Origin: Treponema sp.
GTDB taxonomy: Bacteria; Spirochaetota; Spirochaetia; Treponematales; Treponemataceae
Length of the DNA: 64,000 bases
Reading direction: 5' to 3'
Assembly: GCA_041855945.1 (NCBI GenBank)
Contig: JBHAFG010000007.1
Span: 9,670 to 73,669 of the forward strand
The position numbers were made by a program, and so were the translations under genes. Every line of letters starts with the position of its first letter. Within the stretch, counting starts at the first letter, position 1. Below, in pieces: positions 1 through 64,000 of this stretch. A model generated the notes under the pieces. The model had not been told where the DNA came from. It saw only the letters and a program-made list of their open reading frames with translations, and did not search any database.

Positions 1-26
1 CGACGTTTTTTCTTTTCACCACAACA

Positions 27-1508
27 TTGATTCTTGCGGGAAAAACGTACATCGGAGTGTATATGCTCATTCCCGCGGTGTCGTTCCTGCTTTCGCTCAT
101 ATTGATAAAGGTAAACCACCTGCGTACAGGTTCGTGGCTTACAACAGTTGGAATTTTTGCAGGCTGTGTGATGATTGCCTTCATAACCAAAAAAACGCCA
201 AACCCCGTGGTTGTATACAGACTCGGCTGTTTCTGCGCCGTAATGATAATCCTGAACTACACAATGGCGCTGCAGCAAAGCCAGATAACAATATTCTTCA
301 TGGCGGTCATGGTTCTGATTCCTGCAAGCACATTCATCCTTTACAGCGACGCAATGGAAGAAAATCTAAGACCGTGGCTTACGGACATAGCGGTGAACAT
401 CGTGGCGGAAATTACAGCGGGTCTTGCAGTATTTTCAACCAACAGGCTGACTGAAAAAATAATCCACCATTCTGAAAACGAGCACAACAAGGCAGAAGAA
501 AGCCTTCAGAAATTCACACACGTTCTTTCGCAGACAAGGGAAGGCCTGAACGTAGGAAAAAAACTGAACGAAAGCGCGGACGCCGCCTCGGCGAGCGTGA
601 ACGAAATAAACAGAATATACAACGCCCTCATGAAGGAAACCGAGGAACTGGAAGAACAGGTTACAAGCATAAAATCTTCGGGCGAGATTGTAAACCAGAA
701 CACAATCAGAATGAACGGAACAATCCGGGAACAGAACAATTCGCTTGAAGAAATGTCGTCCGCGATAACACAGATTGCAACCAACATTTCAAACGTAAAT
801 ACAATCGCCGAAAACAGACGCCAGGGAATGCAGAACGTAACGGAAATTCTCGACAAACTTGCAAGCCTCATACAGAAACTTGTAACACAGGTAGAACAGG
901 TGCAGGAATCTTCAAACGGAATCCAGTCCTTTGTAAAGACCGTTGACTCAATCGCAGGACAGACAAACCTTCTTGCAATGAACGCTTCGATTGAATCCGC
1001 GCACGCGGGAGAGGCCGGCAAGGGATTTGGAGTAATCGCGCAGGAAATCAGGAAACTTTCCGAAGAAACCACAAAGAACGCCACGCAGATTACAAAAACG
1101 CTGAACGAAAACACGGAAGTTGTACAGGAAACAACCTCATACGTGGGAGACATCGCGCAGTCCACAAAGAAAAGCACTGAAGAAATTCGGGCGACAATAA
1201 ATTCAATGGAAGAAATCATACACGGAATCCGCGAAATGGATATTGGAACAAAGGACGTAATGCATTCCGTGAACACGATTGTAAGCCAGTCGTCTGAAAA
1301 TTCAAAAATCATCGAGGAAGTTGTAAATCAGATCGAGGCGCAGACAGAAAGCCTTGATATTGTTACAAAATCCGCCTCGCAGCTGAGGGAACACGTAGCG
1401 CAGATAAGTTCCATGATTCAGGCGATTTCCGACGCAATGGAAGACGTGCATACAAGCGCAAGGGAAAACGAGGATGTTTCCGCAAAACTGGTGGCGCTTT
1501 TAAACTGA
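27..1508 (+). CDS. methyl-accepting chemotaxis protein (reading frame stays open back to position 3, so the true start may lie upstream of the window)
   Basis: Hydrophobic multi-TM N-terminus followed by the MCP signalling hairpin motif GQTNLLAMNASIESAHAGEAGKGFGVIAQEIRKLSEET. Confidence 0.9.
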   Translation: MILAGKTYIGVYMLIPAVSFLLSLILIKVNHLRTGSWLTTVGIFAGCVMIAFITKKTPNPVVVYRLGCFCAVMIILNYTMALQQSQITIFFMAVMVLIPASTFILYSDAMEENLRPWLTDIAVNIVAEITAGLAVFSTNRLTEKIIHHSENEHNKAEESLQKFTHVLSQTREGLNVGKKLNESADAASASVNEINRIYNALMKETEELEEQVTSIKSSGEIVNQNTIRMNGTIREQNNSLEEMSSAITQIATNISNVNTIAENRRQGMQNVTEILDKLASLIQKLVTQVEQVQESSNGIQSFVKTVDSIAGQTNLLAMNASIESAHAGEAGKGFGVIAQEIRKLSEETTKNATQITKTLNENTEVVQETTSYVGDIAQSTKKSTEEIRATINSMEEIIHGIREMDIGTKDVMHSVNTIVSQSSENSKIIEEVVNQIEAQTESLDIVTKSASQLREHVAQISSMIQAISDAMEDVHTSARENEDVSAKLVALLN

Positions 1509-1565
1509 CGGAGGAACAGACCGCAGGACGAACGCCGCCAAAACTAAAAACACAAGGACATTAAA

Positions 1566-2333
1566 ATGAAACAATACAAGTCGCAGCTGCTTGACGGCGG
1601 AATCTGTATGACCGCCGAATCTAAACTGCTTTTTGGAATGTGCGGACCTGACAAACGCGTCCATCTTACAGAGGTGATGGAATTCTGCGCGGACTATGTA
1701 ACAGACCTTTACACGCAGCGCGGTCAGAACCGTGATTTTTTAAGCGAGCATGGATACGCGCAGATGGTTTCGCGGTCGAGCTTCCACATAGAACGGCTTC
1801 CAAAGGAAAATGACGAAATCCGCGTTCTTGTAAGGGAAGAAAAGCCCGAAGGAATTCAGTTGATGCGCCATTACGAATTCAGGGACATGAACACGGACGA
1901 ACTTTTGATTGTTGGAAAAAGCCTTTGGGTGATTGTAAATCCCGCCACAAGGGATGTTGTAGTTCCCGCCAAATTTGAATTTCTTGCAAAGTCCGACGTA
2001 CAGACTGAAGCCGAATGTGTAAAACCCGGAAGGATAAGAATTCCCGACGGAACTGTACATCTTGGAAGCCAAAAAATTCTTTATTCAATGATTGACGGAA
2101 ATGGACACCTTACAAACGCCAAGTATATAAATTTTGCGACAGATTTTCTTCCCGAAGAATACCAGAAAAAAAACGTCCGGGATTTCAGGCTGAATTTCTG
2201 CAAGGAAATCAGAATGGGCGACACAATGCAGGTGAACGCGTTTTTTGACGACCAGGCAAACAAGATCTTTGTAGAGGGAAAAATCGCATCAACCGGCGAA
2301 CGTTCTTTTGAATGTGAGCTTGTGTTCGCCTAG
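1566..2333 (+). CDS. acyl-ACP thioesterase family protein
   Basis: About 250 aa with a double hot-dog layout. The second half carries DGNGHLTNAKYINF, resembling the D-x-N-x-H-V-N-N-x-x-Y motif of FatA/B-like acyl-ACP thioesterases. Confidence 0.65.
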   Translation: MKQYKSQLLDGGICMTAESKLLFGMCGPDKRVHLTEVMEFCADYVTDLYTQRGQNRDFLSEHGYAQMVSRSSFHIERLPKENDEIRVLVREEKPEGIQLMRHYEFRDMNTDELLIVGKSLWVIVNPATRDVVVPAKFEFLAKSDVQTEAECVKPGRIRIPDGTVHLGSQKILYSMIDGNGHLTNAKYINFATDFLPEEYQKKNVRDFRLNFCKEIRMGDTMQVNAFFDDQANKIFVEGKIASTGERSFECELVFA

Positions 2334-2361
2334 AAAGTTTTACAAGCCCGGCGTGTTCAGG

Positions 2362-3216
2362 TTATTTTCTGCTTCGCGCGATGAAAACGCATACAGCGTA
2401 TACAAGTATGTCCGCCATTACAATCGTAGAGCCTACAGGAGTTCCTGCAAGAATTGAAATCAGTAGTCCTGCAACTGCGCACAGCACTGAATCAACGCAC
2501 GAAAAAATCACCACGGACCGAAAACTTTTTACAAGCGATGTTGCGCTCATCACGGGAAAAACAATCAGGGCGGAAATCAGAAGGCTTCCAACAAGGTTCA
2601 TCGCCGTAACTATTACAATTGCAATCATAACCGCCATTGCGACCTTTAAAAGAATCGTGTTCAGTCCGCTTGCCTTTGCAAAATCTTCGTCGAACGTAAG
2701 GCTGAAAATCCTGCTGTAGAACACAAGATAAAAAATCAGAACGGCCGCGGAAAGTATTATGCTGAAAACCACCTGTGATTTTGCAAGAGTCAGAATCGAG
2801 GTTGAACCAAAAAGCGTTGTACATACGTCGCCTGCAAGGTTGGACTTGGGCTTGAATATGTTCATTACAAGATAGCCGAACGCAAGAGAACCCGCGCTGA
2901 GCATAGCAATCGCGGAGTCTCCCTTTACCTTTGAACTTTTTTTTGTACACAGAATGAAGACTGCAAAAACCGCCGTAACGGGAAGTACAAAATACATATT
3001 GTTCGTAAATTTTAAAACCGTGGCAAGTGCAAGCGCGCCAAAAGCGGTGTGGCTAAGCCCGTCGCCTATGAACGAATAGCGTTTCAGCACAAGAGTAACT
3101 CCCAAGAGCGCGGAAATACAGGCGATGAGAATTCCTGTTACAAAGGCGTACACCACAAAAGAATACTGGAAATATTCGCGCAGTTTTTCAAAAATTTCAG
3201 GCATTGTTTTCTCCAT
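2362..3216 (-). CDS. metal (Zn/Mn/Fe) ABC transporter permease, ABC-3 (ZnuB/TroC/TroD-like) family
   Basis: 284 aa and very hydrophobic (8-9 TM). GDGLSHTAFGALALA-type motif typical of ABC-3 permeases. Its start overlaps the stop of the Fur-family gene by 20 nt. Confidence 0.8.
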   Translation of the reverse strand: MEKTMPEIFEKLREYFQYSFVVYAFVTGILIACISALLGVTLVLKRYSFIGDGLSHTAFGALALATVLKFTNNMYFVLPVTAVFAVFILCTKKSSKVKGDSAIAMLSAGSLAFGYLVMNIFKPKSNLAGDVCTTLFGSTSILTLAKSQVVFSIILSAAVLIFYLVFYSRIFSLTFDEDFAKASGLNTILLKVAMAVMIAIVIVTAMNLVGSLLISALIVFPVMSATSLVKSFRSVVIFSCVDSVLCAVAGLLISILAGTPVGSTIVMADILVYAVCVFIARSRK

Positions 3217-3616
3217 TGTCCTTGCATTTCCTGCAAAGTCCGTTAAGCGACGAACACGTCATGTCAATTTCAAATCCAAGTTTTTCAGAAATCTCGGTCA
3301 GAAAGGAAACAGTGGAACGGTCGGAAAGGTGTATTACCGAACCGCACCTGCTGCACTGAAAGTGTATGTGTTCCGCGCAGTCCTCGTCCGCCTGCTGGTA
3401 CACATAACCGTCGCTCACGTGCGATTTGTGTTTTACAAGGCTTCCTGATTCCGTCAGTCTGTCAAGGTTTCTGTATACGGTCGTCTTGTTCACGTCAAGT
3501 CCGTTCTTCTTCAGAAAGTCTGAAAGTTCCGCGGCTGTAAAACCACGCTCGTTCTTTGACTTTATGAACTCAAGCGTAAGTTCCGATGTTCTGGTTCTGT
3601 ATGACTTTTGCAACAT
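3197..3616 (-). CDS. Fur-family metalloregulator (Zur-like by context)
   Basis: Winged-helix motif TVYRNLDRLTESGSLVKH plus CSRCGSVIHL ... CRKC paired cysteine motifs. Co-transcribed with the metal permease. Confidence 0.8.
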   Translation of the reverse strand: MLQKSYRTRTSELTLEFIKSKNERGFTAAELSDFLKKNGLDVNKTTVYRNLDRLTESGSLVKHKSHVSDGYVYQQADEDCAEHIHFQCSRCGSVIHLSDRSTVSFLTEISEKLGFEIDMTCSSLNGLCRKCKDNGENNA

Positions 3617-3622
3617 GGTTGC

Positions 3623-3651
3623 ATGTTATACGCAATGAATAAGATTGTCAA
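3623..3651 (-). promoter_or_regulatory. sigma70-like promoter TTGACA-N17-TAACAT; the -10 ends 6 nt before the zur-like ATG (candidate leaderless transcript)
   Basis: Minus strand reads TTGACAatcttattcattgcgtaTAACATgcaaccATG. No Shine-Dalgarno sequence is visible. Confidence 0.4.
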
Positions 3652-3676
3652 CAAATGTAAACAAACTTGTCAAAAA

Positions 3677-4207
3677 TCACGATTCGTTTACAAGTTTTCC
3701 GGTCATGTGTTCAACTGTGATTTCCGTGATGCACACGGCGGAAATGAACCTTCTGATTTCGTCTTCTATGTATTCGCCGTCGTCAACGAATTTTTTTCCA
3801 AGTCCGCGAAGCACCTTGAGCACGGTGTCATGGTCGTCCACTGTTTTTATTCGTCCAAAAACAATCACGCTCTTTACGTTCAGCGACCACTCGCCTTCTT
3901 TTTTAAACCCTGAATCGTACACACAGTATGAAACCTTGTCGCAGACGTGTATGGAATCAAACCTGTGTCCCGCCTTTGCGCAGTGAAAGTAAATCTTACC
4001 GTTTTCTTCGTCGTACCAGTGGTTCATTGGCATTCCATACGGATAGCCGCCGTCGCCCAATACAGAAAGCACGCCGCGTTTTTCCTGTTTTAGAATCTGC
4101 ACGCAGTCCTTTGCGTCCAACTGCTGCTTGAAACGCCTCATTCCGCGAAAGTTTGCATCGGATTTTTTTTGTAAATCCGTATTTTCAGTTTTCTGCGTTT
4201 GTTCCAT
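3677..4207 (-). CDS. pyridoxamine 5'-phosphate oxidase family FMN-binding protein (NimA-like)
   Basis: 176 aa. GVLSVLGDGGYPYGMPMNHWYDEENGKIYFHCAKAGHRF resembles the split-barrel PNPOx/Nim family. Confidence 0.6.
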   Translation of the reverse strand: MEQTQKTENTDLQKKSDANFRGMRRFKQQLDAKDCVQILKQEKRGVLSVLGDGGYPYGMPMNHWYDEENGKIYFHCAKAGHRFDSIHVCDKVSYCVYDSGFKKEGEWSLNVKSVIVFGRIKTVDDHDTVLKVLRGLGKKFVDDGEYIEDEIRRFISAVCITEITVEHMTGKLVNES

Positions 4208-4252
4208 AAAAAATCCTTGGAAATTTACAGTTTGACTTTAAAAAAATCAGCG

Positions 4253-5680
4253 TTAGAACTTTCCGCCGCCCAGTGTAAGGGAAATTTTTGCGTCAACTGA
4301 AGGCGCCCTGTTCCACGCCTCGAATGTAATGTACGGTCCTACTCCAATCTTAAAATTCTTGAACGGAGTCCAGTTCATCGTCGCGGAAAAAGTCGCCGTG
4401 CTCAGGAATGTTCCTGACGACGAGGAAATCGCGTTTCTTACAGAATCGTCCAGTTTTTCCTTTCCAAAATTGACCATTCCAAACACCACGGCGCCAAAGT
4501 CCCGTGTTCCAAAGATTCTTGCGAAATTCACCACGGCCGCAACATTGTGTCCCTTTGTAAAATAGTTGTGAGTCATGTCTGAATAATTTCTTGACGAAAT
4601 CGCCGACACAAGGTCAAAATCCTTTACGTCAAAGCCGTCAAAATAATACTGGGCGGCAAACGTAATCTCCGGAGTCTTCCAGTAATAGTTCAGCCCTGCC
4701 GTCGCAAAAAACAGGCCGCTCTTTCCGCCATACGACTTGTCGGCCGACCATTCGCCCTGGGTTCCGTGTTGATACACGCCTTCCGCAAAAAATCCAATCT
4801 TTGAAAACAGCGTTCCGCTCGCGGTAAGCATCGCCCTTGGAGAATCCTCATGCCGCCAGTACGCGCCAAGACCAAATTCCCAGCCGCCAAACACAAGGTC
4901 GGCCTTTGCGGCGAATGCGGTTTTGTTCAAATACGATTCGGCGGACGAAACGCCCAGAAAATCCGTGGAAGGAATTATGTAAAACCAGAGGCAGTTCTGC
5001 GTTCCGCTGAAAGTAATCTGCGTGCGGAGGTTCAAACTTCCGTCAACCTGGCTGTCAGTTGATTCTGGATCAATCATTGAAGTGTTGATCATGTCTGAAA
5101 CAGGACTGAAAAAATATCCCGTTCCCCACGTTACTGTATGCTTTCCAAACCTGAAGAACGCCCTGTCCGCAAAGGAAAAATCCGTGAAAAGTTCCTTCAG
5201 CGTGATGTAGTCCGTGATGTTCGTGCTTACAGTGGTAAAGTATGAATCAATGGAAGAAATTCCGTTGGTGCTTGCCAATGAACTTGCAAGACTTCTGAAA
5301 GGATACGCAAGACCGAATTTTGTGTACATGCGGAGGTTGTTTGACGGACGCGCGTCAACTGAAAGAAGCGCCTCGGCCGCAGGCTTCAATGTTGCGCCTT
5401 CAAGCCGCGCTGTAAAGGATTTTTCGTCGTCGGCGTACAACGGAATTTTTGCTTCCATCGACGTTTTAAAAGTTCCGCCGATTTTTATGCTTCCCGTTTC
5501 AAAAAGAGAACCCCTGTTAAGCTCCGATGAAAATTTTCCAGTCTGCGTTTCTTCAATTTCAACAATGGCGGAGTCACCAAAAAGATCGTCGTCTGAAAAA
5601 AAATCATCGTCGTTCTGGGAAAACGCCGCGGAAAGGACGGCCGCAAACACGCCAAGCGCAAACACTGTCTTTTTGTTCAT
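4253..5680 (-). CDS. putative outer-membrane beta-barrel protein, last gene of the ABC/LolA-like operon
   Basis: Signal peptide MNKKTVFALGVFAAVLSAAFS, alternating beta-strand-like sequence, C-terminal ...GGGKF (terminal Phe). ATGA start/stop overlap with the upstream gene. Confidence 0.6.
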   Translation of the reverse strand: MNKKTVFALGVFAAVLSAAFSQNDDDFFSDDDLFGDSAIVEIEETQTGKFSSELNRGSLFETGSIKIGGTFKTSMEAKIPLYADDEKSFTARLEGATLKPAAEALLSVDARPSNNLRMYTKFGLAYPFRSLASSLASTNGISSIDSYFTTVSTNITDYITLKELFTDFSFADRAFFRFGKHTVTWGTGYFFSPVSDMINTSMIDPESTDSQVDGSLNLRTQITFSGTQNCLWFYIIPSTDFLGVSSAESYLNKTAFAAKADLVFGGWEFGLGAYWRHEDSPRAMLTASGTLFSKIGFFAEGVYQHGTQGEWSADKSYGGKSGLFFATAGLNYYWKTPEITFAAQYYFDGFDVKDFDLVSAISSRNYSDMTHNYFTKGHNVAAVVNFARIFGTRDFGAVVFGMVNFGKEKLDDSVRNAISSSSGTFLSTATFSATMNWTPFKNFKIGVGPYITFEAWNRAPSVDAKISLTLGGGKF

Positions 5681-6468
5681 CAGTTCAAGCCCTCAAGATA
5701 CGCCTTTGTAAAAATGTAGTCGGGAAGCGAATCAAACACAAGGTCGCTTACAACCTGCTGTGTGTTTTCGCCCTTGTTCAACTCGTCGCGTATTATCGCC
5801 TGTACGCCAGCGTAGCCCCCCGGAACTTTTGAATATTTTGGCACAAGAACAGTGCGCATGAGCCGTCCTGAACCTGAAAAATCTTCCTCCTTGAGCGTAA
5901 GGGGAATGTCGGTCCTGACGTAATACGTGGACTTTGCGTATGAAGGCTCGGTGGTCTTTGCGGTGAGCGTAATTTTATGCACGGAAAATTTTCCAAGACT
6001 TGTCTGGACGATTTCCGCTACATCGTAATTTTTGCGCCATTTTTCCCTGCTTTGTTCAACGTCGTCAATCTTTACGTCGGAATCGCCAAGCGCCTCCTTT
6101 ATGGACGAGTGTGAAAATTTACGGCTTATCGGGTCGTACGCCCAGATGTTGTCGCCGTCACGCAGATAGCCTGAACCCTTGTCAGCCTCCGGAAAAAGCT
6201 GGACGATTGTCATAAGTTTTTTGTCGACACGCTGAAAAATCTTGTACTGCAGGTTTTCGTTTGGTTTGTTCGGTTTTTCTATTACAAGCGAGATTGTAGC
6301 GGAATAGTCGCCCTTGTATGCAAGAACGTCGTCGGTTGATTCCATTATCCTGTAAGCCTTTTCCGCGTCCTGCTGGCTTACCTGCGCATTTGCAAAACAC
6401 GCGGCAAGTGCAAGGATGGCCGCCGATACAAAACAGGTTTTTCTGGTTTTTGTAAAAATATTTAACAT
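5680..6468 (-). CDS. LolA-like outer membrane lipoprotein-sorting protein family
   Basis: Signal peptide after the internal Met (MLNIFTKTRKTCFVSAAILALAACFANA) with GGAG RBS upstream. About 260 aa, consistent in size and context with LolA-fold proteins found beside MacB/LolCE-type ABC systems. Confidence 0.55.
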   Translation of the reverse strand: MLNIFTKTRKTCFVSAAILALAACFANAQVSQQDAEKAYRIMESTDDVLAYKGDYSATISLVIEKPNKPNENLQYKIFQRVDKKLMTIVQLFPEADKGSGYLRDGDNIWAYDPISRKFSHSSIKEALGDSDVKIDDVEQSREKWRKNYDVAEIVQTSLGKFSVHKITLTAKTTEPSYAKSTYYVRTDIPLTLKEEDFSGSGRLMRTVLVPKYSKVPGGYAGVQAIIRDELNKGENTQQVVSDLVFDSLPDYIFTKAYLEGLN

Positions 6469-6532
6469 GGTTTTCTCCAAAATTGATGTACACGTGATGT
6501 ACACGCCGCGGTGGCGTTCATACAGCCGATGT

Positions 6533-7876
6533 TTATTTTACGGTCCTGAGCGCTTCCGCAGGACTCATGGCCGAAGCCTTTTTTGCAGAGCCTCGCACCG
6601 CAAAACTTGTAAGGGCGATTAAAAGAATGTACTGCCCGATTATTGAAACAGGCGAAAGCCTAAAGCTGAACCGTCCGCCGTCAAGGAAGAACGTAAGCGA
6701 CTCGTTTGATATTGGAATCAAATGCACAACTGCCATTACAATTACAGCGAGGATGAAGCCCGCGCAGGCGCCAATCAGACACAGGATGACCGCCTCCGCT
6801 GTAAAAGTCCTTCCCGTATCCCTGCCCGTCATTCCAAGCGCGCGCATCGTTCCAATTTCGCGGATTCTTTCGTACAGCACCATGCGGTATGTGTTTGCCA
6901 CTCCCACCATTACAATCAAAAGTATTACAATCAGAATCTGCATGGTAACGATGTGTACAACAGAAAAAACTGTTTTTATGGCGGGAACTTCGTAATACAG
7001 GGTTGAAACCGCGTATTTTACACCCTCCCACTGTTCGTCCTCGCTTAGCAGCTGTTTTTCAAGTCCCTGCCCAATGTTTGTCGGATTTGTCTTTACCGCA
7101 GCGGCGATGCTTGTAACATTGTGTCCGTCCGCACGGATTCTGTCCTCAATCATTTTTGCGACCCTTGACTGTTCGTTCTTGTTTTTAAGAAAAACCGTGA
7201 ACGTTGAATATCCGCCCTCTGGAATTTCAACAAGAGAATTTATTGTTTCTATGTTTGCGTAGGCAATCATTCCGTTTATAAAACTGTTCGACTTTATTAT
7301 CGCCGCAATCTTGAAGTCCTCCACGTTGTTCTGTCCGTAAATCGTGGTGGCTGTAATTATTACGTCGTCGCCAACTTCAAGGTTCATGGATTCAGCGGTT
7401 TTTTCGCTCACTATGAGGGCCTTCCTGTCCTTGAAATTCTCCTTGCTTCCCTTCAGAATCTGAAAATTGTCCGCAAGATGTGAATCTTCAAGGTCATAGC
7501 CGTAAATCTGAAAGAGGGATTTTTTGCCCTCAAAAATCATCTGCCCCATTGCAAACGAATATCTGGAATAATACGTGTATTTTATGTGAAGGTCGTTCAC
7601 AAGGTTCAACACGTAATCCTTGTCGCGCACTATTCTTGAAAGCGTTGATTTTCCGCCTTCCTTTGTAGGTGGAGTTTTTTCAAAGCCCTGCAGAAGCACC
7701 GAACCGCCTGTCATCTGCGTAATCTGATTTTCAAGATTTTCAACCATTCCTGTTGTAAGTCCGTCAATCAGTGTAACAACAAAAAATCCAAAGGCTATTG
7801 CCGCCGCAAGAACTGCGCTGCGTCTTTTTTGACGCGTAAGGTTTCTGAGTGCAAGATTTATTGTTCTGTTCATCAT
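6533..7876 (-). CDS. ABC transporter permease, FtsX/MacB/LolCE-like
   Basis: N-terminal TM, large periplasmic domain, C-terminal FtsX-type 3-TM bundle with REIGTMRALGMT motif. Confidence 0.85.
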   Translation of the reverse strand: MMNRTINLALRNLTRQKRRSAVLAAAIAFGFFVVTLIDGLTTGMVENLENQITQMTGGSVLLQGFEKTPPTKEGGKSTLSRIVRDKDYVLNLVNDLHIKYTYYSRYSFAMGQMIFEGKKSLFQIYGYDLEDSHLADNFQILKGSKENFKDRKALIVSEKTAESMNLEVGDDVIITATTIYGQNNVEDFKIAAIIKSNSFINGMIAYANIETINSLVEIPEGGYSTFTVFLKNKNEQSRVAKMIEDRIRADGHNVTSIAAAVKTNPTNIGQGLEKQLLSEDEQWEGVKYAVSTLYYEVPAIKTVFSVVHIVTMQILIVILLIVMVGVANTYRMVLYERIREIGTMRALGMTGRDTGRTFTAEAVILCLIGACAGFILAVIVMAVVHLIPISNESLTFFLDGGRFSFRLSPVSIIGQYILLIALTSFAVRGSAKKASAMSPAEALRTVK

Positions 7877-9405
7877 TCACTTCCCTTGGAAAGTGCCTTT
7901 AACGGTGTGATTTTTAACGCCGAAGACACAGGATAGATATTGCTCACCACGCTTGCAAGTGTGGCAAATACAAGTGTTCCAAACACAATCGTAAAAGTCG
8001 GACTGAAATGTACAAGTCCTCCGCCAAGAATCATTTTTGCAATTTCGTTCGAGACAGAAATGTTGAACGAATTGAAAACAACAACAACAACAAACGCAAG
8101 GACGATTCCTGCAAACGAAGAAATCAGCGTGAGCGAAATCGCCTCCGTATAGAAAAGTTTCCTTACAAAGGATTTTTCCGCACCAATCGCGCGCATAGTT
8201 CCAATTTCACCCGTACGTTCAATGACCGAAACCATCATCGTGTTCATTACTATTATGAATACAACCACCACAAGAATTCCAATCAGAAGGTTGAATATGA
8301 AGCCGATTCCTGCGACCATTCCCGTGTATGAAATGGCCGCCCGCTTCCAGTCCATCACCTGAACGTTTTCTATTCCGGCCGCCTTCAACTGCCCCTGGAA
8401 ATTTGCCACAGTCTTTTTCAAGGCGCGTGGATTTTTAAGTTTCAGCAGGACAAAATTCCATGAGCCGTCGTCCGTCCTGTTCAGTTGGTCGCGCAGACTT
8501 GTATCGCCAAGAATGTTGTTGAAGTCGTTCTGGAAAGAATTTGAATCGGAAACGTCAAAGTCGTCCTGGAACATATCTCCAAAAAGGTCGTCCTCGTCCA
8601 TGGAAGAAAGCGAAAGGTCAACCTCCGCCGGAAGCTCCTGCTTGAACGAAGACGCGTACGTCAAATCCGCGAACGACCTTGCAAACTGCGGCGAGGAATA
8701 CACGATTTTTGTCATAGCGGAATGTTCGTCGGGCGTGGTGAAAAATCCGCAGATTGTTCCCTCGCGTATGATTCCCTTTGTGTTCGCGCCCATAAGAAGA
8801 ATCTTGTCGCCCAGTTTCAATTCCTGCTCAAAAATCTTCTTAAAGTTGTCCGAAAACCTTGTATCAAGCAGAACCTCGTTTGAGCCGTCGGAAGGAATAC
8901 GCCCTTCCCTTATGTTGATTCCTGAAAATGTTTCCCAGTAGGATTTTTCATCGCCTGCAAAAAGAAGTCCAACGGGCATATCTGTAAAAGAGATGTCGTC
9001 GCGCTTTGAAAAGGCCTCCATGTCAACTTCCACATCGTTTGAAATTATAACCTGCGCGCTGATCTGACGCGTAAAACCTTTTACATCCGCGTCGGCTGAA
9101 ACCATTTCAATGATTTTTTCGATTTCTGGAAGGGCTGGAACCTGCGGAAGGTTTCCGTCCACGGTGGTCCTGTTCACTCCGAATATGTCGATGGTTTCTC
9201 CCTTTTTTGAAACCGACGAAAAAACAATGTCGCCCGTGTAATTTGCGCGAAGGTCTTTTTCAAGTCCACGGTTCACGCTTTCAAGAAAACTGTTTCCAAG
9301 AATTACAATCGCGACGCCGAACACCAGAAAAAGCGAAACTATTACAGTCTTGGCTTTGTGTTCACGCAGATTCCGCAAAGCAAGACGGAATATTGTAGCC
9401 ATCAT
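7873..9405 (-). CDS. ABC transporter permease, FtsX/MacB/LolCE-like (second copy)
   Basis: Same architecture as the neighbouring permease. GEIGTMRAIGAEK motif. 4-nt overlaps with both neighbours. Confidence 0.85.
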   Translation of the reverse strand: MMATIFRLALRNLREHKAKTVIVSLFLVFGVAIVILGNSFLESVNRGLEKDLRANYTGDIVFSSVSKKGETIDIFGVNRTTVDGNLPQVPALPEIEKIIEMVSADADVKGFTRQISAQVIISNDVEVDMEAFSKRDDISFTDMPVGLLFAGDEKSYWETFSGINIREGRIPSDGSNEVLLDTRFSDNFKKIFEQELKLGDKILLMGANTKGIIREGTICGFFTTPDEHSAMTKIVYSSPQFARSFADLTYASSFKQELPAEVDLSLSSMDEDDLFGDMFQDDFDVSDSNSFQNDFNNILGDTSLRDQLNRTDDGSWNFVLLKLKNPRALKKTVANFQGQLKAAGIENVQVMDWKRAAISYTGMVAGIGFIFNLLIGILVVVVFIIVMNTMMVSVIERTGEIGTMRAIGAEKSFVRKLFYTEAISLTLISSFAGIVLAFVVVVVFNSFNISVSNEIAKMILGGGLVHFSPTFTIVFGTLVFATLASVVSNIYPVSSALKITPLKALSKGSE

Positions 9406-10253
9406 TTTACCTCCAGACCGTATACGTCGCTTCCTGCCTTGTGTAAATCTTCCACGATTTTTCCGTCAAGAAGGTGTACAACGTGGTCGCACATTTCGAC
9501 AATCCTTGAATCGTGTGTTGAAAAAATAAACGTGGTCTTAAGTTCGGCGTCCCTGTTCAATGCCTTCATAAGCGAAAGAATCTGCCTTGAATTTTCGGAG
9601 TCAAGGTTCGCCGTAGGTTCGTCCGCAAGAATCACGGGAGCCTTGGTTACAAGGGCGCGAGCAATGGCGACACGCTGCCTCTGTCCGCCGGAAAGTTCCG
9701 TCGCCTTGTGGTTCTTCCAGTCGGAAAGTCCAACCTTTTCTATAAGATAGTTCACCCATTCTTTTTTCTGCTCCCTTGAAAAATCATCCACGGGAGAACG
9801 CGCCGCCCTGTCCTTTGAGTCAAGCAGGATTGGAAATTCAATGTTTTCGTACACGTTCAGTACAGGAATCAGATTGAAAGTCTGGAATATGAAGCCCAGA
9901 TGCGAACGGCGAAGCGAAGTGATTCTTTTGTCGAGTTTTGACGGAAGTGATTTTTTATATTTTTTACCTTCCCTTGATTCCTCGCCGGAAGCCCAGCGTC
10001 CGCTCCTTACCTGGGTTTCTGAAAGGTTTACACCCTCGTACACGTCAACGCCGTTTATGTTTATTGAACCTGATGTAGGAAGGTCTATAAGTCCTATCAT
10101 ATTGAGGATTGTGGATTTTCCAGAACCGGACGGACCTGAAATCGCGGCAAATTCGCCCTTCTCAACGGAAAAGGAAACTCCCTTTACGGCCGCGACTTCC
10201 TGTTTTCCAAGCGGATAGGATTTTTTTAAGTCGGAAATTGTTATTACGCTCAT
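9402..10253 (-). CDS. ABC transporter ATP-binding protein (MacB/LolD-like) with two internal insertions
   Basis: Walker A GPSGSGKST, Q-loop FIFQTFNL, signature LSGGQRQRVAIARAL, Walker B ILADEPT, H-loop STHD. 283 aa versus about 230 typical. Confidence 0.9.
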   Translation of the reverse strand: MSVITISDLKKSYPLGKQEVAAVKGVSFSVEKGEFAAISGPSGSGKSTILNMIGLIDLPTSGSININGVDVYEGVNLSETQVRSGRWASGEESREGKKYKKSLPSKLDKRITSLRRSHLGFIFQTFNLIPVLNVYENIEFPILLDSKDRAARSPVDDFSREQKKEWVNYLIEKVGLSDWKNHKATELSGGQRQRVAIARALVTKAPVILADEPTANLDSENSRQILSLMKALNRDAELKTTFIFSTHDSRIVEMCDHVVHLLDGKIVEDLHKAGSDVYGLEVK

Positions 10254-10451
10254 TTTATGCTCCCTAAAATTTAAATGAAAGTCTTTTTAAGATGTCGGCG
10301 AGTCGCAACAACACATCGCCTGCACCGGAGTCAACTATAGCAAAATCAAAGAGTTATGTCTCCTTTTTGCACGCTGTTTTTAATACAAAATCCCCAAAAA
10401 GAATTACAGAACAGAAAGCGTTCAAACAGGTGTGTAAAACGATTAAAAAAC

Positions 10452-10481
10452 TTGAACATTCGTGAACAGTCGCCATATAAT
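10452..10481 (+). promoter_or_regulatory. sigma70-like promoter TTGAAC-N18-TATAAT ending 6 nt before the arginase ATG (candidate leaderless transcript)
   Basis: cTTGAACattcgtgaacagtcgccaTATAATtgaaccATG. No SD between the -10 and the ATG. Confidence 0.45.
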
Positions 10482-10487
10482 TGAACC

Positions 10488-11396
10488 ATGAACGTACACA
10501 TACTTGAAATGCCGCTTGACTTTGGGGCCAGCCGCCACGGTTCGGACATGGGACCTTCGGCCATAAGGCTTGCAGGAATCAAGCAGCGTCTTGAATCCCT
10601 GGGACACAGGATAATTGAACACACCGACATTTTTCAGCCAAAACCACAGGAATACGAGGACGTAGGAAATCCCCGCGCAAAATATTTAAAGCCAATAGTG
10701 AACGCCTGCACAAAACTTGCGGAACAGGTTGAACATATTTCTTCCGCAGGCGATTTTCCGCTTGTGCTTGGCGGAGACCATTCCATCGCCCTGGGTTCAA
10801 TCGCGGGAATGTCTGCCACTGCCAAAAAATCCGACAAAAAACTTGGAGTGCTTTACGTGGACGCGCACGGAGACTTCAACAGCACCGAAACGACCCCTAC
10901 AGGAAACATTCACGGAGAATGTCTTGCTTCTTCCGCAGGAATTGGAATCACGGAACTTACAGACCTGCATTTTGAAGGTCAAAAAATCGACCCTGCAAAC
11001 ATCTGTCTTGTCGGGTGCAGGGATCTTGATTCAGGCGAAAAAGAACTTATGAAAAACGCAGGGGTCACCGTGTTCACGATGAGCGACATTGAACGTCAGG
11101 GTTTTCCTGAAATAATAAAGAAGATCAAACTTTTCTTCCTTACGCGCGCGGACATTGTACACGTAAGTTTCGACATGGACGTTCTAGATCCTATGTTCGC
11201 GCCGGGAACTGGAATTCCGCTTCCAGGCGGTCTTACAAACCGCGAGGCCCTTCTTTTGATGGAAGAAATGTCCGCTACAGGAAAGGTAAAATCGGCTGAA
11301 ATCGTGGAGGTGAATCCAATACTGGACGTAAGAAACCAGACCGCGGTTCTTGCTGTAAGCCTTGCGGCAAGGCTTTTGGGTGAAACGCTTTACTAA
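10488..11396 (+). CDS. rocF: arginase (ureohydrolase family)
   Basis: Mn-ligand motifs GGDHSIALGSIAG, DAHGDFN and SFDMDVLDP. N-terminus GASRHGSDMGPSAIRLAGI parallels Bacillus-type arginases. Confidence 0.8.
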   Translation: MNVHILEMPLDFGASRHGSDMGPSAIRLAGIKQRLESLGHRIIEHTDIFQPKPQEYEDVGNPRAKYLKPIVNACTKLAEQVEHISSAGDFPLVLGGDHSIALGSIAGMSATAKKSDKKLGVLYVDAHGDFNSTETTPTGNIHGECLASSAGIGITELTDLHFEGQKIDPANICLVGCRDLDSGEKELMKNAGVTVFTMSDIERQGFPEIIKKIKLFFLTRADIVHVSFDMDVLDPMFAPGTGIPLPGGLTNREALLLMEEMSATGKVKSAEIVEVNPILDVRNQTAVLAVSLAARLLGETLY

Positions 11397-11498
11397 AAAC
11401 GCGTCCTGCAAAGCCCAAAAAAACACAGACCCTGCAGGACGCATTAAACGTATTAGACGTATTTAAAGGCTCGCAGACTTTTCTGCGCCGCCGTAATC

Positions 11499-12044
11499 CT
11501 AGTAGTTTTCTTCCTTGATTTCAAAGAAGCTCTTTGGATGAACGCATACAGGACAGACTTCAGGCGCCTTTGTTCCAACAACAACGTGTCCGCAGTTCCT
11601 ACATTCCCACACCTTTACAGAACTCTTTTCAAACACTTCGTTTGTTTCAACGTTCTTCAAAAGTGCGCGGTAGCGTTCCTCGTGGTGCTTTTCAATCGCT
11701 CCAACGGCACGGAATTTTACAGCCAGAGCCTTGAATCCTTCCGCCTCGGCTACCTTGGCGAAATCTTCATACATATCGGTCCATTCGTAGTTTTCTCCGT
11801 CGGCGGCCGCGGCAAGGTTTGCCTTTGTGTCGCCGATTCCTTCAAGTTCCTTGAACCAGAGTTTTGCGTGTTCCTTTTCGTTGTCTGCCGTCTTCAAAAA
11901 AAGCGCCGCAATCTGTTCAAGTCCTTCTTTTTTTGCAACCGACGCAAAATATGTGTACTTGTTCCTTGCCTGGCTTTCTCCTGCAAAAGCCGCCTGTAAA
12001 TTTTTTTCCGTCTGTGTTCCTGCGTATTTGTTCGCCATTTTCAT
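11499..12044 (-). CDS. rbr: rubrerythrin
   Basis: Ferritin-like diiron domain ([22 protein letters not shown] ... EKHHEERY) plus C-terminal rubredoxin CRNCGH...CPVC. Start moved to the Met after the AGGAG RBS; the ORF-track start at 12143 is probably too long. Confidence 0.9.
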
Positions 12045-12151
12045 TGCTCCTAAAAAATTGATTTTTTGCGCGGTTTTCCGCGATTTTGTTTTGTCCGCGA
12101 AGGCTTGCAGTTTTTTTTGAAAAGCCTCCGCGTCTTTACACACAAAAGTGT

Positions 12152-12529
12152 TTATTTGTCCGCCCAGAGTCCGTGAAGGTTGCAGTATGCGTATGCGCGT
12201 GCAACCTCGTCTCCGTCAGTCAGGGCGAATACAGCCTTTGGCTCGTCGGATGGACTGAGTTTTTTCAACTGGCTTGTTTCCTTTGTTTCAAGCACAATCC
12301 ATTCGATGTAATGCTTTTCTTCCATTGGGTGTGTTACAGAACCCACGCTCACCGTTACAGTGTTTCCGTTTTTAGACACAACCGGAACGTGTTTTTCAAC
12401 AGCCGCATCGGTGGTGTTCGCCTTGAGCAAAGACATCGCCTCGCCGCAGCACACTGTTTCAGAAGCGGTTTCCTTGAGCATCGCCACAACTTTTCCACAT
12501 TTGTTGCATTTGTAGAACTTGACTTCCAT
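12152..12529 (-). CDS. dfx: desulfoferrodoxin / superoxide reductase (2Fe-SOR)
   Basis: N-terminal desulforedoxin-like [10 protein letters not shown]...CCGEAM and C-terminal neelaredoxin domain (EKHVPV ... [12 protein letters not shown] ... YCNLHGLW). Confidence 0.9.
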
Positions 12530-12584
12530 ATTGATTTCTCCTTGTTTTTAAGGCGGCAGTTCCCGATGGCCGCCTTGATTTTTG

Positions 12585-12977
12585 CTAGATTTTTTTTGAA
12601 CATTCAGGGCAAACGCCGCTGAACACAACGCTGTGTTCTATCGCCGTATGACCGGTCCGTTCCAGCCGCCCCTGGACATTTACAATCTCCGTAGGGTCAA
12701 AGTCCGGAACATCCGTAACCCTGCCGCAGTTTCTACAGTAGAAATGATAATGCCGAATCAGCGTGCTGTCAAAATGATCCGCGCCGTCAGGGACCTTTAC
12801 CCGAAGGACTTCTCCCCTGCAAACCAAAAGGTTTAGGTTTCTGTACACGGTTCCCCTGCTTATGTGAGGGTCGGACCTTCTTGCAAGGTCGTAAATCTCG
12901 TCGGCGGTGGGGTGCGCCATGTTTCCGTCCATTATGGCAAGGATTAAAGATCGCTGTGCGGAATTTCTATTCTGCAT
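12585..12977 (-). CDS. perR: Fur-family regulator, PerR-like by context
   Basis: TVYRNLNLLVCRGEV winged helix. CRNCGRV and CPEC Zn motifs. Heads the dfx-rbr gene string. Confidence 0.65.
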   Translation of the reverse strand: MQNRNSAQRSLILAIMDGNMAHPTADEIYDLARRSDPHISRGTVYRNLNLLVCRGEVLRVKVPDGADHFDSTLIRHYHFYCRNCGRVTDVPDFDPTEIVNVQGRLERTGHTAIEHSVVFSGVCPECSKKI

Positions 12978-13033
12978 AGTAACCTCCCTTTTCTTGCCTG
13001 AATTGTATCATTGAATCAAATCTTTGTAAATAG

Positions 13034-13051
13034 TAATAAGTCCTATTATTA
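13034..13051. promoter_or_regulatory. AT-rich inverted repeat TAATAA-N6-TTATTA upstream of the perR-like gene (candidate Fur/PerR-type operator)
   Basis: tagTAATAAgtcctaTTATTAtaaaa, 57-74 bp upstream of the perR-like start. Resembles but does not match the 7-1-7 Fur/PerR box. Confidence 0.25.
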
Positions 13052-13221
13052 TAAAATGTATTACAAAACTGTTTTTATAATTTAAATTCACGAGTTTGTT
13101 TTACAGTGCGTTCAACATCAAAAAAGCCATTGAAAAAGCGCGTCCGATAAAAATAAATAAGCCCGCTCCGTGTTGAAGCAGGCCTATTTATTCACTCGCT
13201 AAAATATTTTTCAGAAAACCG

Positions 13222-15030
13222 TCACTCGTTTTTGTCCGCGGAGGACCTTCTGGTTTTAACCTCGTTTGTAATTTCAAGCACCTTTGCGTCGTTCAATATG
13301 TAGTTCTTTTTGAACACTATCACGCCCACCACAAGCACCACCATTGGAATCAGTGTAACGCACATCCTCAATCCCGTACTTGAAGAAGGAGGAAGCGTAG
13401 TTCCAACTATCGCGTCCTTGTTGATGTTGCATATCGAAAGAATCAGTCCTGCAATCATGGCGGAAAGACCCGACGCAAGTTTTACAACAAACGTCTGCAT
13501 GCTGAATATTACCGCCTCGTCGCGCCTGTTGTTTTTAAGTTCGCCGTAGTCCACTGTGTTTGCAAGGAAAACTGTAACAATTACGTTCAGCATACCGATG
13601 GCGCTCATTATGAGGAACGCGGACGGAACCAGGGCCCAGAAATTTGTAGTTCCAGAAAACGAAACGAACAGAAGGATTATGTATCCAACGAACGCCATTA
13701 CAAAACTTGTATAGAAAATCTTTGTGGTGTTCATAAATTTTCTAAGCAGCGGAAACAGGAACATCATCGCAAGAATCTGAAATCCTCCGCCAAGCGTGTT
13801 GAACAGAGTGTAGTTTCCCTCCCAGTTTGCAGGGCTGAAATCGTATTTAAAGAAGTATATTACAAGGTTCGACGTTATGTACAAGGCAGTGTTTATGCAC
13901 ACAATCGCCACCACCATGGTCATCGCCTGGTCGTTCTGTAAAAGCGCCTTGAACATATCGCCAACGCCCGGACTTTTCATGTCTACCGTAGGCTTTTCCT
14001 TTATGGTGAAGCACATTACAGCAATCAGCAATACAAACACAGCGGCCACTATTATCGCCCACACCCTGTAGCCCGCTCGCTCTATTGGAACTTTTGCCTT
14101 TACAACCTGCTGTTCCACGTCAAGAATCTTCAATGCGTTTTCTTCGATTGCAAGAATCTGTTTTTCAGTCGCTCCGTTTTGGGCGAACGCCTCCTCAAAC
14201 GTCCTTATGTCCGTGTTTATCTGGGAAAGCCGTGCTTCAAGGTCGATAATCTTCTGTCTTACGGAAGCCTGCCTGCTTGTGCTCAGGTCTGAAATGTCCT
14301 TTGCGTTCTCCAGTGCAAGATCCTTTGCAAAACCGTCGCGTTCGCGGATTCTCACTTCAAGAGTCTGAACGTTGTCCGCCATTTCAGGAGGAAGAACCGC
14401 CCTCACCTCGTCCATGAGTATTGTCTGAGCCTTTTTGAGGGTTTCCGCCCTTGACACCGCCCCCGTGTATTCCGGAGTCTTGTCGCTGAACTTCATTCCA
14501 AAGAACGAAACCATCAGAACGGTTGAGATTGTAACAAGAGCCGAGCCGACGCCCGCCGCAGAACGCGCGAACGCCGAAAGTCCTTCCCTCTCCTTTCCGC
14601 CCTCTGTAAACGCCGGAATCATCGACCAGTATGGAATGTCCATCATCGTGTATGTAACGCCCCACAGAATGTACGTGCAGGCGGCATACGCCACAAGACC
14701 GCCGCCAGAAAGGCTCGGCGGACAGGAATACATGAGATAGAGAATCACCGCGTTTGTAATTGTTCCAATCATGAGCCATGGACGGAATTTTCCCCACCTT
14801 GTCTTTGTCTTTGCAACAACAACACCCATCAACGGGTCGTTGAACGCGTCAAAAACACGCGCCGCAAGAAGAATTACACCCATCGCCCACGCAGAAACGC
14901 CCATGATGTCCTGATAGTAATACAGGATGTAACTTGCGGAAAGCATATAAACCATGTCTTTCGCGACGGCCCCAAAGCCGTAGGTAATCTTTTCGGCGAA
15001 TCCAAGCGATTTGCCTGCCCTCGTTTCCAT
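13222..15030 (-). CDS. glycoside-pentoside-hexuronide (GPH) family cation symporter with ~140-aa central loop insertion
   Basis: N-terminus EKITYGFGAVAKDMVYMLSASYILYYY and RVFDAFNDPLMG motif are typical of MelB/YicJ-like GPH carriers. Start set at METRAGK, preceded by AAGGAGG. Confidence 0.8.
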   Translation of the reverse strand: METRAGKSLGFAEKITYGFGAVAKDMVYMLSASYILYYYQDIMGVSAWAMGVILLAARVFDAFNDPLMGVVVAKTKTRWGKFRPWLMIGTITNAVILYLMYSCPPSLSGGGLVAYAACTYILWGVTYTMMDIPYWSMIPAFTEGGKEREGLSAFARSAAGVGSALVTISTVLMVSFFGMKFSDKTPEYTGAVSRAETLKKAQTILMDEVRAVLPPEMADNVQTLEVRIRERDGFAKDLALENAKDISDLSTSRQASVRQKIIDLEARLSQINTDIRTFEEAFAQNGATEKQILAIEENALKILDVEQQVVKAKVPIERAGYRVWAIIVAAVFVLLIAVMCFTIKEKPTVDMKSPGVGDMFKALLQNDQAMTMVVAIVCINTALYITSNLVIYFFKYDFSPANWEGNYTLFNTLGGGFQILAMMFLFPLLRKFMNTTKIFYTSFVMAFVGYIILLFVSFSGTTNFWALVPSAFLIMSAIGMLNVIVTVFLANTVDYGELKNNRRDEAVIFSMQTFVVKLASGLSAMIAGLILSICNINKDAIVGTTLPPSSSTGLRMCVTLIPMVVLVVGVIVFKKNYILNDAKVLEITNEVKTRRSSADKNE

Positions 15031-15220
15031 TAGTTCCTCCTTAGGAATCCGCATGATGACAGAAGGACTGTAAACCTGCGACAACGAATCGACTTTGGTT
15101 TTGATAGTCGCTCTATCATTTCTACACAATAACTATCAACGATGAATTCAGTTTTGTCAAACAAATAATCATGTAAATTCAAAAAAAATTACAAAACCGG
15201 CTCCTGCGCCGCAAAAACCG

Positions 15221-15254
15221 CATTACAGTGTAAAACCTGAACTGCACTGTAATG
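15221..15254 (-). terminator. hairpin (10-bp stem CATTACAGTG / CACTGTAATG) followed on the minus strand by a T-run; likely terminator of the a2m-pbpC operon
   Basis: Lies 45 nt downstream of the pbpC stop. Flanked by direct repeats CAAAACCGGCTCCTGC(G/A)CCGCA at 15191-15213 and 15263-15285. Confidence 0.5.
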
Positions 15255-15298
15255 GCCGCACCGCAAAACCGGCTCCTGCACCGCAGTAACTGATTTCC

Positions 15299-17665
15299 TT
15301 ACAGCCCGGTTCCTACAATTGAAACAAAGACGTTGTCAGAACGCCCTTTCTGGTCTGTAACGACAATCTCGTATTTTCCAGGCTCGGCGTTCCATTCCAT
15401 CGTTTCGCCCGGACGCGTCCTTCCCAGAAAATTTGAACCGTTGAACCAGATGAGTTCGGAGGCGTCCGCGTCGGCCGAGGCGCACAGGATGATTTTGTTT
15501 TTTGAGCGGTCCTTCAGGCGGAAAACATAGTCCGTTCCGGAAAGCGGCGAAATAATCTCCGGCGGATAGCCCAGCCGCTTGAAGTCCATTTTAAGGTCCT
15601 CTGGCGGAAAATCGGGCGGCACAAGGCGGGGAAGACCCGCCTGCCTGAAAAGTTCCTGCAGGTCGCTTGGCCAGAACTCGCGCACGACAGTCTTTACGTA
15701 CGGATTTTCTTCCTCGCCGTCCAGAGTCCTGTAACCCGTCCTTGTGTCGATGTTTATCTCCCTGTGAATCCTGCACTTGTCTATTGGCGAAACGCCTGGA
15801 ATGAACCACGAAAGTTCAACTTCCGAACAACATTCCGTAGGAAGTCCGCCGCTCACCGCGCATACAGGAATCTGGGTGCAAAGTTCGCTGTGCCGTTCAA
15901 CGGGAATACGCATCTCTTCCGGGATGTCGGACAGTATGGAATAGGCAAGGTTGAACAGAAGAGGCGCAGCCATTTTTCGTCCGATGAAAGAGTTGTTTCC
16001 CTCGCCGTCGGCGTTTCCAATCCATACGGCGCACACGTATCGGTCAAAAATCCCAACGCTCCAGCAGTCCTTGAATCCTATTGAAGTTCCGGTCTTATAC
16101 GCCACAGGAACGTTCTGGATTTCCCTTGGCTTTGTCTGGTACGGCGGCGTGTTTTCCTCAAGCATTTTTTTTACGATGAATGAACTTTCCCTTGAAAGAA
16201 GACGTTTTCCTCCGAATTTCTTTGGCGACGGAACAAAATTCAGTTCATATTCGATTCCGCCGTTTGCAAGAACTCCATACATCTTTGCAAGTTCAAGCAT
16301 TGTAACCTCGCAGGTTCCAAGAACAATCGAAAGCCCGTAATAATCACGCTCCCTCATTCCCACAACGCCTGAATCCTGCATGAAGTCGTAAAGGTCGTAT
16401 TTTTTTATCTGGCGGTTAAGCGTTATGGCGGGAATGTTCCTGCTGTCTGCAAGGGCGAACCACGCCTGCACGGGTCCCTTGAAAATGCTTCCGTAATTGT
16501 CCGGCGTGTATTCGTTAAAAGTCTGAGGGGTGTCCTTCAACATCGTCCTGTAGTGTATGAGTCCCTGGTCAAGCGCGAGCGCGTATATGAATGGCTTCAG
16601 GGTTGAACCGGGCGAACGCTTTGAGGTTGTAATGTTCACCTGGCCCTGTATTTTTTCATTGTAATAGTCCGCAGAGCCTATCGCCGATACAACTTCCATG
16701 CTCTTCCAGTCAAACACAAGAACAGCGGCATTACGCACGCCAAGGCTTGAATTCTGGTTCAGATAGGTGTTAAAGATATCCTCGCATTTTTTTTGAAGTG
16801 AAAGGTCAAGGCTTGTACGCAGAGTTTTACGCGTCCTGTGCGTGGGTCTTGTGTTCAGCATTTCTGTAAAATGCCTTGCCTCGTTTGGAAAAGAACATTC
16901 AACGGACATCTGCATATCCATGAAAACTTCTTTTTCCGCATCCTCGGGGTGCTTTTCAATCCACGAAGAAAAAAGCACCTTCCTTGCCTGTATAAGTTCG
17001 CTTGGCGTCATCAACGGACCTGGCGAACGCTTCACAGGATTCTGCGGAAGGACGGCAAGCATTATTATTTCAGAAAGGTTCAAGGTCCTTACGCTTTTTC
17101 CAAAATAATACCACGCGCCAGTCTCAAAGCCCTCCACGTTTCGTCCGCACGGCGCGATGTTAAGATAGGCCTCGAGAATCTGGTTCTTTGAAAAACACAT
17201 TTCAAGATACAGCGCGCAAAAAATCTGCCGCAGTTTTCCAGCCACGCTCCTTGTGTAAAGACCGTACTTGAGTTTTGCAACCTGCATTGTAATCGTGGAC
17301 GCGCCCATGCGCCTTGAATGTTTTACGTATGTCTGCCAGCCGGCCCGTGCCACCGCCACAAGATTTACGCCGTTGTGAGTGTAAAAATACCTGTCCTCCT
17401 GCAAGAGAAGCGCCTCTACAAATTCAGGCGGAAAATCCTCAAGCGGTCTGAAAATCCTGAACTTTTCGTCGCGCGTAAGGAACACCTGCAGAAGTTCTCC
17501 GTTCCTGTCGGAATAAGAGCGTGAAAATTCAATTCCAGAAAGAACATCCCCCCGGCTCCTCTGATACAGTACGTGAAGCCCAAGGGAGATGAATGAAACC
17601 AGCAGAACGGATGCAGAAATCAAAGCCGCGGTGCGTTTTTTTGAGCGTTTTTTTGTAAGACCCAT
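15299..17665 (-). CDS. pbpC: penicillin-binding protein 1C (bifunctional glycosyltransferase/transpeptidase-like)
   Basis: GT51 motifs EDRYFYTHNGVN and RRMGASTITMQ. Transpeptidase SPGSTLKP (SxxK) and KTGTS. Extra C-terminal PBP1C-type domain. Immediately downstream of the alpha-2-macroglobulin gene. Confidence 0.9.
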   Translation of the reverse strand: MGLTKKRSKKRTAALISASVLLVSFISLGLHVLYQRSRGDVLSGIEFSRSYSDRNGELLQVFLTRDEKFRIFRPLEDFPPEFVEALLLQEDRYFYTHNGVNLVAVARAGWQTYVKHSRRMGASTITMQVAKLKYGLYTRSVAGKLRQIFCALYLEMCFSKNQILEAYLNIAPCGRNVEGFETGAWYYFGKSVRTLNLSEIIMLAVLPQNPVKRSPGPLMTPSELIQARKVLFSSWIEKHPEDAEKEVFMDMQMSVECSFPNEARHFTEMLNTRPTHRTRKTLRTSLDLSLQKKCEDIFNTYLNQNSSLGVRNAAVLVFDWKSMEVVSAIGSADYYNEKIQGQVNITTSKRSPGSTLKPFIYALALDQGLIHYRTMLKDTPQTFNEYTPDNYGSIFKGPVQAWFALADSRNIPAITLNRQIKKYDLYDFMQDSGVVGMRERDYYGLSIVLGTCEVTMLELAKMYGVLANGGIEYELNFVPSPKKFGGKRLLSRESSFIVKKMLEENTPPYQTKPREIQNVPVAYKTGTSIGFKDCWSVGIFDRYVCAVWIGNADGEGNNSFIGRKMAAPLLFNLAYSILSDIPEEMRIPVERHSELCTQIPVCAVSGGLPTECCSEVELSWFIPGVSPIDKCRIHREINIDTRTGYRTLDGEEENPYVKTVVREFWPSDLQELFRQAGLPRLVPPDFPPEDLKMDFKRLGYPPEIISPLSGTDYVFRLKDRSKNKIILCASADADASELIWFNGSNFLGRTRPGETMEWNAEPGKYEIVVTDQKGRSDNVFVSIVGTGL

Positions 17666-17667
17666 TT

Positions 17668-20600
17668 TTATTTTGAAGGACCGTCCATCGGAAGAATCTC
17701 AATCGGCTCGTAAGGTGTAATGGCTCGTATTTCCTTGTTGTACATGCTTTCCGCGAACATTGGCGGAACTGTAAACCTTCCGGAACTTACAGCCTTTGCC
17801 CTGTAGGTGAACGTATTGACCTTGTCCGTTACAGTTCCGTACACCACAACCCTGTCCTCCCGTATGTCAACATAATCGGGCGACCACGGAAGCGACGTCT
17901 GGCCGCGTATTGAACGTATGTCGGTTTCAAGACCCGCAGGCGTCATGTCTATAAGCGCGATGTTTCTCATGACGCCGCCAAGGCTTCTGAACGAAACCCT
18001 TATCTGCACAGTGTCGCCAATCTTCAACGACTTGAGCGGACTTCCGTCTTCTGAAAGTATCTGACGGCTGACCTCAAGTCCATCTGAAATCTGCTTTTTT
18101 GGAATGTCGCGTTCAAATCCCGCCTGGACGGCGCCGTAATACAGCGGCATGGACCTGTCGGAAACATAACGTATTTTTTTTGCGGACGGTGAAAATTCTC
18201 CTGCAAGGACGGAATCTCCATTCAACTGAATCTCCGTCTGGTTCTTTTCCGCGATTTCATAGATTTTGTAAACCTCGCTCTTGTCGGTGTATGCATAACT
18301 TTCAAACGCGCGTATGGCCGCCGAGGTGGAATATGTACTGTAATACCTGTATTCAAGGTGCGAGCAGAGTTCTTCAACTTCACGAGCCTTTATGTCGCCA
18401 ATCCTTGACGGAAAGTATGAGGCTACGATGTCTATGTATGTGGCGATGTAATGAAGTCCGTTGTGGTAGATCCACGACGAGTCAAACGTTTTTCTGTTCT
18501 TTACCTTCTGAAGAATTTCGTTTGCCTTCCTGTCCTGCTTGAGCATTGCGTATGAGGCGGCAAGGTAAAGACCCTCGTAGTCGCTTGCCGTGAAATTCTT
18601 TCGTGTAAGTTCTCCTTCAAGCGATTCAAGATACGATGTTGTAACAACGTCGCTTTTTGTAAGAACGTATATAGCAAACGCCCTTATGTATATTCCGTAT
18701 GAGGAATCGTCGCGTCTTGAGGCGATTGAACGAACCGCATCCAGCGTCTTTGCATACATTGAAGACGGAACGTAAAAGCCCCTGTTCTTTGCGTCAGTCA
18801 AAAATTCCGCGCAGTACAACGTTATGAAGTCGTCGTTTTCGCTCTTTCCCGTCCAGTATCCTATGTTTCCGTCTGATTTCTGGCGCGACTGTAAAATAGA
18901 AATCGTGTCCGAAACCATTTTTTCCGCGTCGGACTGTGTTTTTCCCGCAGCCTTTACAAAATCCTTGTAAAGATATGGATACGCCTTTGACGTTACCTGT
19001 TCAGAGCAGCCGTATGGATATTCCTCCAGGAATGTTTTAAGCCCGGACCTGAACGTTGTTGGAACGTTTGAAACGGAAACATTGCGTTTTGCCATTTCGT
19101 CATACAGCCTGTGGTCCACGTCTATCTCAGCCTGAGGTTTTTTGGAAAGACCCGCGTGAATCCATACCTGATAAGGCATGGATGGACGAACGCTCATCGT
19201 TGAACTTATTACAGACGATTCAGTTTCGTCCGACGCCGTAAATTTTATCTCGGCCGCGCCAAGAACGTCCTTTGCCCTGACCCTGAACTTTGCAGCAGCG
19301 TCCCTTCCCTCGGCGATTTTGAGTTTTACAGACTTTTCTCCAATTATTTCAAGATGCCTTGAGCCTTCCGCCCTGAGCAAGACGCTGTTCTCCCCCGTTC
19401 CCTTGTGGTTGTTGGTTACTGAAACGGAAACGTCGAACTCGTCGCCCGGAGCGGCCGCAAGCGGAACGTTTGGCATTATTATAAGATCGTTTGCGGCAAG
19501 CGTTGATTTCTGTTCAACTCCTATCCTGTCCTTTGACACTGCGACCGCCATTACACGTATCGTTCCGTTAAAGTAGTCTGGCACCCTGTATGTTACGCTG
19601 CGCTTTTCCGGACCTGTCTCCACTACACCCGACCAGAACGCAACGGAATCGTTCTGCCTGCGTTTGAACGGATTCAGGTTCTTTGCAAGCCTTTCCATCG
19701 CCGCGCCGCCGCCTGTAGCGGAAAGCGTCCTTAAAATATTGAATTCCGGAAGCACAAGGTCAAGAATCTGCGAGGTTCTGACCTCAAGCGCGCGTTTCTT
19801 GAAGAAGAACGCAAGCGGATCGGGAGTCCTGTATTTTGCAACCTGAAGGATTCCCTCGTCTATCGCAAATATCACGATTTTTCCAGAATCGGAAGAAGAA
19901 TAATTGATTTTCAAATCCGTTCCAGATTTTATCTCGGACGGAAATTCAAGATTTATGCTGTTCGTGCGTTTTTCCCTTCCAACAGAAAACGGAACCGCTC
20001 CGTAACAGAACGGACTCATGAAAATTTCTTCGGAAGAGGCGGATCTTGCATACATTACGTTTATGTATCCGTTTCCCTCGATGTCTTCTGGAATCTGTAT
20101 TGTCTGCACAGTTGAAAGTTCGGAAGTCTTGAACCATTTGTATGTGTACAGCCTGTCGCGTTCAACCGTTATAAGTCCGTAGCCCTCGTAAGGCGCCTTT
20201 ATGAAAACTTTTGCGACGGAGCCGGGGTTCAAGTCGGCGGATTCAAGTTTTATGTCAAGTTCCGCGGTGCGTGTAAGGCTTCGCGAAACGTTCCTGTCGC
20301 CCACAATCGTATAACTTATCGAGTTGAACACAAGTCCTTCCGAATCGGAAAGCGTAATCCTGTATTCTCCGGGATTCTGGGAAGGCACGAAAAATTCCGT
20401 TCCGTTCCGTGAAATCTCAATCTTCCTTGACTCCACGGGATATGTCTTTTTGACGGACTGATATTTGTAAAGTCCGTTGTGCTGCTTTACCAGAGTTGAA
20501 ACATAACGCACTTCTTCTATTGAAAGCGTAACGTCGGAAAGTGAAATCTGTTCAAGATTCTGGTCTATCGCGATGAACGAAAGTTTGCGCTTTGAATTGG

Positions 20601-23340
20601 CGTTTATGTAGTCCAGTTTTCCGTCGGCCTTGTAGCCCACAAGATGTCTTAACGGAGAAACATACACGCTGGACTGCGACGACACGCTTCTTCCGCCCGC
20701 CTTTTCAAATCCTTCGGCAAAGAACGAAAGCCTGTACGTGGCCCTCTCGAATTTTGCAAGGTCAAGTTCAAATGAAACCTCGCCGTTGTCGTCCGCCACG
20801 GTGTTTCCAAGAAAAACCTCATGCGACGAACCTTCCTTGAACGGATCTGAAAATTTGTAGTCCGAATATCTGTACAGCATCGGAAAGCCCGGCGTAAGAA
20901 GAAGATTCGCCTTTACGGCGTGTCCCGCGGCCGGAGTTCCAAAAAGATTTTTAAGATGCACAGTTCCCTTGAGTTCTCCGGGATTTATCCAGCCCTTTCC
21001 CGGAAGCGGATCAAAGCCCGTTGTTATGGAAAGACTGTCCGGCAGATATTCCTCGATTTTTACGTTTTCAGATGCAAGGAAATTTCGTTCCGTCCTGTCC
21101 TTGTATTCCTTTATAAAATATAGATTTGCGCTATAATTTCCTGTTGGCGAATAGTCCTGCGTTTTAAAACTGATTTCCTCAAAGCCTGACGAGGAAAGCT
21201 GAAGTCTCCTTGTATAAATCACAGAGCCGTTTGAGTCCACAACCTCCGCCTCAAGAGGAGTTCCCCTAAGGTCTATGTTCCAGTCGTTTGCCTTTGCAAT
21301 CATTGCAAGGTGGACTTCCTCGCCGGGACGGTACATTCCACGGTCGCTGAACATATAGGCGGAAATCTTTGCAGGGTCGGAATTTCCGTATTCTCCGCCA
21401 ACGTCAAAATTTGAATAGTCAAGGACGCGTCCGTTTTCGGAATAAGGCATGAACGAAAGGTCGTTTGAAGTTTCAACCACAAACGCTGTAGGTGTATGTT
21501 CGCCCGTATAGCCTGAAATCGCAGGAAACCAGGCCCGGCCTCCGCCGTCCGTTCTTGCAGTAAGGATTGCGTTTCCGTTCAGCCCGATTATGCGTACGGA
21601 CGCGTCGGCAATTGGGCTTCCGCCTGAAATCGACTGCACAAAAACGTTCCGAGTTCCATCGCTGTTCTTCTTTACGATGAATCCAATGTCCGTTACAAGA
21701 ATCAGCCTTCTGTCGGAAAGAGATTGCTGTCTGCCGTAATAATAATTTTCCTGCCGTCCAAGCCTTGATTCTGTGTCCGTCACCTGGAATATGAAAAGTC
21801 CGTTTGCAAGGTTCTTCCCAGGATTTGAAGACATCTTTTCGCCAAGGTCGTACGAAAAATACGAAACGTATCTGTCGCTTGCGCCCGCAATCTTGAAAGA
21901 GCTTACCTCGGATTCCGCTATGTTGTTCTCGCTGAAGTTGTATGTGTTGAAGTTGAAGTTCCTCATGTTTCCGTTTGACATGGAAACAAGGTGGTTCACG
22001 TCCTTCGGCATGATTCTTGAAAGACGGAAATACGCCGTATCGACTCCGCGCGAATAAATCGCAAGCCTCCTGCTTCCTGAAAGCGAAAGAATCGTTCCCT
22101 CCGACATTATCGAAAGTTCCCTTGGATATTTTGGAACTGGAACGCACCTGGAATATACGTTCTGAGAATTGTCAAAATGCAGTCTGTATCCGCCAAAAAA
22201 ATTCAGGTCGCCGTCAATCTTTACGTAAAGGTAGCGTCCCGCCGTAGCGTTGAACCTGAAACTGTTTATTGAAGATGCGGGTTCAGGCGTTGGAACAGGG
22301 TCAAGCGAAATCTTTTTTGACATTCCAAGAATCTCGTCCGTGCAGAACTCTGCGCTCCAGGCGTAATTTTCAACCGCATTCCAGCCTTCCATCTCCGGCC
22401 TGTCCTTTGGAAGTTCGTATACGGAAATCTTTTCGTGAATTTCCTCCACTGAAACAGAACCCTTCGTTTCAAGCACGAGCATCTGGTCGTAATTGTTTGA
22501 ACTGTTTTTTACAAGCGACGCCGAAATTCCTTCTATGCGGACAAAATCGCTCATTCCAGGAATCGAAACGCCCTCGCTCGACTCATAGCCCGACTTTCCG
22601 CCAACCTTCGCCTCTATTCCCTTTTTCATGGAAACGACCACGCTTGAAGTGTACGGCGGAATCGGAAGGCTGTCCGAAACGATATACGCCTCTGAAAAAT
22701 CCTTGCTCATCGAAACTTCAAACGGAACTGACTCCGAACGGATTTTTCTTCCCCTTGAATCAAGATATACAAAATCCATTGAAACGCATTTTCTTACGGA
22801 TTCCATTTCCATTGGATGCGAGGAACGGATTGCGGCGGTAACACGTTTTTCCTGCGGATTCTGGGGATTTATGTAGAATTCAGGACTGCGAAGAGATGTT
22901 GAGAACGCCTCGGTCTTGAAGGTGAACGAATTCTTTACGCTGACGTTCTTTGAAAAAATCGACTCCGGCATTGAAACCTTGTATTTTCCGTCCAAGGCCC
23001 ACGCGGATTTTGGAGTGAACGTAAGCACGGAGTCGCTCGACCACTGCCATTTTCCGGCGATTTCAGGCAAAATTAAAATCGGGGCGCTTGGCTCCCTGTC
23101 CACCTCGTCAAGCCCTGCCACAGAACCGTCGAACATTACAGAAAGAACTTCAGGCGTTCCGTCCGGATTTGGCCTTCCCGAAGGCTCATGCACGCTGTAT
23201 GAAACCGGAACCTTTGACTTTGAGCCGGACTTTACGCTGTGCCTTGTATACCTTGACTCCTCCTTGGTGGACGAACAGGAAAATACAAGTGCGGAAAAAA
23301 TCAATGCAAAAAAAATTACAATGCGGCGGCAAGTTTTCAT
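17668..23340 (-). CDS. yfhM: bacterial alpha-2-macroglobulin family lipoprotein (YfhM-type, thioester-containing)
   Basis: About 1890 aa. Lipobox LVFSCSS after MKTCRRIVIFFALIF (GGAGGAG RBS; ORF-track start at 23412 is probably too long). Thioester motif YPYGCSEQ encoded at 18997-19008. Paired with pbpC. Confidence 0.9.
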   Translation of the reverse strand: MKTCRRIVIFFALIFSALVFSCSSTKEESRYTRHSVKSGSKSKVPVSYSVHEPSGRPNPDGTPEVLSVMFDGSVAGLDEVDREPSAPILILPEIAGKWQWSSDSVLTFTPKSAWALDGKYKVSMPESIFSKNVSVKNSFTFKTEAFSTSLRSPEFYINPQNPQEKRVTAAIRSSHPMEMESVRKCVSMDFVYLDSRGRKIRSESVPFEVSMSKDFSEAYIVSDSLPIPPYTSSVVVSMKKGIEAKVGGKSGYESSEGVSIPGMSDFVRIEGISASLVKNSSNNYDQMLVLETKGSVSVEEIHEKISVYELPKDRPEMEGWNAVENYAWSAEFCTDEILGMSKKISLDPVPTPEPASSINSFRFNATAGRYLYVKIDGDLNFFGGYRLHFDNSQNVYSRCVPVPKYPRELSIMSEGTILSLSGSRRLAIYSRGVDTAYFRLSRIMPKDVNHLVSMSNGNMRNFNFNTYNFSENNIAESEVSSFKIAGASDRYVSYFSYDLGEKMSSNPGKNLANGLFIFQVTDTESRLGRQENYYYGRQQSLSDRRLILVTDIGFIVKKNSDGTRNVFVQSISGGSPIADASVRIIGLNGNAILTARTDGGGRAWFPAISGYTGEHTPTAFVVETSNDLSFMPYSENGRVLDYSNFDVGGEYGNSDPAKISAYMFSDRGMYRPGEEVHLAMIAKANDWNIDLRGTPLEAEVVDSNGSVIYTRRLQLSSSGFEEISFKTQDYSPTGNYSANLYFIKEYKDRTERNFLASENVKIEEYLPDSLSITTGFDPLPGKGWINPGELKGTVHLKNLFGTPAAGHAVKANLLLTPGFPMLYRYSDYKFSDPFKEGSSHEVFLGNTVADDNGEVSFELDLAKFERATYRLSFFAEGFEKAGGRSVSSQSSVYVSPLRHLVGYKADGKLDYINANSKRKLSFIAIDQNLEQISLSDVTLSIEEVRYVSTLVKQHNGLYKYQSVKKTYPVESRKIEISRNGTEFFVPSQNPGEYRITLSDSEGLVFNSISYTIVGDRNVSRSLTRTAELDIKLESADLNPGSVAKVFIKAPYEGYGLITVERDRLYTYKWFKTSELSTVQTIQIPEDIEGNGYINVMYARSASSEEIFMSPFCYGAVPFSVGREKRTNSINLEFPSEIKSGTDLKINYSSSDSGKIVIFAIDEGILQVAKYRTPDPLAFFFKKRALEVRTSQILDLVLPEFNILRTLSATGGGAAMERLAKNLNPFKRRQNDSVAFWSGVVETGPEKRSVTYRVPDYFNGTIRVMAVAVSKDRIGVEQKSTLAANDLIIMPNVPLAAAPGDEFDVSVSVTNNHKGTGENSVLLRAEGSRHLEIIGEKSVKLKIAEGRDAAAKFRVRAKDVLGAAEIKFTASDETESSVISSTMSVRPSMPYQVWIHAGLSKKPQAEIDVDHRLYDEMAKRNVSVSNVPTTFRSGLKTFLEEYPYGCSEQVTSKAYPYLYKDFVKAAGKTQSDAEKMVSDTISILQSRQKSDGNIGYWTGKSENDDFITLYCAEFLTDAKNRGFYVPSSMYAKTLDAVRSIASRRDDSSYGIYIRAFAIYVLTKSDVVTTSYLESLEGELTRKNFTASDYEGLYLAASYAMLKQDRKANEILQKVKNRKTFDSSWIYHNGLHYIATYIDIVASYFPSRIGDIKAREVEELCSHLEYRYYSTYSTSAAIRAFESYAYTDKSEVYKIYEIAEKNQTEIQLNGDSVLAGEFSPSAKKIRYVSDRSMPLYYGAVQAGFERDIPKKQISDGLEVSRQILSEDGSPLKSLKIGDTVQIRVSFRSLGGVMRNIALIDMTPAGLETDIRSIRGQTSLPWSPDYVDIREDRVVVYGTVTDKVNTFTYRAKAVSSGRFTVPPMFAESMYNKEIRAITPYEPIEILPMDGPSK

Positions 23341-23480
23341 AACTCCTCCAAAATAATAGCAGCGGTGACTGTATTGATGTCTGTTTGTGGACGAAGGGGT
23401 CTTCCCCTGCACATTTTTTTGTTATATCTTACAGAGTCATTGTACAGAGTATTACATAAAAAAGGAAGTTTAAAAAATTC

Positions 23481-24152
23481 CTACACAGACCTGTACAGTA
23501 TGCACGGACGTCCGCCTGTCTCGTAGTTCATGTCCTGTTCAATCCGCCTGTGTTCCGCAAGGTAGTTCAGGTAATGGCGTACAGTCACGATTGAGATGTT
23601 CAGTTTTTCAGAAACCATGTCGGTGCTGTGCCAGCCTGAGTTTTCAACAAAAAAATCCAGGATGGTTTTCAAGGTTTTTTCCTGGATTCCCTTTGGATAG
23701 GTCTTGCGTTCAGGTCTTGCCGCGGCAAGAAGAAGGCTGTCAACATCGTTCTGGTCCAGAATCAAGGCATCCCTCAAGGCGTTTGTCTTTGCGACAAATT
23801 TTTCAAGCGCGGCCTGAAGCCTCTCGTATGAAAACGGCTTTATAAGATAGTCCAACACGCCAAGGTGCATGGTTTCCTCAATGGTACGGGAATCGTTCGC
23901 CGCGGTTACCATGACAACCTCGGTGCAGAGTTTTTTTTCACGTATTTTTTTGAGGGTTTCAATTCCGTCCATGTATGGCATGAAAACGTCAAGCACGACA
24001 AGATCAACTTCATTGCAGTCAAGAAATTTCAGCGCCTCGCGTCCGTTCCTGCACGAGCCTGCAACGACAAAATCCCTGTTCTTGCATACATAACGCTCGT
24101 TTATCATGGAAACCATAGGGTCGTCCTCAACAATCAGAACTTTATAACTCAT
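23481..24152 (-). CDS. two-component response regulator, CitB/DcuR (DpiA-like) family
   Basis: REC domain (KVLIVEDDPMV ... DLVVLDVFMPYMDG ... VVMVTAAND) plus C-terminal HTH. 4-nt overlap with the kinase gene. Confidence 0.85.
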   Translation of the reverse strand: MSYKVLIVEDDPMVSMINERYVCKNRDFVVAGSCRNGREALKFLDCNEVDLVVLDVFMPYMDGIETLKKIREKKLCTEVVMVTAANDSRTIEETMHLGVLDYLIKPFSYERLQAALEKFVAKTNALRDALILDQNDVDSLLLAAARPERKTYPKGIQEKTLKTILDFFVENSGWHSTDMVSEKLNISIVTVRHYLNYLAEHRRIEQDMNYETGGRPCILYRSV

Positions 24153-25432
24153 CTTGATTCCCCCTGTTTTTTTACGCGCCCCTCAAAACTCACCATGAAG
24201 CAGGCGCCGCTTCCTGCCTGGCTTTCAACGGAAATTGAACCGCCAAGGCTTTCCACAAGCTGTCTTGTATGAAAAAGCCCCACTCCCCTGCCCTCGCCCT
24301 TTGTGGAAAATCCCTTTTCAAAGACTTTTGCAAGGTTTTCTTCAGAAATTCCAGGCCCCGAATCTTTTACGGTCATAAGAAATCTTCCGGGTTTTGTGAA
24401 CACTCCAAATACAAGGACATTCGAGCCTTCCCCCCCGTCCGGTGAAAAAAAATTCATAGCGTCTATCGCGTTGTCGATGAGGTTTCCCGTTATGGTAACA
24501 AGGGCCGCGCCTGGTATTTCGATGTCGGATTCCCTGAAACACAGTCCTTCCTGCAGGACGAATTTCACATTACATTCAGATGCGCGTGCGATTTTTCCTA
24601 TAAGAAGCGCCGCGAACGAAGGATTTTCAATGCACTTCATCACACGCCCTACCGTCTCCCTCTGAATCAAAGATATGTTTTCAATGTACGAAACCGCCCT
24701 GTCATAGTCGCCGATTTGAACCAGGCCCAGAATCACGTGCAGTTTGTTTGTAAAGTCGTGGCTGTTCGCGCGCATTGAGTCCACAAGGAATTTAGTTCCC
24801 TCAAAATCCTCCGCGAACTCCACAAGCCTTTCCTTTATGTTCTTGAAAATCCACGAACATATTGCAAGTTCCATCAGAATCGCAGACAGCGTTACAATCA
24901 CAAAAAGTCCCACCGTCCTTTCCGTAACGCTCATCATTGATTTTTTAAGGCGTATCGCCATTATGAAGCCCGAATAGTTTCCGTGTTCGTCGTAGAACGC
25001 GCTGTACGTCCTGCGCTGCGGACCTGAAGGACCTATGTCGTTTTCCGTATAGAAGCCCCTGGTGTGGCATGAAAAATCAGGAAGAGTTCCGTCGTATTGC
25101 GTGTTTACAAGATGGCGGTTCGTGTGGTAGATGCGGTTATTGTTCACGTCGACGATTGAAATCACGTCAACCTCTGAAAGTTCCCCCACTACGCAATCCA
25201 TATAGGCGCAAAGTTCCGTCTGGCTGAAATCCCTTGTAAAATAAAAAAGCCTGTTTACAAGTGCGGATGTGCTTTGCAGTTCCTTGCTGAGCGCCCTGTC
25301 GTTCAGTCCTATGTTTATTACAGCCCCGCCAAACGCCATCAGCACCGTGGTGGAAATTATCAAAACCAGCTGCGTAATCTGAATCTTCCGCCTTAAAACC
25401 TCAAGGGTTCCCCTACATTCCTTTTCCATCAT
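24149..25432 (-). CDS. sensor histidine kinase, CitA/DcuS (SpoOB-type phosphoacceptor) family
   Basis: Two TM segments bracket a sensor domain. RANSHDFTNKLHVILGLVQ phosphoacceptor helix. HATPase N/G boxes (GNLIDNAIDA, DSGPGI, GEGRGVGL). Start chosen at MMEKECRG; uncertain. Confidence 0.8.
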   Translation of the reverse strand: MMEKECRGTLEVLRRKIQITQLVLIISTTVLMAFGGAVINIGLNDRALSKELQSTSALVNRLFYFTRDFSQTELCAYMDCVVGELSEVDVISIVDVNNNRIYHTNRHLVNTQYDGTLPDFSCHTRGFYTENDIGPSGPQRRTYSAFYDEHGNYSGFIMAIRLKKSMMSVTERTVGLFVIVTLSAILMELAICSWIFKNIKERLVEFAEDFEGTKFLVDSMRANSHDFTNKLHVILGLVQIGDYDRAVSYIENISLIQRETVGRVMKCIENPSFAALLIGKIARASECNVKFVLQEGLCFRESDIEIPGAALVTITGNLIDNAIDAMNFFSPDGGEGSNVLVFGVFTKPGRFLMTVKDSGPGISEENLAKVFEKGFSTKGEGRGVGLFHTRQLVESLGGSISVESQAGSGACFMVSFEGRVKKQGESR

Positions 25433-25605
25433 GTGGAAACTATACACCCTTTCTGAACTTTCAAAAGCCTTTTTAAAGTAAAAAAAGTCGTTCTGCAAAA
25501 TGAAAACGCCTTTTAATCTTTCAAAAAATTGTACACGAAGGAAGAACAACATATCATCAAGGCATAAAAACAGGCGCAAGACCTGTAAAGTTTAAGGAGT
25601 AAAAA

Positions 25606-26613
25606 ATGAACATTCCACATCTTCTTGAGGCGGCGATGCTTGTCTGCTTCGGTTTTTCATGGCCGCTGAACGTGGTGAAGGCGTACAGGTCGAACACCGC
25701 AAAGGGCACGAGCCTCGCCTTCATAACGCTTATAATTACAGGGTACGTCGCGGGAATCATGGCAAAAATCATAAACCGCCAGATAAATTACGTCCTCGCG
25801 GTATATTTTTTGAACCTTCTGATTGTATCGCTGAACGTCGCGGTCTACATACGGAACAAATCGCTGGACAGAAAAAGAAATGAAAACTCCGCTTCTTTTT
25901 CAGGAAGCGAAAAAATACTCCAGTTTAAAAAATCCAGGCTGGAAGAACTTTTGATGCAAGATGAAAAGGAGGATGAAATGGGCGTGAACTATTCAAATTC
26001 GCTGGACGAAGTCATAAATCCTGCGCAGAAAACCTTGGCGGAAGAAAAAAACTCCGTGATCCTTCTTGGCGGCTCGCTAGACCTGAAAATTCCGGTTGCA
26101 GCCCTTTCAAGGGAATTCAGCTTCAACTTTGAAATCTACAACAAAAGCCAGGCGGAAATCTCTCTGCTGGATGCAAAAAAGATTTTCTTGGAAAAAATAA
26201 GGGCGCTTGAGCCCGAGGGAATCATCCTCCACCTTGGAGAAAACGACAGGGCGCTTTTTAAAAACAGGGCGTCCGACTTCGACGGGCTTTACATTTCTCT
26301 GATTGAAGACATAAGACGCGAGAACGGAAAGTGCCGCATCGCCGTGGTTTCGCTTTTGAACACAAAAAAAGAAAAAACAGTTTCAGAAATGAACAGGCAC
26401 ATAAGGGCGGTCGCCGAGGCGGAACGCTGCACTTTCGTGAACCTTGAGGACGCCAGGCTGTGGAATCCCGAGGCAACCAGGGCCGCGGTCGACTTTGCAT
26501 ACAGCACGGGGCTCAGAACAAGAAAGCCGCTCAGGAACGTCGCAGAAATCCTTTACGGATACGCGTACAAAAACCTGGTCCTGGAAAACAGCGAAAAAAA
26601 TCTTGTGGGCTAG
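25606..26613 (+). CDS. fusion protein: N-terminal 3-TM PQ-loop/SemiSWEET-like domain + C-terminal SGNH/GDSL-like domain
   Basis: N-terminus FGFSWPLNVVKAYRSNTAKGTSLAF fits the PQ-loop pattern with 3 TM helices. The C-terminal half has VILLGGSLD (block I-like) and ILHLGENDRA (GxND block III-like). Confidence 0.5.
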   Translation: MNIPHLLEAAMLVCFGFSWPLNVVKAYRSNTAKGTSLAFITLIITGYVAGIMAKIINRQINYVLAVYFLNLLIVSLNVAVYIRNKSLDRKRNENSASFSGSEKILQFKKSRLEELLMQDEKEDEMGVNYSNSLDEVINPAQKTLAEEKNSVILLGGSLDLKIPVAALSREFSFNFEIYNKSQAEISLLDAKKIFLEKIRALEPEGIILHLGENDRALFKNRASDFDGLYISLIEDIRRENGKCRIAVVSLLNTKKEKTVSEMNRHIRAVAEAERCTFVNLEDARLWNPEATRAAVDFAYSTGLRTRKPLRNVAEILYGYAYKNLVLENSEKNLVG

Positions 26614-27101
26614 GATTCTGAAAGAAAGTCCTGGACGTCAAGTTTTTTTCCGTCCAGGACCGCCTCCGAAAGTTCTCCACCGAAATACACAAGTTTAAGC
26701 GAAAAAAACGGAGTGTTCCTGTCAAGAAGCGAAAGAAAAATCTCGTCTCCCTTCCAGTGTGGAAGCAGTTTCATCCTGGATTTTTCAACCCATTCAAGGT
26801 CGCCCTCGTCGCAGTCCATGAGGCTTCCCTCAAAATCTGAACTCCAGAAAAGATGCATGTATTCTGTGAAATTTCCGTCCGAAACGAAGGTAACAATTCC
26901 ACGGTATTCAAGGCTTGAAAGCGAAAGCCCCGTTTCCTCAAGCACCTCGCGTACGGCACATTCCTCCGGGCTTTCGCCCTCAAGGAACTTTCCGCCTATT
27001 CCAATCCACTTGTCAAGGTTCACGTCGTCCTTCTTCCTGTTCCTGTGGAGCATAAGATACCGTTTGTCTTTTTCAATATATACAAGGCTTGTGTTCTGCA
27101 T
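26610..27101 (-). CDS. Nudix hydrolase (MutT/8-oxo-dGTPase-like)
   Basis: Nudix box GIGGKFLEGESPEECAVREVLEETGL. Confidence 0.85.
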   Translation of the reverse strand: MQNTSLVYIEKDKRYLMLHRNRKKDDVNLDKWIGIGGKFLEGESPEECAVREVLEETGLSLSSLEYRGIVTFVSDGNFTEYMHLFWSSDFEGSLMDCDEGDLEWVEKSRMKLLPHWKGDEIFLSLLDRNTPFFSLKLVYFGGELSEAVLDGKKLDVQDFLSES

Positions 27102-27145
27102 GGCTGTGATTGTATATAAAAGAAAGTCGGCTTGTCCATATTTAC

Positions 27146-27338
27146 AGGTAACAGTTCAAATGAAAAAAGAGCCGGCTCAAGGTAACAGCATGAAGGAATT
27201 CATCCACAATGTTACGTGCATGGAAGCCCTTCAAGGTAACAGCATGACGGAAAATGCCTGAAATCTATTTTGTTGCATTACAAAGACTTGCAGGGGCCTA
27301 AAAAACACAGGTAACAGGAACGATGAAAAAGGTAACAC
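27146..27338 (+). repeat. five direct iterons AGGTAACAG-N(1 or 5)-ATGA (cores at 27146, 27180, 27234, 27309, 27330), candidate oriV
   Basis: Copies read aggtaacagttcaaatga, aggtaacagcatga (x2), aggtaacaggaacgatga and aggtaacactttaaatga. A sixth, inverted copy at 27443-27451 overlaps the repA stop. An AT-rich stretch at 27348-27400 follows. Confidence 0.75.
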
Positions 27339-27412
27339 TTTAAATGATTCTTCTATATACTCAATTAATACCAATTAATATATTTAAAACCTAGTAGCAG
27401 GAACGTGGATTC

Positions 27413-27421
27413 TGTGGATAA
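27413..27421 (-). promoter_or_regulatory. perfect DnaA box (TTATCCACA on the minus strand) between iterons/AT-rich tract and repA
   Basis: Plus strand reads tgtggataa. A degenerate second box (acgtggatt) lies immediately upstream at 27404-27412. Confidence 0.55.
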
Positions 27422-27450
27422 CCTGAATTTCTTTCACCCGGTCTGTTACC

Positions 27451-28458
27451 TTAAATATTGGATGTTATGAGCGCGTAGCGCGTGTCGTCCTTTACTACAG
27501 GCGTTCGGCTCTTGTAAAGCGTTATGCCTCCAGACTGTGAGTCAAGATCAACCTTCAGGTCGGGATAGTAATTTTTCTTTATGTCGCGTATCAGTCCTAT
27601 TATCTTGTTGTAATTGTTGCTTTCAAGTTTTGCCTGCTGCAGTTTTCCAAGTTCCTCGTTCAGAGGCATGAACTGTTCCACCAGTCTGTCGCGTGGAATC
27701 CAAAGTCCCTTTTCCGCGTCGATTGGAGCGTTGTTCCTGTACACAAGCCACGCGTATATGTCCTTTCCGACGGGACTTGTTATCTCCTTGTACACTGAAT
27801 AGTCTATCGGAACAGCGTGGTTCTGGCAGAAATGTGAAAATTCTGGAGAAAGTATTATCTTGAAGTATCCGTACTTGAGATCGGCAGAGCCGTCGTCGAA
27901 TTCCTTGAACTGAACGCCGTTCGTGAACCTGATGTTTCCTGTGGAATAGGTTGTTACAGTCACGTCCTTTTTGGGATATTCGCCCTCGCCGTATATCTCC
28001 TTGAAAAGATACGGACTTTTAAGCTCCTTTACCCTCATGTCAAATATGAACGCCGCGTTCGAAAAACATTCAAGCTGCTCCCTTATGTCGGAGCCGCGCT
28101 GTTTTGGAAGCTGCAGTTCACGCAGGAGGTCCGCCATGCTCGTGTATTCTATGTTCACGGAAACGCCCTTCTCCTTTGAAAGCACGGCGTGTGTAGTGAG
28201 CACGCTCAAAAGAAGCCGTCCGTACTTTCCGAACGGCACGTTCTTGGGAGATGAAAGCGTGAGCGTAACTCCGTTTGTTCCTCGGCGTACGAAAACTGTC
28301 TTGTGGACGTTCTTGAACGGAAGCGAGGCTGTCGTGAAAAAACTTGGAATGTAGGAGAGGCTGTGCTGCTTTTCCGCCTGCCGAGCCTCCTCCATGAACA
28401 TCCTTTCCACGAACGGATCTACGAGGTCAAGTTCCATTTCTTCGTCTTTTTCTTTCAT
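27451..28458 (-). CDS. repA: RepA-like plasmid replication initiator
   Basis: 335 aa. The segment FTTASLPFKNVHKTVFVRRGTNGVTLTL...VPFGKYGRLLLSVLTTHAV resembles, from memory, the 'plasmid encoded RepA' family. Context of iterons, DnaA box and parA supports the call. Confidence 0.6.
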   Translation of the reverse strand: MKEKDEEMELDLVDPFVERMFMEEARQAEKQHSLSYIPSFFTTASLPFKNVHKTVFVRRGTNGVTLTLSSPKNVPFGKYGRLLLSVLTTHAVLSKEKGVSVNIEYTSMADLLRELQLPKQRGSDIREQLECFSNAAFIFDMRVKELKSPYLFKEIYGEGEYPKKDVTVTTYSTGNIRFTNGVQFKEFDDGSADLKYGYFKIILSPEFSHFCQNHAVPIDYSVYKEITSPVGKDIYAWLVYRNNAPIDAEKGLWIPRDRLVEQFMPLNEELGKLQQAKLESNNYNKIIGLIRDIKKNYYPDLKVDLDSQSGGITLYKSRTPVVKDDTRYALITSNI

Positions 28459-28490
28459 CTCCAGCCTTTTCTTTTGGATTGTGGTTTTTA

Positions 28491-28549
28491 AGGTAACAGA
28501 ATGACGGATTTTTTTAAGAAAACCTGACGTTTCATCAGAACTGTTACCT
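28491..28549. promoter_or_regulatory. inverted pair of iterons (AGGTAACAGaATGA ... TCATcagaaCTGTTACCT) in the repA upstream region; candidate autoregulatory operator
   Basis: Cores at 28491-28499 (+) and 28541-28549 (-), located 33-91 bp upstream of the repA ATG. Confidence 0.5.
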
Positions 28550-28631
28550 CATTTTACGGCAAGTATAACCGCAAGCCGATATAAATTCTAGGTGAAAGTC
28601 CAAATTTTTTATGCAGGCCGACCTTGAACGT

Positions 28632-28961
28632 TCAGGCCAGCACCTGCTCAAGTATCTGGTTTATGCAGCTGTTCACGGAAATTCCGTTCTTCCTTGAAAG
28701 CGATTCCAGTTTTGAATACACGCTTTCCGTAAGGAGGATGCTTGTACGCCTTGACTTGGTTTCCTTTCCGATTATGGTGAATGGCTGTTCAGCCTTCGTC
28801 CGTTTTTCCCTTGACGGAGATTCCTTTTTTTCCGCGGCGGGCGTGTGTTTCACCTGTTCTGTTACCTCTTTTTCCGAAGTTTCAGTTTTTTTTTCAGAAT
28901 TCGAGATGTCCGAAGAAATCCACGCTGTCGCGACGTTGGTGTCGAAATTTTTTTTCGTCAT
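28632..28961 (-). CDS. small ribbon-helix-helix (CopG/Arc/ParG-like) DNA-binding protein, probable centromere-binding partner of ParA
   Basis: 109 aa. Charged, disordered N-terminus. C-terminus RRTSILLTESVYSKLESLSRKNGISVNSCINQILEQVL fits an RHH fold. 4-nt overlap with parA. Confidence 0.55.
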   Translation of the reverse strand: MTKKNFDTNVATAWISSDISNSEKKTETSEKEVTEQVKHTPAAEKKESPSREKRTKAEQPFTIIGKETKSRRTSILLTESVYSKLESLSRKNGISVNSCINQILEQVLA

Positions 28962-29728
28962 TTTCTGCCTCCCTTTCCGTCCGATGAAAGAAGTTCGTCT
29001 ACAAAATTGCTGTAGTCCTCCGCAACCTTTGAGCCTGGCGCGTATTCAAATATTGATTTCTGACTTATCTGCGCCTCCTTTATGGCTGTTGCCTCGCGGA
29101 TTGTGGCCTCAAACAGCTTTGCGTCAAGTCCTTCTGCAATCTTTGCCGCAAGGTCTGCCACCGTCCGGCTCAACACCGTCCTGTCGTTGTATCTTGTAAG
29201 CAGGATTCCTTCCACCTTTATTCCGTGGTTTGTGTACTGTCGTATCGGCTTCAATGTTTCTGCAAGCCTCTGTATTCCCTGTATTGAATATATGTCCGCC
29301 TGAGCGGGAACAAGAACGGAACTGCAGGCGGTCAAGGCGTTTATCGTAAGGATTCCAAGGGCGGGCGGCGTGTCTATGAGGATGTAGTCGTAGCGGTCTT
29401 TTACGCCCTCAAGTTCTTCCCTTAGCCTGTATTCCTTTCCCGTTTCGGTGAGGATTCCTTCAGCCGCGGCAAGTTGGGCGGTGCCAGGAATCAGGTCGCC
29501 GTCCGCAAGGCTCTGTATTGAGTCTTCCGCCTTTGAATCTTTTGTAAGGACGTTCAGTATGTTTTTTTTTGAACTGTCCGCGTTCATCGTGAACGTAAGG
29601 TTGCACTGAGGGTCAAGGTCAACCGCAAGCACCTTGAAGCCCCGCGACTTCAGACTTGAAAGGACGGCGTGTACCGTGGTGGTTTTTCCAGCGCCGCCCT
29701 TCTGGTTTGTTACAGTAAATATTTTCAT
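28958..29728 (-). CDS. parA: ParA/Soj-family partition ATPase
   Basis: Deviant Walker A NQKGGAGKTTT, Walker B YDYILIDTPPALG, 256 aa. Confidence 0.9.
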   Translation of the reverse strand: MKIFTVTNQKGGAGKTTTVHAVLSSLKSRGFKVLAVDLDPQCNLTFTMNADSSKKNILNVLTKDSKAEDSIQSLADGDLIPGTAQLAAAEGILTETGKEYRLREELEGVKDRYDYILIDTPPALGILTINALTACSSVLVPAQADIYSIQGIQRLAETLKPIRQYTNHGIKVEGILLTRYNDRTVLSRTVADLAAKIAEGLDAKLFEATIREATAIKEAQISQKSIFEYAPGSKVAEDYSNFVDELLSSDGKGGRK

Positions 29729-30530
29729 TCTTCTTTCCTGAAAACTTGATGGATTATGTTTGATAGTATAAAAGATATTACAAAAAGTAACAAGTAGATA
29801 TTATTTTTATAGGATAACGGCATAGGTTTTGTATAGAAAAACATAATACAAAATATAATACAGGATTTGATTGTTCCATGCGCGGCCGCAAAAACGTCAG
29901 GAACGCGTAAAAACGCCCTTTTTTGGCACGGTTCGATGATTATCCCGACTTTTACGTCTGAACGCGTAAAAAGGGCGTTTTATAGCCTCTGGGGGCGTGT
30001 TTTATCGCGGACTTTGTGGGGACTTTTTTGTTTTTGTAGAGCTTCCTGTTTTTCTCGTTTTTTTAAGCGTTTTTCACATACGCTTTAGAGCGTTGTGGAC
30101 GTCCGCGCCGCTTTTATTCAAGAATGACACAAAGCGCGTTTTTTTGTTCCGGTGAAAAGCGGCGTGCTGAACGGTTTTTAAAATGTACGCGATGCGTGTG
30201 CTATGTGAGCGCGATGTGCGGGAAAAGAAAATCGCCGCGCGCTGTTTTTGCGCCCTGTGTTTGTGCGAGGTTTTATATTGTTTTTGTATTGCCTTAATCT
30301 TATGTTTGTATGAAATACCTCTTGTAAATATATTAACAGTATCATACATTTATAATATCTTTATGTTACAAACCCGACCTGTGTTTTACACGCTAATATA
30401 AACCGCATAAAATTGTAATCCATTGCTCTTATAAAAGTGTCATAAAAATATTACACAAGAATTACAAAACAGAATGTAATTGTCATACGTTTTATAATAT
30501 AAACATATTCTAAAAAATCAATGTGAACAA

Positions 30531-30725
30531 AGGTAACAGTTTGGCGGAAAAAATCGCTCCGCCTTCCATTTGCCTTTCGTGTAAAAATTCCCGATTCGGA
30601 CTTGAGTTGCAGGGGCGCAAGGTGTACAACATTCCGCCTTCCGTGTAAATGTTCCGCCGTCTTGAGTGCGACTCTTGAGTGCGTTCCATGATTTTTTAGG
30701 ACTTCCGTATTTTTTCAGGTAACAG
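30531..30725 (+). repeat. two further iteron copies (30531-30539, 30717-30725) bracketing an imperfect two-unit direct repeat (CCGCCTTCC..GTGTAAA..TTCC..CTTGAGTGC)
   Basis: The iterons read aggtaacagtttggcgg and aggtaacagtttgaatga. Repeat units start near 30559 and 30634. CTTGAGT(T)GC occurs three times. Confidence 0.6.
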
Positions 30726-30739
30726 TTTGAATGAAAGGT

Positions 30740-31969
30740 TCAATTACTGAACGCACCAAGGCTTTCAAGAGCCGTTCCGTCAAAACTGAAAAGGGCCTGG
30801 TTTTCCCAGTTGTTTTTTATTTTATCCACTGGGATCCAGTCGCCGCCCCAGTAGAAAAGTCCGCTTCCGCCTGATTTTTTAACTTCGTTCAATATGGTCT
30901 TTATGATTTTCTTCTGATTTTTCACGCTTGCGGCAAGTCCTGTTCCGTCTTCTGTTTTTTGGGTTTCCATGTCCTGCGTGTAGGGAAAAAGGTTTTTGAA
31001 TCCCTGAACCTTGTGGCTTTCTCCAAAAAGATTTGTAGTGCCGTCGGCGTACAGGTCCGTCCATGCCCACGCCGTCTCCACAACGACGACTTCCTTTGAA
31101 AAATTCGATTTAAGCGTTCTGATGTTGGACTTGAGTTCGTCAAGAGTTCCGTGGTCGTAGTATGGGTAGTAGCTTAGTCCAATCGCGTCAAAGTCAAGGT
31201 CGTCCTCCAATACCCGGGCCTCGCTTGAACCGTCGGAATACGAGGTGAATTTTTTGAACCACCAGCTGGGGTCTGTTCCTCTGTCGCTTGCAAGGTGGAC
31301 CATTATGCAGATTTTTCTGTTGTGGGTTCTGACCGCCTTTGCCGCCGACTGCAATATTTTTCCAAGATTCCTTGCGCTTTCGTCCGAGGCGAACGACGAG
31401 CAGTGGGGCAGGGCGGGATTTTCTTCTGGATTTTCTCCGGCAAGTGTCAAAAACATTCCGGGGTTTATCTCGTTTCCGATTTGAACCATGTCAGGCTCAA
31501 AGCCCTTGAGGGCGGAAAGAAGGTCTTCTGTGTATTCCGAAACTTTCAGGCAGAGTCCGTCTATTGTATTTACATCGTTCCATGCAGCGGGACGAACCTG
31601 GCTTGAAGGATCTGCCCATGTGTCCGAATAATGTATGTCCAGAAGATATTTCAGTCCGTGGCGTTTTATTTCTCTTGCAGTTTCCACGGTTCTTTCTGTT
31701 GAATTGTTACCTGCGGTTTCCGGGGAGGGGGAGTGCCATACCCTGAGCCTTGTCCAGTTGATTCCGTTTTCCTTCAGGATTTTAAAAACGTCGTCTTCCC
31801 TTCCGGACGAATTCCTGTATTTTCCGCCACATTCAATTGTTTGAGAAACCGTTGACGCGTCGAATCCGCGCATGAACTCTTTTTCATCCTGTAAAGGAGA
31901 GGTGTAACAGGAAACGGCGTGTACCGAAAGTAAGATTGTGAGAGTTCCGATTGAAATTGATTTTTTCAT
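30740..31969 (-). CDS. arabinogalactan endo-beta-1,4-galactanase (GH53), lipoprotein
   Basis: Lipobox VHAVSCYTS. GFDASTVSQ...ENGINWTRLRVWHSP and VQIGNEINPGM match GH53 signature regions. Confidence 0.8.
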   Translation of the reverse strand: MKKSISIGTLTILLSVHAVSCYTSPLQDEKEFMRGFDASTVSQTIECGGKYRNSSGREDDVFKILKENGINWTRLRVWHSPSPETAGNNSTERTVETAREIKRHGLKYLLDIHYSDTWADPSSQVRPAAWNDVNTIDGLCLKVSEYTEDLLSALKGFEPDMVQIGNEINPGMFLTLAGENPEENPALPHCSSFASDESARNLGKILQSAAKAVRTHNRKICIMVHLASDRGTDPSWWFKKFTSYSDGSSEARVLEDDLDFDAIGLSYYPYYDHGTLDELKSNIRTLKSNFSKEVVVVETAWAWTDLYADGTTNLFGESHKVQGFKNLFPYTQDMETQKTEDGTGLAASVKNQKKIIKTILNEVKKSGGSGLFYWGGDWIPVDKIKNNWENQALFSFDGTALESLGAFSN

Positions 31970-32155
31970 AACTTGTATGCTTCTCCTTAAAAGAAATTGT
32001 TTTGCCTGCGTTCATGCGCGTGGACTTGTGCGTTCCGCCTGGCGGAAGTGTAATGGACGCACAGATTATACTACGAAAAATCGGGGAATCTAAAAAAAAT
32101 CCTAATCAGTGCTTATTACTACAGAATTAAACCCCCATATATAGTGTAAAAACGT

Positions 32156-32184
32156 TTGACTTTGCCAAAGTTGTGACTTAACAT
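32156..32184 (+). promoter_or_regulatory. sigma70-like promoter TTGACT-N17-TAACAT upstream of mglB
   Basis: cgtTTGACTttgccaaagttgtgactTAACATtttg, about 70 nt upstream of the mglB ATG. Confidence 0.4.
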
Positions 32185-32191
32185 TTTGTAA

Positions 32192-33469
<1,278 letters not shown>

Positions 33470-33553
33470 TCTAATGTAACTGGCGGAAGGTCTGTAAAGC
33501 CTCTTTTTTGATGTTTTACAGGCCTTTTTTTTGGAAAAAGGAATTTACTTGGC

Positions 33554-35047
33554 ATGGAAGAAAATTTACTTGAAATTAAAAATCTTTCAAAATCCTTTGC
33601 AAAGAACAAGGTTCTGAGCGGAATAAATCTTTCCGTCAAAAAAGGACAGGTTCTTGGTCTTATGGGCGAAAACGGCGCTGGAAAATCCACGATGATGAAG
33701 TGTCTTTTTGGCATATACGCAAAGGACGAAGGGCAGATTTTCCTTGAGGGGCGGCCGATTGATTTTTCAAGCCCCAAGGAAGCGCTTGAAAACGGCGTGG
33801 CCATGGTTCATCAGGAATTGAACCAGTGTCTTGACAGAACTGTAACGGACAATCTTTTTTTGGGACGCTATCCCGTAAAGATGGGAATAATAGACGAAAA
33901 GAAAATGTTCCGCGAGGCGAGCAAACTTTTTGCGTCGCTGAACATGAGCGTGAATCCAAACACAATAATGAGAACTATGTCCGTTTCTCAGCGGCAGATG
34001 GTTGAAATCGCAAAGGCGGTTTCATACAGCGCAAAGATAATCGTACTGGACGAACCGACATCTTCACTCACCGAACCTGAAATCAACAAACTATTTGCGA
34101 TTGTAAGGGAACTCAAGGCGAAGGGAGTGTCGTTTGTATACATTTCCCACAAAATGGACGAGATTTTCCAGATTTGTGACGAGGTCGCTGTTCTTCGCGA
34201 CGGAAACATGGTTTTGCAGAAGGGAGCGAGGGAACTCGACATGGAAGAACTTATTTCTGCGATGGTCGGACGTTCACTGGACAAAAGATTCCCGGACGTA
34301 GACAACAGACCCGGAAAGGATTATCTGGAAATCCGTAATCTTTCCACAAAATATGAACCTCATCTTGAAGACATTTCCTTTACGGTTCGTAAGGGTGAAA
34401 TATTTGGAATATACGGACTTGTAGGAGCGGGCCGTTCCGAACTCCTTGAGTCGATTTTTGGAATACGCACAATCGCCACCGGCGAAATAATCGTTGACGG
34501 AAGAAAACTCAGGTTCTCCAACGCCAAGGACGCGATGCAGGAAAATTTCGCGATGGTAACAGAGGAACGGAAACTGAACGGAATGTTCTCCAAGGCTACG
34601 ATAGAGTTCAACACCTGCATAGCGAATCTTGATTCATACAGGACTGGAATCGCGCTTTCCAACAGAAAGATGCGGGACGCGGCGAACAAGGAAATCAAGA
34701 AGATGCATACAAAATGCGTTTCCGCGGAAGAACTTATTTCGTCGCTTTCAGGCGGAAACCAGCAGAAGGTCATAATAGGAAAATGGCTTGAACGCGAGCC
34801 CGACATTCTGCTTTTGGACGAGCCTACGCGGGGAATCGACGTTGGAGCGAAATATGAGATATACCAACTAATAATAAATATGGCTAAGGAAGGAAAAACT
34901 GTAATCGTGGTTTCAAGCGAGATGCCTGAAATTCTTGGAATAACAAACCGAATCGCCGTGATGTCAAACCACAGGCTTGCAGGAATTGTTGACACGAACG
35001 ACACGGACCAGGAGGCAATCCTCCGCCTTTCTTCAAAATATCTTTAA
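33554..35047 (+). CDS. mglA: sugar ABC transporter ATP-binding protein (tandem ABC domains)
   Basis: Two ABC cassettes: GENGAGKST / VSQRQMVEIAKA / LDEPTS and GLVGAGRSE / LSGGNQQKV / LLDEPTRGID. Confidence 0.9.
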   Translation: MEENLLEIKNLSKSFAKNKVLSGINLSVKKGQVLGLMGENGAGKSTMMKCLFGIYAKDEGQIFLEGRPIDFSSPKEALENGVAMVHQELNQCLDRTVTDNLFLGRYPVKMGIIDEKKMFREASKLFASLNMSVNPNTIMRTMSVSQRQMVEIAKAVSYSAKIIVLDEPTSSLTEPEINKLFAIVRELKAKGVSFVYISHKMDEIFQICDEVAVLRDGNMVLQKGARELDMEELISAMVGRSLDKRFPDVDNRPGKDYLEIRNLSTKYEPHLEDISFTVRKGEIFGIYGLVGAGRSELLESIFGIRTIATGEIIVDGRKLRFSNAKDAMQENFAMVTEERKLNGMFSKATIEFNTCIANLDSYRTGIALSNRKMRDAANKEIKKMHTKCVSAEELISSLSGGNQQKVIIGKWLEREPDILLLDEPTRGIDVGAKYEIYQLIINMAKEGKTVIVVSSEMPEILGITNRIAVMSNHRLAGIVDTNDTDQEAILRLSSKYL

Positions 35048-35062
35048 TTTAAGGGGAAAATC

Positions 35063-36556
35063 ATGGCTGAATTGAATTCTTTATACGAAGAACCAAAAAT
35101 AAAGGAATACATTGAAACCTTTGCGGACGGAAAAAACGCAAAAAACAATGAACTGAAGAAAACCGCCCTCCTGTATTCAAATTCCGTGGCGAAGTCTTAC
35201 ATCGAGCGAGTCGAGGAAGAACAGAAGAACGAGCGCGCCAGGGCCAAGGCGGAATACGCCGCGGAGGTGCAGAAAATCAGGGCGGAGGGAAATTCAAGAA
35301 TTTCTGGAGCGGCGAGCGTGGAGGACAAAAAGACCGCCCAGTATGAATTGAAGTCCGCGCTGTTCGACGCAAAGAGCCAGTTTGAAACTCGCATCGACCG
35401 CAGCAAGGACATCTGCACTCAGGCGTTCACCGACCATGTGCAGATAAACCGAGCCATAAGAAACCAGAAGTCCAACATTGTTGAAGACATGCAGTTGAAG
35501 TGGAAGAACTATGTGAACAACTTCAAGGCTTCAAAGTTCCTTTTGAGCAACGGTCTATACCTTGCGATACTTGTGTTCTTCATCGTGTGCGTTGTTGTGG
35601 CCCCTGCCATTGGAGCGGGAAACCTTCTGACGCTGCCAAACATATTTACGATTCTTGAACAGTCGTCGACACGTATGTTCTACGCGCTTGGTGTGGCGGG
35701 ACTGATTCTTCTTGCGGGAACGGACCTGAGCGTCGGTCGAATGGTTGCGATGGGTTCTGTCGTTACAGGACTGATTCTTCATCCTGGCGTGAACATCGTA
35801 AAATTCTTCAACATGGGACCGTGGAATTTTACGGGAATGCCTATGGGATTGAGGCTCATATTCGCGCTGCTGCTTTCGATTCTGCTCTGTACGACATTTT
35901 CGGCGTTCGCAGGTGTTTTTACTGCAAAATTAAAAATACACCCGTTCGTTTCAACGCTTGCAAGCCAACTTATAATATACGGACTTCTGTTTTTTGGAAC
36001 GACGGGAACGCCGGTAGGTTCGATAGATTCAAAGGTCAAGGATCTGATTGGCGGACGCTGGGTGATTGGAATGGTCAACGGCGAGATGGTTACGTTTCCA
36101 AAACTCATAATACCCGCCGCCATTGCGATTCTTGTGGCGTGGTTCATCTGGAACAAGACGAAGTTCGGAAAAAATATGTATGCCGTTGGCGGAAACTCCG
36201 AGGCGGCGGCCGTATCGGGAATTTCGGTTTTCTGGGTTACAATGGGCGTTTTCATAATGGCGGGAATTTTCTACGGCTGCGGCGCCTTCCTTGAGGCGTT
36301 CAGGGCCAACGCTAGCGCGGGAACAGGGCAGGGCTACGAAATGGACGCGATTGCCGCCTGTGTTGTTGGAGGAATTTCGTTCAACGGCGGTATAGGAAAG
36401 ATAAGCGGAGCGGCCATAGGTGTAATAATATTCACGGCGCTCACGTACTGTCTTACATTCCTGCACATTGACACAAACCTCCAGTTTGTTTTCAAGGGAT
36501 TGATTATAATCGCCGCCGTCGCGCTTGACAGCGTAAAATATCTGAAGCGCAAATAA
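35063..36556 (+). CDS. mglC: sugar ABC transporter permease (MglC/RbsC-like) with ~155-aa N-terminal cytoplasmic extension
   Basis: The C-terminal ~340 aa form a typical BPD-type-2 permease (GTDLSVGRM, AVGGNSEAAAVSGI). The N-terminal third is charged and predicted helical. Confidence 0.85.
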   Translation: MAELNSLYEEPKIKEYIETFADGKNAKNNELKKTALLYSNSVAKSYIERVEEEQKNERARAKAEYAAEVQKIRAEGNSRISGAASVEDKKTAQYELKSALFDAKSQFETRIDRSKDICTQAFTDHVQINRAIRNQKSNIVEDMQLKWKNYVNNFKASKFLLSNGLYLAILVFFIVCVVVAPAIGAGNLLTLPNIFTILEQSSTRMFYALGVAGLILLAGTDLSVGRMVAMGSVVTGLILHPGVNIVKFFNMGPWNFTGMPMGLRLIFALLLSILLCTTFSAFAGVFTAKLKIHPFVSTLASQLIIYGLLFFGTTGTPVGSIDSKVKDLIGGRWVIGMVNGEMVTFPKLIIPAAIAILVAWFIWNKTKFGKNMYAVGGNSEAAAVSGISVFWVTMGVFIMAGIFYGCGAFLEAFRANASAGTGQGYEMDAIAACVVGGISFNGGIGKISGAAIGVIIFTALTYCLTFLHIDTNLQFVFKGLIIIAAVALDSVKYLKRK

Positions 36557-36783
36557 TCGTGCCGGCGTAAAAAAATGCTTGCAATATCTGAAAGGCGTGT
36601 TAATATTAAGATGCAGTCAGGAACGAGATGAGGACGTACACCGATTGCAGAAAAGGGAGGACTTATGGAACCGCCATCAACATTTGCAGGCCGCTTGGTC
36701 GAACGCTAGAAAAAATTACCGCCTGTGGAAGATGCAGGATGTGAATATGGTGTCCGCCACATGATTGGCGCATGACACAAAAA

Positions 36784-36814
36784 AGGTCGGAAAGCATCCG
36801 GCCTCTTTTGTTTT
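36784..36814. terminator. bidirectional rho-independent terminator (A-run, 8-bp stem AGGTCGGA/TCCGGCCT, T-run)
   Basis: aaaaAGGTCGGAaagcaTCCGGCCTcttttgtttt, lying between the converging mglC and GGDEF transcription units. Confidence 0.65.
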
Positions 36815-36834
36815 AAAGCGTGTATTAAAAAATC

Positions 36835-38088
36835 CTACAAGATGTAGAACGTGTTCCTGTCGCGTTTTGCAAGGTAGAGCGCGTCGTCGATTCGTTTTAT
36901 GGCGTCCTTGACGTCGTTGTCGCTTTCGGAAAAATTGCTTGCTCCGATGGAAACTGAAAAGTTGAATTCCGTTCCGTTTTCCGTCCTGATTTTTATGTCG
37001 TTTACCTTTCTTGTCAAATCGTCAAGCACGGAATCAATCTGACCGTTCAAATCCCTGTATGTAAGGATGAATTCGTCTCCGCCCCAGCGTATCACGTGGT
37101 CGCCCTGTTCCTGGTTTTCCTTGATTTTTGACACAAGGCTTTTTATTACGTCGTCGCCCACATTGTGTCCGTACCTGTCGTTTATGTCTTTAAAGTTGTC
37201 TATGTCAAGCATTGCGATTGAATGGTTGTTGCCGTTTTTCTTGAAGTCTTTAAGATAGTCGTGAAGAAGGTTCGTTCCAAAAGACCTGCTTCCCGCTCCT
37301 GTAAGGCTGTCCTTTGACACGGCGTGCTTGAGTTTTTCCGTTTCTTTCTGCAGTTTCTTTGAATTCATTACAGTCTTGAAAATTGTATAAATCATCAGGG
37401 CGGCCGCCAATACAAAAATCACTGAATAGAATATTGTAAAAGCCGTCCTGTCGGCGCTTGTAAGACCGCCCGCCGGATTGAAGAAGGAACTGTAATACGT
37501 TCCGGTGCATACAATCCAGTTGTAATCCCTGTACAGTTTTGCGTATGTGATTTTTTTTGAAACCTCGTCCCTTTTGTATTCCTTGAAGTAATATTCGTAT
37601 GAAACTTCGCCGTTTTTGTTTATGCCCTCAAGTTCCACAAGGTATGGTCTGTTTCCGTGCGCGTCTTCTGTTTTTGTTGAAAGCCAGGTTCCTTCGGTTT
37701 CGGGAAGGTTTCCGTGCACCAGTCGGAACGCGTAATTTTCGCCTCCCCTGTAGTCGACCACCTCGTTTATCCAGATGTACGCGCCCGTGCTGCAGTTCAT
37801 GTTGTGTACGGTCTTTCGTACAAATTCGGCGACGACTTTTTTAACGTCGTCTTCGGTGTATGGGTTTCCTGCCTGGTCAAGATAGAATTTTACGTTTTCC
37901 CGGACTATTCCGATTGTATTGATGTAATTTTCAACGGTAATCTTCATTTCCTGCTGCTGATACGCTATCAGGTTCTTCTTCAGGCGGAATTCCGTGAATT
38001 TCTGCTGTGAAATCAGCAGCGTGACCAAAAGCACCAGAAAAACAGTTGAAAAAATAATTGGACTTAACTTTTTTGTAAGTCTTTTCAT
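36835..38088 (-). CDS. diguanylate cyclase (GGDEF) with N-terminal TM-flanked Cache-like sensor domain
   Basis: RWGGDEF active-site motif and IAMLDIDNFKDINDRYGH. Two TM helices flank a ~190-aa periplasmic domain. Confidence 0.85.
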   Translation of the reverse strand: MKRLTKKLSPIIFSTVFLVLLVTLLISQQKFTEFRLKKNLIAYQQQEMKITVENYINTIGIVRENVKFYLDQAGNPYTEDDVKKVVAEFVRKTVHNMNCSTGAYIWINEVVDYRGGENYAFRLVHGNLPETEGTWLSTKTEDAHGNRPYLVELEGINKNGEVSYEYYFKEYKRDEVSKKITYAKLYRDYNWIVCTGTYYSSFFNPAGGLTSADRTAFTIFYSVIFVLAAALMIYTIFKTVMNSKKLQKETEKLKHAVSKDSLTGAGSRSFGTNLLHDYLKDFKKNGNNHSIAMLDIDNFKDINDRYGHNVGDDVIKSLVSKIKENQEQGDHVIRWGGDEFILTYRDLNGQIDSVLDDLTRKVNDIKIRTENGTEFNFSVSIGASNFSESDNDVKDAIKRIDDALYLAKRDRNTFYIL

Positions 38089-38336
38089 TCAATCAGTCTC
38101 CTTAAAATTACAGGATGAACGCTTGTCGGACAAATACAACAGAATATTACATTTTAAATAAAAATAATTCTACACTCAGGAATTTGAACTCTTACGTAAA
38201 AGCCGTGTATGACCGTCCGAAAATTCTGTAAATTCTAATTTTTCTTTCTGTTCATGCTGTTTTGCATTTGCCTTGTTCTGTTTTTTTGAATCTGTGTTAC
38301 AATTGAATTTCAACAAAAAAAATGGAGCCGTGTATG

Positions 38337-40157
38337 AGCAGATTTGAAATCAGGGAGAGGTTTTATCTTGACGGAAAGCCCATGCAGATTATTTCTGGGG
38401 CGATTCACTATTTCAGGGTTGTGCCTGAATATTGGCGTGACAGGCTGGAAAAAGCCAAGGCCATGGGTTTAAATACCGTCGAGACTTACATTCCGTGGAA
38501 TTTCCACGAGCCTGAAAAAAATGAATTTTTATGGAGCGGACGGCGTGATTTTGCGCGTTTTTTTGAGATTGCAAAAAGCCTTGGACTTTACGTCATTGCA
38601 AGACCCGCTCCCTTTATTTGCGCGGAATGGGAATGGGGCGGACTTCCTGCATGGCTCCTGGCAGAAAAGGATATGCACGTCCGCTGCATGCACCAGCCGT
38701 TTTTAAATCATGTAAAGGACTATTACACGCAGTTGATTCCGCGTATAGCCGAGCATCAGATTGACAGGGGCGGAAATGTTATTCTTGTTCAGATTGAAAA
38801 CGAATACGGATATTTTGGAAACGACACGGAATATCTTGTATGGCTTAAAAATCTTATGGGCGACCTGGGAATCACGGTGCCTTATGTAACGTCTGACGGG
38901 CCTTGGGGCGCGGCGTTTAAAACAGGACAGGTTGAAGGCGCCCTTCCAACTGGAAATTTCGGCTCGCACTGTGAAAGGCAGTTTGCAAGGATGAAGGGCC
39001 AGATGCCTTCTGAAGGTCCTCTTATGAACATGGAATTCTGGGCGGGCTGGTTTGACGCTTGGGGAAACAAGATTAAAATGCGTTCGATTCTTTCGCGGAA
39101 CGTAAAGGACTACGACTACGTTGTAAAGAACGGACACAACATAAACGTATACATGTATCACGGCGGAACGAATTTTGGATTTATGAACGGTTCCAATTAT
39201 TACGGAAGGCTTACGCCAGACACAACAAGTTACGACTACGATGCTCCAATAGCCGAGGACGGAACGCTTACAAAAAAATACTGGGCGTTCAAGAAGGTCA
39301 TTGAAGAAAATCTGGGCGAAGTTCCAAAACTTGGATTTTCAACTGAAATCAGAAAAAAAGCGTATGGAAAAATTTCATGGAACGCCAAGGCGGACCTTTT
39401 TGAAAATCTTGATGTAATTTCGTCTTCCAAAAAATTCAGAATCGCTCCTTCAATGGAAGAATCAGGTCAGTCATACGGCTACATTCTGTACAGGACGCAT
39501 TTGAAGGAAGATGAAAAGGCGGGCGAACTCATATTTAAAAAATGCGCGGACAGGCTTCACGCCTTTGCGGACGGAAAAAAACTTTTCTGCGCGTTCGACA
39601 GGGAAATAAGCAGGGACTCCTCTGGCGTGTGGCCGTTCAATTTCAGGGAAGGCAAGGTTTGGAAGGTTGAAACACAAAAAGGAGCGAAACTTGATTTTCT
39701 GGTTGAAAACATGGGACGCGTAAACTTTGGGCATAAACTTGAGGAACAGAAAAAAGGTTTTGCGGCGGAAGTTTTGGTGAACGGACACACGCATTACGGA
39801 TGGGAGGTTTACAATCTTTGTTTGGACGAAAAGCAGATTTCCGTTCTGCTTGAAAAAGGTCTGTGGAAGGACTCAAAGGAATGTGCGGACAAAAACGCGC
39901 AGAAGAATCCTGCGTTCTACAGGTTTGAATTTGACGTTCAGGAAATTGGCGACACCTTCCTTGACTTCAAGGGCTGGGGAAAGGGCTGTGTTTTTGTGAA
40001 CGGCTTCAACGTTGGCCGTTACTGGAAAATCGGACCTCAGAAACGTCTTTACATTCCAGGACCGCTCCTTTGCAGGGGCAAAAACGAAATAGTTGTTTTT
40101 GAAACGGAAGGAATTGGAAATCCAACGGTTGAACTTGCCGACAGGATGAAGTGGTAG
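38337..40157 (+). CDS. beta-galactosidase, glycoside hydrolase family 35
   Basis: GAIHYFRV, NTVETYIPWNFHEP and VQIENEYG are GH35 signatures. Confidence 0.85.
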   Translation, partial: SRFEIRERFYLDGKPMQIISGAIHYFRVVPEYWRDRLEKAKAMGLNTVETYIPWNFHEPEKNEFLWSGRRDFARFFEIAKSLGLYVIARPAPFICAEWEWGGLPAWLLAEKDMHVRCMHQPFLNHVKDYYTQLIPRIAEHQIDRGGNVILVQIENEYGYFGNDTEYLVWLKNLMGDLGITVPYVTSDGPWGAAFKTGQVEGALPTGNFGSHCERQFARMKGQMPSEGPLMNMEFWAGWFDAWGNKIKMRSILSRNVKDYDYVVKNGHNINVYMYHGGTNFGFMNGSNYYGRLTPDTTSYDYDAPIAEDGTLTKKYWAFKKVIEENLGEVPKLGFSTEIRKKAYGKISWNAKADLFENLDVISSSKKFRIAPSMEESGQSYGYILYRTHLKEDEKAGELIFKKCADRLHAFADGKKLFCAFDREISRDSSGVWPFNFREGKVWKVETQKGAKLDFLVENMGRVNFGHKLEEQKKGFAAEVLVNGHTHYGWEVYNLCLDEKQISVLLEKGLWKDSKECADKNAQKNPAFYRFEFDVQEIGDTFLDFKGWGKGCVFVNGFNVGRYWKIGPQKRLYIPGPLLCRGKNEIVVFETEGIGNPTVELADRMKW

Positions 40158-40398
40158 TTTCCTTAAACAAGAACTTACAGAAATTCAGGATAAAATGAAC
40201 AGACCGGCCGCATTGTAATCCTGCGCGTAAAAATGGTTTTACAATGCGGTTTTCCTGACGGAACAAAACTTTGTCTTGAATTTCGTCTTTTTTATGAAGT
40301 ATAATTTTTCATCAATAATATTCTATATATATTATATGTTTTGAATATTTGCGATGCGATATAAACATTACCTGTACACTAAGAGGAGAACTTAAAAA

Positions 40399-41823
40399 AT
40401 GGCAAAAACAGCAAACGACATCATGCAGATGATAAACGACAATGACATTAAAATGGTCGATTTTAAAATGGTGGACATAAACGGACAGTTTCGTCATGTT
40501 ACAATTCCAGCGCAGCATTTTAACGAAGAGCTGCTCAAAGAGGGCATTGGTTTTGACGCTTCCAATTACGGCTATGCTGTAGTGGAAAAATCTGACATGG
40601 TTTTTATTCCAGACCCAGATACTGCTTTAATAGACCCTTTCTGCGAAATTCCAACTCTTTCCATGACTGGAAACGCAATGATTATAGACTACCCGAACAA
40701 CAGACCGCTTTCGCAATATCCTAGAAACATCGTTCTTGCGGCTGAAGAATATATGAAAAAAACAGGCATCGCCGATGAAATGCTCATTCTGCCTGAGTTT
40801 GAATTCTATCTTTTTGATGAAGTTGCATGGAACGTAAGCCACAATCATATCGGCTTGGAAATTGACGCAAGTCAGGCGCCTTGGAACACGTACAACGAGG
40901 GTGCAGGCAACGTTATTGGAACACAAAAGGCGTATCACGTTGCAAAACCGCAGGACACAAGTTTTGAATGTAGAAGCGAAATGTGTATGGAAATCGAAAA
41001 GGCTGGAATTCCTGTAAAATATCATCACCCGGAAGTTGGAGCCGCAGGTCAGTTTGAAATTGAACCTAAACTTGGCAAAATGAGCAAAATGGCTGACGGA
41101 ACCATGATGATTAAATACATCATCAAAAACGTTGCGGCAAAATACGGAAAAACCGCCACATTCATGCCAAAACCTGTTTACAACGAAGCCGGAAGCGGAA
41201 TGCACGTTCATATGCTGCTTTTAAAAGACGGACAGCCTGTGTTCAGCGACGACAACGGATATTCTCATTTGAGCGAAACGGCGCATTATTTTATAGGCGG
41301 ACTTTTAAAGCATATAAACGCACTTTGCGCCCTTACAAATCCAAGTACAAACTCTTTCAAGCGTTTGGTTCCGGGATTTGAAGCGCCTGTTACTGTAGGA
41401 TACGCGACTTCCAACCGTTCGGCTGTAATCCGTATTCCAGCGTATGCAAAAACACCAAATATGCGCCGCTTTGAACTTCGTAATCCTGATGCGACATGCA
41501 ACCCATACTTTGCGTATGCCGCAATTTTGATGGCAGGTCTGGACGGCGTTAAAAACAAGATTGACCCTCGCAAAAACGGCTGGGGTCCATACGATGTGAA
41601 TCTGTACACTTTGAGCGACAAAGAGAAGAAAAAGTTGAAGTCGCTTCCTGCAAGACTGGACGATGCTCTTGACGCTTTGGAAAAAGACAATTCATTCTTG
41701 TGCGAGGGCGGAGTTTTCCCAGAGGAGTTGATTAAAAATTTCATAAAGACAAAGCGTGCGGAACTTGCAAAATTCAACGCGATTCCACACCCGGCGGAGT
41801 TTGACCAATATTACAACTGCTAG
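40399..41823 (+). CDS. glnA: glutamine synthetase, type I
   Basis: 474 aa. N-terminal beta-grasp (IKMVDFKMVDINGQFRHVTIP). Catalytic-region motifs KPVYNEAGSGMHVHMLL, NSFKRLVPGFEAP and RIPAYAKTPNMRRFELRNPD. Confidence 0.9.
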   Translation: MAKTANDIMQMINDNDIKMVDFKMVDINGQFRHVTIPAQHFNEELLKEGIGFDASNYGYAVVEKSDMVFIPDPDTALIDPFCEIPTLSMTGNAMIIDYPNNRPLSQYPRNIVLAAEEYMKKTGIADEMLILPEFEFYLFDEVAWNVSHNHIGLEIDASQAPWNTYNEGAGNVIGTQKAYHVAKPQDTSFECRSEMCMEIEKAGIPVKYHHPEVGAAGQFEIEPKLGKMSKMADGTMMIKYIIKNVAAKYGKTATFMPKPVYNEAGSGMHVHMLLLKDGQPVFSDDNGYSHLSETAHYFIGGLLKHINALCALTNPSTNSFKRLVPGFEAPVTVGYATSNRSAVIRIPAYAKTPNMRRFELRNPDATCNPYFAYAAILMAGLDGVKNKIDPRKNGWGPYDVNLYTLSDKEKKKLKSLPARLDDALDALEKDNSFLCEGGVFPEELIKNFIKTKRAELAKFNAIPHPAEFDQYYNC

Positions 41824-41854
41824 ACTGCAATACCCATTTGTAAGGAGGGCTGTT

Positions 41855-42514
41855 ATGGAAAGGAAGATGAAAATTCTGTTCGCTTGCCTTGTGTGTTTTT
41901 TGCTTTCTCAGGCGATTTTTTCTGAGGAGGCGGAAAATCAAAATCTTGCATCTCCGGTCAATACGGAAAGTGCCGAAAGTGATGAACGTAAATCGTCCAT
42001 GGGAGTCGATTTTGCGTTTGACATTTCTCCAAGCCTGGCGTTAAGACCGTATATCGCTCAGGAAGTGGCGTATAAGTTCGTCCACAAAAACGGAGTGGGG
42101 TTTCATGCGGGCTTCAGGGTGATGGAAAACCTGGCCAGGACATTGCGCGAACCGTACCTTTACATCTACCAGATTTCGGAACTGAACGTAAAGGCGTGGT
42201 ATTTACAGACTGGAGCCGGAGTTGCAGTTCTTGACCAGAATGCCTACAAAACCGAAAGTTCCAATGCCATTGAGGTGCCTTTTGTCTTTACGTTTTCCAC
42301 GGGAGCAAAGTTCGGCAACTGGAAGTGGGGCAGGGGAATTGCAAACCTTAAAATCGGGCTTGATTTTTCACCTACCATAAACATTCCAGATTCAACCGCT
42401 TCTTCCGCGGCGCAGGCTCTGGGCTCTGTTGTGGCGGCTTCCCTTCTTGTAATCTTTGACACGCCAAAACTGAATGTCGGGCTTTCGTATTATCTTCCAG
42501 CCCTGACGTGGTGA
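41855..42514 (+). CDS. small putative outer-membrane beta-barrel protein
   Basis: Start at MERKMKILFACLVCFLLSQAIFS after AAGGAGG. Alternating amphipathic pattern. C-terminal ...LPALTW. Confidence 0.45.
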   Translation: MERKMKILFACLVCFLLSQAIFSEEAENQNLASPVNTESAESDERKSSMGVDFAFDISPSLALRPYIAQEVAYKFVHKNGVGFHAGFRVMENLARTLREPYLYIYQISELNVKAWYLQTGAGVAVLDQNAYKTESSNAIEVPFVFTFSTGAKFGNWKWGRGIANLKIGLDFSPTINIPDSTASSAAQALGSVVAASLLVIFDTPKLNVGLSYYLPALTW

Positions 42515-42633
42515 TGCTTTTACACGTTCTGCGCTGTAAAACCTGCGGAAGATTTTTGCCGCGCGCGTAGGACGGGCGCGGATTTTTGTAGGACAGGTGC
42601 GGGCTCGTCTGATTTTTAGCGGAAACTTGAAAA

Positions 42634-43719
42634 GTGCTGTATAATCTAGTCGAGAGAAGCGAGGATTATATCAAGACTGTTCAACCGATTATACTTTCAG
42701 GCGGGTCCGGCACCCGGCTCTGGCCGCTTTCAACTACGGAAACGCCCAAACAGTTTTTGAAGCTCACAGGCACAAGGACCATGATTCAGCAGACGTATCT
42801 AAGGCTGAACGGACTTGATGTATGCGCTCCGATAATTTCGTGCAATGTCGACCACAGATTTCTTGTTGCGCAGCAGATTGGAGAGATATGTGGCGAACGT
42901 CCCACGATAATTCTTGAACCCGAATGTAAAAACACCGCGCCCGCGCTTGCAGCCGCTTGTCTTTCTGCAATGGAAAAGGACCGGGACGCGATTGTTCTTG
43001 TGCTTCCAAGCGACCACATGATAAAACAGGAGGACGCGTTTCATTCCGCTGTAAAGAAGGCGGTCGTCCTTGCTGAAAACGACAAACTTGTGCTTTTTGG
43101 AATCGAGCCAGTGTTTCCTGCAACAGGTTACGGCTATTTGAAGTGTGAGCCTGTCGCGGACGTGTTCACTCTTTCTGATTTTGTGGAAAAACCAAACCAG
43201 GAAACTGCCGCGGCGTTTATAGGAGAGGGAAATTATCTTTGGAACTGCGCGATATACGTGTTCAAGGCCAAGGTGTTTCTTGAGGAACTCAAGCGGTTTG
43301 ACTGCCAGATTTACGAACATTCCTGCAGGTCATACAGAATGGCAAAACGCGACGAAGATTTCATACGTCTTGACGCGGAATCGTTTTCAAAGATTCAGGG
43401 AAATTCAATAGAATTTTCTGTAATGGAAAAAACCGGGCGAGGACTTGTTGTAAAACTGAACGCGGGCTGGTATGACCTTGGTTCGTGGTCGTCGCTTTAC
43501 GATATTGAACGAAAAGACGCGGACTCAAACGTGATAAAAGGCGACGTTGTTACGCTTGACACAAGGGATTCTTACATCCGTGCCGACGGGAAGACAATCG
43601 CCGTCGTTGGACTTGAAAATGTCGTTGTGGTGGATTTTGACGACGCGATTCTTGTTTCGTCAAAACAAAAGGTCCAGGATGTAAAGAAGGTGGCGGAACA
43701 GATTAAAAAACGCAAGTGA
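42634..43719 (+). CDS. manC: mannose-1-phosphate guanylyltransferase (nucleotidyltransferase-only form, GTG start)
   Basis: ILSGGSGTRLWPLS signature followed by KQFL. 361 aa, without the C-terminal cupin/PMI domain. Confidence 0.8.
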   Translation: MLYNLVERSEDYIKTVQPIILSGGSGTRLWPLSTTETPKQFLKLTGTRTMIQQTYLRLNGLDVCAPIISCNVDHRFLVAQQIGEICGERPTIILEPECKNTAPALAAACLSAMEKDRDAIVLVLPSDHMIKQEDAFHSAVKKAVVLAENDKLVLFGIEPVFPATGYGYLKCEPVADVFTLSDFVEKPNQETAAAFIGEGNYLWNCAIYVFKAKVFLEELKRFDCQIYEHSCRSYRMAKRDEDFIRLDAESFSKIQGNSIEFSVMEKTGRGLVVKLNAGWYDLGSWSSLYDIERKDADSNVIKGDVVTLDTRDSYIRADGKTIAVVGLENVVVVDFDDAILVSSKQKVQDVKKVAEQIKKRK

Positions 43720-43827
43720 GATTGGCTTTACACGGAGAACAGATGTTTCACTTGCGCTCAACATGACGCGCTGCAGCGACCTTTCGCACTGCGTGTTTGT
43801 GCAATGTGTTTGCGCAATGTGAAAAAT

Positions 43828-44602
43828 CTATTTTCCGTATCTGTATTTTTTTCTGAACGCGATCAGACAGGCGATGGTTAAAATCATGCACGCCACCTCC
43901 GCGGCGGGAGATGCAAGCCATATTCCGTTCGCTCCAAGCATTACAGGAAGCACAAGAATGAACGGCACCTGAAAACCAAGCGTACGCAGAACCGAAAGAA
44001 CCGCGCTTACAATACCGTTGTTCAACGCCGTAAAAAACGACGAGCCGTAAATGTTTACACCGCACACCAGAAAACTGAACGAATAAATTCTGAACGCAAG
44101 TTTTGTAAGTTTAAAAAGATTTTCGTCGTAGCTTGTAAAGGCCGCCACCATTGCAATCGAGGTTGCGGAAATTACTGCAAGACTTTTTTTGAATATGTTT
44201 TTAAGTTCCGCGTGGTTTTCCGCGCCAAAGTTGTAGCTTACGATTGGCGCCGTTCCCATTGAATATCCTATGAATATTGCAGCGAACACAAAGCCCACGT
44301 ACATTATTACGCCGTACGCCGTAACTCCGTCAACGCCGGCGCAAGTGTCCTGGCGTAAAGAACGGCGATTTTGCAAGGACTGGAACGGCGAACCAGCCTG
44401 CAAGACTCAGCAGGACGCCCGTTCCAATCGTAAAGTAAGTCAGAAACGAGAAAACTTCATTCGCTTCTTTTCCTGCGAAGTTTGACGTAAAGATTCCGTC
44501 AACTATTGAATATATTGTCGTGAAAATCATCATCAAAATCGGTGAGATTGTAAACTTTAACAGTTTTCCAAGCGTAAAATGGTCTGAAAGTTGAATTTTC
44601 AT
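43828..44602 (-). pseudogene. MATE-family efflux transporter remnant (frameshift plus internal deletions)
   Basis: Two overlapping ORFs, 44330-44602 (N-terminus LLKFTISPILMMIFTTIYSIVDGIFTSNFAGK) and 43828-44403 (C-terminus SSFFTALNNGIVSAVLSVLRTLGFQVPFILVLP...GIWLASPAAE). Together they give about 258 aa versus about 450 for intact MATE proteins. Confidence 0.7.
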
Positions 44603-44620
44603 GTGTAACTCCTGAATGAA

Positions 44621-44848
44621 CTAAACGCCTGGAAGCCCTATTAGAATTCCGCCAAAAACCTTCTTTACAATATGAACCTGAATCGGCACTGTCCGCTGAG
44701 AATCCTTGATTTTCTTTAATTCGTCGCAAGAGTAGGTCGCACCGTCCTGACACAGCACGCTGCCGCTTTTTTTGTCGTAGGCGATGTTCTGCATGAGGCT
44801 TTCGCTGTATTTGTATGCAAGCCCAGAATTTCGTTCCATTCCGAACAA
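44621..44848 (-). CDS. hypothetical small protein (75 aa)
   Basis: ORF only. No recognisable motif. Confidence 0.3.
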   Translation of the reverse strand: MFGMERNSGLAYKYSESLMQNIAYDKKSGSVLCQDGATYSCDELKKIKDSQRTVPIQVHIVKKVFGGILIGLPGV

Positions 44849-44897
44849 CTATAGCGATTTTAAAACTTTTTCGTAAGCGAATTCGTAAGCGATTTTT

Positions 44898-45149
44898 TTA
44901 TTTTTTTTCGCGTGTTTTTATTCCGTTCAGTTCCTTGTAATAGTCCAGATAGGAATTTAAAATTCCAAGCGCCGCCATAATCTGGTTTTCAGCGTTAGGG
45001 TCTTCTTCCGCCTCGTCCTCAACGTTCGGCTCAAAAATCGCGTCGCGTATTTCTATGAAGCAGTGGTTCATCCTGAGGTATTTTTCTGTTGGTGACACGT
45101 GTCCTCCTGTATGCAGTCTTGCTGCGCCCTGTAATTTTACGCGATGCAC
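44898..45149 (-). CDS. hypothetical small acidic protein (start uncertain; alternative Met at 45071)
   Basis: ORF only. Confidence 0.3.
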   Translation of the reverse strand: MHRVKLQGAARLHTGGHVSPTEKYLRMNHCFIEIRDAIFEPNVEDEAEEDPNAENQIMAALGILNSYLDYYKELNGIKTREKK

Positions 45150-45229
45150 GTGTTTTTGTAAAATGCGCCCACACGTAATTGTGGAACAGAATCGCGATAG
45201 GTTGTATAGTGGACGTGGATTTTTTGACG

Positions 45230-45499
45230 ATGACGATTACATACGAAGATTTGGAAAATTTGAAGGACTGTCTTACGGAACGGCTGCGCGCTTTTACAGG
45301 TACGGCAGGCGAGAAAAAAACGTACGACGAAACTTACAGAAAGATTTACGCCCTGTACAGGGAAATGAAATTCAATTTTGACGACTCCAAGATTCCGCTT
45401 GCAGACAGAATGTCGTTTCCGCTTGAGATGAACTATTCCATGGAAAAACTTTTTGAAAAGGAACTTGAACAGCAGAACCTGAATCTTGACCTGTTCTAG
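45230..45499 (+). CDS. hypothetical small protein (89 aa from the ATG; the ORF track starts at TTG 45179)
   Basis: ORF only. Divergent from the 44898-45149 ORF. Followed by tandem hairpins. Confidence 0.3.
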   Translation: MTITYEDLENLKDCLTERLRAFTGTAGEKKTYDETYRKIYALYREMKFNFDDSKIPLADRMSFPLEMNYSMEKLFEKELEQQNLNLDLF

Positions 45500-45516
45500 T
45501 TTTACAGTTTTGCCCG

Positions 45517-45591
45517 ACGCGTAATACAGTTTGCGCGGCTTGTATTACATCCGCCTCTACGCGTAATACATTCACCGCGGCTTGTATTGCA
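45517..45591 (+). repeat. two tandem 33-nt units (period 42), each a hairpin GTAATACA-N12-TGTATT(A/G)C
   Basis: Units are acgcgtaatacagtttgcgcggcttgtattaca and acgcgtaatacattcaccgcggcttgtattgca. They begin 18 nt after the stop of the 45230-45499 ORF. Confidence 0.6.
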
Positions 45592-45750
45592 CTTCCGCGG
45601 AACAAAATATTTCCCGCACACGTGTATCGCAGTTTCATCATACAAACGCCTGCCTACGCCCCTAGTTTTGCATACATCTGTATGGTACGACACTAGCATA
45701 GCATACAGTAGTAAACTTGAATCTTTAAATTTTTGACTATAAATTACGGT

Positions 45751-46896
45751 ATGGTCAAAATAACGGTTGCAGATCCGCAGGATTTTTCATGCACGGACGT
45801 GCTTTTTCAGACATCATTTTGGGGAACCTTCAAGGAAAGAATCAACGGATTTCCTTCGCTTTATTTCTGGGTTTCTTACAGCAGCGACGAAAATCCGGAC
45901 GAACAGAAAATTTTTTCGCTTCTGGTACAGATTCGGCACACAAAGGGAAACACCGTCTACGCATACAGTCCGCGTTCTCCTGCGATAAACGTTCCGGAAA
46001 GTGAACGTAGCTGTCTGCTTGAACAGGTTGCGTTCGCATTGAAGGAGCATCTTCCAAAAAATACAGTTTTTGTCAGGTTCGACATTCCGTGGGGAGTTCC
46101 CGGAGTGGCGGATGTACAGACGCGTCCGGAAATGATGGAACTTGCGATGAATTTTGGAACGGAACACCACAATCTTAAAAAATCGGCGTCAAACCATTTT
46201 TGTCCGAACACTGTAATAATAGACCTTGTTCCGTCTCCTGAAAAAATTCTTTCGTCAATGCGGCAGCAGACAAGAAATTCAATACGCCGCGCCTACAGGG
46301 AGGAAGTTGAATTTACAATCTATGACGCAAAAAGTCCTTTGCTGCTGCACGAACTTGAGGACTGGCACAAAATATATAAGGAAACCGCAGAACGCAAGGG
46401 ATTTTATTACGAAAAATTTGAATATTTCAAGGAACTGTTTGAAAGTTCACTGAATTTTTACAGCGACCCGTTCAAAAATCCGCGATTCGAGTCAAAGTCC
46501 GGAGTTCCGATGGACGCGTGCGTTCCCTGTCCAAAATTCTATCTTTTTACGGCGGCCAAGGATTCAAAGATTCTGAGCGGACTTGTCCTGGCGATTTGCG
46601 GAAAAACCGCCTACTATATGTACGCCGCAAGTTCAGTGTACAACCGCGAGGCCATGCCAAATTACGGACTTCAATGGGAGGTCATACGTTTTGCTCGTTC
46701 AAAGGGCTGCACAAAATACGACCTTATGGGAATTCCTGCAAACAGCGACAAGGAAAACTTCATGGCGGGACTGTATATTTTCAAGACCGGTTTTGGCGGA
46801 CGCAAGGTCCATCTGGGCGGAACGTGGGATTTTCCGTATGACGGAGAGTCGTACACAAGGTTCGCTGTAAGCGAAAGCCTTCAACTGCGCGGCTAG
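45751..46896 (+). CDS. FemAB-family peptidoglycan interpeptide-bridge aminoacyltransferase (FemX-like)
   Basis: FQTSFWGTFK near the N-terminus and KTAYYMYAASSVYNREAMPNYGLQWEVIRFARSKGCTKYDLMGI match conserved FemAB/MurM blocks. Confidence 0.75.
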   Translation: MVKITVADPQDFSCTDVLFQTSFWGTFKERINGFPSLYFWVSYSSDENPDEQKIFSLLVQIRHTKGNTVYAYSPRSPAINVPESERSCLLEQVAFALKEHLPKNTVFVRFDIPWGVPGVADVQTRPEMMELAMNFGTEHHNLKKSASNHFCPNTVIIDLVPSPEKILSSMRQQTRNSIRRAYREEVEFTIYDAKSPLLLHELEDWHKIYKETAERKGFYYEKFEYFKELFESSLNFYSDPFKNPRFESKSGVPMDACVPCPKFYLFTAAKDSKILSGLVLAICGKTAYYMYAASSVYNREAMPNYGLQWEVIRFARSKGCTKYDLMGIPANSDKENFMAGLYIFKTGFGGRKVHLGGTWDFPYDGESYTRFAVSESLQLRG

Positions 46897-46964
46897 TTTT
46901 TAAATCTTCTGCCGGCAGTTTTGCGTCCGCTTGCATACAGGCGTAAAAACTGCATAATGAAGCA

Positions 46965-47345
46965 ATGAGCGACTTCCATTACAGCGAAAAACCCGAAACA
47001 TACACCCACGATGAACTTCTGCTTGTAAAAGAGTGTGTGGAACTTCCCGTCCTTTCAGAAAAACTTGATTTGCTGGTTTCCGCCCTTTCGGACAAAAAAG
47101 ACCGTTCCGCAATTTTTTTCATGCCAAAATCAACGTTCGACATATTTTCGGCCTTCCAGAAAAATGCGGCCCTCTGCCAGGTGCAAATACAGGACGTTCA
47201 GGATATGGTGCAGAGCCTTGACGCGTCAGAAAATTCCGAACACAAAATCCGCCTTCAAAAAAAACTCAAAATACTGCTGGACTACATGAACCTTGGAAAC
47301 AGCGTCGTTCCCACGGTGGTAAATACGGAAGCCCTGCGTGCATGA
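46965..47345 (+). CDS. hypothetical protein (126 aa)
   Basis: ORF only. Confidence 0.35.
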   Translation: MSDFHYSEKPETYTHDELLLVKECVELPVLSEKLDLLVSALSDKKDRSAIFFMPKSTFDIFSAFQKNAALCQVQIQDVQDMVQSLDASENSEHKIRLQKKLKILLDYMNLGNSVVPTVVNTEALRA

Positions 47346-47482
47346 CCTGCGCGCGTGTTCTGTAAAACTTCTGCAGGGAAGATTCCCTTCGCGCGTTGCA
47401 GGTTTCCTCATACGTATTATAAAAACTTGTTTTTTATGGTTTTTTGTGTTATAAATGCACCATACTATTGAGGAGAACTGTT

Positions 47483-49714
47483 TTGAGAGAATCTGCTTCG
47501 ACTGAAAATTCGACCGACCCGCTAAGTCCGTTTGGTTCGGCCAATTTACATTCTTCTGCTTCTGCAACTGAAGCGCAGACTGTCCGCGTAAAATTTCCAA
47601 TCGGTGTAAAACTTGCCATAATCATTGGTTTTATCGTTCTTGTTTCCTTGGGTGCTGTAACTTTTTTAAACAGCCACTTTACAGGCGAAGACGTAAAAAT
47701 CACCGCGGAAAATTCAAATCTTTCCGTCAATTCACGGGCTGCAAGCACTGTTGAAGACAAATTTTCTACAATCCGCTCAAACGTTTTTCAACTTCTTGAT
47801 TTGATAAACGTAGTTTCAGGCGGACGCACTGCCGCTCTGGCCCGTCAGGCGGAAGCGTTCTTTTTTGAGCGCAATTCCGACATCGCTTCCATACACATTT
47901 TGTCAAGCGACAGCATTTCTTCTAAAAATTCAACCGACGTAAACATCATAAACAATCGCTTTTTCATACAGAACGAACTGGATACAGCTTCCGCAGATGC
48001 GTTTTTATCTTCGGCGGAAGACCGCATTGTCCGCTCGTGCAGGGGAGAAACAATAGCACTGAACGCTTCTCCTTTTTTTGAACTTCCCGTAATGGCTTTG
48101 CTTTTTCCCTATACGGAAAACGGCAGGGAGCAGACTTGTGTAATTGTTTTTTCCATAGAAACCGTTTCGGACATTCTCGGAAGCGATTCTGTAAATACAA
48201 CCTTCATCATAAACGACAGCGATGAGCTTTTGTGTCATCCCGAAACTGAAAAAATTCTTCGCGGCGAAAGCCTTTCAAACAATGTGCTTGTTTCCTTGAT
48301 GAGAAAAAACAATCAAAACTCAAGCGACAGCAGACAAATTCCTTATGTAGAACAAAACGAAAACGGCAAAAAAGTTTCGTTTTACGGTGCGTATAAAAAA
48401 CTCGGCATGGGAGACATGGTGGTTCTGACCTCGGTGCCTTTGGATTCGATTCTTGAAGGAGTTCGCACCACACGACGCAACAACATCTACCTCATGGGGA
48501 TTGTATTTTTCCTTTCCATAATATTTATTTTGGTGTTTGCACGCTTTGCAATTTCACGGCATCTTCAAAAACTCACCCTGGCGGCAGAAGAAATTAAAAA
48601 AGGTAATTTTGACACGCCTCTGTTCGACGAACTTTCTACAAAACGGCAGGACGAAATTGGAGTTTTAAACCAAAGTACAAAGGACGAAAGCGAGTTTTTG
48701 AATTTGTTCTCCAAGTTTACAAACCGCGGAGTCGCCAAGTCCATTGCACGAAAGGAAATTGACTTTGAACCTCACTTAAAGGACGTTACGATTTTTTTCA
48801 GCGACATAAGGGGCTTTACTGCAATTTCAGACGGATTTAAAAACCGCTTCGGAAACGATTCTCCAAAAGAAATCATAGGATTTTTGAACGACTATATGAG
48901 CCGCATGGTAAACTGTATTACTTTGAGCGGCGGAAACGTAGATAAATTTGAAGGCGATGCCATTATGGCGGTGTGGGGAGTTTTACGCGACAACAATCTT
49001 GACTTTGAAAAATTGAGCGACACCGACCCCAATAAAAAAGCCCTCAAAATCAAGCATTACAGTCAGGTTATGGACGATGCCTTGAATGCAATACGCGGAA
49101 CCATAGCAATGCGTTACGCTTTGATGAAGTACAACAAAGACGCCCAGGAGTTTACAAAACTTCACGAGGGAGAGGAAAAACCCAAGTACAAGCCTCACAT
49201 TCAAATAGGCTGCGGTTTAAATACAGGACGGGCAACCTGCGGTATTATGGGTTCTGAAGACAAAATGGAATATACTGCGATAGGCGATGCCGTAAACTTT
49301 GCAAGCAGAACGGAAAGTTCAAACAAGCCTTGCGGCACTGACATTTTGATTACTGAAGACACATACAATCTTTTAAAATTCCGCTACATCAAAAATGAAT
49401 CAAACAATTTTGAAATATCGGAAAAATTTAGAGAAAACGAAATAATTGTAGAACGCATTCCTGTAGAATTTGAAGTCAAAGGAAAGGGCGCGCAGCATTT
49501 TTACGGCGTTGTAAATATGCCCAACTTTGACATAGAAAAATTCTTTAGAAAAGGCGATTGTGATTTTACGGTGGATGAAGATTGTGCAAGGGCTGTAGGT
49601 CCAAAAGGTCCTAAAACATTGAACGAAGTTAGAACAATGCTTGGTATTCCAATCCCTGAATTTGATAAGGTGAACCTGAATGAAGAAGAAAACAAAATTC
49701 AAGTTAAAAAATAA
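47483..49714 (+). CDS. membrane-bound class III adenylate/guanylate cyclase with periplasmic sensor domain and HAMP
   Basis: TTG start 7 nt after GAGGAG. TM - ~280-aa periplasmic domain - TM - HAMP (LTLAAEEIKKGNFDT). Cyclase motifs FFSDIRGFTAISD, KFEGDAIMAVWG and GLNTGRATCGIMGSEDKMEYTAIGDAVNFASR. Confidence 0.85.
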   Translation: MRESASTENSTDPLSPFGSANLHSSASATEAQTVRVKFPIGVKLAIIIGFIVLVSLGAVTFLNSHFTGEDVKITAENSNLSVNSRAASTVEDKFSTIRSNVFQLLDLINVVSGGRTAALARQAEAFFFERNSDIASIHILSSDSISSKNSTDVNIINNRFFIQNELDTASADAFLSSAEDRIVRSCRGETIALNASPFFELPVMALLFPYTENGREQTCVIVFSIETVSDILGSDSVNTTFIINDSDELLCHPETEKILRGESLSNNVLVSLMRKNNQNSSDSRQIPYVEQNENGKKVSFYGAYKKLGMGDMVVLTSVPLDSILEGVRTTRRNNIYLMGIVFFLSIIFILVFARFAISRHLQKLTLAAEEIKKGNFDTPLFDELSTKRQDEIGVLNQSTKDESEFLNLFSKFTNRGVAKSIARKEIDFEPHLKDVTIFFSDIRGFTAISDGFKNRFGNDSPKEIIGFLNDYMSRMVNCITLSGGNVDKFEGDAIMAVWGVLRDNNLDFEKLSDTDPNKKALKIKHYSQVMDDALNAIRGTIAMRYALMKYNKDAQEFTKLHEGEEKPKYKPHIQIGCGLNTGRATCGIMGSEDKMEYTAIGDAVNFASRTESSNKPCGTDILITEDTYNLLKFRYIKNESNNFEISEKFRENEIIVERIPVEFEVKGKGAQHFYGVVNMPNFDIEKFFRKGDCDFTVDEDCARAVGPKGPKTLNEVRTMLGIPIPEFDKVNLNEEENKIQVKK

Positions 49715-52649
49715 TCTTCTGCTTCCGTTCATCACTACAATCTTTGTTTGTCTTTTGGGCGTGGCTGTAAACTCTATGCTTTTTTATAAAAGTTTTTTCC
49801 GTGCCCTGTCCAAGTTGAACGAAAAACCTATTGCCACAATTACGTTCAAATACAAGACTGCCCAGCGTAAATTTTTGGAGCGTGTTGTATGGGACAGACT
49901 TCGCCAGGATTCTCCTGTGTACAATGGAGATACAATACATACTGCAAATTTGTCCGAAGCCACAATATATTTTACGGACGGCAACGTCATGGAACTTGCG
50001 GAAAATACAATGGCGCAGGTTTTTTTGAGTGCGGACAAAAGCCTGAAGGCTGAACTTACAGGCGGCTTTGCGACAGTAGATTCTTCCGAATCAAATTCAG
50101 GAATGGTGCTTTCTACAGGCGGAGTTGAAGTTGCACTGCAATCAGGTTCGTCTTTAACCGCTTCTTCTACAAGAAATAATGAAGACGGCACAGCTCCAGG
50201 CGGAATGTCGCTTCAAGTTACAAAAGGAAATGCAGTTATACAGGGGGCGGGAAGCAGGGCTGTAAATATTGCTCAAGGAGAGGCTGTTTCCGTAAGCGAA
50301 AACGCAGCGGAAGGCTCTTCCATAATACAGACAAAACCGCTTTTAATTGTAAAAGAACCTTTGAACAATTCAAAAATTTTGTATCACGAAAAGGGCGGTG
50401 TAAAAGTTCCGTTCAGACTTTCCGTATTGAAGGACGAAAAAACATCTTCCGCCTCCGATGCTGTGATTTTTATTTCTTCGGACAGGAATTTCAAGGACAT
50501 AAAATCGCAGGTCAAAGTAAGTTTAAAGGATTCACAGTCGGAAGATGCAAATTATCTTGATTACATACATCAAACGGAATTTGAAAGCGGAACTTACTAC
50601 TGGAAAGTCAGCGTTGGAGAAGACGATTCTTCCATATATACAACGCAGACAGGTAGAATTCAGATAATTCAATCTTTTGCACCAAGCCTGATAGCACCTG
50701 CAACGGATTATGAATATTCTTTTAGAACAAGAAATCCAAGCGTACGCCTTATTTGGACGGAAAGTTCTTTTGCAACATCCTATAGGCTTGAAATTGCAGA
50801 AAACCCATCAATGCAGAATCCTGTAATAGACCAGAGGACAAATCTTGCATCCGCCATAATTTCAACCCTGCCTCAAGGAAAATACTGGTGGCGTGTTACA
50901 CCTTTTTATACAGTCAACAAAAAAGGCTTTGCATCTCCGTCGCTTGTGCAGAGTTTTTCCATAGCGCAAAAAGGAAATCTTGAAAAAGTAAAAGTGCTTG
51001 TGCCTGCAAACAACGCAATGGTGGATGTTGACGAAAACGGAAGGGACATCGCTTTTTCTTGGAAGAGCGAAAGCGAAGCCGTAAAATATACACTGCTTGT
51101 TGCAAAGAACGAGGAACTCAAAAATCCTTCCATAACAAAAACAACTTCGGAAAATTTTATAAGTTTTTCGGGCAAAGCCAAAATGGCGGAAGGTAAATGG
51201 TATTGGGCTGTAAGACAGGAAGACAGCGAGGGAAATACATCTGAAATTTCTGAAGTGCGTTCTGTTTTTGCAATGAAGGGAAAACCGGAGCAGCACACAA
51301 TAGAACCGCCTTCAAATTACAAGTCGAGCGCGGCGCTTCTGCCCGATACAAAATTCACATGGAAGAAAAATCTGCCCGAAAACTTTGAAAGCACAATTGA
51401 AATTTCAGGCGACGAGAACTTTTCAAAAATTCTTTTCAGACAGGCTGCGTCCGGTACAAGTTTAAGGGGTGTAAACCTTGCGGAAGGAACTTACTGGTGG
51501 CGGCTTGTTTCCAAAAGTACAACCGATGACACTGTATTGACAACGCCAAGCAAAAATTTTTCCGTTGTAGGAAATTTGGATGCCGCGACATTGCAAGAGC
51601 CAAGGACAAAGGCTGTGGCAAGAGAATCCGTTCCATACACGTTCAAATGGAGCGAGGTTGCGGATGCCGATTATTATAAAATCCAGGTTTTCAGAAAGTC
51701 TGACAACGCCTTGGTTCACGAAAACACGGTTTACGGCACTGAAGCACAAATTGAAATGTTCAGCGACAAAAAATTTATAGACAAATCAATGTATCGCTGG
51801 CAGGTTCAGGCAAACGCAAACGCAATACCCGGAATTTCAAGCCGCCGCACAGGACGACTTGCGGAAGGCGAATTTTATCTTGCAAAACTGCGTCCCGTAG
51901 AAATTGAACGCCCGCTGAAAAACGTGCAGATAAAGGGAATTGACGCGATATTGTCGCCCGTAACGGCTGTGTGGAGTTCCGTGGACAAACTTTCAAAGGC
52001 GCAGTTTGTGCTTAGAAAAGTTGACTCGGATGTTTTTGAGGACATAATAAAAATTCCGTCCGACGAAAACGTAAACAAAACATTGGCGCCGAATTCCGTT
52101 CTGCTTGACACAAAGGACGGTTTGCGTCCCGGAAAATACGAAATCATAGTTTACGCCACAACTTTGGACGACATAGACGTTTCAAACACGGAAAGAAAAA
52201 ATCGCGGAACCTTTACAGTTTTACCTGTAGAACCTTTGGCGACCGCTACAAATTTACGCACAGTTCCTGCTGTTTTTGACGCTGAATATTTAAGGAATCC
52301 CGAAAATCCAAGAACAATTACGCTCCATTGGGCAAAAGTTTTGCAGGCTACAGACTATTTTGTTGCAATCAAAAATAAAAGGGGAAGGGAAGTTTTAAGG
52401 CAGAACGTAACGGAAGGAACTTCCTATGCCATAGATTTTACAAAACTTCCCGACGAAGAAAAATCCGCTTTTTCAAACGGAACGTTTACATGGCAGGTTA
52501 TGGCGGTCAGAAGAATAGACAGCGACAAGGACGGAAAACCGGATAAGATTTTGCAGGAAGGCAGAAGGGCGGAGTCTACTTTTACAACAAATGTTCCAAG
52601 TCCGACAAAAACAAAGGCGAAAGGAGCGGCAAATCCGTATGGCAATTAA
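49680..52649 (+). CDS. FecR-domain protein with N-terminal TM anchor and at least 6 Ig/Fn3-like repeats
   Basis: The FecR-like segment is VYNGDTIHTANLSEATIYFTDGNVMELAENTMAQV. Recurrent G-x-Y-x-W-x-V repeat signature: GTYYWKVSV, GKYWWRVTP, GKWYWAVRQ, GTYWWRLVS, SMYRWQVQA, GTFTWQVMA. The start overlaps the cyclase gene by 35 nt. Confidence 0.6.
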   Translation: MKKKTKFKLKNNLLLPFITTIFVCLLGVAVNSMLFYKSFFRALSKLNEKPIATITFKYKTAQRKFLERVVWDRLRQDSPVYNGDTIHTANLSEATIYFTDGNVMELAENTMAQVFLSADKSLKAELTGGFATVDSSESNSGMVLSTGGVEVALQSGSSLTASSTRNNEDGTAPGGMSLQVTKGNAVIQGAGSRAVNIAQGEAVSVSENAAEGSSIIQTKPLLIVKEPLNNSKILYHEKGGVKVPFRLSVLKDEKTSSASDAVIFISSDRNFKDIKSQVKVSLKDSQSEDANYLDYIHQTEFESGTYYWKVSVGEDDSSIYTTQTGRIQIIQSFAPSLIAPATDYEYSFRTRNPSVRLIWTESSFATSYRLEIAENPSMQNPVIDQRTNLASAIISTLPQGKYWWRVTPFYTVNKKGFASPSLVQSFSIAQKGNLEKVKVLVPANNAMVDVDENGRDIAFSWKSESEAVKYTLLVAKNEELKNPSITKTTSENFISFSGKAKMAEGKWYWAVRQEDSEGNTSEISEVRSVFAMKGKPEQHTIEPPSNYKSSAALLPDTKFTWKKNLPENFESTIEISGDENFSKILFRQAASGTSLRGVNLAEGTYWWRLVSKSTTDDTVLTTPSKNFSVVGNLDAATLQEPRTKAVARESVPYTFKWSEVADADYYKIQVFRKSDNALVHENTVYGTEAQIEMFSDKKFIDKSMYRWQVQANANAIPGISSRRTGRLAEGEFYLAKLRPVEIERPLKNVQIKGIDAILSPVTAVWSSVDKLSKAQFVLRKVDSDVFEDIIKIPSDENVNKTLAPNSVLLDTKDGLRPGKYEIIVYATTLDDIDVSNTERKNRGTFTVLPVEPLATATNLRTVPAVFDAEYLRNPENPRTITLHWAKVLQATDYFVAIKNKRGREVLRQNVTEGTSYAIDFTKLPDEEKSAFSNGTFTWQVMAVRRIDSDKDGKPDKILQEGRRAESTFTTNVPSPTKTKAKGAANPYGN

Positions 52650-53970
52650 AAGATTTACGTTTGCCCTTTTTGTTGTTCTGCTTTTTTCGTTGAACACGGT
52701 CTGGGCTAAACCAAAAAAGAAAAACAATACAGGAATACAGATCCTTAATGAAGCCCGTCATTCTGAGCGGAGCGAAGAATCTCCTGAAGCGAGCGAAGAA
52801 GAAATCGCCCAGTCATCGTGGCAGTATCTTGAATGGGACGAGGCAAACCCGTCCTACGTGTTGAAATACGAAGTCGTAATTGAAGAATACAGTGAAAAAG
52901 AAAAGTCTTACATTGAAATAAACAGGCTTTACACGGAAGACAACACAACAAAGGTTCAAGTACAGCCTCTTTTACATCCCGGAAACTACCGATACAAGGT
53001 CATAACGTACAACCTTATAGGAATGGCGGACGTTGAGTCCGATTATTTTGAATTTCAGATTTTCCGCGCGTTCCAACCCGAAATAAGCGATTTGTCTTCG
53101 GCAATAAGCCATACGTCAACACTGTTTTTGGAAGAGTTCAACGACGGAATATTCAATGTTTCGGGCAGAAATCTTTTCATGCCAAAAGAAGACAGCTCAG
53201 ACATTTCGTTTACAACGTACGCTCTTGTAAATACAAAAAAATCCGACGGGCAATACATAAGCCCCAAAATATTGGAAGGCGACGAAAGAAACCGCAGGCT
53301 GAAAATACAGTTCGACATGAAGACACTGGACGCAGGCACATACAATTTTGTTGCAACGGACGCAAGCGGACTCAAAAGCGAAGCTTCCAAAAAAAACGAA
53401 ATAGTCGTCAAATTCAAAAAACGCGTAGACTTTGATTTGAGCGCGCAGTATTCAATACCTGTAGTGCTGTTTGACGACACAGTTAAAACCTACATGAAGT
53501 CGGACGTCTGGCCCTTTAGCATGAGCGCAAGAGCGTCGATGCTGCCTTTCAAGCACCGCTGGGGATATCTGGGAATGGGGCTTACGGCGTCGTACACAAG
53601 AATGTTCGCAAATTTCGACACATACAAAATCGACGGAAATTTAATTACAGCGCACGCAAATTTTGTATACCAATTTCCGCTAAGGTTCAGAATAAAACAG
53701 ACGGACAAAACGCGCCATGTCGCGACGCTGCAACTTCACGCAGGCGGCGGAATGGCGATGTTCAACAACTTCAAGTTCCACTTTGACCACGGAATGGCTT
53801 CCGATCCGCTGAACAGTTTGAACGTCAGTGTAATGGCGGTCGCGCTTTCGCAAATATACATAACAAACAGACTTTACACGGAAGTTTCCGCGGACTACAT
53901 AATGCCATTCGTGTCGGACATGATGTTTGGAATGTTTGTTCCATCGGTCGGCATAGGCTGGCAGTTTTAA
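52639..53970 (+). CDS. secreted protein with N-terminal Ig-like repeat(s) and C-terminal putative OM beta-barrel
   Basis: Start at MAIKRFTFALFVVLLFSLNTVWA after AAGGAG, with an 11-nt overlap onto the FecR-domain gene. GNYRYKVITYN and GTYNFVATD resemble the repeat of the upstream gene. The C-terminus ends ...GIGWQF. Confidence 0.55.
   Translation: MAIKRFTFALFVVLLFSLNTVWAKPKKKNNTGIQILNEARHSERSEESPEASEEEIAQSSWQYLEWDEANPSYVLKYEVVIEEYSEKEKSYIEINRLYTEDNTTKVQVQPLLHPGNYRYKVITYNLIGMADVESDYFEFQIFRAFQPEISDLSSAISHTSTLFLEEFNDGIFNVSGRNLFMPKEDSSDISFTTYALVNTKKSDGQYISPKILEGDERNRRLKIQFDMKTLDAGTYNFVATDASGLKSEASKKNEIVVKFKKRVDFDLSAQYSIPVVLFDDTVKTYMKSDVWPFSMSARASMLPFKHRWGYLGMGLTASYTRMFANFDTYKIDGNLITAHANFVYQFPLRFRIKQTDKTRHVATLQLHAGGGMAMFNNFKFHFDHGMASDPLNSLNVSVMAVALSQIYITNRLYTEVSADYIMPFVSDMMFGMFVPSVGIGWQF
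52757..52785 (+). repeat. copy of dispersed ~27-nt element (GTCATTCTGAGCGGAGCGAAGAATCTCCT) embedded in frame in a CDS
   Basis: Encodes RHSERSEESP just after the signal peptide of the 52639-53970 CDS. Related copies lie at 60593, 61419 and 62298. Confidence 0.6.
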
Positions 53971-53992
53971 GTGCTGTAAAAACCTGCCTCTT

Positions 53993-54049
53993 GCAAAATC
54001 CGCTGTAGCACGCAAAATCTGATGTGTAGCGCAAAATCTGACATTTATG
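53993..54049 (+). repeat. three tandem 19-nt repeats (GCAAAATCyG-N9), intergenic
   Basis: GCAAAATC recurs at 53993, 54012 and 54031. Three hairpins follow at 54077-54098, 54108-54135 and 54151-54166; the last is followed by a T-rich run just before the next RBS. Confidence 0.6.
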
Positions 54050-54195
54050 ATAAAATATAATAAAGTGTTTTGATTTGTAAGTTTGCACGCAAACTTACTT
54101 ATACACTGCTGTTTTTCACTTCGTTGCAAAACAGCGTAAAAATAAAACTCGCAAGTTGATACTTGCTCATTTTATTTTTATAGGAGGAGTTTTAT

Positions 54196-56301
54196 ATGAG
54201 AACGAAAACGGCAGCCAGGCTTTCCGCAATCTTCATATTTACAGCGGCGATTCTTTTTTCTTCCTGCACTTTTTTTAAGGACTCGTTTAATGAACCTGTA
54301 AAGGAATATTTTAAGGAATACACGGAAACAAGCGGTATTTTGGGCTACGAAATTTCCACCAAGGATTTTGTAAAAGGTAGCGACGGCTCTATTATAATTC
54401 CGTCTTCCAAAGATTTTGAACTAACTTTTTATCTTAGAAATCCCCAGCGTTACACCTTTACGGAAAATAATATGCATCTTTCTATGAAGGCTCTGGATTT
54501 AAGCAAAGTGCAATCCGTTTTGGGAGTAGCACCGGATGAAACTCTTGTAAAAATCGTTCAAGACATAGCCGGTTCATCTATACTGAGGCTTTCATATCCC
54601 GCTGAATTTTTAACTTCCGTGGATACGGGTTTTGACATAACTCCTTCTGTAAATATGATTCACCCTGTTTCCAGGGCGGACTTTGGAACTTTTTCGCCTG
54701 TAAAAATAGTCTGCAACAGTCCTCCTCCTGCGGTCTACGGTGCGGTGGTTTACAAAGATTCAACAAACTATTATGTGCTTTTTAATATGCCGTCAGAATC
54801 AATGTTGAAAGGCATTCATCAAGACATTCAGACTCTTACGATAAACGGAAAATCAACACAAGTTACCATCGACAAAACTACAGGAACTTTTAGTTTTACA
54901 AATGCGGCGTTTGTAAAGGGAGATGCACCCGACTCAATTCAAAAAAATTCGGCGGAGTTTGAAAAATACGGACAGCCGGTCTACTTTGCAACGGGAGACG
55001 GAATTTCCGACGACGACAAATCTTACACAATTACCGTCAAAGACAGTTACGGACTTTCAAGCACGGATTCAACTTCGGTAAAATCCGTAAGACTTGAACA
55101 GGTAAAAATTACAAATAAAGATGGAAAGTCTGTTTTGGGCGGAGAAAAAATCTCTCAAGACGAAGATTCTTCTTTTGCAACCTTGACCTTTACACCTGCC
55201 GCAACAGCAGGCGACGGAAAGGACACAGGCGATTCAATTATTGTCTACGAGATATACCAAGGCACAGACGCAAACGGCAAATTTCTACTTAGCGGACGGG
55301 GAACTGGCGGCGCGATTTCTGTAGAAGTTCCGTGTGGTGAAATTTTCCTTAGAGTTTATTCACACAAAGACTACTTTGCAGATTCCATACCGGTAACACT
55401 TGGTGTAAATGTTTTAAAATCGACAATCTATGTATCGCCGAATGGTGACGATACAGGCAACAACGGAAGCAGGAGTTTTCCGTACAAGACAGTATCTAAA
55501 GCTATTTCAGAACTCACCCAAGAAGACAATAGCGGAAACAAAATCATCCTTTTGGGCGATATTGAAGAAAATAATGTAACGATAGAAAGCAATACCAATT
55601 TAACGATAGATGGAAAGTCTCACAAAATTACAGGCAACATTGGAAATTCAGGAAATCTTACACTTGCAGATACTGTAGTCCTCGGAACGGTGGAATTTAC
55701 AGGCGGAAGTCTAACGCTTACAGGCGGCACAAAGGTTGTTGGCGATACAGAAAATGATGGTGGAACTATAAAGTTTAACAATAACGGTTTATCTATAACT
55801 GTTGACACAAATCTTACGGAAAACATCGTTGCAAAAATTAAATTGACCGGCGGTTATACAAAAGGCGATGAAGTGCTCAAGGCTGTGGCAGGAAAAGAAC
55901 TAACCCAGGAAATCTGCAATAAATTTATTACAGATGACTATGTGATAAAACTGAAAGATGACAAAAGCTCCGGAGTCCTTGCCCAGTCAGGCGGAAACAT
56001 AATTGTAAACATTTCTGACGGAGTAAGTTTTGCAATTACAAGCGAGGGTGGTATTGCTCTCGGCAAAGAGATTACCGTTACAGCAAAAAAAGATGGCACT
56101 GATATTACATCGCAATGCACAGCATGGAACATAAAGGTGTACAACAATGGAACAGATGTAACAGCAAAGGTTGAGGCTGACAAAAATACATTTACTCTGC
56201 CAAAAGACACCTTCCCGATCGGAGAGTATACAATACTTGTCGCAGCAGAGTATAACGGCAAAATCTATTCCGCGACATTTATTATAGAAGTAAATGAGTA
56301 A
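54196..56301 (+). CDS. large lipoprotein with predicted right-handed beta-helix region (DUF1565-like)
   Basis: Lipobox ILFSSCTFF. IYVSPNGDDTGNNGSRSFPYKTVSKAISEL matches the typical start of DUF1565/pectin-lyase-fold surface proteins. GN-rich repeats follow. Confidence 0.55.
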   Translation: MRTKTAARLSAIFIFTAAILFSSCTFFKDSFNEPVKEYFKEYTETSGILGYEISTKDFVKGSDGSIIIPSSKDFELTFYLRNPQRYTFTENNMHLSMKALDLSKVQSVLGVAPDETLVKIVQDIAGSSILRLSYPAEFLTSVDTGFDITPSVNMIHPVSRADFGTFSPVKIVCNSPPPAVYGAVVYKDSTNYYVLFNMPSESMLKGIHQDIQTLTINGKSTQVTIDKTTGTFSFTNAAFVKGDAPDSIQKNSAEFEKYGQPVYFATGDGISDDDKSYTITVKDSYGLSSTDSTSVKSVRLEQVKITNKDGKSVLGGEKISQDEDSSFATLTFTPAATAGDGKDTGDSIIVYEIYQGTDANGKFLLSGRGTGGAISVEVPCGEIFLRVYSHKDYFADSIPVTLGVNVLKSTIYVSPNGDDTGNNGSRSFPYKTVSKAISELTQEDNSGNKIILLGDIEENNVTIESNTNLTIDGKSHKITGNIGNSGNLTLADTVVLGTVEFTGGSLTLTGGTKVVGDTENDGGTIKFNNNGLSITVDTNLTENIVAKIKLTGGYTKGDEVLKAVAGKELTQEICNKFITDDYVIKLKDDKSSGVLAQSGGNIIVNISDGVSFAITSEGGIALGKEITVTAKKDGTDITSQCTAWNIKVYNNGTDVTAKVEADKNTFTLPKDTFPIGEYTILVAAEYNGKIYSATFIIEVNE

Positions 56302-56428
56302 ATGAGACTGCAACGCTCAACACAAAAAAATAACTGGTTTTTATATTCTTTATGGGGTATAATACCCGCGGAGTTTTGGGGTTTTACACCTTGCTCCGCA
56401 CCTTATCTGGAATATTTAGGGGGATTTT

Positions 56429-57643
56429 ATGAAGAAAATATCCTTTACACTCGGCTTGTTTGCCTTGATTTTTGCTTTTGCGGGCTGTTCCGCTGTGGAT
56501 GAAGGCACAATCGCGTTCAACCTTGACCTTTCTCCGCTTTTTTCTGAAAACCAAAGTCTTCGTTCCGCATCGCGCGATGCGGCATCTGATTGTATGGTTG
56601 CGACTGCTAGTGTATGCGAAATGTCTGAAAACAAGCACGACCCTGATTCAGGACAAACGCATGGGAACGACCATTTTGAATCTTTTGGGCAGTCTGTGAA
56701 AGTTTCATACCCGAACCTTTCGGCAGGTTTTGAATTCCGTGGACTTAAGGTAGGAAAAACTTATTCTGTTGATGTAAATATACATCAGGATGACTATTGG
56801 TTGGCTGGTGGTGGAACAAAATTGAAACTAAGGTCAGGATTGAACACCGCGGTCATACAGATAACCAGGGAAAAACACAAAACAGTAACCCTGCAGGTAA
56901 ATTTGGGAGATGTTGGCATTCCTGATTCTAGTAATAAAAATTATCACCGTTACATACTGTTTTACTTGAACAATGGAGATTTATTGCAAAATTCTGGAAA
57001 AGGCACGGATTATTACGGTTTGGAAGAAGTTGAAGGTGCAGACCATGATATAAAACATTCTTTTGGATGTTATACATCTCTTACAAAAACAACGGCGCAG
57101 GTTTTCTATATAATAACGGCGAATAAAGTTAGCTGGGCTGGCAAGGACAGCAATGGTTATATAAATAAAGAGTCGACTGACTCCGCCTATACAGCCTTAA
57201 AGTATGCAGTACTAAGAGAAAGCAAAAAACAAGCATATTTTGTTCCGAACGATAATAATACACTGGAGCTCAGTTTTCTTGAGCCTGGAACTTATACAGC
57301 TACTGTGGGTACAACTACACTTGCAAAACCAGAGATAAGTTATGTTGCAAACGGTTGTGAAGTAGCCGAACCTACTACAGATTCGCCTTACAAAGTGAGA
57401 AATTTTCAGTCCGCGGAAACATCAGGCCCTAGTATAGAATTTACTGCAGATGGACAATACGGCCCCGATACCACTTATGAATGGTTTCTAAATGGCTCTT
57501 CTGTATCATCCAGTGATAGCTCTTATGAATTATCGCTGAGTGAAAATACCATTATACACACAGGAGAGACCAACACCCTAATGGTAATCGTAAAAAGCGG
57601 TGGCGAACTGCAGTCTGCAATTTGGCAGTTTACTGTTGAATAA
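56429..57643 (+). CDS. hypothetical lipoprotein (404 aa)
   Basis: Lipobox FAFAGCSAV. AGGGGGA RBS. No recognisable catalytic motif. Confidence 0.5.
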   Translation: MKKISFTLGLFALIFAFAGCSAVDEGTIAFNLDLSPLFSENQSLRSASRDAASDCMVATASVCEMSENKHDPDSGQTHGNDHFESFGQSVKVSYPNLSAGFEFRGLKVGKTYSVDVNIHQDDYWLAGGGTKLKLRSGLNTAVIQITREKHKTVTLQVNLGDVGIPDSSNKNYHRYILFYLNNGDLLQNSGKGTDYYGLEEVEGADHDIKHSFGCYTSLTKTTAQVFYIITANKVSWAGKDSNGYINKESTDSAYTALKYAVLRESKKQAYFVPNDNNTLELSFLEPGTYTATVGTTTLAKPEISYVANGCEVAEPTTDSPYKVRNFQSAETSGPSIEFTADGQYGPDTTYEWFLNGSSVSSSDSSYELSLSENTIIHTGETNTLMVIVKSGGELQSAIWQFTVE

Positions 57644-57678
57644 TGACGGCGAAAAATTTTTATTATTGGAGTAAACTT

Positions 57679-60405
57679 ATGAAAAAGGCTTTTACACTTG
57701 CATTGATTGTTTTGGTACTTGCGTCCTGTTCAACATTTGAGGAGCGTAATTCTGAACGCGTTCTGGTTGGAAATGTGACTGTTAATTTGGTTTTCCCAAC
57801 AGAACGAACTGTAAGTCCAACTCTGCCAGTCGGCGTTAGTGTCGGTAATGTAGGCGAATGGACGGTGAACTTTTACACCTTGGATAAAGACGGAAAGGAA
57901 ATAGAATATACCCCTGACAACACATCCGGCACCTTAAGTTCCTCGTCATCTGCATCTTATACGCTGTCTGCAGGAGTGTATAAAATCACAGTCAGCGGAA
58001 GTTATACTTCTACAGGTGCTACACAGGGCAACTCGATAACCTACTACTACGGCGAAGCGAACAATGTAGTGGTAGGCAAGTTAAATGGCGGAAAACCTGT
58101 TTCTGTAAACATTACAGTTGGGTTGAAGAAGACAGTTGCTTCGTCGCAAGATGATAATGCAGGAACTTTAATTTGGAACATGAAAGTTGGCAAAGGACGC
58201 ATTACAGACGGCACAACAGTATACTTCTACGCTGGAGTTATTGGAAAAGATAATGACGATAAGCCAAAAGATATTTACATAAGTACAAACGAGGAACCTG
58301 TAAAATACGACCATAAATTTACGAGTTCTGATACGGAGCCAGTAAATATTGTAACTAAAGGAAACGGTAGTCTATATAATAATAAAATGGCATCGGGCTA
58401 TTATAGACTGTTTTTTAAGTATTCTTTTGATGAGGACGCTAAACCAGAAGATTACATCTACCTTGACCTGGGCGACAACTTGATAGAAATCGCGGACGGT
58501 TTAACAACCACCTATAACGCAACCATTACAATGCCGAGTTCTTCAGACCGCTCTTATTATGTTGCTTCAACAGAAAACGGTGGTAGCGCAAACAATTCAG
58601 GGCTTTTTAGATCCTATCCTACAACCTTTGCACAGGCAGTGGATAATATAGTCGCATACAAAGAAACATACAAAAAAAACACCGGTTACTGCATAGTCTT
58701 TTTGTGTGATTCTAAGGACGGTGTGCTTACAGTGCCGGAGATTGATGTTTCTAAGGTTAACGAACTATTGAGCAAAGGCATTTATTTTTTTGCGAATGTG
58801 AGTGATAAAAATGGTGCTATTCTGACCAACCCTTCTTTTTTTGGAGCTAATTTGCCAGATAGTATTTCATGGAAAGGATCTGAAAAATATAACCTTACAT
58901 TTACATCCGACAAAACACTCAAAATAAACGGCTTAAATTTTAGCAACATCGCTTCCCTTTCATTAAAAAAACGCGCAAGGCTTGTAGCAGAAAATGCAAC
59001 AGGTAGCACAGTACAAGGCGAGGGATCGACTGAAACTCTAAGCCCGGTAACCGTTACAGTTGATGACGCAAGCAATTACGGTGTAGAAAATGAACTGCAA
59101 CCGTTCTTAAAGTACAGCGTGGAATCAAATGTAACCAACGATGTATACTTTGCCTACAATTTGGAAATTGATGCAAGTGGTGAAAGTGCAGCAACCGGCT
59201 ATATGTACACAGAAAAACAGGACATAGAATCAGGTCAAACCGAAGACGACCCAACCTATGTGCGCTGTTATCCGGAGAAAGCATCTACCACGCCAACGGC
59301 GGATAGTAATACAATGCTGTGGAGTAAATCTCTTGTCAACGGTAATGCTGTCGTAAATGAAGCGTATTTGACAAGCGATGTTGCAAATTTTGATAAAAAT
59401 ACTGCAACTAATATTCTTGTGGCGGGACAAAATCTTGTAAACTGGTGTTTTGATGCTTCTGGAAGCGGTGTTTATCTGCTTATGGAAGAAAGTTCTTCTG
59501 GAGTTACATCAGGACGAAAACTTTATTTTTATGGCGAAAATGGCTCCCAAGAGTCAATCGATGTTACTGTGTATGATACTTCTTTTGATTTTGACAACAT
59601 CATGCTCGCAAATGACAATAAGTATCTTTATGTTTACTATGTACGAAACGGTTTTGCTTACATAAGCCAGTATGGTAAAGAAGATTACACAAATAATGTA
59701 AAAAATTTTCCAATGACATTTGATTTAAATGCGGCTCCAACTGTAACGGCTTTTTGTTCTGTTGGCGGTAATTTTTACATGGGAACACAAAAATATATAC
59801 AGAGTTACAAGCAGTATATAAAGATAGAAAAATATGCAACTGGTTCATCAACTGATTATAATTACACCAACACCTTATTCCAAGCAGGCGAAATTGATAT
59901 GTCGCCAAGCAAAATTTATGGCGAAAAACAGCCTAGTTCTAGTAACTACAAAGTAACGGACTTACAGATACTAGGAAGCAACCTATACGCTTTGGTCTGT
60001 GATACAGGTGGTTATTCTAGTGATAATACTACATTTGATACGATTTACAGTCGCGGTGCGCTTGTAAAGATAGACACAAACACTATGCAGTTTTCAAGGA
60101 ACGATGTATTTGGACTTTTCACCAATCAGAACATTGACGAAAATACTGCAGAAATAGTGCAGGCTTCTAATTCTGCCGACCTTTTGACAACCTTTACAGG
60201 TCCAAGACGCTTTATAGCACGCAAGCCCGAAGAACTTGTAATCGCCGACGACGGTGTTGTAAAAGATGAAAATGACGATTACAAATTAAAAGACCGCGTC
60301 GTTGTTTTTGATTTGAAGGATAGCAGTTTTACACCAACAGACTTAGAAGACATAAGTTTTAGTGTAGTAAACACAAATCCTGCATTTAGTTTCTTTGGCG
60401 AATAA
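57679..60405 (+). CDS. hypothetical large lipoprotein (909 aa), C-terminal half beta-propeller-like
   Basis: Start at MKKAFTLALIVLVLASCSTF after GGAG (the ORF-track start at 57643 overlaps the previous stop). Ser/Thr/Asn-rich Ig-like N-terminal part. Confidence 0.5.
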   Translation: MKKAFTLALIVLVLASCSTFEERNSERVLVGNVTVNLVFPTERTVSPTLPVGVSVGNVGEWTVNFYTLDKDGKEIEYTPDNTSGTLSSSSSASYTLSAGVYKITVSGSYTSTGATQGNSITYYYGEANNVVVGKLNGGKPVSVNITVGLKKTVASSQDDNAGTLIWNMKVGKGRITDGTTVYFYAGVIGKDNDDKPKDIYISTNEEPVKYDHKFTSSDTEPVNIVTKGNGSLYNNKMASGYYRLFFKYSFDEDAKPEDYIYLDLGDNLIEIADGLTTTYNATITMPSSSDRSYYVASTENGGSANNSGLFRSYPTTFAQAVDNIVAYKETYKKNTGYCIVFLCDSKDGVLTVPEIDVSKVNELLSKGIYFFANVSDKNGAILTNPSFFGANLPDSISWKGSEKYNLTFTSDKTLKINGLNFSNIASLSLKKRARLVAENATGSTVQGEGSTETLSPVTVTVDDASNYGVENELQPFLKYSVESNVTNDVYFAYNLEIDASGESAATGYMYTEKQDIESGQTEDDPTYVRCYPEKASTTPTADSNTMLWSKSLVNGNAVVNEAYLTSDVANFDKNTATNILVAGQNLVNWCFDASGSGVYLLMEESSSGVTSGRKLYFYGENGSQESIDVTVYDTSFDFDNIMLANDNKYLYVYYVRNGFAYISQYGKEDYTNNVKNFPMTFDLNAAPTVTAFCSVGGNFYMGTQKYIQSYKQYIKIEKYATGSSTDYNYTNTLFQAGEIDMSPSKIYGEKQPSSSNYKVTDLQILGSNLYALVCDTGGYSSDNTTFDTIYSRGALVKIDTNTMQFSRNDVFGLFTNQNIDENTAEIVQASNSADLLTTFTGPRRFIARKPEELVIADDGVVKDENDDYKLKDRVVVFDLKDSSFTPTDLEDISFSVVNTNPAFSFFGE

Positions 60406-60441
60406 GATTTCGCGGTAGTTTTGCGTTAGGGATTGGAAGAA

Positions 60442-60559
60442 TTGCTTGCCGTGTTTCAACACGGCAAGCAAAATGTCAAACGCACGCCATTTGTGTGCGT
60501 TTGACAGTCGGAGCAACGCGGAGTTCTGCAAAGCCCGACCCTTTGCTACTAGCAAAGGG
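60442..60559 (+). other. three consecutive perfect hairpins (12-bp, 12-bp and 9-bp stems) in 118 nt, function unknown
   Basis: Hairpin 1: TTGCTTGCCGTG-tttcaa-CACGGCAAGCAA (60442-60471). Hairpin 2: TGTCAAACGCAC-gccatttgt-GTGCGTTTGACA (60474-60506). Hairpin 3: CCCTTTGCT-act-AGCAAAGGG (60539-60559). None is followed by a T-run. Confidence 0.6.
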
Positions 60560-60592
60560 TAACGCCCAGATGTGTGTATGCTGTATTCAATA

Positions 60593-60624
60593 TGTCATCC
60601 TGAACGAAGTGAAGGATTTCTCGC
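60593..60624 (+). repeat. copy of dispersed ~27-nt element (TGTCATCCTGAACGAAGTGAAGGATTTCTCGC)
   Basis: Intergenic, upstream of the toxN promoter. Confidence 0.6.
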
Positions 60625-60687
60625 AATACAACGCGAATGCTTTATTCCTCTTGGCAATGTTTGTAATCAAATGTCTTTACGTTTTAT

Positions 60688-60716
60688 TTGACTTTTCTTG
60701 TGTATGTTAGTAGACT
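60688..60716 (+). promoter_or_regulatory. sigma70-like promoter TTGACT-N17-TAGACT upstream of the toxN locus
   Basis: tttaTTGACTtttcttgtgtatgttagTAGACTaatt. Confidence 0.45.
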
Positions 60717-60722
60717 AATTGA

Positions 60723-60814
60723 TAGAAGGTCTCCATTAACCTGCGGTTTTAGTCCGTAAAGAGATGAACTTTAAGAAAGACCGTCCATGTAATATGGGCG
60801 GTCTTGTTTTTTTT
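60723..60814 (+). ncRNA. candidate type III antitoxin RNA / leader transcript (promoter-to-terminator unit, ~92 nt, no clear tandem repeats)
   Basis: It occupies the position where ToxI/antiQ-type repeat arrays lie in known type III TA loci, bounded by the promoter above and the terminator below. I saw only a weak ~50-nt self-similarity (agaaggtctccattaa vs agaaagaccgtccatgtaa). Confidence 0.3.
60777..60814 (+). terminator. rho-independent terminator immediately upstream of the toxN RBS
   Basis: AAGACCGTCCAT-gtaat-ATGGGCGGTCTT (12 bp with one G-U pair), then TGTTTTTTTT, then GGAGGG RBS and ATG at 60824. Confidence 0.75.
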
Positions 60815-60823
60815 GGAGGGCTT

Positions 60824-61393
60824 ATGTTTTGTTTAAAGGGGAAATTAACTTTTATCAATATAAATCAAGATTATCTTAAATATTTACACGAAAGTTGTCC
60901 TGAAGTTTATTACAAACCGGTTAGTTATGCAAACAAGCCCTATTTAGGCATATTGGTGAACGAAAATAATAATCAGTATGTGATTCCTTTGTCCTCCGCC
61001 AAGGAAAAGCATAAATCTTGGAAAAATATAGAAACTGACCGTTTTTTGATATATGAAAATTGTGATAAGGCATTGCTTTCAAAAAATGCTATTTATAAAG
61101 AAAACACAGATGGTTCGGTAAAGCATATATTTTCTGTGTTGGATTTAAAGAAAATGATTCCAATAAAAGACGGTTTATATACAAAAGTTGATTTGGTTGT
61201 AAACAGCAATGACTCTATTGAAGTTAGAAATTATAAAAATTTAATGAATAAAGAATATTCTTTCTGCTTAAAAATTTTAACTTCAATAATCCAAAAGGCT
61301 AATAAACTTTACAATAAGCAAATACTTACAGGCAAGGTGATTAAATTTTGTTGTGACTTTAAACTCCTTGAGGAAAAATGCAAGAAATTTTAA
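60824..61393 (+). CDS. toxN: ToxN/AbiQ-family type III toxin (endoribonuclease, abortive-infection type)
   Basis: By-eye alignment to Pectobacterium ToxN and lactococcal AbiQ, recalled from memory. Matching blocks: YLKYL; KPYLGILV..QYVIPLSSAKEKH (vs AFIGIVL..KYLAPLTSPKKWH); DLKKMIPI (vs NLKFMIPI); GKVIKFCCDFKLLEEKCKKF (vs GKMQGTCNFSLLEEKYRDF). Confidence 0.85.
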   Translation: MFCLKGKLTFININQDYLKYLHESCPEVYYKPVSYANKPYLGILVNENNNQYVIPLSSAKEKHKSWKNIETDRFLIYENCDKALLSKNAIYKENTDGSVKHIFSVLDLKKMIPIKDGLYTKVDLVVNSNDSIEVRNYKNLMNKEYSFCLKILTSIIQKANKLYNKQILTGKVIKFCCDFKLLEEKCKKF

Positions 61394-61418
61394 TTTAAAG
61401 GTAAACATGAAAGACCGC

Positions 61419-61487
61419 TTCATTCTGAGCGAAGCCCCTGTCATCCTGACCAACGCCTGTCATCCTGAGTGCAACGAAGGATCTCCT
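61419..61487 (+). repeat. three tandem partial copies of the dispersed element (TTCATTCTGAGCGAAGCCCCTG / TCATCCTGACCAACGCCTG / TCATCCTGAGTGCAACGAAGGATCTCCT)
   Basis: Intergenic, 26 nt downstream of the toxN stop. Confidence 0.65.
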
Positions 61488-61580
61488 GTGCCTAGGCGAA
61501 ATATCTACTGCACTGCCGAGACTTGTATTTTGTAAAAAAAAGAATTTGCAAATATACGTTGTTGGGCTTACAATAATTAT

Positions 61581-62813
61581 ATGAAAAAAGTTTTCTCTTT
61601 TTTTGCAGGAATTTTATTTTTTGCGTGTTCTCTGTTTGCTGATGTTACAGACGCTTCTGAAAAAGCCTCTCCGATTTATTTTGCAGGCGTAGGTTCATCC
61701 CTGTGCTTTCCGTCTTTTTCAAAAAAGAGCGACGGTGCGTCTGGTTTTGGCGGCAGCGGTTTTATAGAAGCAGGGCTTGATTACAAAAATTTTCAGGCAG
61801 AAGCGATTCTAGGCTACACGCATCTTTCTGGCGGTAAAGGGCTTTTACAGCAAATGGACGAGGTAAAAGTCGGGCTTGGAGCAGGCTATGTATTAGACAG
61901 GCGAAACATAAAATTCATGCCGAACTTTGTTGCAGTCCGTCCGCACTTGAGCGTGTTTGCAGATTTTTACAGTGCAAAACTTTACAAGAATGTCGTATTG
62001 CAGGAGGAGGGCGTTCTTTCTGTGGCAAAGGGTGTAACTTCTGTTTTTAATGCAGGGCTTTTTGTGGACTTTCCAAACCTTTTGTATGTTGCAGGCTACA
62101 ACCTTGTGCCTAACATAGGTTTTGAAGAGTGCTTTAGGTTTGACGTGAGCGGACTTTACGCCACTCCTATTTTGACCGTGGGCTGCAGACTGTATTTTGA
62201 TAAAAAAACACCACCACCCAAACAACAAACCAGTTACACAGAGCAACAAGACAGTCGCACAGAATAACTTGCCCGTCACACAGAGCAAAGCGAAGTGCCT
62301 GTCATCCTGAGTGAAACGAAGGATCTCCCTTGCAAAATAGATTCTTCGGCTTGCCCGCTCGAAACTTCGCCTTACGGCTCGTTGCGAGTACAGAATGACA
62401 GTGTTGTGCCACAGAATGACAGCACGACAACAAATGAACTCCAACCCGAACAACTAGCCCCAACACCAACCTTTGCGCCAATCATCTTCATACCAAACGA
62501 AACCTTGCCAATCGACTTTTACAATACAACCTTGCAAAAAATCAGCGAGTTCTTACAGGCAAATCCAACTTGCACATTAAAAATCACAGGCTACGCAAGT
62601 CCGATTTTTGAGAGGCTTTCGGGCGCACGGCCGGATGACGATTATATAAAAACCCTCTCACAGCACAGGGCAGAAAGCGTAAAAAATCAACTTGAAGTTT
62701 TGGGAATCCAAAGCGAACGCCTGAACGCTCAAGGTATGGGCGGCGGCACTTACGACAGCCAAAACGACTGGCAAAACCGCAGGGTAGAATTTGAATGTGT
62801 GTTGCAAGAATAA
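61581..62813 (+). pseudogene. OmpA-family protein (N-terminal beta-barrel + linker + C-terminal OmpA/peptidoglycan-binding domain) interrupted by a single in-frame TAA at 62265-62267
   Basis: The 61581-62267 ORF has a signal peptide MKKVFSFFAGILFFACSLFA and is barrel-like. The 62295-62813 ORF is in the same frame (61581 and 62295 are both 0 mod 3), with no other stop between them. The C-terminus LKITGYASP...LSQHRAESVKNQL...NRRVEFEC is OmpA_C-like. Confidence 0.6.
62298..62329 (+). repeat. copy of dispersed ~27-nt element (CCTGTCATCCTGAGTGAAACGAAGGATCTCCC) in the OmpA-like linker; partial inverted copies (CAGAATGACAG x2) at 62391-62422
   Basis: Encodes PVILSETKDLP in the gene frame. Confidence 0.6.
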
Positions 62814-62829
62814 ATAACAGGAGTTGTGT

Positions 62830-64000
62830 ATGAAAACCTTTTTTAAGACTTTATTTGGGCGGCTTTTTGCTTTCGCAAAAAACAGGCTCTTCACGGTTCG
62901 CCGTCTAGCCGCGGCTCATTCGTCCGCTCGCATTTGCTCGCTACCGAACGGCTTTGCCGCCGTTACGATCCTTGCCGCATTTCTTACAGTCTTAAACTTT
63001 TCTTCCTGCATGGTGCTTTTCGACCAGGACGAAATTCGTTCTGCATACACAGTTGAATGTTACATCCAAAACACAACGGACGACGACTATACAATAGAAA
63101 AAAATCTAACACAGGTGCATGACGGAACGGCGGGAAATATGACGGACTTTGTGCCAAAAAAACTTGAAGGCTTTACAGCCCAGGCCATAGAACAAAAGAA
63201 AATCCGCAGCGACCGTACAACAGTAATACAAGTCTATTACACAAGAAACATAGTAACGCTTACATTCGACACAGACGGTGGAACATCAATAGAAAAAATC
63301 ACAGGAAAATACGGCGCACCAGTAACAAAGCCCGCAAATCCAAGTAAGACAGGCTATGAGTTTACAGCATGGACGCCAAATATACCAAGCGCAATTCCAC
63401 CACAGGATAGCACCTATCAAGCCCACTGGGTGGCAGGAGAAGGAACACCATACAAAGTAGAACACTGGCAACAAAATATAGAAGATGATGGCTATACGCT
63501 AGTTATCGCAGACACAGAAAACAAAACAGGCACAACAGGAAGCACCACTGTTGCTGTTGCAAAGACATACACAGGCTTTACAGCAAAGGACACAACACAG
63601 GGAACAATTCTAGCAGACGGAAGCGCTGTTGTAAAAGTCTACTACGACAGAAAGGTTGTAACGCTCACATTCAATACAGCAGGCGGAAGCACCGTGGGTG
63701 CAATTACAGCAAAATACGGCGCACCAGTAACACCGCCTGCAAATCCAACTAAAACAGGCTATACATTCGCCAGTTGGAATCCAACACTGCCTGCCACAAT
63801 GCCTGAAAGCGACACAACCTACACAGCGGTGTGGGCAAACAGCACAGATACCCCATACAAAGTAGAACACTACAAGCAGAATGTTTTAGATGATGGCTAT
63901 ACGCTAGTTACCGCAGACACAGAAACAAAGACAGGCACAACAGGAAGTACTACGGTAGCAGTTGCCAAAACCTACACAGGCTTTACAGCAAAGGACATAA
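62830..64000 (+). CDS. InlB B-repeat (Flg_new)/MucBP-like repeat surface lipoprotein, 3'-truncated by the window end (absent from the ORF track because no stop is reached)
   Basis: ATG at 62830 after AGGAG. Lipobox LNFSSC. Repeated LTFDTDGGTSIEKITGKYGAPVTKPANPSKTGYEFTAWTP / LTFNTAGGSTVGAITAKYGAPVTPPANPTKTGYTFASWNP modules. I read the frame as open through 64000. Confidence 0.8.
   Translation, partial: MKTFFKTLFGRLFAFAKNRLFTVRRLAAAHSSARICSLPNGFAAVTILAAFLTVLNFSSCMVLFDQDEIRSAYTVECYIQNTTDDDYTIEKNLTQVHDGTAGNMTDFVPKKLEGFTAQAIEQKKIRSDRTTVIQVYYTRNIVTLTFDTDGGTSIEKITGKYGAPVTKPANPSKTGYEFTAWTPNIPSAIPPQDSTYQAHWVAGEGTPYKVEHWQQNIEDDGYTLVIADTENKTGTTGSTTVAVAKTYTGFTAKDTTQGTILADGSAVVKVYYDRKVVTLTFNTAGGSTVGAITAKYGAPVTPPANPTKTGYTFASWNPTLPATMPESDTTYTAVWANSTDTPYKVEHYKQNVLDDGYTLVTADTETKTGTTGSTTVAVAKTYTGFTAKDI
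63043..64000 (+). repeat. tandem 405-nt (135-aa) coding repeats, at least 2.3 units; units 2 and 3 nearly identical over long stretches
   Basis: CCATACAAAGTAGAACAC...GATGATGGCTATACGCTAGTT...ACAGGCTTTACAGCAAAGGAC recurs at 63448 and 63853. A diverged unit starts near 63043. Confidence 0.75.

Follow-up and report, generated by a model that had tools for sequence, protein, structure and literature searches.

A 3.6-kb module at 27.1-30.7 kb of a 64,000-nucleotide stretch of a Treponema sp. contig (the whole stretch being referred to below as the window; ~9.7 kb of the source contig falls outside it) carries a gene for a predicted replication initiator, a small gene and parA, all read from the minus strand. 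Iterons, DnaA boxes and an AT-rich tract are gathered around these genes, and ~1 kb of non-coding DNA lies 5' of parA (Table 1). The gene layout agrees with that given in a preliminary description of this DNA, as does the AT-rich, non-coding kilobase ending in two iterons.

Table 1 Features of the module, in window coordinates; functional names are predictions.
Feature	Position	Strand	Description
Origin iteron array	27146..27349	+	Five direct 20-bp iterons, starts 27146, 27180, 27234, 27309 and 27330; the last is AGGTAACAC
AT-rich tract, candidate DNA-unwinding element	27339..27392		83% A+T; overlaps the distal end of the last iteron
DnaA boxes	27403..27421	-	Perfect TTATCCACA at 27413-27421 (TGTGGATAA on the plus strand), then a degenerate box at 27403-27411
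Inverted iteron at repA stop	27432..27451	-	Abuts and overlaps the stop codon
repA	27451..28458	-	335-aa initiator, RepA_C family, predicted dual winged-helix fold
Inverted iteron pair	28491-28510 (+), 28530-28549 (-)		33-91 nt 5' of the repA ATG
Small gene	28632..28961	-	109 aa; candidate ParG-like centromere-binding protein
Iteron inside small gene	28848-28867	-	Within 28632..28961
parA	28958..29728	-	256-aa small Soj-like partition ATPase, deviant Walker A KGGAGKT
Non-coding region	29729..30739		~1 kb, no convincing gene; iterons 30531-30550 and 30717-30736 (+)

Scanning both strands of the window for the 9-mer AGGTAACAG returned 10 exact copies, all inside 27146-30725, whereas the mean chance expectation in shuffled sequence was 0.28 for the 64-kb window and 10 copies were reached in 0 of 100 shuffles. 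The exact copies start at 27146, 27180, 27234 and 27309 (+), 27443 (-), 28491 (+), 28541 and 28859 (-), and 30531 and 30717 (+). An eleventh iteron is the variant 9-mer AGGTAACAC at 27330, and the remaining one-mismatch matches to AGGTAACAG are dispersed over the window at about chance frequency. The preliminary description had likewise counted ten copies restricted to this interval, and had read seven of them as continuing with 'N1 or N5 then ATGA'. That reading is correct by number for seven exact copies, but a single register fits the copies better: the iteron is a bipartite unit of 20 bp, AGGTAACAG-N6-KGAWW (i.e., AGGTAACAG-N6-[T/G]GA[A/T][A/T]); GA occupies positions 17-18 in all 11 copies.

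Where at least three replicon-specific direct iterons beside rep are needed, five were found within 204 bp, and all 11 copies in the window fall inside the module. The start-to-start spacings of this array are 34, 54, 75 and 21 bp, and spacings of 21-22 bp and 54 bp are also seen in relatives. The inverted iteron previously described as lying over the repA stop codon is present, the 9-mer and the TAA having one base in common; the stop itself sits in a 14-bp perfect inverted repeat partnered by the copy at 28487-28500. In front of repA, the motif scan recovered the inverted pair noted earlier (28491/28541), which lies in the putative promoter region, as expected for autoregulation, and is a candidate operator for repA autorepression. 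Relatives have iterons in matching positions, with a distal half that differs by replicon: in the majority an inverted copy lies at -4 to +30 relative to the repA stop, further copies recur around -1000 to -1350 relative to that stop, and clusters 5' of parA recur.

Between the origin array and the stop codon lie the two other elements expected to adjoin iterons at such an origin, a DnaA box and AT-rich DNA, and both are kept in relatives. The AT-rich tract, noted beforehand as ~50 bp long, holds short ATTAAT-type repeats and has no predicted stable structure; an alignment of 18 relatives shows that its nucleotide sequence is conserved, including ATTATTAG repeats and TAGAAGA. The perfect DnaA box, also spotted in advance together with its degenerate neighbor, is the only one in the 64-kb window, while the neighbor has three mismatches and keeps TCCAC, and a second TCCAC at this place recurs in relatives. 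TnTCCAC is invariant across the 18-locus alignment, and 66 of 80 relatives have TWTCCACA no more than 150 nt from the repA stop, the background density of this motif being 0.207 per kb. The 18 aligned relatives share a common order of inverted iteron at the stop, invariant DnaA box, conserved AT-rich block and an iteron pair spaced by 22 bp.

The product of repA was compared with sequence families and with known structures. It scores 34.0 bits against Pfam PF04796 (RepA_C; gathering cut-off 26, E = 4.6e-8) over an alignment confined to residues 200-243, in the search that the preliminary description had called for, while NCBIfam models gave no match and a sequence search of the PDB was empty. 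Its 662 homologues are nearly all from gut or rumen Treponema. Identity is 58% to the protein of plasmid pTRESU01, 42% to the RepA of plasmid pTB1 and 24-28% to annotated proteobacterial plasmid RepA proteins, the last over ~90% of its length. An AF2 model (pLDDT 82.6, pTM 0.78) retrieved domains 2-3 of RctB (E = 1e-6), RepE54 (E = 3.4e-4) and the pi-iteron complex (E = 9.7e-3) in Foldseek, all with probability of at least 0.97, and RepA is accordingly predicted to fold as a tandem winged-helix protein like RctB, RepE and pi, which are initiators that bind iterons. The gene first described as 'RepA-like' can therefore be placed among replication initiators by its Pfam match, its plasmid homologues and its modeled fold.

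The partition cassette is less evenly supported in its two parts. ParA contains AAA_31 (E = 6.5e-50) and CbiA domains, its nearest PDB entries are ParA/Soj proteins, and ParA-type NCBIfam models matched it, each below its own cut-off; it is a small Walker-type ParA with a deviant Walker A motif and without an N-terminal HTH domain, as in type Ib systems. Its gene and the small gene share 4 nt at the point where the latter starts. The 109-aa protein has nine homologues in all, whose alignment outlines an N-terminal motif that is conserved, then a Lys/Glu-rich linker, with a ribbon-helix-helix (RHH)-like domain at the C terminus. The match to RHH_4 (E = 0.0043) is under the cut-off, and the model has a pLDDT of 62 overall with two confident C-terminal helices; its top Foldseek matches are all RHH proteins (CopG, Arc), CopG with a probability of 0.91, yet with non-significant E values above 0.7. 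The type Ib partition system proposed at the outset thus stands for ParA, on its motif, AAA_31 domain and structural neighbors, while the evidence for an RHH partner is weak and hints at such an assignment.

The non-coding region consists of a 46% GC core between two segments of ~24% GC, and its repeats are short AT-rich ones, the two iterons and a few two-copy repeats. An Rfam search of the region returned nothing, no nucleotide conservation was found in relatives or PLSDB, and we identified no centromere repeat array 5' of parA. We regard the region as a candidate parA promoter or centromere, the centromere being weakly supported, and as a candidate second RepA-binding locus for copy control.

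The direction of replication was assessed from gene orientation and GC skew. The skew changes from negative values on the left of the module to positive ones on the right, with the largest step in the window at 27-32 kb, and on each side genes that read in the direction of a fork departing from the locus account for 83% of coding bases; the two signals are correlated and do not count as independent lines. The same negative-to-positive change occurs at the module in 36 of the 38 relatives that have at least 5 kb on both sides, and in pTRESU01 the switch at ~150 kb adjoins the module at 150.3-153 kb. A switch had been anticipated at ~27.3 kb, and it does fall at the module, but the cumulative minimum lies at 29.2 kb; because the basin is broad (26.5-31.5 kb), skew does not tell whether replication begins in the DNA 3' of repA or in the 1-kb non-coding region.

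From the conserved origin core and from the skew switch, which the window shares with 36 of 38 relatives, we conclude that the module very probably acts as the origin of a replicon outside the chromosome and is not one captured by the chromosome. Capture, which the preliminary description had left as an alternative, would mean a plasmid replicon integrated in the main chromosome and now silent or only occasionally active, much like SGI1; RepA_C replicons are indeed known on such integrated islands, and the flanking genes look chromosomal. However, a recent interior insertion would not produce the observed switch in skew and orientation, relatives in complete genomes are always plasmid-borne, and the longest contig bearing any relative is at most 221 kb. 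A domain scan of window ORFs of at least 150 aa found no integrase, recombinase or transposase, in keeping with what had been reported earlier, and neither a tRNA attachment site nor a recombinase gene with att or tRNA borders was found in the 64 kb. With these observations together, we consider capture highly improbable.

The other alternative raised at the start, that the contig itself is a plasmid or chromid, is supported, and the question becomes which of the two it is. A Pfam survey of the window found glnA, PbpC with alpha-2-macroglobulin, FemAB, GDP-mannose pyrophosphorylase, and two-component, chemotaxis, transport and sugar utilisation genes. This chromosome-like cargo would suit a chromid, that is, a domesticated secondary chromosome with the same RepA/iteron origin that is stably inherited within this lineage of Treponema and carries genes the cell cannot lose (e.g., its only glnA), as would the strong, chromosome-like pattern of skew and gene orientation and the fact that conjugation or phage genes were not found in the 64 kb. 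A Treponema rectale isolate in which the module sits mid-way in a 215.7-kb contig rich in metabolic genes, and an arginase gene found near the origin again in several relatives, point the same way. Nevertheless, no tRNA, rRNA or other Rfam family was detected in the window, and the genes found include no core or universally essential one. Across the genus RepA and the ori core are kept, but the cargo within 10 kb of the origin, arginase aside, is common to 0 of 80 relatives. ParA has just 22-33% identity to the ParA of relatives, which, with the few homologues of the small protein, indicates a modular, plasmid-like turnover; a ToxN toxin gene in the window suits a plasmid lifestyle, and the closest complete relative, pTRESU01, is a typical accessory plasmid with a T4SS, contractile-injection genes, toxins and IS elements. 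Since the cargo is non-syntenic among relatives and core RNA genes are missing from the window, a large plasmid fits better and is more likely than a chromid, which we judge improbable.

Taken as a whole, the sequence and structural models support the iteron-type theta replicon with a ParA/RHH partition cassette that was first proposed, on the strength of the RepA_C match, the predicted fold, the homologues on Treponema plasmids, the conserved core and the skew. The module very probably supplies both the basic replicon and the partition cassette of a plasmid from gut or rumen Treponema that is large (at least 73.7 kb) and probably low in copy number, with replication starting here. By analogy with characterised families, RepA monomers would bind the five direct iterons beside the repA stop and host DnaA the neighboring box or boxes, the two jointly opening the AT-rich tract between them so that the replicative helicase could be loaded and forks depart both ways in theta replication. 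RepA dimers on the inverted pair would repress repA transcription, and the extra iterons (at the stop codon, in the small gene and the two 5' of parA) may pair with the origin iterons, 'handcuffing' them and limiting copy number. ParA and the small RHH-like protein would segregate the copies via a putative centromere, probably 5' of parA, and the neighboring genes, described earlier as housekeeping and catabolic, would be plasmid cargo.

The closest complete replicons are the circular plasmids pTRESU01 of Treponema succinifaciens (NC_015386, 165.6 kb) and pTB1 of Treponema bryantii (AP025287, 85 kb). Both have an iteron array 3' of repA, a copy at the stop and DnaA boxes after it, and pTRESU01 also shares the gene order parA, small gene, repA and an iteron inside its small gene. 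The distal half of the iteron differs in each, being ATAACGA...TGTTACAT in pTRESU01 and GAAATAGAAACTGTAGTTAT in pTB1. In contrast to the metabolic cargo of the window, pTRESU01 carries T4SS, contractile-injection and toxin genes as well as a second ParAB pair, whereas pTB1 has two RepA genes, with no ParA match beside the first.

Outside the spirochaetes, the nearest counterparts are SGI1 Rep/oriV and related RepA_C replicons on proteobacterial plasmids (e.g., those with a pXAC64-type RepA), which share PF04796 and have, directly after rep, an oriV that combines direct iterons with a DnaA box and AT-rich DNA. SGI1 Rep requires an oriV directly 3' of rep, with four iterons, a DnaA box and AT-rich tracts, and deletion of rep or of oriV abolishes replication (PMC7433901). 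RepA identity to proteobacterial RepA proteins is just 24-28%, the host here is a spirochaete, and the iterons are AT-rich, bipartite 20-bp units instead of GC-rich 17-mers; SGI1 is moreover a mobilisable island under AcaCD control, whereas the replicon described here appears to be a large plasmid with its own parA cassette. Rep_3 plasmids (F RepE, R6K pi, pPS10 RepA) and RctB of Vibrio chromosome 2 have the dual winged-helix fold predicted here, and their origins likewise bring together direct iterons, a DnaA box and an AT-rich unwinding element, with inverted iterons paired at the rep promoter, although they belong to another Pfam family with no detectable sequence similarity and their origin lies 5' of rep, not 3'. 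The partition genes resemble type Ib systems (TP228 ParF/ParG, pB171 ParA/ParB) in having a small ParA without an N-terminal DNA-binding domain, in the small protein encoded after it, whose N-terminal part is flexible and whose C-terminal domain is RHH-like, and in the translational coupling of the two genes. They differ in that the RHH match is below significance, no centromere array was identified 5' of parA and the partner family has nine homologues.

This replicon design is well known and widespread in gut and rumen Treponema, well built but ordinary, and the results leave the understanding of iteron plasmids unchanged. A broader possibility, which we hold to be unlikely but worth stating, is that gut and rumen treponemes commonly have multipartite genomes, with several compatible RepA/iteron replicons of 70-220 kb or more per cell. 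Two or three distinct RepA contigs occur within one MAG, the iteron distal halves differ between RepA contigs of the same MAG, and the T. rectale contig has metabolic cargo around its module; against this, MAG bins can mix strains and the cargo is non-syntenic among relatives. If true, the replicons would be told apart by their iteron distal halves and divergent ParA cassettes and, carrying chromosome-like metabolic genes, would replicate bidirectionally like small chromosomes, amounting to an unrecognised chromid system in Spirochaetota beyond Leptospira and Borrelia.

For annotation, the preferred plasmid reading means that this contig, and likewise many similar Treponema MAG contigs, would be treated as a plasmid-type replicon and not as a piece of chromosome, and its galactan, glutamine and cell-wall genes therefore as mobile or dispensable cargo; in pTRESU01 the rep gene is annotated just as 'hypothetical protein'. 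Together, repA and ~350 bp 3' of it would make up a minimal origin that is conserved in a clade whose Treponema RepA proteins number more than 600; this origin is an obvious start for shuttle vectors in gut and rumen treponemes. The bipartite iterons (constant in the TGTTAC half, variable in the distal one) and the very divergent par cassettes together offer a natural series for studies of incompatibility avoidance.

The 9-mer AGGTAACAG occurs ten times on the two strands of the 64-kb window, all at 27146–30725 and none elsewhere, as the preliminary description had counted, against a mean of 0.28 copies (maximum 2) in dinucleotide-preserving shuffles. A one-mismatch search added AGGTAACAC at 27330 to this cluster, and the remaining one-mismatch matches were dispersed at approximately the chance rate. 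Placed in register, the 11 copies define a 20-bp bipartite repeat (iteron), AGGTAACAG-N6-[T/G]GA[A/T][A/T], in which GA is found at repeat positions 17–18 in 11/11 copies. The earlier rule for seven of the copies, a continuation with N1 or N5 and then ATGA, holds numerically, but the single register describes the repeat better. The ORFs lie where they had been placed, and the elements around them are listed below in the direction of repA. The DnaA box (TGTGGATAA at 27413–27421, TTATCCACA on the − strand) is the sole perfect one in the window, and the neighboring AT-rich tract, which was likewise recovered (83% A+T over 27339–27392), forms no stable single-strand structure. A scan of 28459–28631 for sigma-70-type consensus sequences gave no convincing repA promoter.

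Features of the replicon module, ordered in the direction of repA (− strand; window coordinates)
Feature	Coordinates	Strand	Remark
Region of ~1 kb without a convincing gene	30739–29729		iterons 30717 and 30531 at its distal end
parA	29728–28958	−	
109-aa gene	28961–28632	−	4-nt overlap with parA; internal iteron 28848–28867
Inverted iteron pair in a 173-nt spacer	28530–28549 and 28491–28510		33–91 nt upstream of the repA ATG
repA	28458–27451	−	
Inverted iteron	27432–27451		touches the repA stop codon
DnaA box and degenerate second TCCAC box	27421–27403		
AT-rich tract	27392–27339		
Five direct iterons	27349–27146		
Nudix gene			beyond the direct iterons

The 335-aa RepA matched Pfam RepA_C (PF04796), the family toward which the preliminary description had pointed, at 34 bits (gathering score 26), with an aligned part comprising only residues 200–243. 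No NCBIfam model matched RepA or the 109-aa protein, and sequence searches of the PDB with the profiles of both proteins were empty. In a tblastn search of PLSDB, RepA aligned over 94% of its length, at 58% identity, with a “hypothetical protein” encoded on pTRESU01, a circular 165.6-kb plasmid of Treponema succinifaciens; it was 42% identical to an annotated RepA of the 85-kb plasmid pTB1 of Treponema bryantii, and 24–28% identical over ~90% of its length to proteins annotated as “replication protein RepA” on plasmids of Acidovorax, Hydrogenophaga, Stenotrophomonas, Prosthecochloris, and others. A large protein database returned 662 homologues; every named one is from Treponema, and some are entered as “plasmid encoded RepA protein”. 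The AlphaFold2 model, built with 87 homologues as input (pLDDT 82.6, pTM 0.78), had as its best PDB matches RctB domains 2–3 (E = 1e-6), RepE54 (E = 3.4e-4), and pi bound to iteron DNA (E = 9.7e-3), beyond which probabilities were low. The predicted fold thus resembles those of the classical iteron-binding initiators with dual winged helices, and a recent survey classes RepA_C with the winged-helix initiators (bioRxiv 10.1101/2024.09.03.610885).

Conservation of the origin was assessed by scanning one genome per GTDB species, where 140 loci encode a RepA relative; the 80 that were retrieved come nearly all from gut, rumen, or faecal Treponema MAGs and isolates, on contigs of up to 220 kb. In most relatives the 700 nt downstream of repA contain a CTGTTAC[CA]-type word 3–9 times. 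An inverted copy sits at or just past the repA stop codon, the repA promoter or small gene has further copies ~1.0–1.35 kb upstream, and clusters are often found 2.5–3.4 kb upstream, past parA. Nucleotide alignment is possible over the first 150–170 nt past the stop codon in 25 or more loci. An 18-locus alignment reads, in order, inverted iteron(s), an invariant TnTCCAC DnaA box (often with a second TCCAC), CTATTAYTAG, an AT-rich block of ~50 nt with ATTATTAG repeats and TAGAAGA, and an iteron pair at 22-nt spacing. In 66 of the 80 loci the word TWTCCACA occurs, in repA orientation, no more than 150 nt from the stop codon (background 0.207 per kb, both strands). The iterons of the relatives are also bipartite, with a constant TGTTAC half and a replicon-dependent distal half (TTCA..., TTAAA..., ATAACA..., AATCAAA..., TTTAnGAGA...) that differs even between replicons binned in the same MAG.

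Several Treponema MAGs contain two or three distinct RepA/iteron contigs (locus sets L006/L071/L078 in MAG JAZLGS, L067/L079/L080 in MAG JAZQOB, L008/L059, L017/L048, and L039/L050), whose iterons have the TGTTAC half in common and mostly differ in the distal half. These could be co-resident compatible replicons or strains mixed in one bin; the former would suggest that several RepA/iteron replicons coexist in one Treponema genome. Plasmid pTB1, whose sequence was a by-product of an rrn-plasmid study (PMC10645730), itself encodes two RepA paralogues of this family ~6 kb apart (7959–8924 and 14528–15454); after the first come 14 iterons spaced 43 bp apart. One locus labeled as a Lachnospiraceae MAG (L062, SFNX01000021.1) encodes a RepA 60% identical to that of the window, and the iteron positions of its origin array (stop codon to +555) equal those of Treponema bryantii NK4A124 (L070) and L061. 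This contig probably belongs to a Treponema plasmid and was put in the wrong MAG bin.

GC skew in the window is negative at ~3–27 kb and positive at ~29–44 kb and beyond, with the cumulative minimum in a flat basin at 26.5–31.5 kb and the largest step between adjacent 10-kb stretches at 27–32 kb, so that the switch sought at this locus is present. Coding bases follow the same polarity, 83% being on the − strand left of the origin and 83% on the + strand to its right, and among the relatives with at least 5 kb on both sides of repA the skew is negative upstream and positive downstream in 36/38. In pTRESU01 the negative-to-positive switch falls at ~150 kb, and parA, the small gene, repA, and the iteron module occupy 150.3–153 kb; a long block of genes in one direction dominates the skew of the whole plasmid, which forms no clean V and agrees with an origin at ~150 kb. 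Such polarity of skew and gene orientation is what bidirectional fork movement out of the module should give, and is not expected of a replicon newly inserted inside a chromosome. In complete genomes the relatives’ RepA locus is on plasmids, and the contigs of the relatives never exceed 221 kb. The exact RepA sequence is recorded on an NCBI contig of 73,729 bp. No integrase or transposase was found in the scanned ORFs of the window (at least 150 aa), as noted before, nor any RNA gene in the window by tRNA search or by Rfam at gathering scores. We rejected a chromosomal oriC, given that no dnaA or dnaN is nearby and the relatives are on plasmids, and a phage-plasmid, given that the window has no phage genes. 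Megablast of 26–46 kb against PLSDB gave no match, and the replicon is therefore not a known sequenced plasmid.

ParA is a 256-aa Soj-like ATPase (motif KGGAGKT). The 109-aa protein has only nine homologues. Common to them are the motif MAKxFNTNVAxxWISxDI at the N terminus, a linker rich in Lys and Glu, and the block TSLLLKESxYxKLxxLSKKNGISVNSCINQILEQVL at the C terminus. Since its match to Pfam RHH_4 is sub-threshold, its model is confident in the last two helices only, and its top Foldseek matches, although all ribbon-helix-helix proteins (CopG, Arc, AmrZ, FitA), have non-significant E-values, we go no further than calling a ParG-like role likely. The non-coding stretch at 29729–30739 has no nucleotide similarity to related loci or PLSDB and no clear enrichment of ATTACA-type words, and Rfam at E up to 1 gave no match over 26.5–31 kb. 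Its core (29871–30300) has 46% GC vs 24% in the flanks and contains a direct repeat (GAACGCGTAAAAAnG...), whose copies carry a perfect 14-nt inverted repeat (AAAACGCCCTTTTT, AAAAAGGGCGTTTT); this core is not conserved in relatives.

The architecture is, as first described, that of a textbook iteron replicon, and the Treponema replicon is an uncharacterised member of this known type. By analogy with studied iteron replicons (e.g., reviews cited in PMC7433901 and PMC4980987), the AT tract would be melted jointly by RepA monomers bound to the direct iterons and by DnaA on its box, transcription of repA would be repressed by RepA dimers at the inverted pair, the extra iterons may limit copy number via handcuffing, and ParA with the ribbon-helix-helix-like protein would partition the copies. 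The nearest experimental precedent inside the RepA_C family is the integrated island SGI1, whose oriV has four iterons, a DnaA box, and AT-rich tracts, and where deletion of rep or of the downstream oriV abolishes replication (PMC7433901). We found no paper on this Treponema RepA/iteron family or on Treponema chromids; the value of the family is chiefly practical, in improved annotation of Treponema MAG contigs and as a minimal-replicon candidate on which vectors could be based.

The cargo of the window is metabolic and sensory: an MCP, a histidine kinase with response regulator, a MacB/FtsX-type ABC exporter with a LolA-like protein, arginase, rubrerythrin, an MFS transporter, PbpC with alpha-2-macroglobulin, Nudix, GH53 galactanase, a sugar ABC transporter, GH35, glnA, a GDP-mannose-type nucleotidyltransferase, FemAB, a nucleotide cyclase, several large proteins without a Pfam match, ToxN, and an OmpA-domain protein. 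The main rival to a plasmid is a chromid (secondary chromosome), a reading in keeping with a T. rectale isolate that has the same module mid-way in a contig of 215.7 kb, among genes of similar kinds, and with another MAG in which arginase adjoins parA. However, arginase is the only gene of the window that recurs within 10 kb of the origin among the 80 relatives, ParA is only 22–33% identical to its counterparts, and the cargo of pTRESU01 is wholly different and typically accessory. Because near-origin cargo is not common to the relatives, ParA is divergent, and the pTRESU01 cargo is accessory, we favour a large accessory plasmid.

The arginase-family gene (10488–11396, +) recurs a few kb from the RepA origin in L073–L076 and L004, with 82% identity in T. 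berlinense-type loci and 68% in the closest relative. At 15299–23412 (−) the alpha-2-macroglobulin gene (1914 aa) lies immediately upstream of that for the PbpC-type penicillin-binding protein, a known pairing found here on a plasmid-type replicon. Five large ORFs (989, 459, 701, 404, and 920 aa) follow one another on the + strand at 49680–60405, where GC drops to ~38–43%; none of them matched Pfam at the thresholds applied. The gene at 60764–61393 (+) encodes a ToxN-family toxin (PF13958, E = 8.7e-42), the kind found in type III toxin-antitoxin systems; neither upstream nor downstream of it are there ToxI-like tandem RNA repeats, and the sole repeat nearby, at 61420–61469, comprises 2.5 copies of a 19-nt unit.

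Follow-up and report, generated by a model that had tools for sequence, protein, structure and literature searches.

The window, by which we mean the whole 64-kb stretch of Treponema DNA that was analyzed, contains a toxin gene preceded by a promoter, a short RNA region and an intrinsic terminator (Table 1). [quoted passage not shown] The CDS 60824-61393 matches the Pfam family ToxN_toxin (PF13958) with E 6.1e-42 and 143.9 bits (cut-off 25) over the whole model (1-159/159), the PADLOC AbiQ profile PDLC02352 with E 1.9e-23, and the solved ToxN/AbiQ chains 4ato, 7d8o, 2xd0 and 4glk (the last with E 1.7e-6). The best matches in PDB and PADLOC are 4ato (Bacillus thuringiensis ToxIN) and 4glk (AbiQ); the AbiQ match is weaker than the Pfam ToxN match, and AbiQ and ToxN form one superfamily. 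Assignment to CptN or TenpN was not found, as Pfam (E up to 1) returned only ToxN_toxin and PADLOC only AbiQ. In the alignments with 2xd0 and 7d8o, residues K38, S57, S58 and K60 of the toxin correspond to Lys33, Thr52, Ser53 and Lys55 of ToxN, for which catalytic roles are described (PMC8860590), and the motif PLSSAK/PISSAK/PLTSAK is present in every intact homologue. The start codon, an ATG 3' of the ribosome-binding site, has a position common to all homologues, with the N-terminus M/V/L-F-x-L-K. A longer mechanical ORF from 60764 was rejected because its start falls within the RNA unit.

Table 1. Features of the toxin-antitoxin cassette in the 64-kb window
Feature	Position	Strand	Basis
Sigma-70-type promoter, -35 TTGACT 60688-60693, 17-nt spacer, -10 TAGACT 60711-60716	60688..60716	+	scan
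Single 51-nt putative antitoxin RNA unit (ToxI equivalent) AGAAGGUCUCCAUUAACCUGCGGUUUUAGUCCGUAAAGAGAUGAACUUUAA	60724..60774	+	conservation, covariance model
Hairpin H1, AGGU 60727-60730 : ACCU 60739-60742, invariant 8-nt loop CUCCAUUA	60727..60742	+	
Hairpin H2, GCGG 60743-60746 : CCGU 60754-60757, variable loop	60743..60757	+	
Conserved single-stranded 3' segment AAAGAGAUGAACUUUAA	60758..60774	+	invariant columns
A-rich unit boundary UUAA/GAAAG (slash at the boundary), putative toxin cleavage site	60771..60779	+	conserved junction
Intrinsic terminator, 13-pair stem 60777-60805, T-run 60806-60814	60777..60814	+	scan
Ribosome-binding site GGAGG	60815..60819	+	direct sequence reading
ToxN/AbiQ-family endoribonuclease toxin, 189 aa	60824..61393	+	Pfam, PADLOC, PDB matches

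The locus was compared with 39 related loci, mostly from gut and rumen Treponema and mostly from metagenome-assembled genomes, of which 36 had complete upstream sequence. The order of promoter, unit, terminator and toxin is found in all 36 of these. The promoter match by itself is at chance level in the region (5 found vs 4.8 expected); the pattern TTGACN-16/17-TAnnnT recurs in 36/36 loci with its -10 element ending 6-9 nt 5' of the unit, and the window promoter ends 7 nt ahead of it. From this placement the transcription start may be put at about 60722-60724, which would be the 5' end of the unit. The terminator lies between unit and toxin in 36/36 loci and folds with -12 to -21 kcal/mol; in the window unit and terminator together (60724-60818) fold with -29.3 kcal/mol (z -3.3). 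Homology with the relatives is confined to 60711/60724 to about 61388, and the 700 bp of the cassette move together, with unrelated neighbours from locus to locus. Other features noted earlier in the upstream region lie outside this conserved cassette. Three perfect hairpins (60442-60471, 60474-60506 and 60538-60560) are real, and no other perfect hairpin in the whole window has a stem of 11 or more; the dispersed 27-nt element is also real and has four copies in the window, not one. Two of these, at 60595 and 61460, flank the cassette on either side.

The absence of canonical tandem repeats noted in the preliminary description was upheld upstream of the toxin in three ways: TRF (minimum score 30) found none, a seed-6 repeat finder gave only a 10-nt pair, and the best score of a gapped local self-alignment of 60405-60823 was 18 against 17.7 +/- 1.9 in shuffles. 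The weak self-similarity of about 50 nt that had also been described is therefore not significant, as it does not rise above chance in this sequence. Alignment of orthologous loci, suggested in the same description as a way to look for covariation, revealed a 51-nt unit with two covarying hairpins. This unit is not recognisable from one sequence alone and becomes visible by comparison of the related loci. It is kept in all relatives and is the best-conserved part of the cassette: mean pairwise identity is 0.90 in the unit, but 0.71 in the CDS, 0.67 in the terminator region and 0.60 in the promoter region. The covariance-model match in the window has 75.5 bits (E 6e-20), and a scan of the 64-kb window with filters off gave this one match only and no second copy. 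A search of 60000-62000 against Rfam gave no relevant match at E up to 10.

Both hairpins of the unit, H1 and H2, are supported by covariation. H1 is paired in 100% of cells and has compensatory changes at two pairs, the outer pair varying as A-U/U-A/G-C/G-U. In H2 the three core pairs are formed in 100% of 53 distinct units, and double changes, which are compensatory, number 20, 9 and 6 at these pairs. Over the two hairpins together the paired cells amount to 90.6%, compared with 80.4% after shuffling, cells with double changes number 61 where 17 were expected, and sliding the structure by 1-3 columns lowers the pairing to 32-50%. It is also possible that GAG 60761-60763 pairs with the H1-loop bases CUC (60731-60733); the columns of this candidate pseudoknot never vary, so covariation is uninformative about the pairing. 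The junction UUAA/(A)G(A) lies between the units of two-unit loci and, in every locus, also after the last unit. The sites known for ToxN are A-rich as well (AA^AU, GAA^AU, AAA^AA; PMC8860590), and the exact cut may lie at this junction.

The unit stands alone in the window and in 25 relatives, and 10 other relatives (L014, L017, L025-L030, L033, L035) carry two units head to tail, repeated every 51-53 nt and without spacer; MT837915.1 is an additional two-unit locus. Such head-to-tail pairs are the canonical type III arrangement, and the unit is therefore the equivalent of ToxI. The two-unit relatives share with the window the unit, the promoter placement, the terminator and the toxin (58-67% amino-acid identity), while their paired units have diverged, with H2 stems that differ by compensatory changes. 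Published type III catalogues demanded tandem repeats in the range of 1.9-5.6 copies (PMC3401426); by this criterion the window is left out and the 10 relatives with the identical unit type are taken in. The single-unit state also occurs in the cultured isolates Treponema zioleckii kT3 and Treponema sp. JC4, and assembly collapse is unlikely because sequencing reads are longer than the repeat. Terminator regions are on average more stable in one-unit than in two-unit loci (-18.5 vs -14.0 kcal/mol; Mann-Whitney p 1.7e-4, or 0.004 with clades collapsed, both without phylogenetic correction), which fits compensation for a lower antitoxin dose.

On these grounds we consider it likely that 60688-61393, about 700 bp, makes up a type III toxin-antitoxin cassette of the ToxIN family that is self-contained and has one RNA unit as its antitoxin. 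Of the three explanations offered in the preliminary description, a single-unit RNA, an antitoxin elsewhere and a decaying toxin, it is the first that the comparative data favour, through the 51-nt unit and its tandem occurrence in 10 relatives. From the arrangement of the locus we infer the transcription start, cleavage site, neutralisation, stoichiometry and phage defence as follows. A constitutive promoter would start transcription at or within 1-2 nt of 60724, the first base of a 51-nt RNA predicted to consist of two hairpins and conserved single-stranded segments. Most transcripts would end at the terminator and give an RNA of about 90-95 nt, and a minority would pass it and allow translation of the ToxN-type endoribonuclease. 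The toxin would bind the unit, probably cut it at UUAA/GAA, thereby taking off the terminator hairpin, and stay bound to the cut RNA in a complex that keeps it inactive. Once transcription stops, as may happen on phage infection, this labile RNA would decay and the freed toxin would cleave cellular and phage RNA, resulting in addiction or in abortive infection. As each transcript carries one unit, terminator efficiency alone, and not repeat number, would determine how far the antitoxin outnumbers the toxin.

Since a single conserved structured unit stands here in place of a tandem array, repetition is probably unnecessary in nature for an RNA antitoxin, and repeat-based searches miss single-unit loci. 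Each 36-nt ToxI repeat was predicted to be able to inhibit ToxN, in a statement of PMC3401426 that draws on genetic studies. Against the sufficiency of one unit, one TenpI repeat by itself had no antitoxic effect (PMC3401426), antiQ required at least 1.8 repeats and was inviable with 0.8, and 2.5 repeats were reported for ToxI in one assay (PMC5086642).

It may be asked whether the toxin processes the RNA at all, as the antitoxin could be the whole unprocessed primary transcript of about 95 nt, unit and terminator hairpin together. This would still be a one-unit system, with another RNA species and possibly another complex geometry than in ToxIN. A single unit that begins at the transcription start has no need of 5' processing, unit and terminator fold stably, and AbiF/RCd22 provides the precedent of an unprocessed RNA antitoxin with its motifs intact (bioRxiv 10.1101/2025.04.15.648962). 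We nevertheless regard this as unlikely, given that the UUAA/(A)G junction is conserved between units and after the last one, as for a cleavage site, that all catalytic residues are kept by the toxin, and that the cleaved 3' end occupies the active site in every solved ToxIN complex (PMC8860590). The tandem duplication of the element in 10 relatives, exactly like that of type III antitoxins, speaks in turn against a cis-acting leader that tunes read-through or toxin translation while the true antitoxin, RNA or protein, lies elsewhere in the genome. Its position in the 5' leader directly before the terminator would suit such a role, and the search for copies covered 64 kb of the genome; within these 64 kb an antitoxin elsewhere is unsupported, the covariance model having one match. 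We saw no alternative pairing between element and terminator that is conserved, and the terminator arms differ between clades. Moreover the 700-bp cassette is mobile among unrelated neighbours, so that a distant antitoxin partner would be lost on transfer, and toxin-less copies on phage contigs are left unexplained by a cis-regulator of toxN. We therefore hold a cis-acting leader to be highly improbable.

We give hardly any credence to the view of the locus as an orphan or a remnant in decay, derived from a two-unit ancestor by loss of one unit and left with a toxin that is inactive, weakly expressed or being lost. In the window the toxin has its full length and the catalytic residues K38, S57, S58 and K60, the unit is conserved more than the toxin gene, and there are 24 single-unit loci, window included, with intact toxins of 63-78% identity. 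The median dN/dS of toxins beside single units is 0.115 (~0.12), with many dS values saturated, and judged from these substitution rates the toxins are under purifying selection. Loss of a unit from a two-unit ancestor would agree with the basal position of the two-unit loci in the toxin tree (built by neighbour-joining and without support values), and loci in decay are indeed known: the toxins of L038 and L039 are truncated, a deletion in L037 fuses the 5' part of the unit to the toxin gene, and in L189, L213 and L255 the unit is kept and the toxin is reduced to a stub. These decayed loci, however, drop the toxin and retain the RNA, as is expected if the RNA is the antidote.

Copies of the unit without a toxin are present on large phage contigs (138-217 kb) and in bacterial chromosomes. 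Such copies fit a trans-acting RNA, and phage and orphan copies had no match in Rfam at gathering thresholds. Those on the phage contigs are complete units; one of them (L075) has a U-A to G-C change at the other H1 pair with compensatory changes, not the outer one, and about 65 nt inserted between H2 and the 3' segment, with both conserved parts kept. These orphan units look analogous to the pseudo-ToxI of PhiTE, likewise a large phage (142 kb) with an intergenic ToxI-like sequence and no toxin, although wild-type PhiTE has 1.5 DNA repeats, which do not code for one full RNA unit, and requires their expansion to be effective (PMC3475682). As a tentative idea, about which we remain doubtful, there may be a ToxIN clade of gut and rumen spirochaetes that relies on a minimal one-unit RNA antitoxin with a promoter-made 5' end and a dose set by the terminator only, and the phage copies may be natural decoys that disarm these systems. 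If this were true, an RNA-level arms race would be directly visible in metagenomes, and many 'orphan' ToxN genes dropped by repeat-based surveys would be complete systems.

One of the closest known systems is ToxIN of Pectobacterium atrosepticum and E. coli (PDB 2xd0/2xdd and 7d8o), which shares with the window the toxin family PF13958, the catalytic Lys/Thr(Ser)/Ser/Lys, the order of promoter, RNA, intrinsic terminator and toxin, and the A-rich boundary. The RNA differs, as ToxI of P. atrosepticum has 36 nt repeated 5.5 times and E. coli clusters 3-5.6 times, compared with one 51-nt unit here, which has neither sequence similarity to ToxI nor an Rfam match and whose 5' end would be set by the promoter in place of cleavage. 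A pseudoknot is seen in every solved type III antitoxin, and here the candidate pairs are invariant. Bacillus thuringiensis ToxIN (4ato) and Lactococcus lactis AbiQ/antiQ (4glk) belong to low-G+C hosts and have short arrays of 2.9 x 34 nt and 2.8 x 35 nt respectively, against about one unit in the Treponema clade. CptIN and TenpIN, with units of 45 and about 50 nt in about two repeats, come close to the window in unit length, but their toxins belong to families other than ToxN_toxin. AbiF/RCd22 of Clostridioides difficile has an RNA antitoxin 5' of the toxin with a terminator between them, is apparently unprocessed and thus represents type III-like control without cleavage of an array; it differs in its unrelated toxin (Abi_2/AbiD/F family), and RCd22 still has two motifs.

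The toxin gene was assigned by profile search to the ToxN/AbiQ family, as the preliminary description had proposed. The protein covers the whole Pfam ToxN_toxin model (PF13958) with an E-value of 6.1e-42, with further matches to the PADLOC AbiQ profile (1.9e-23) and to the solved ToxN/AbiQ structures 4ato, 7d8o, 2xd0 and 4glk. In the structure-chain alignments its residues K38, S57, S58 and K60 fall on Lys33, Thr52, Ser53 and Lys55 of ToxN, the catalytic roles of which have been reported (PMC8860590). No record with exactly this toxin sequence was found. A longer ORF of 209 aa starting at 60764 was considered as the gene and rejected, since all the homologues start at the position of 60824 and the extra codons would cross the terminator and the RNA unit; the variable leader length also speaks against it. 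The promoter and terminator ahead of the toxin, which had been noticed earlier, were both recovered by scan, and the reported lack of tandem repeats was borne out by three methods. [quoted passage not shown] The search of Rfam at E up to 10 returned chance-level matches only and no family.

Relatives of the toxin were tracked with one genome per species, which gave 39 related loci (L001-L039), nearly all from gut or rumen Treponema or spirochaete MAGs and with two cultured isolates among them (T. zioleckii kT3 and Treponema sp. JC4). Most of the full-length relatives are 58-78% identical to the window toxin. The 200 nt 5′ of the start codons contain a near-invariant block, AGAAGGTCTCCATTAACC-(hairpin)-AAAGAGATGAAC-TTTAA, which lies at 60724-60774 in the window and is called the unit here. 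By blastn the similarity between the window and the related loci runs from 60711/60724 to about 61388, and no synteny was found with the relatives, neither flanking gene being common to them. The conserved entity is thus a cassette of about 700 bp comprising promoter, 51-nt element, terminator and toxin. For pairs of loci more than 10% apart in the toxin gene the mean pairwise identity is 0.90 in the 51-nt element, 0.71 in the toxin CDS, 0.67 in the terminator region and 0.60 in the promoter region; the non-coding element is more strongly constrained than the protein. Unit-bearing cassettes were also seen in MAGs whose labels are Paratractidigestivibacter, Desulfovibrionaceae, Clostridiales, Eubacterium and Clostridia (loci L011, L026, L028, L029 and L030), and the scaffold MT837915.1 from human faeces, named as "unverified bacteriophage", carries a cassette with the same 51-nt unit. 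The non-Treponema labels may be due to mis-binning, or the 700-bp cassette may have been transferred horizontally.

The fold of the unit was analyzed on an alignment of 53 distinct units, and covariation among these supports two hairpins. In H1 (60727-60742) AGGU pairs with ACCU around the invariant loop CUCCAUUA in 100% of cells; its outer pair covaries (A-U 42, U-A 6, G-C 2 and G-U 3) and its inner pair shows one double change from U-A to G-C. The three core pairs of H2 (60743-60757) form in every unit and show 20, 9 and 6 double changes. Over the complete structure the paired fraction of cells is 90.6%; column shuffles give 80.4%, and none of 500 attains the real value. The fraction drops to 32-50% when the partner is slid by 1-3 columns. 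H1 (columns 4-7 with 16-19) was preferred over the outer helix GUCUC:GAGAU (columns 6-10 paired to 40-44), which is also the single-sequence MFE fold, because the sole column-7 variant, on the viral contig L075, breaks the outer helix and is compensated in H1, and because pair 4:19 covaries. A pseudoknot between CUC of the H1 loop and GAG of the 3′ segment is possible, its columns being invariant in the 53 units and covariation thus uninformative. In one of the two copies on L075 (1171-1289) about 65 nt of inserted G+C-rich sequence separate H2 from the 3′ segment, with GGGUCUCCAUUAACC and GAAGAGAUGAAC kept, and the second unit of this contig follows 115 nt downstream; the insertion is a hint that both conserved segments work jointly, via a pseudoknot or by contact with the same protein.

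The window and 25 related loci have a single unit, and ten loci (L014, L017, L025-L030, L033 and L035) have two units placed head to tail, spacer-free and with a period of 51-53 nt. Head-to-tail pairs were also found in MT837915.1 and in several metagenome contigs among the matches listed. Since these pairs match the canonical type III arrangement, the element was taken as the ToxI equivalent of this clade. A covariance model was built from the 53 distinct units (its E-values are rough) and was run on both strands of the 64-kb window with filters off; it gave one match, the known unit, with 75.5 bits, and nothing better than E = 1.5 beyond it. No unit was found in PLSDB plasmids. In the two-unit loci one unit always has the CGG/CCG-type H2 stem, as in all single-unit loci, and the H2 stem of the other is UGAU/AUCA, UGGC/GCCA or AUGAUU/AAUCAU. 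The CGG-type unit leads the pair in some clades and follows in others, which argues that both units are old and that they are not equivalent. In a neighbour-joining tree of the toxins the two-unit loci branch at the base as a paraphyletic set and the one-unit loci form at least two groups; as the tree carries no support values, it suggests only tentatively that a unit was lost repeatedly.

The motif TTGACN-16/17-TAnnnT was found in 36 of 36 loci, ending 6-9 nt 5′ of the first column of the first unit, and from this conserved position and standard promoter geometry the RNA should start at the 5′ end of the unit (about 60722-60724). From the last column of the unit to the start codon there are 44-58 nt in the related loci, made up of terminator and RBS. 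The last bases of the unit are UUAA, and (A)G(A/C)A comes after them both before a second unit and before the terminator. Known ToxN enzymes cut at A-rich repeat boundaries (AA^AU, GAA^AU and AAA^AA; PMC8860590), and by this analogy the junction at 60771-60779 is the likely site of RNA processing by the toxin. The fold of the terminator region has a mean of -18.5 kcal/mol in one-unit loci (n=26) versus -14.0 in two-unit loci (n=10), with a Mann-Whitney p of 1.7e-4, or 0.004 with one locus per clade, both without phylogeny correction; tighter termination in one-unit loci may compensate for the halved antitoxin dose. An antiterminator formed by GGUCU of the unit and AGACC of the terminator was also considered and was rejected, as the terminator arms vary among clades.

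Coordinates of the features of the window and of selected units in other loci and contigs
Feature	Position	Strand	Details
Toxin ORF	60824-61393	+	189 aa, ToxN/AbiQ family
RBS GGAGG	60815-60819	+	5′ of ATG 60824
Promoter-like TTGACT-17-TAGACT	60688-60716	+	scan
Strong terminator, 13-pair stem + T-run	60777-60805 (stem)	+	scan
Perfect hairpin	60442-60471		stem 14 bp
Perfect hairpin	60474-60506		stem 12 bp
Perfect hairpin	60538-60560		stem 11 bp
Dispersed element TCATYCTGA-N7-GAAGGAT	52758, 60595, 61460, 62302	+	four copies vs 0.1 expected by chance
Two units, L017	2852-2952
Two units, L026	2800-2900
Two units, L028	2843-2947
Viral unit, L128	10833-10882	+	62.9 bits
Viral unit, L104	2276-2326	+	62.7 bits
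Viral unit, L133	8382-8432	+	58.2 bits
Viral unit, L095	983-1035	-	55.8 bits
Viral units, L075 (two copies)	1004-1055, 1171-1289	-	40.4 and 37 bits
Viral unit, L102 (=L151)	7938-7986	-	50 bits
Toxin-less bacterial unit, L197	7671-7721	+
Toxin-less bacterial unit, L233	118-168	-
Toxin-less bacterial unit, L258	4834-4884	+

Copies of the unit away from any toxin were searched in viral and metagenome collections with an exact 14-mer (GGTCTCCATTAACC); its matches were mostly due to chance and the true units were filtered with a longer pattern. Complete units were found on IMG/VR viral contigs, five of them of 138-217 kb, and were scored by a covariance model built from toxin-linked units only, giving 37-63 bits with compensatory hairpin changes. 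On the five contigs checked for ORFs (L075, L095, L102, L104 and L128) the copies sit in ORF-free stretches. The flanks of the viral units are unrelated between contigs, no ToxN-like ORF was found near them in the contig stretches examined, and no close relative of the toxin was found anywhere in IMG/VR. The phage PhiTE (142 kb) carries a pseudo-ToxI which mimics the antitoxin (PMC3475682); the viral units described here are a putative parallel to it and may be natural antitoxin decoys serving counter-defence. Among the matches listed, bacterial contigs also showed promoter, unit and terminator with no toxin, the next gene being on the opposite strand (L197, L233 and L258); these are candidate orphan antitoxins, either remnants or anti-addiction elements.

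The surroundings of the cassette were also profiled. The three perfect hairpins of the preliminary description are present; they sit between a 920-aa gene on their upstream side and the cassette, and the region shared with the relatives does not include them. The 64 kb contain no other perfect hairpin whose stem is 11 or longer and whose loop does not exceed 10. The arms of the three are practically unique in sequence, with single one-mismatch matches at 42012 and 62023, and no T-run follows any of them. The dispersed element noticed earlier is likewise present, in four copies in the window and not in one. The copies at 60595 and 61460 bracket the cassette, the latter preceded by 2.5 partial 19-nt repeats (61420-61469). 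A link of this element with the cassette was rejected, as a copy is nearby in only 1 of 35 related loci; it thus belongs to this genome, and it may mark an insertion hotspot.

[quoted passage not shown] A constitutive promoter would start the transcript at the unit; most transcripts would stop at the terminator, giving an RNA of about 95 nt, and a few would read through into the toxin. The toxin would bind the unit, probably trim it between UUAA and GAA and stay inactive, and it would be released when transcription is lost. Precedents from other systems for the sufficiency of one unit are mixed: genetic studies predicted that each ToxI repeat is able to inhibit ToxN, whereas a single TenpI repeat failed as antitoxin (both PMC3401426), and antiQ needs at least 1.8 repeats, with 2.5 given for ToxI in one report (PMC5086642). 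The 95-nt RNA might also act as antitoxin unprocessed; with the A-rich junction conserved at the 3′ end of the unit, we regard this as unlikely.

It is more improbable still that the element is a purely cis-acting leader with the antitoxin encoded elsewhere. The unit does lie directly ahead of the terminator and toxin in the cassette, and it also occurs in head-to-tail pairs and in copies without any toxin. Least probable of all is a decaying locus, though decay is seen in some relatives: the toxins of L038 (2896-3113) and L039 (2900-3060) are truncated, a deletion in L037 (3094-3411) fuses the 5′ part of the unit to about toxin codon 20, and in L189, L213 and L255, among the matches listed, unit, terminator and RBS are kept with only a stub of the toxin. 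The four decay cases lose the toxin and keep the RNA or part of it, an order of loss that an antidote role of the RNA would predict. The window and 23 of the 25 relatives with a single unit have an intact toxin ORF (189-200 aa), and the Nei-Gojobori dN/dS among the intact single-unit toxins has a median of 0.115 over 62 unsaturated pairs (0.144 for the window versus L006). Architecture, conservation, structure and selection are shown by the sequences of these loci.

In type III toxin-antitoxin systems, tandem repeats are regarded as a defining trait. They are called "a key feature" in a review (PMC5086642), and the reference catalogue took only loci with a Tandem Repeats Finder array and dropped the others, which is why its repeat numbers begin at 1.9 (PMC3401426). 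Its toxIN family has repeats of 31-62 nt in 1.9-5.6 copies (PMC3401426), and the ToxIN clusters of E. coli have 3-5.6 copies (PMC8860590). Searches of a limited full-text collection turned up no description of a type III locus that naturally has a single unit. If one unit is a common selected state, repetition would be a dosage device and not a mechanistic requirement, and repeat-based searches would under-count such defence systems. The cassette, with one promoter-defined 51-nt RNA and one toxin, offers a minimal natural model for recognition, processing and assembly, and the unit with its covariance model gives a direct route to single-unit loci and to toxin-less phage copies, with their possible role in counter-defence. 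The toxin belongs to the ToxN/AbiQ family and the grammar of the locus is that of type III systems, the 51-nt unit falls within the known toxIN range of lengths and the two-unit members of the clade would count as ordinary toxIN loci; the defining feature in which the cassette departs from them is the tandem array.
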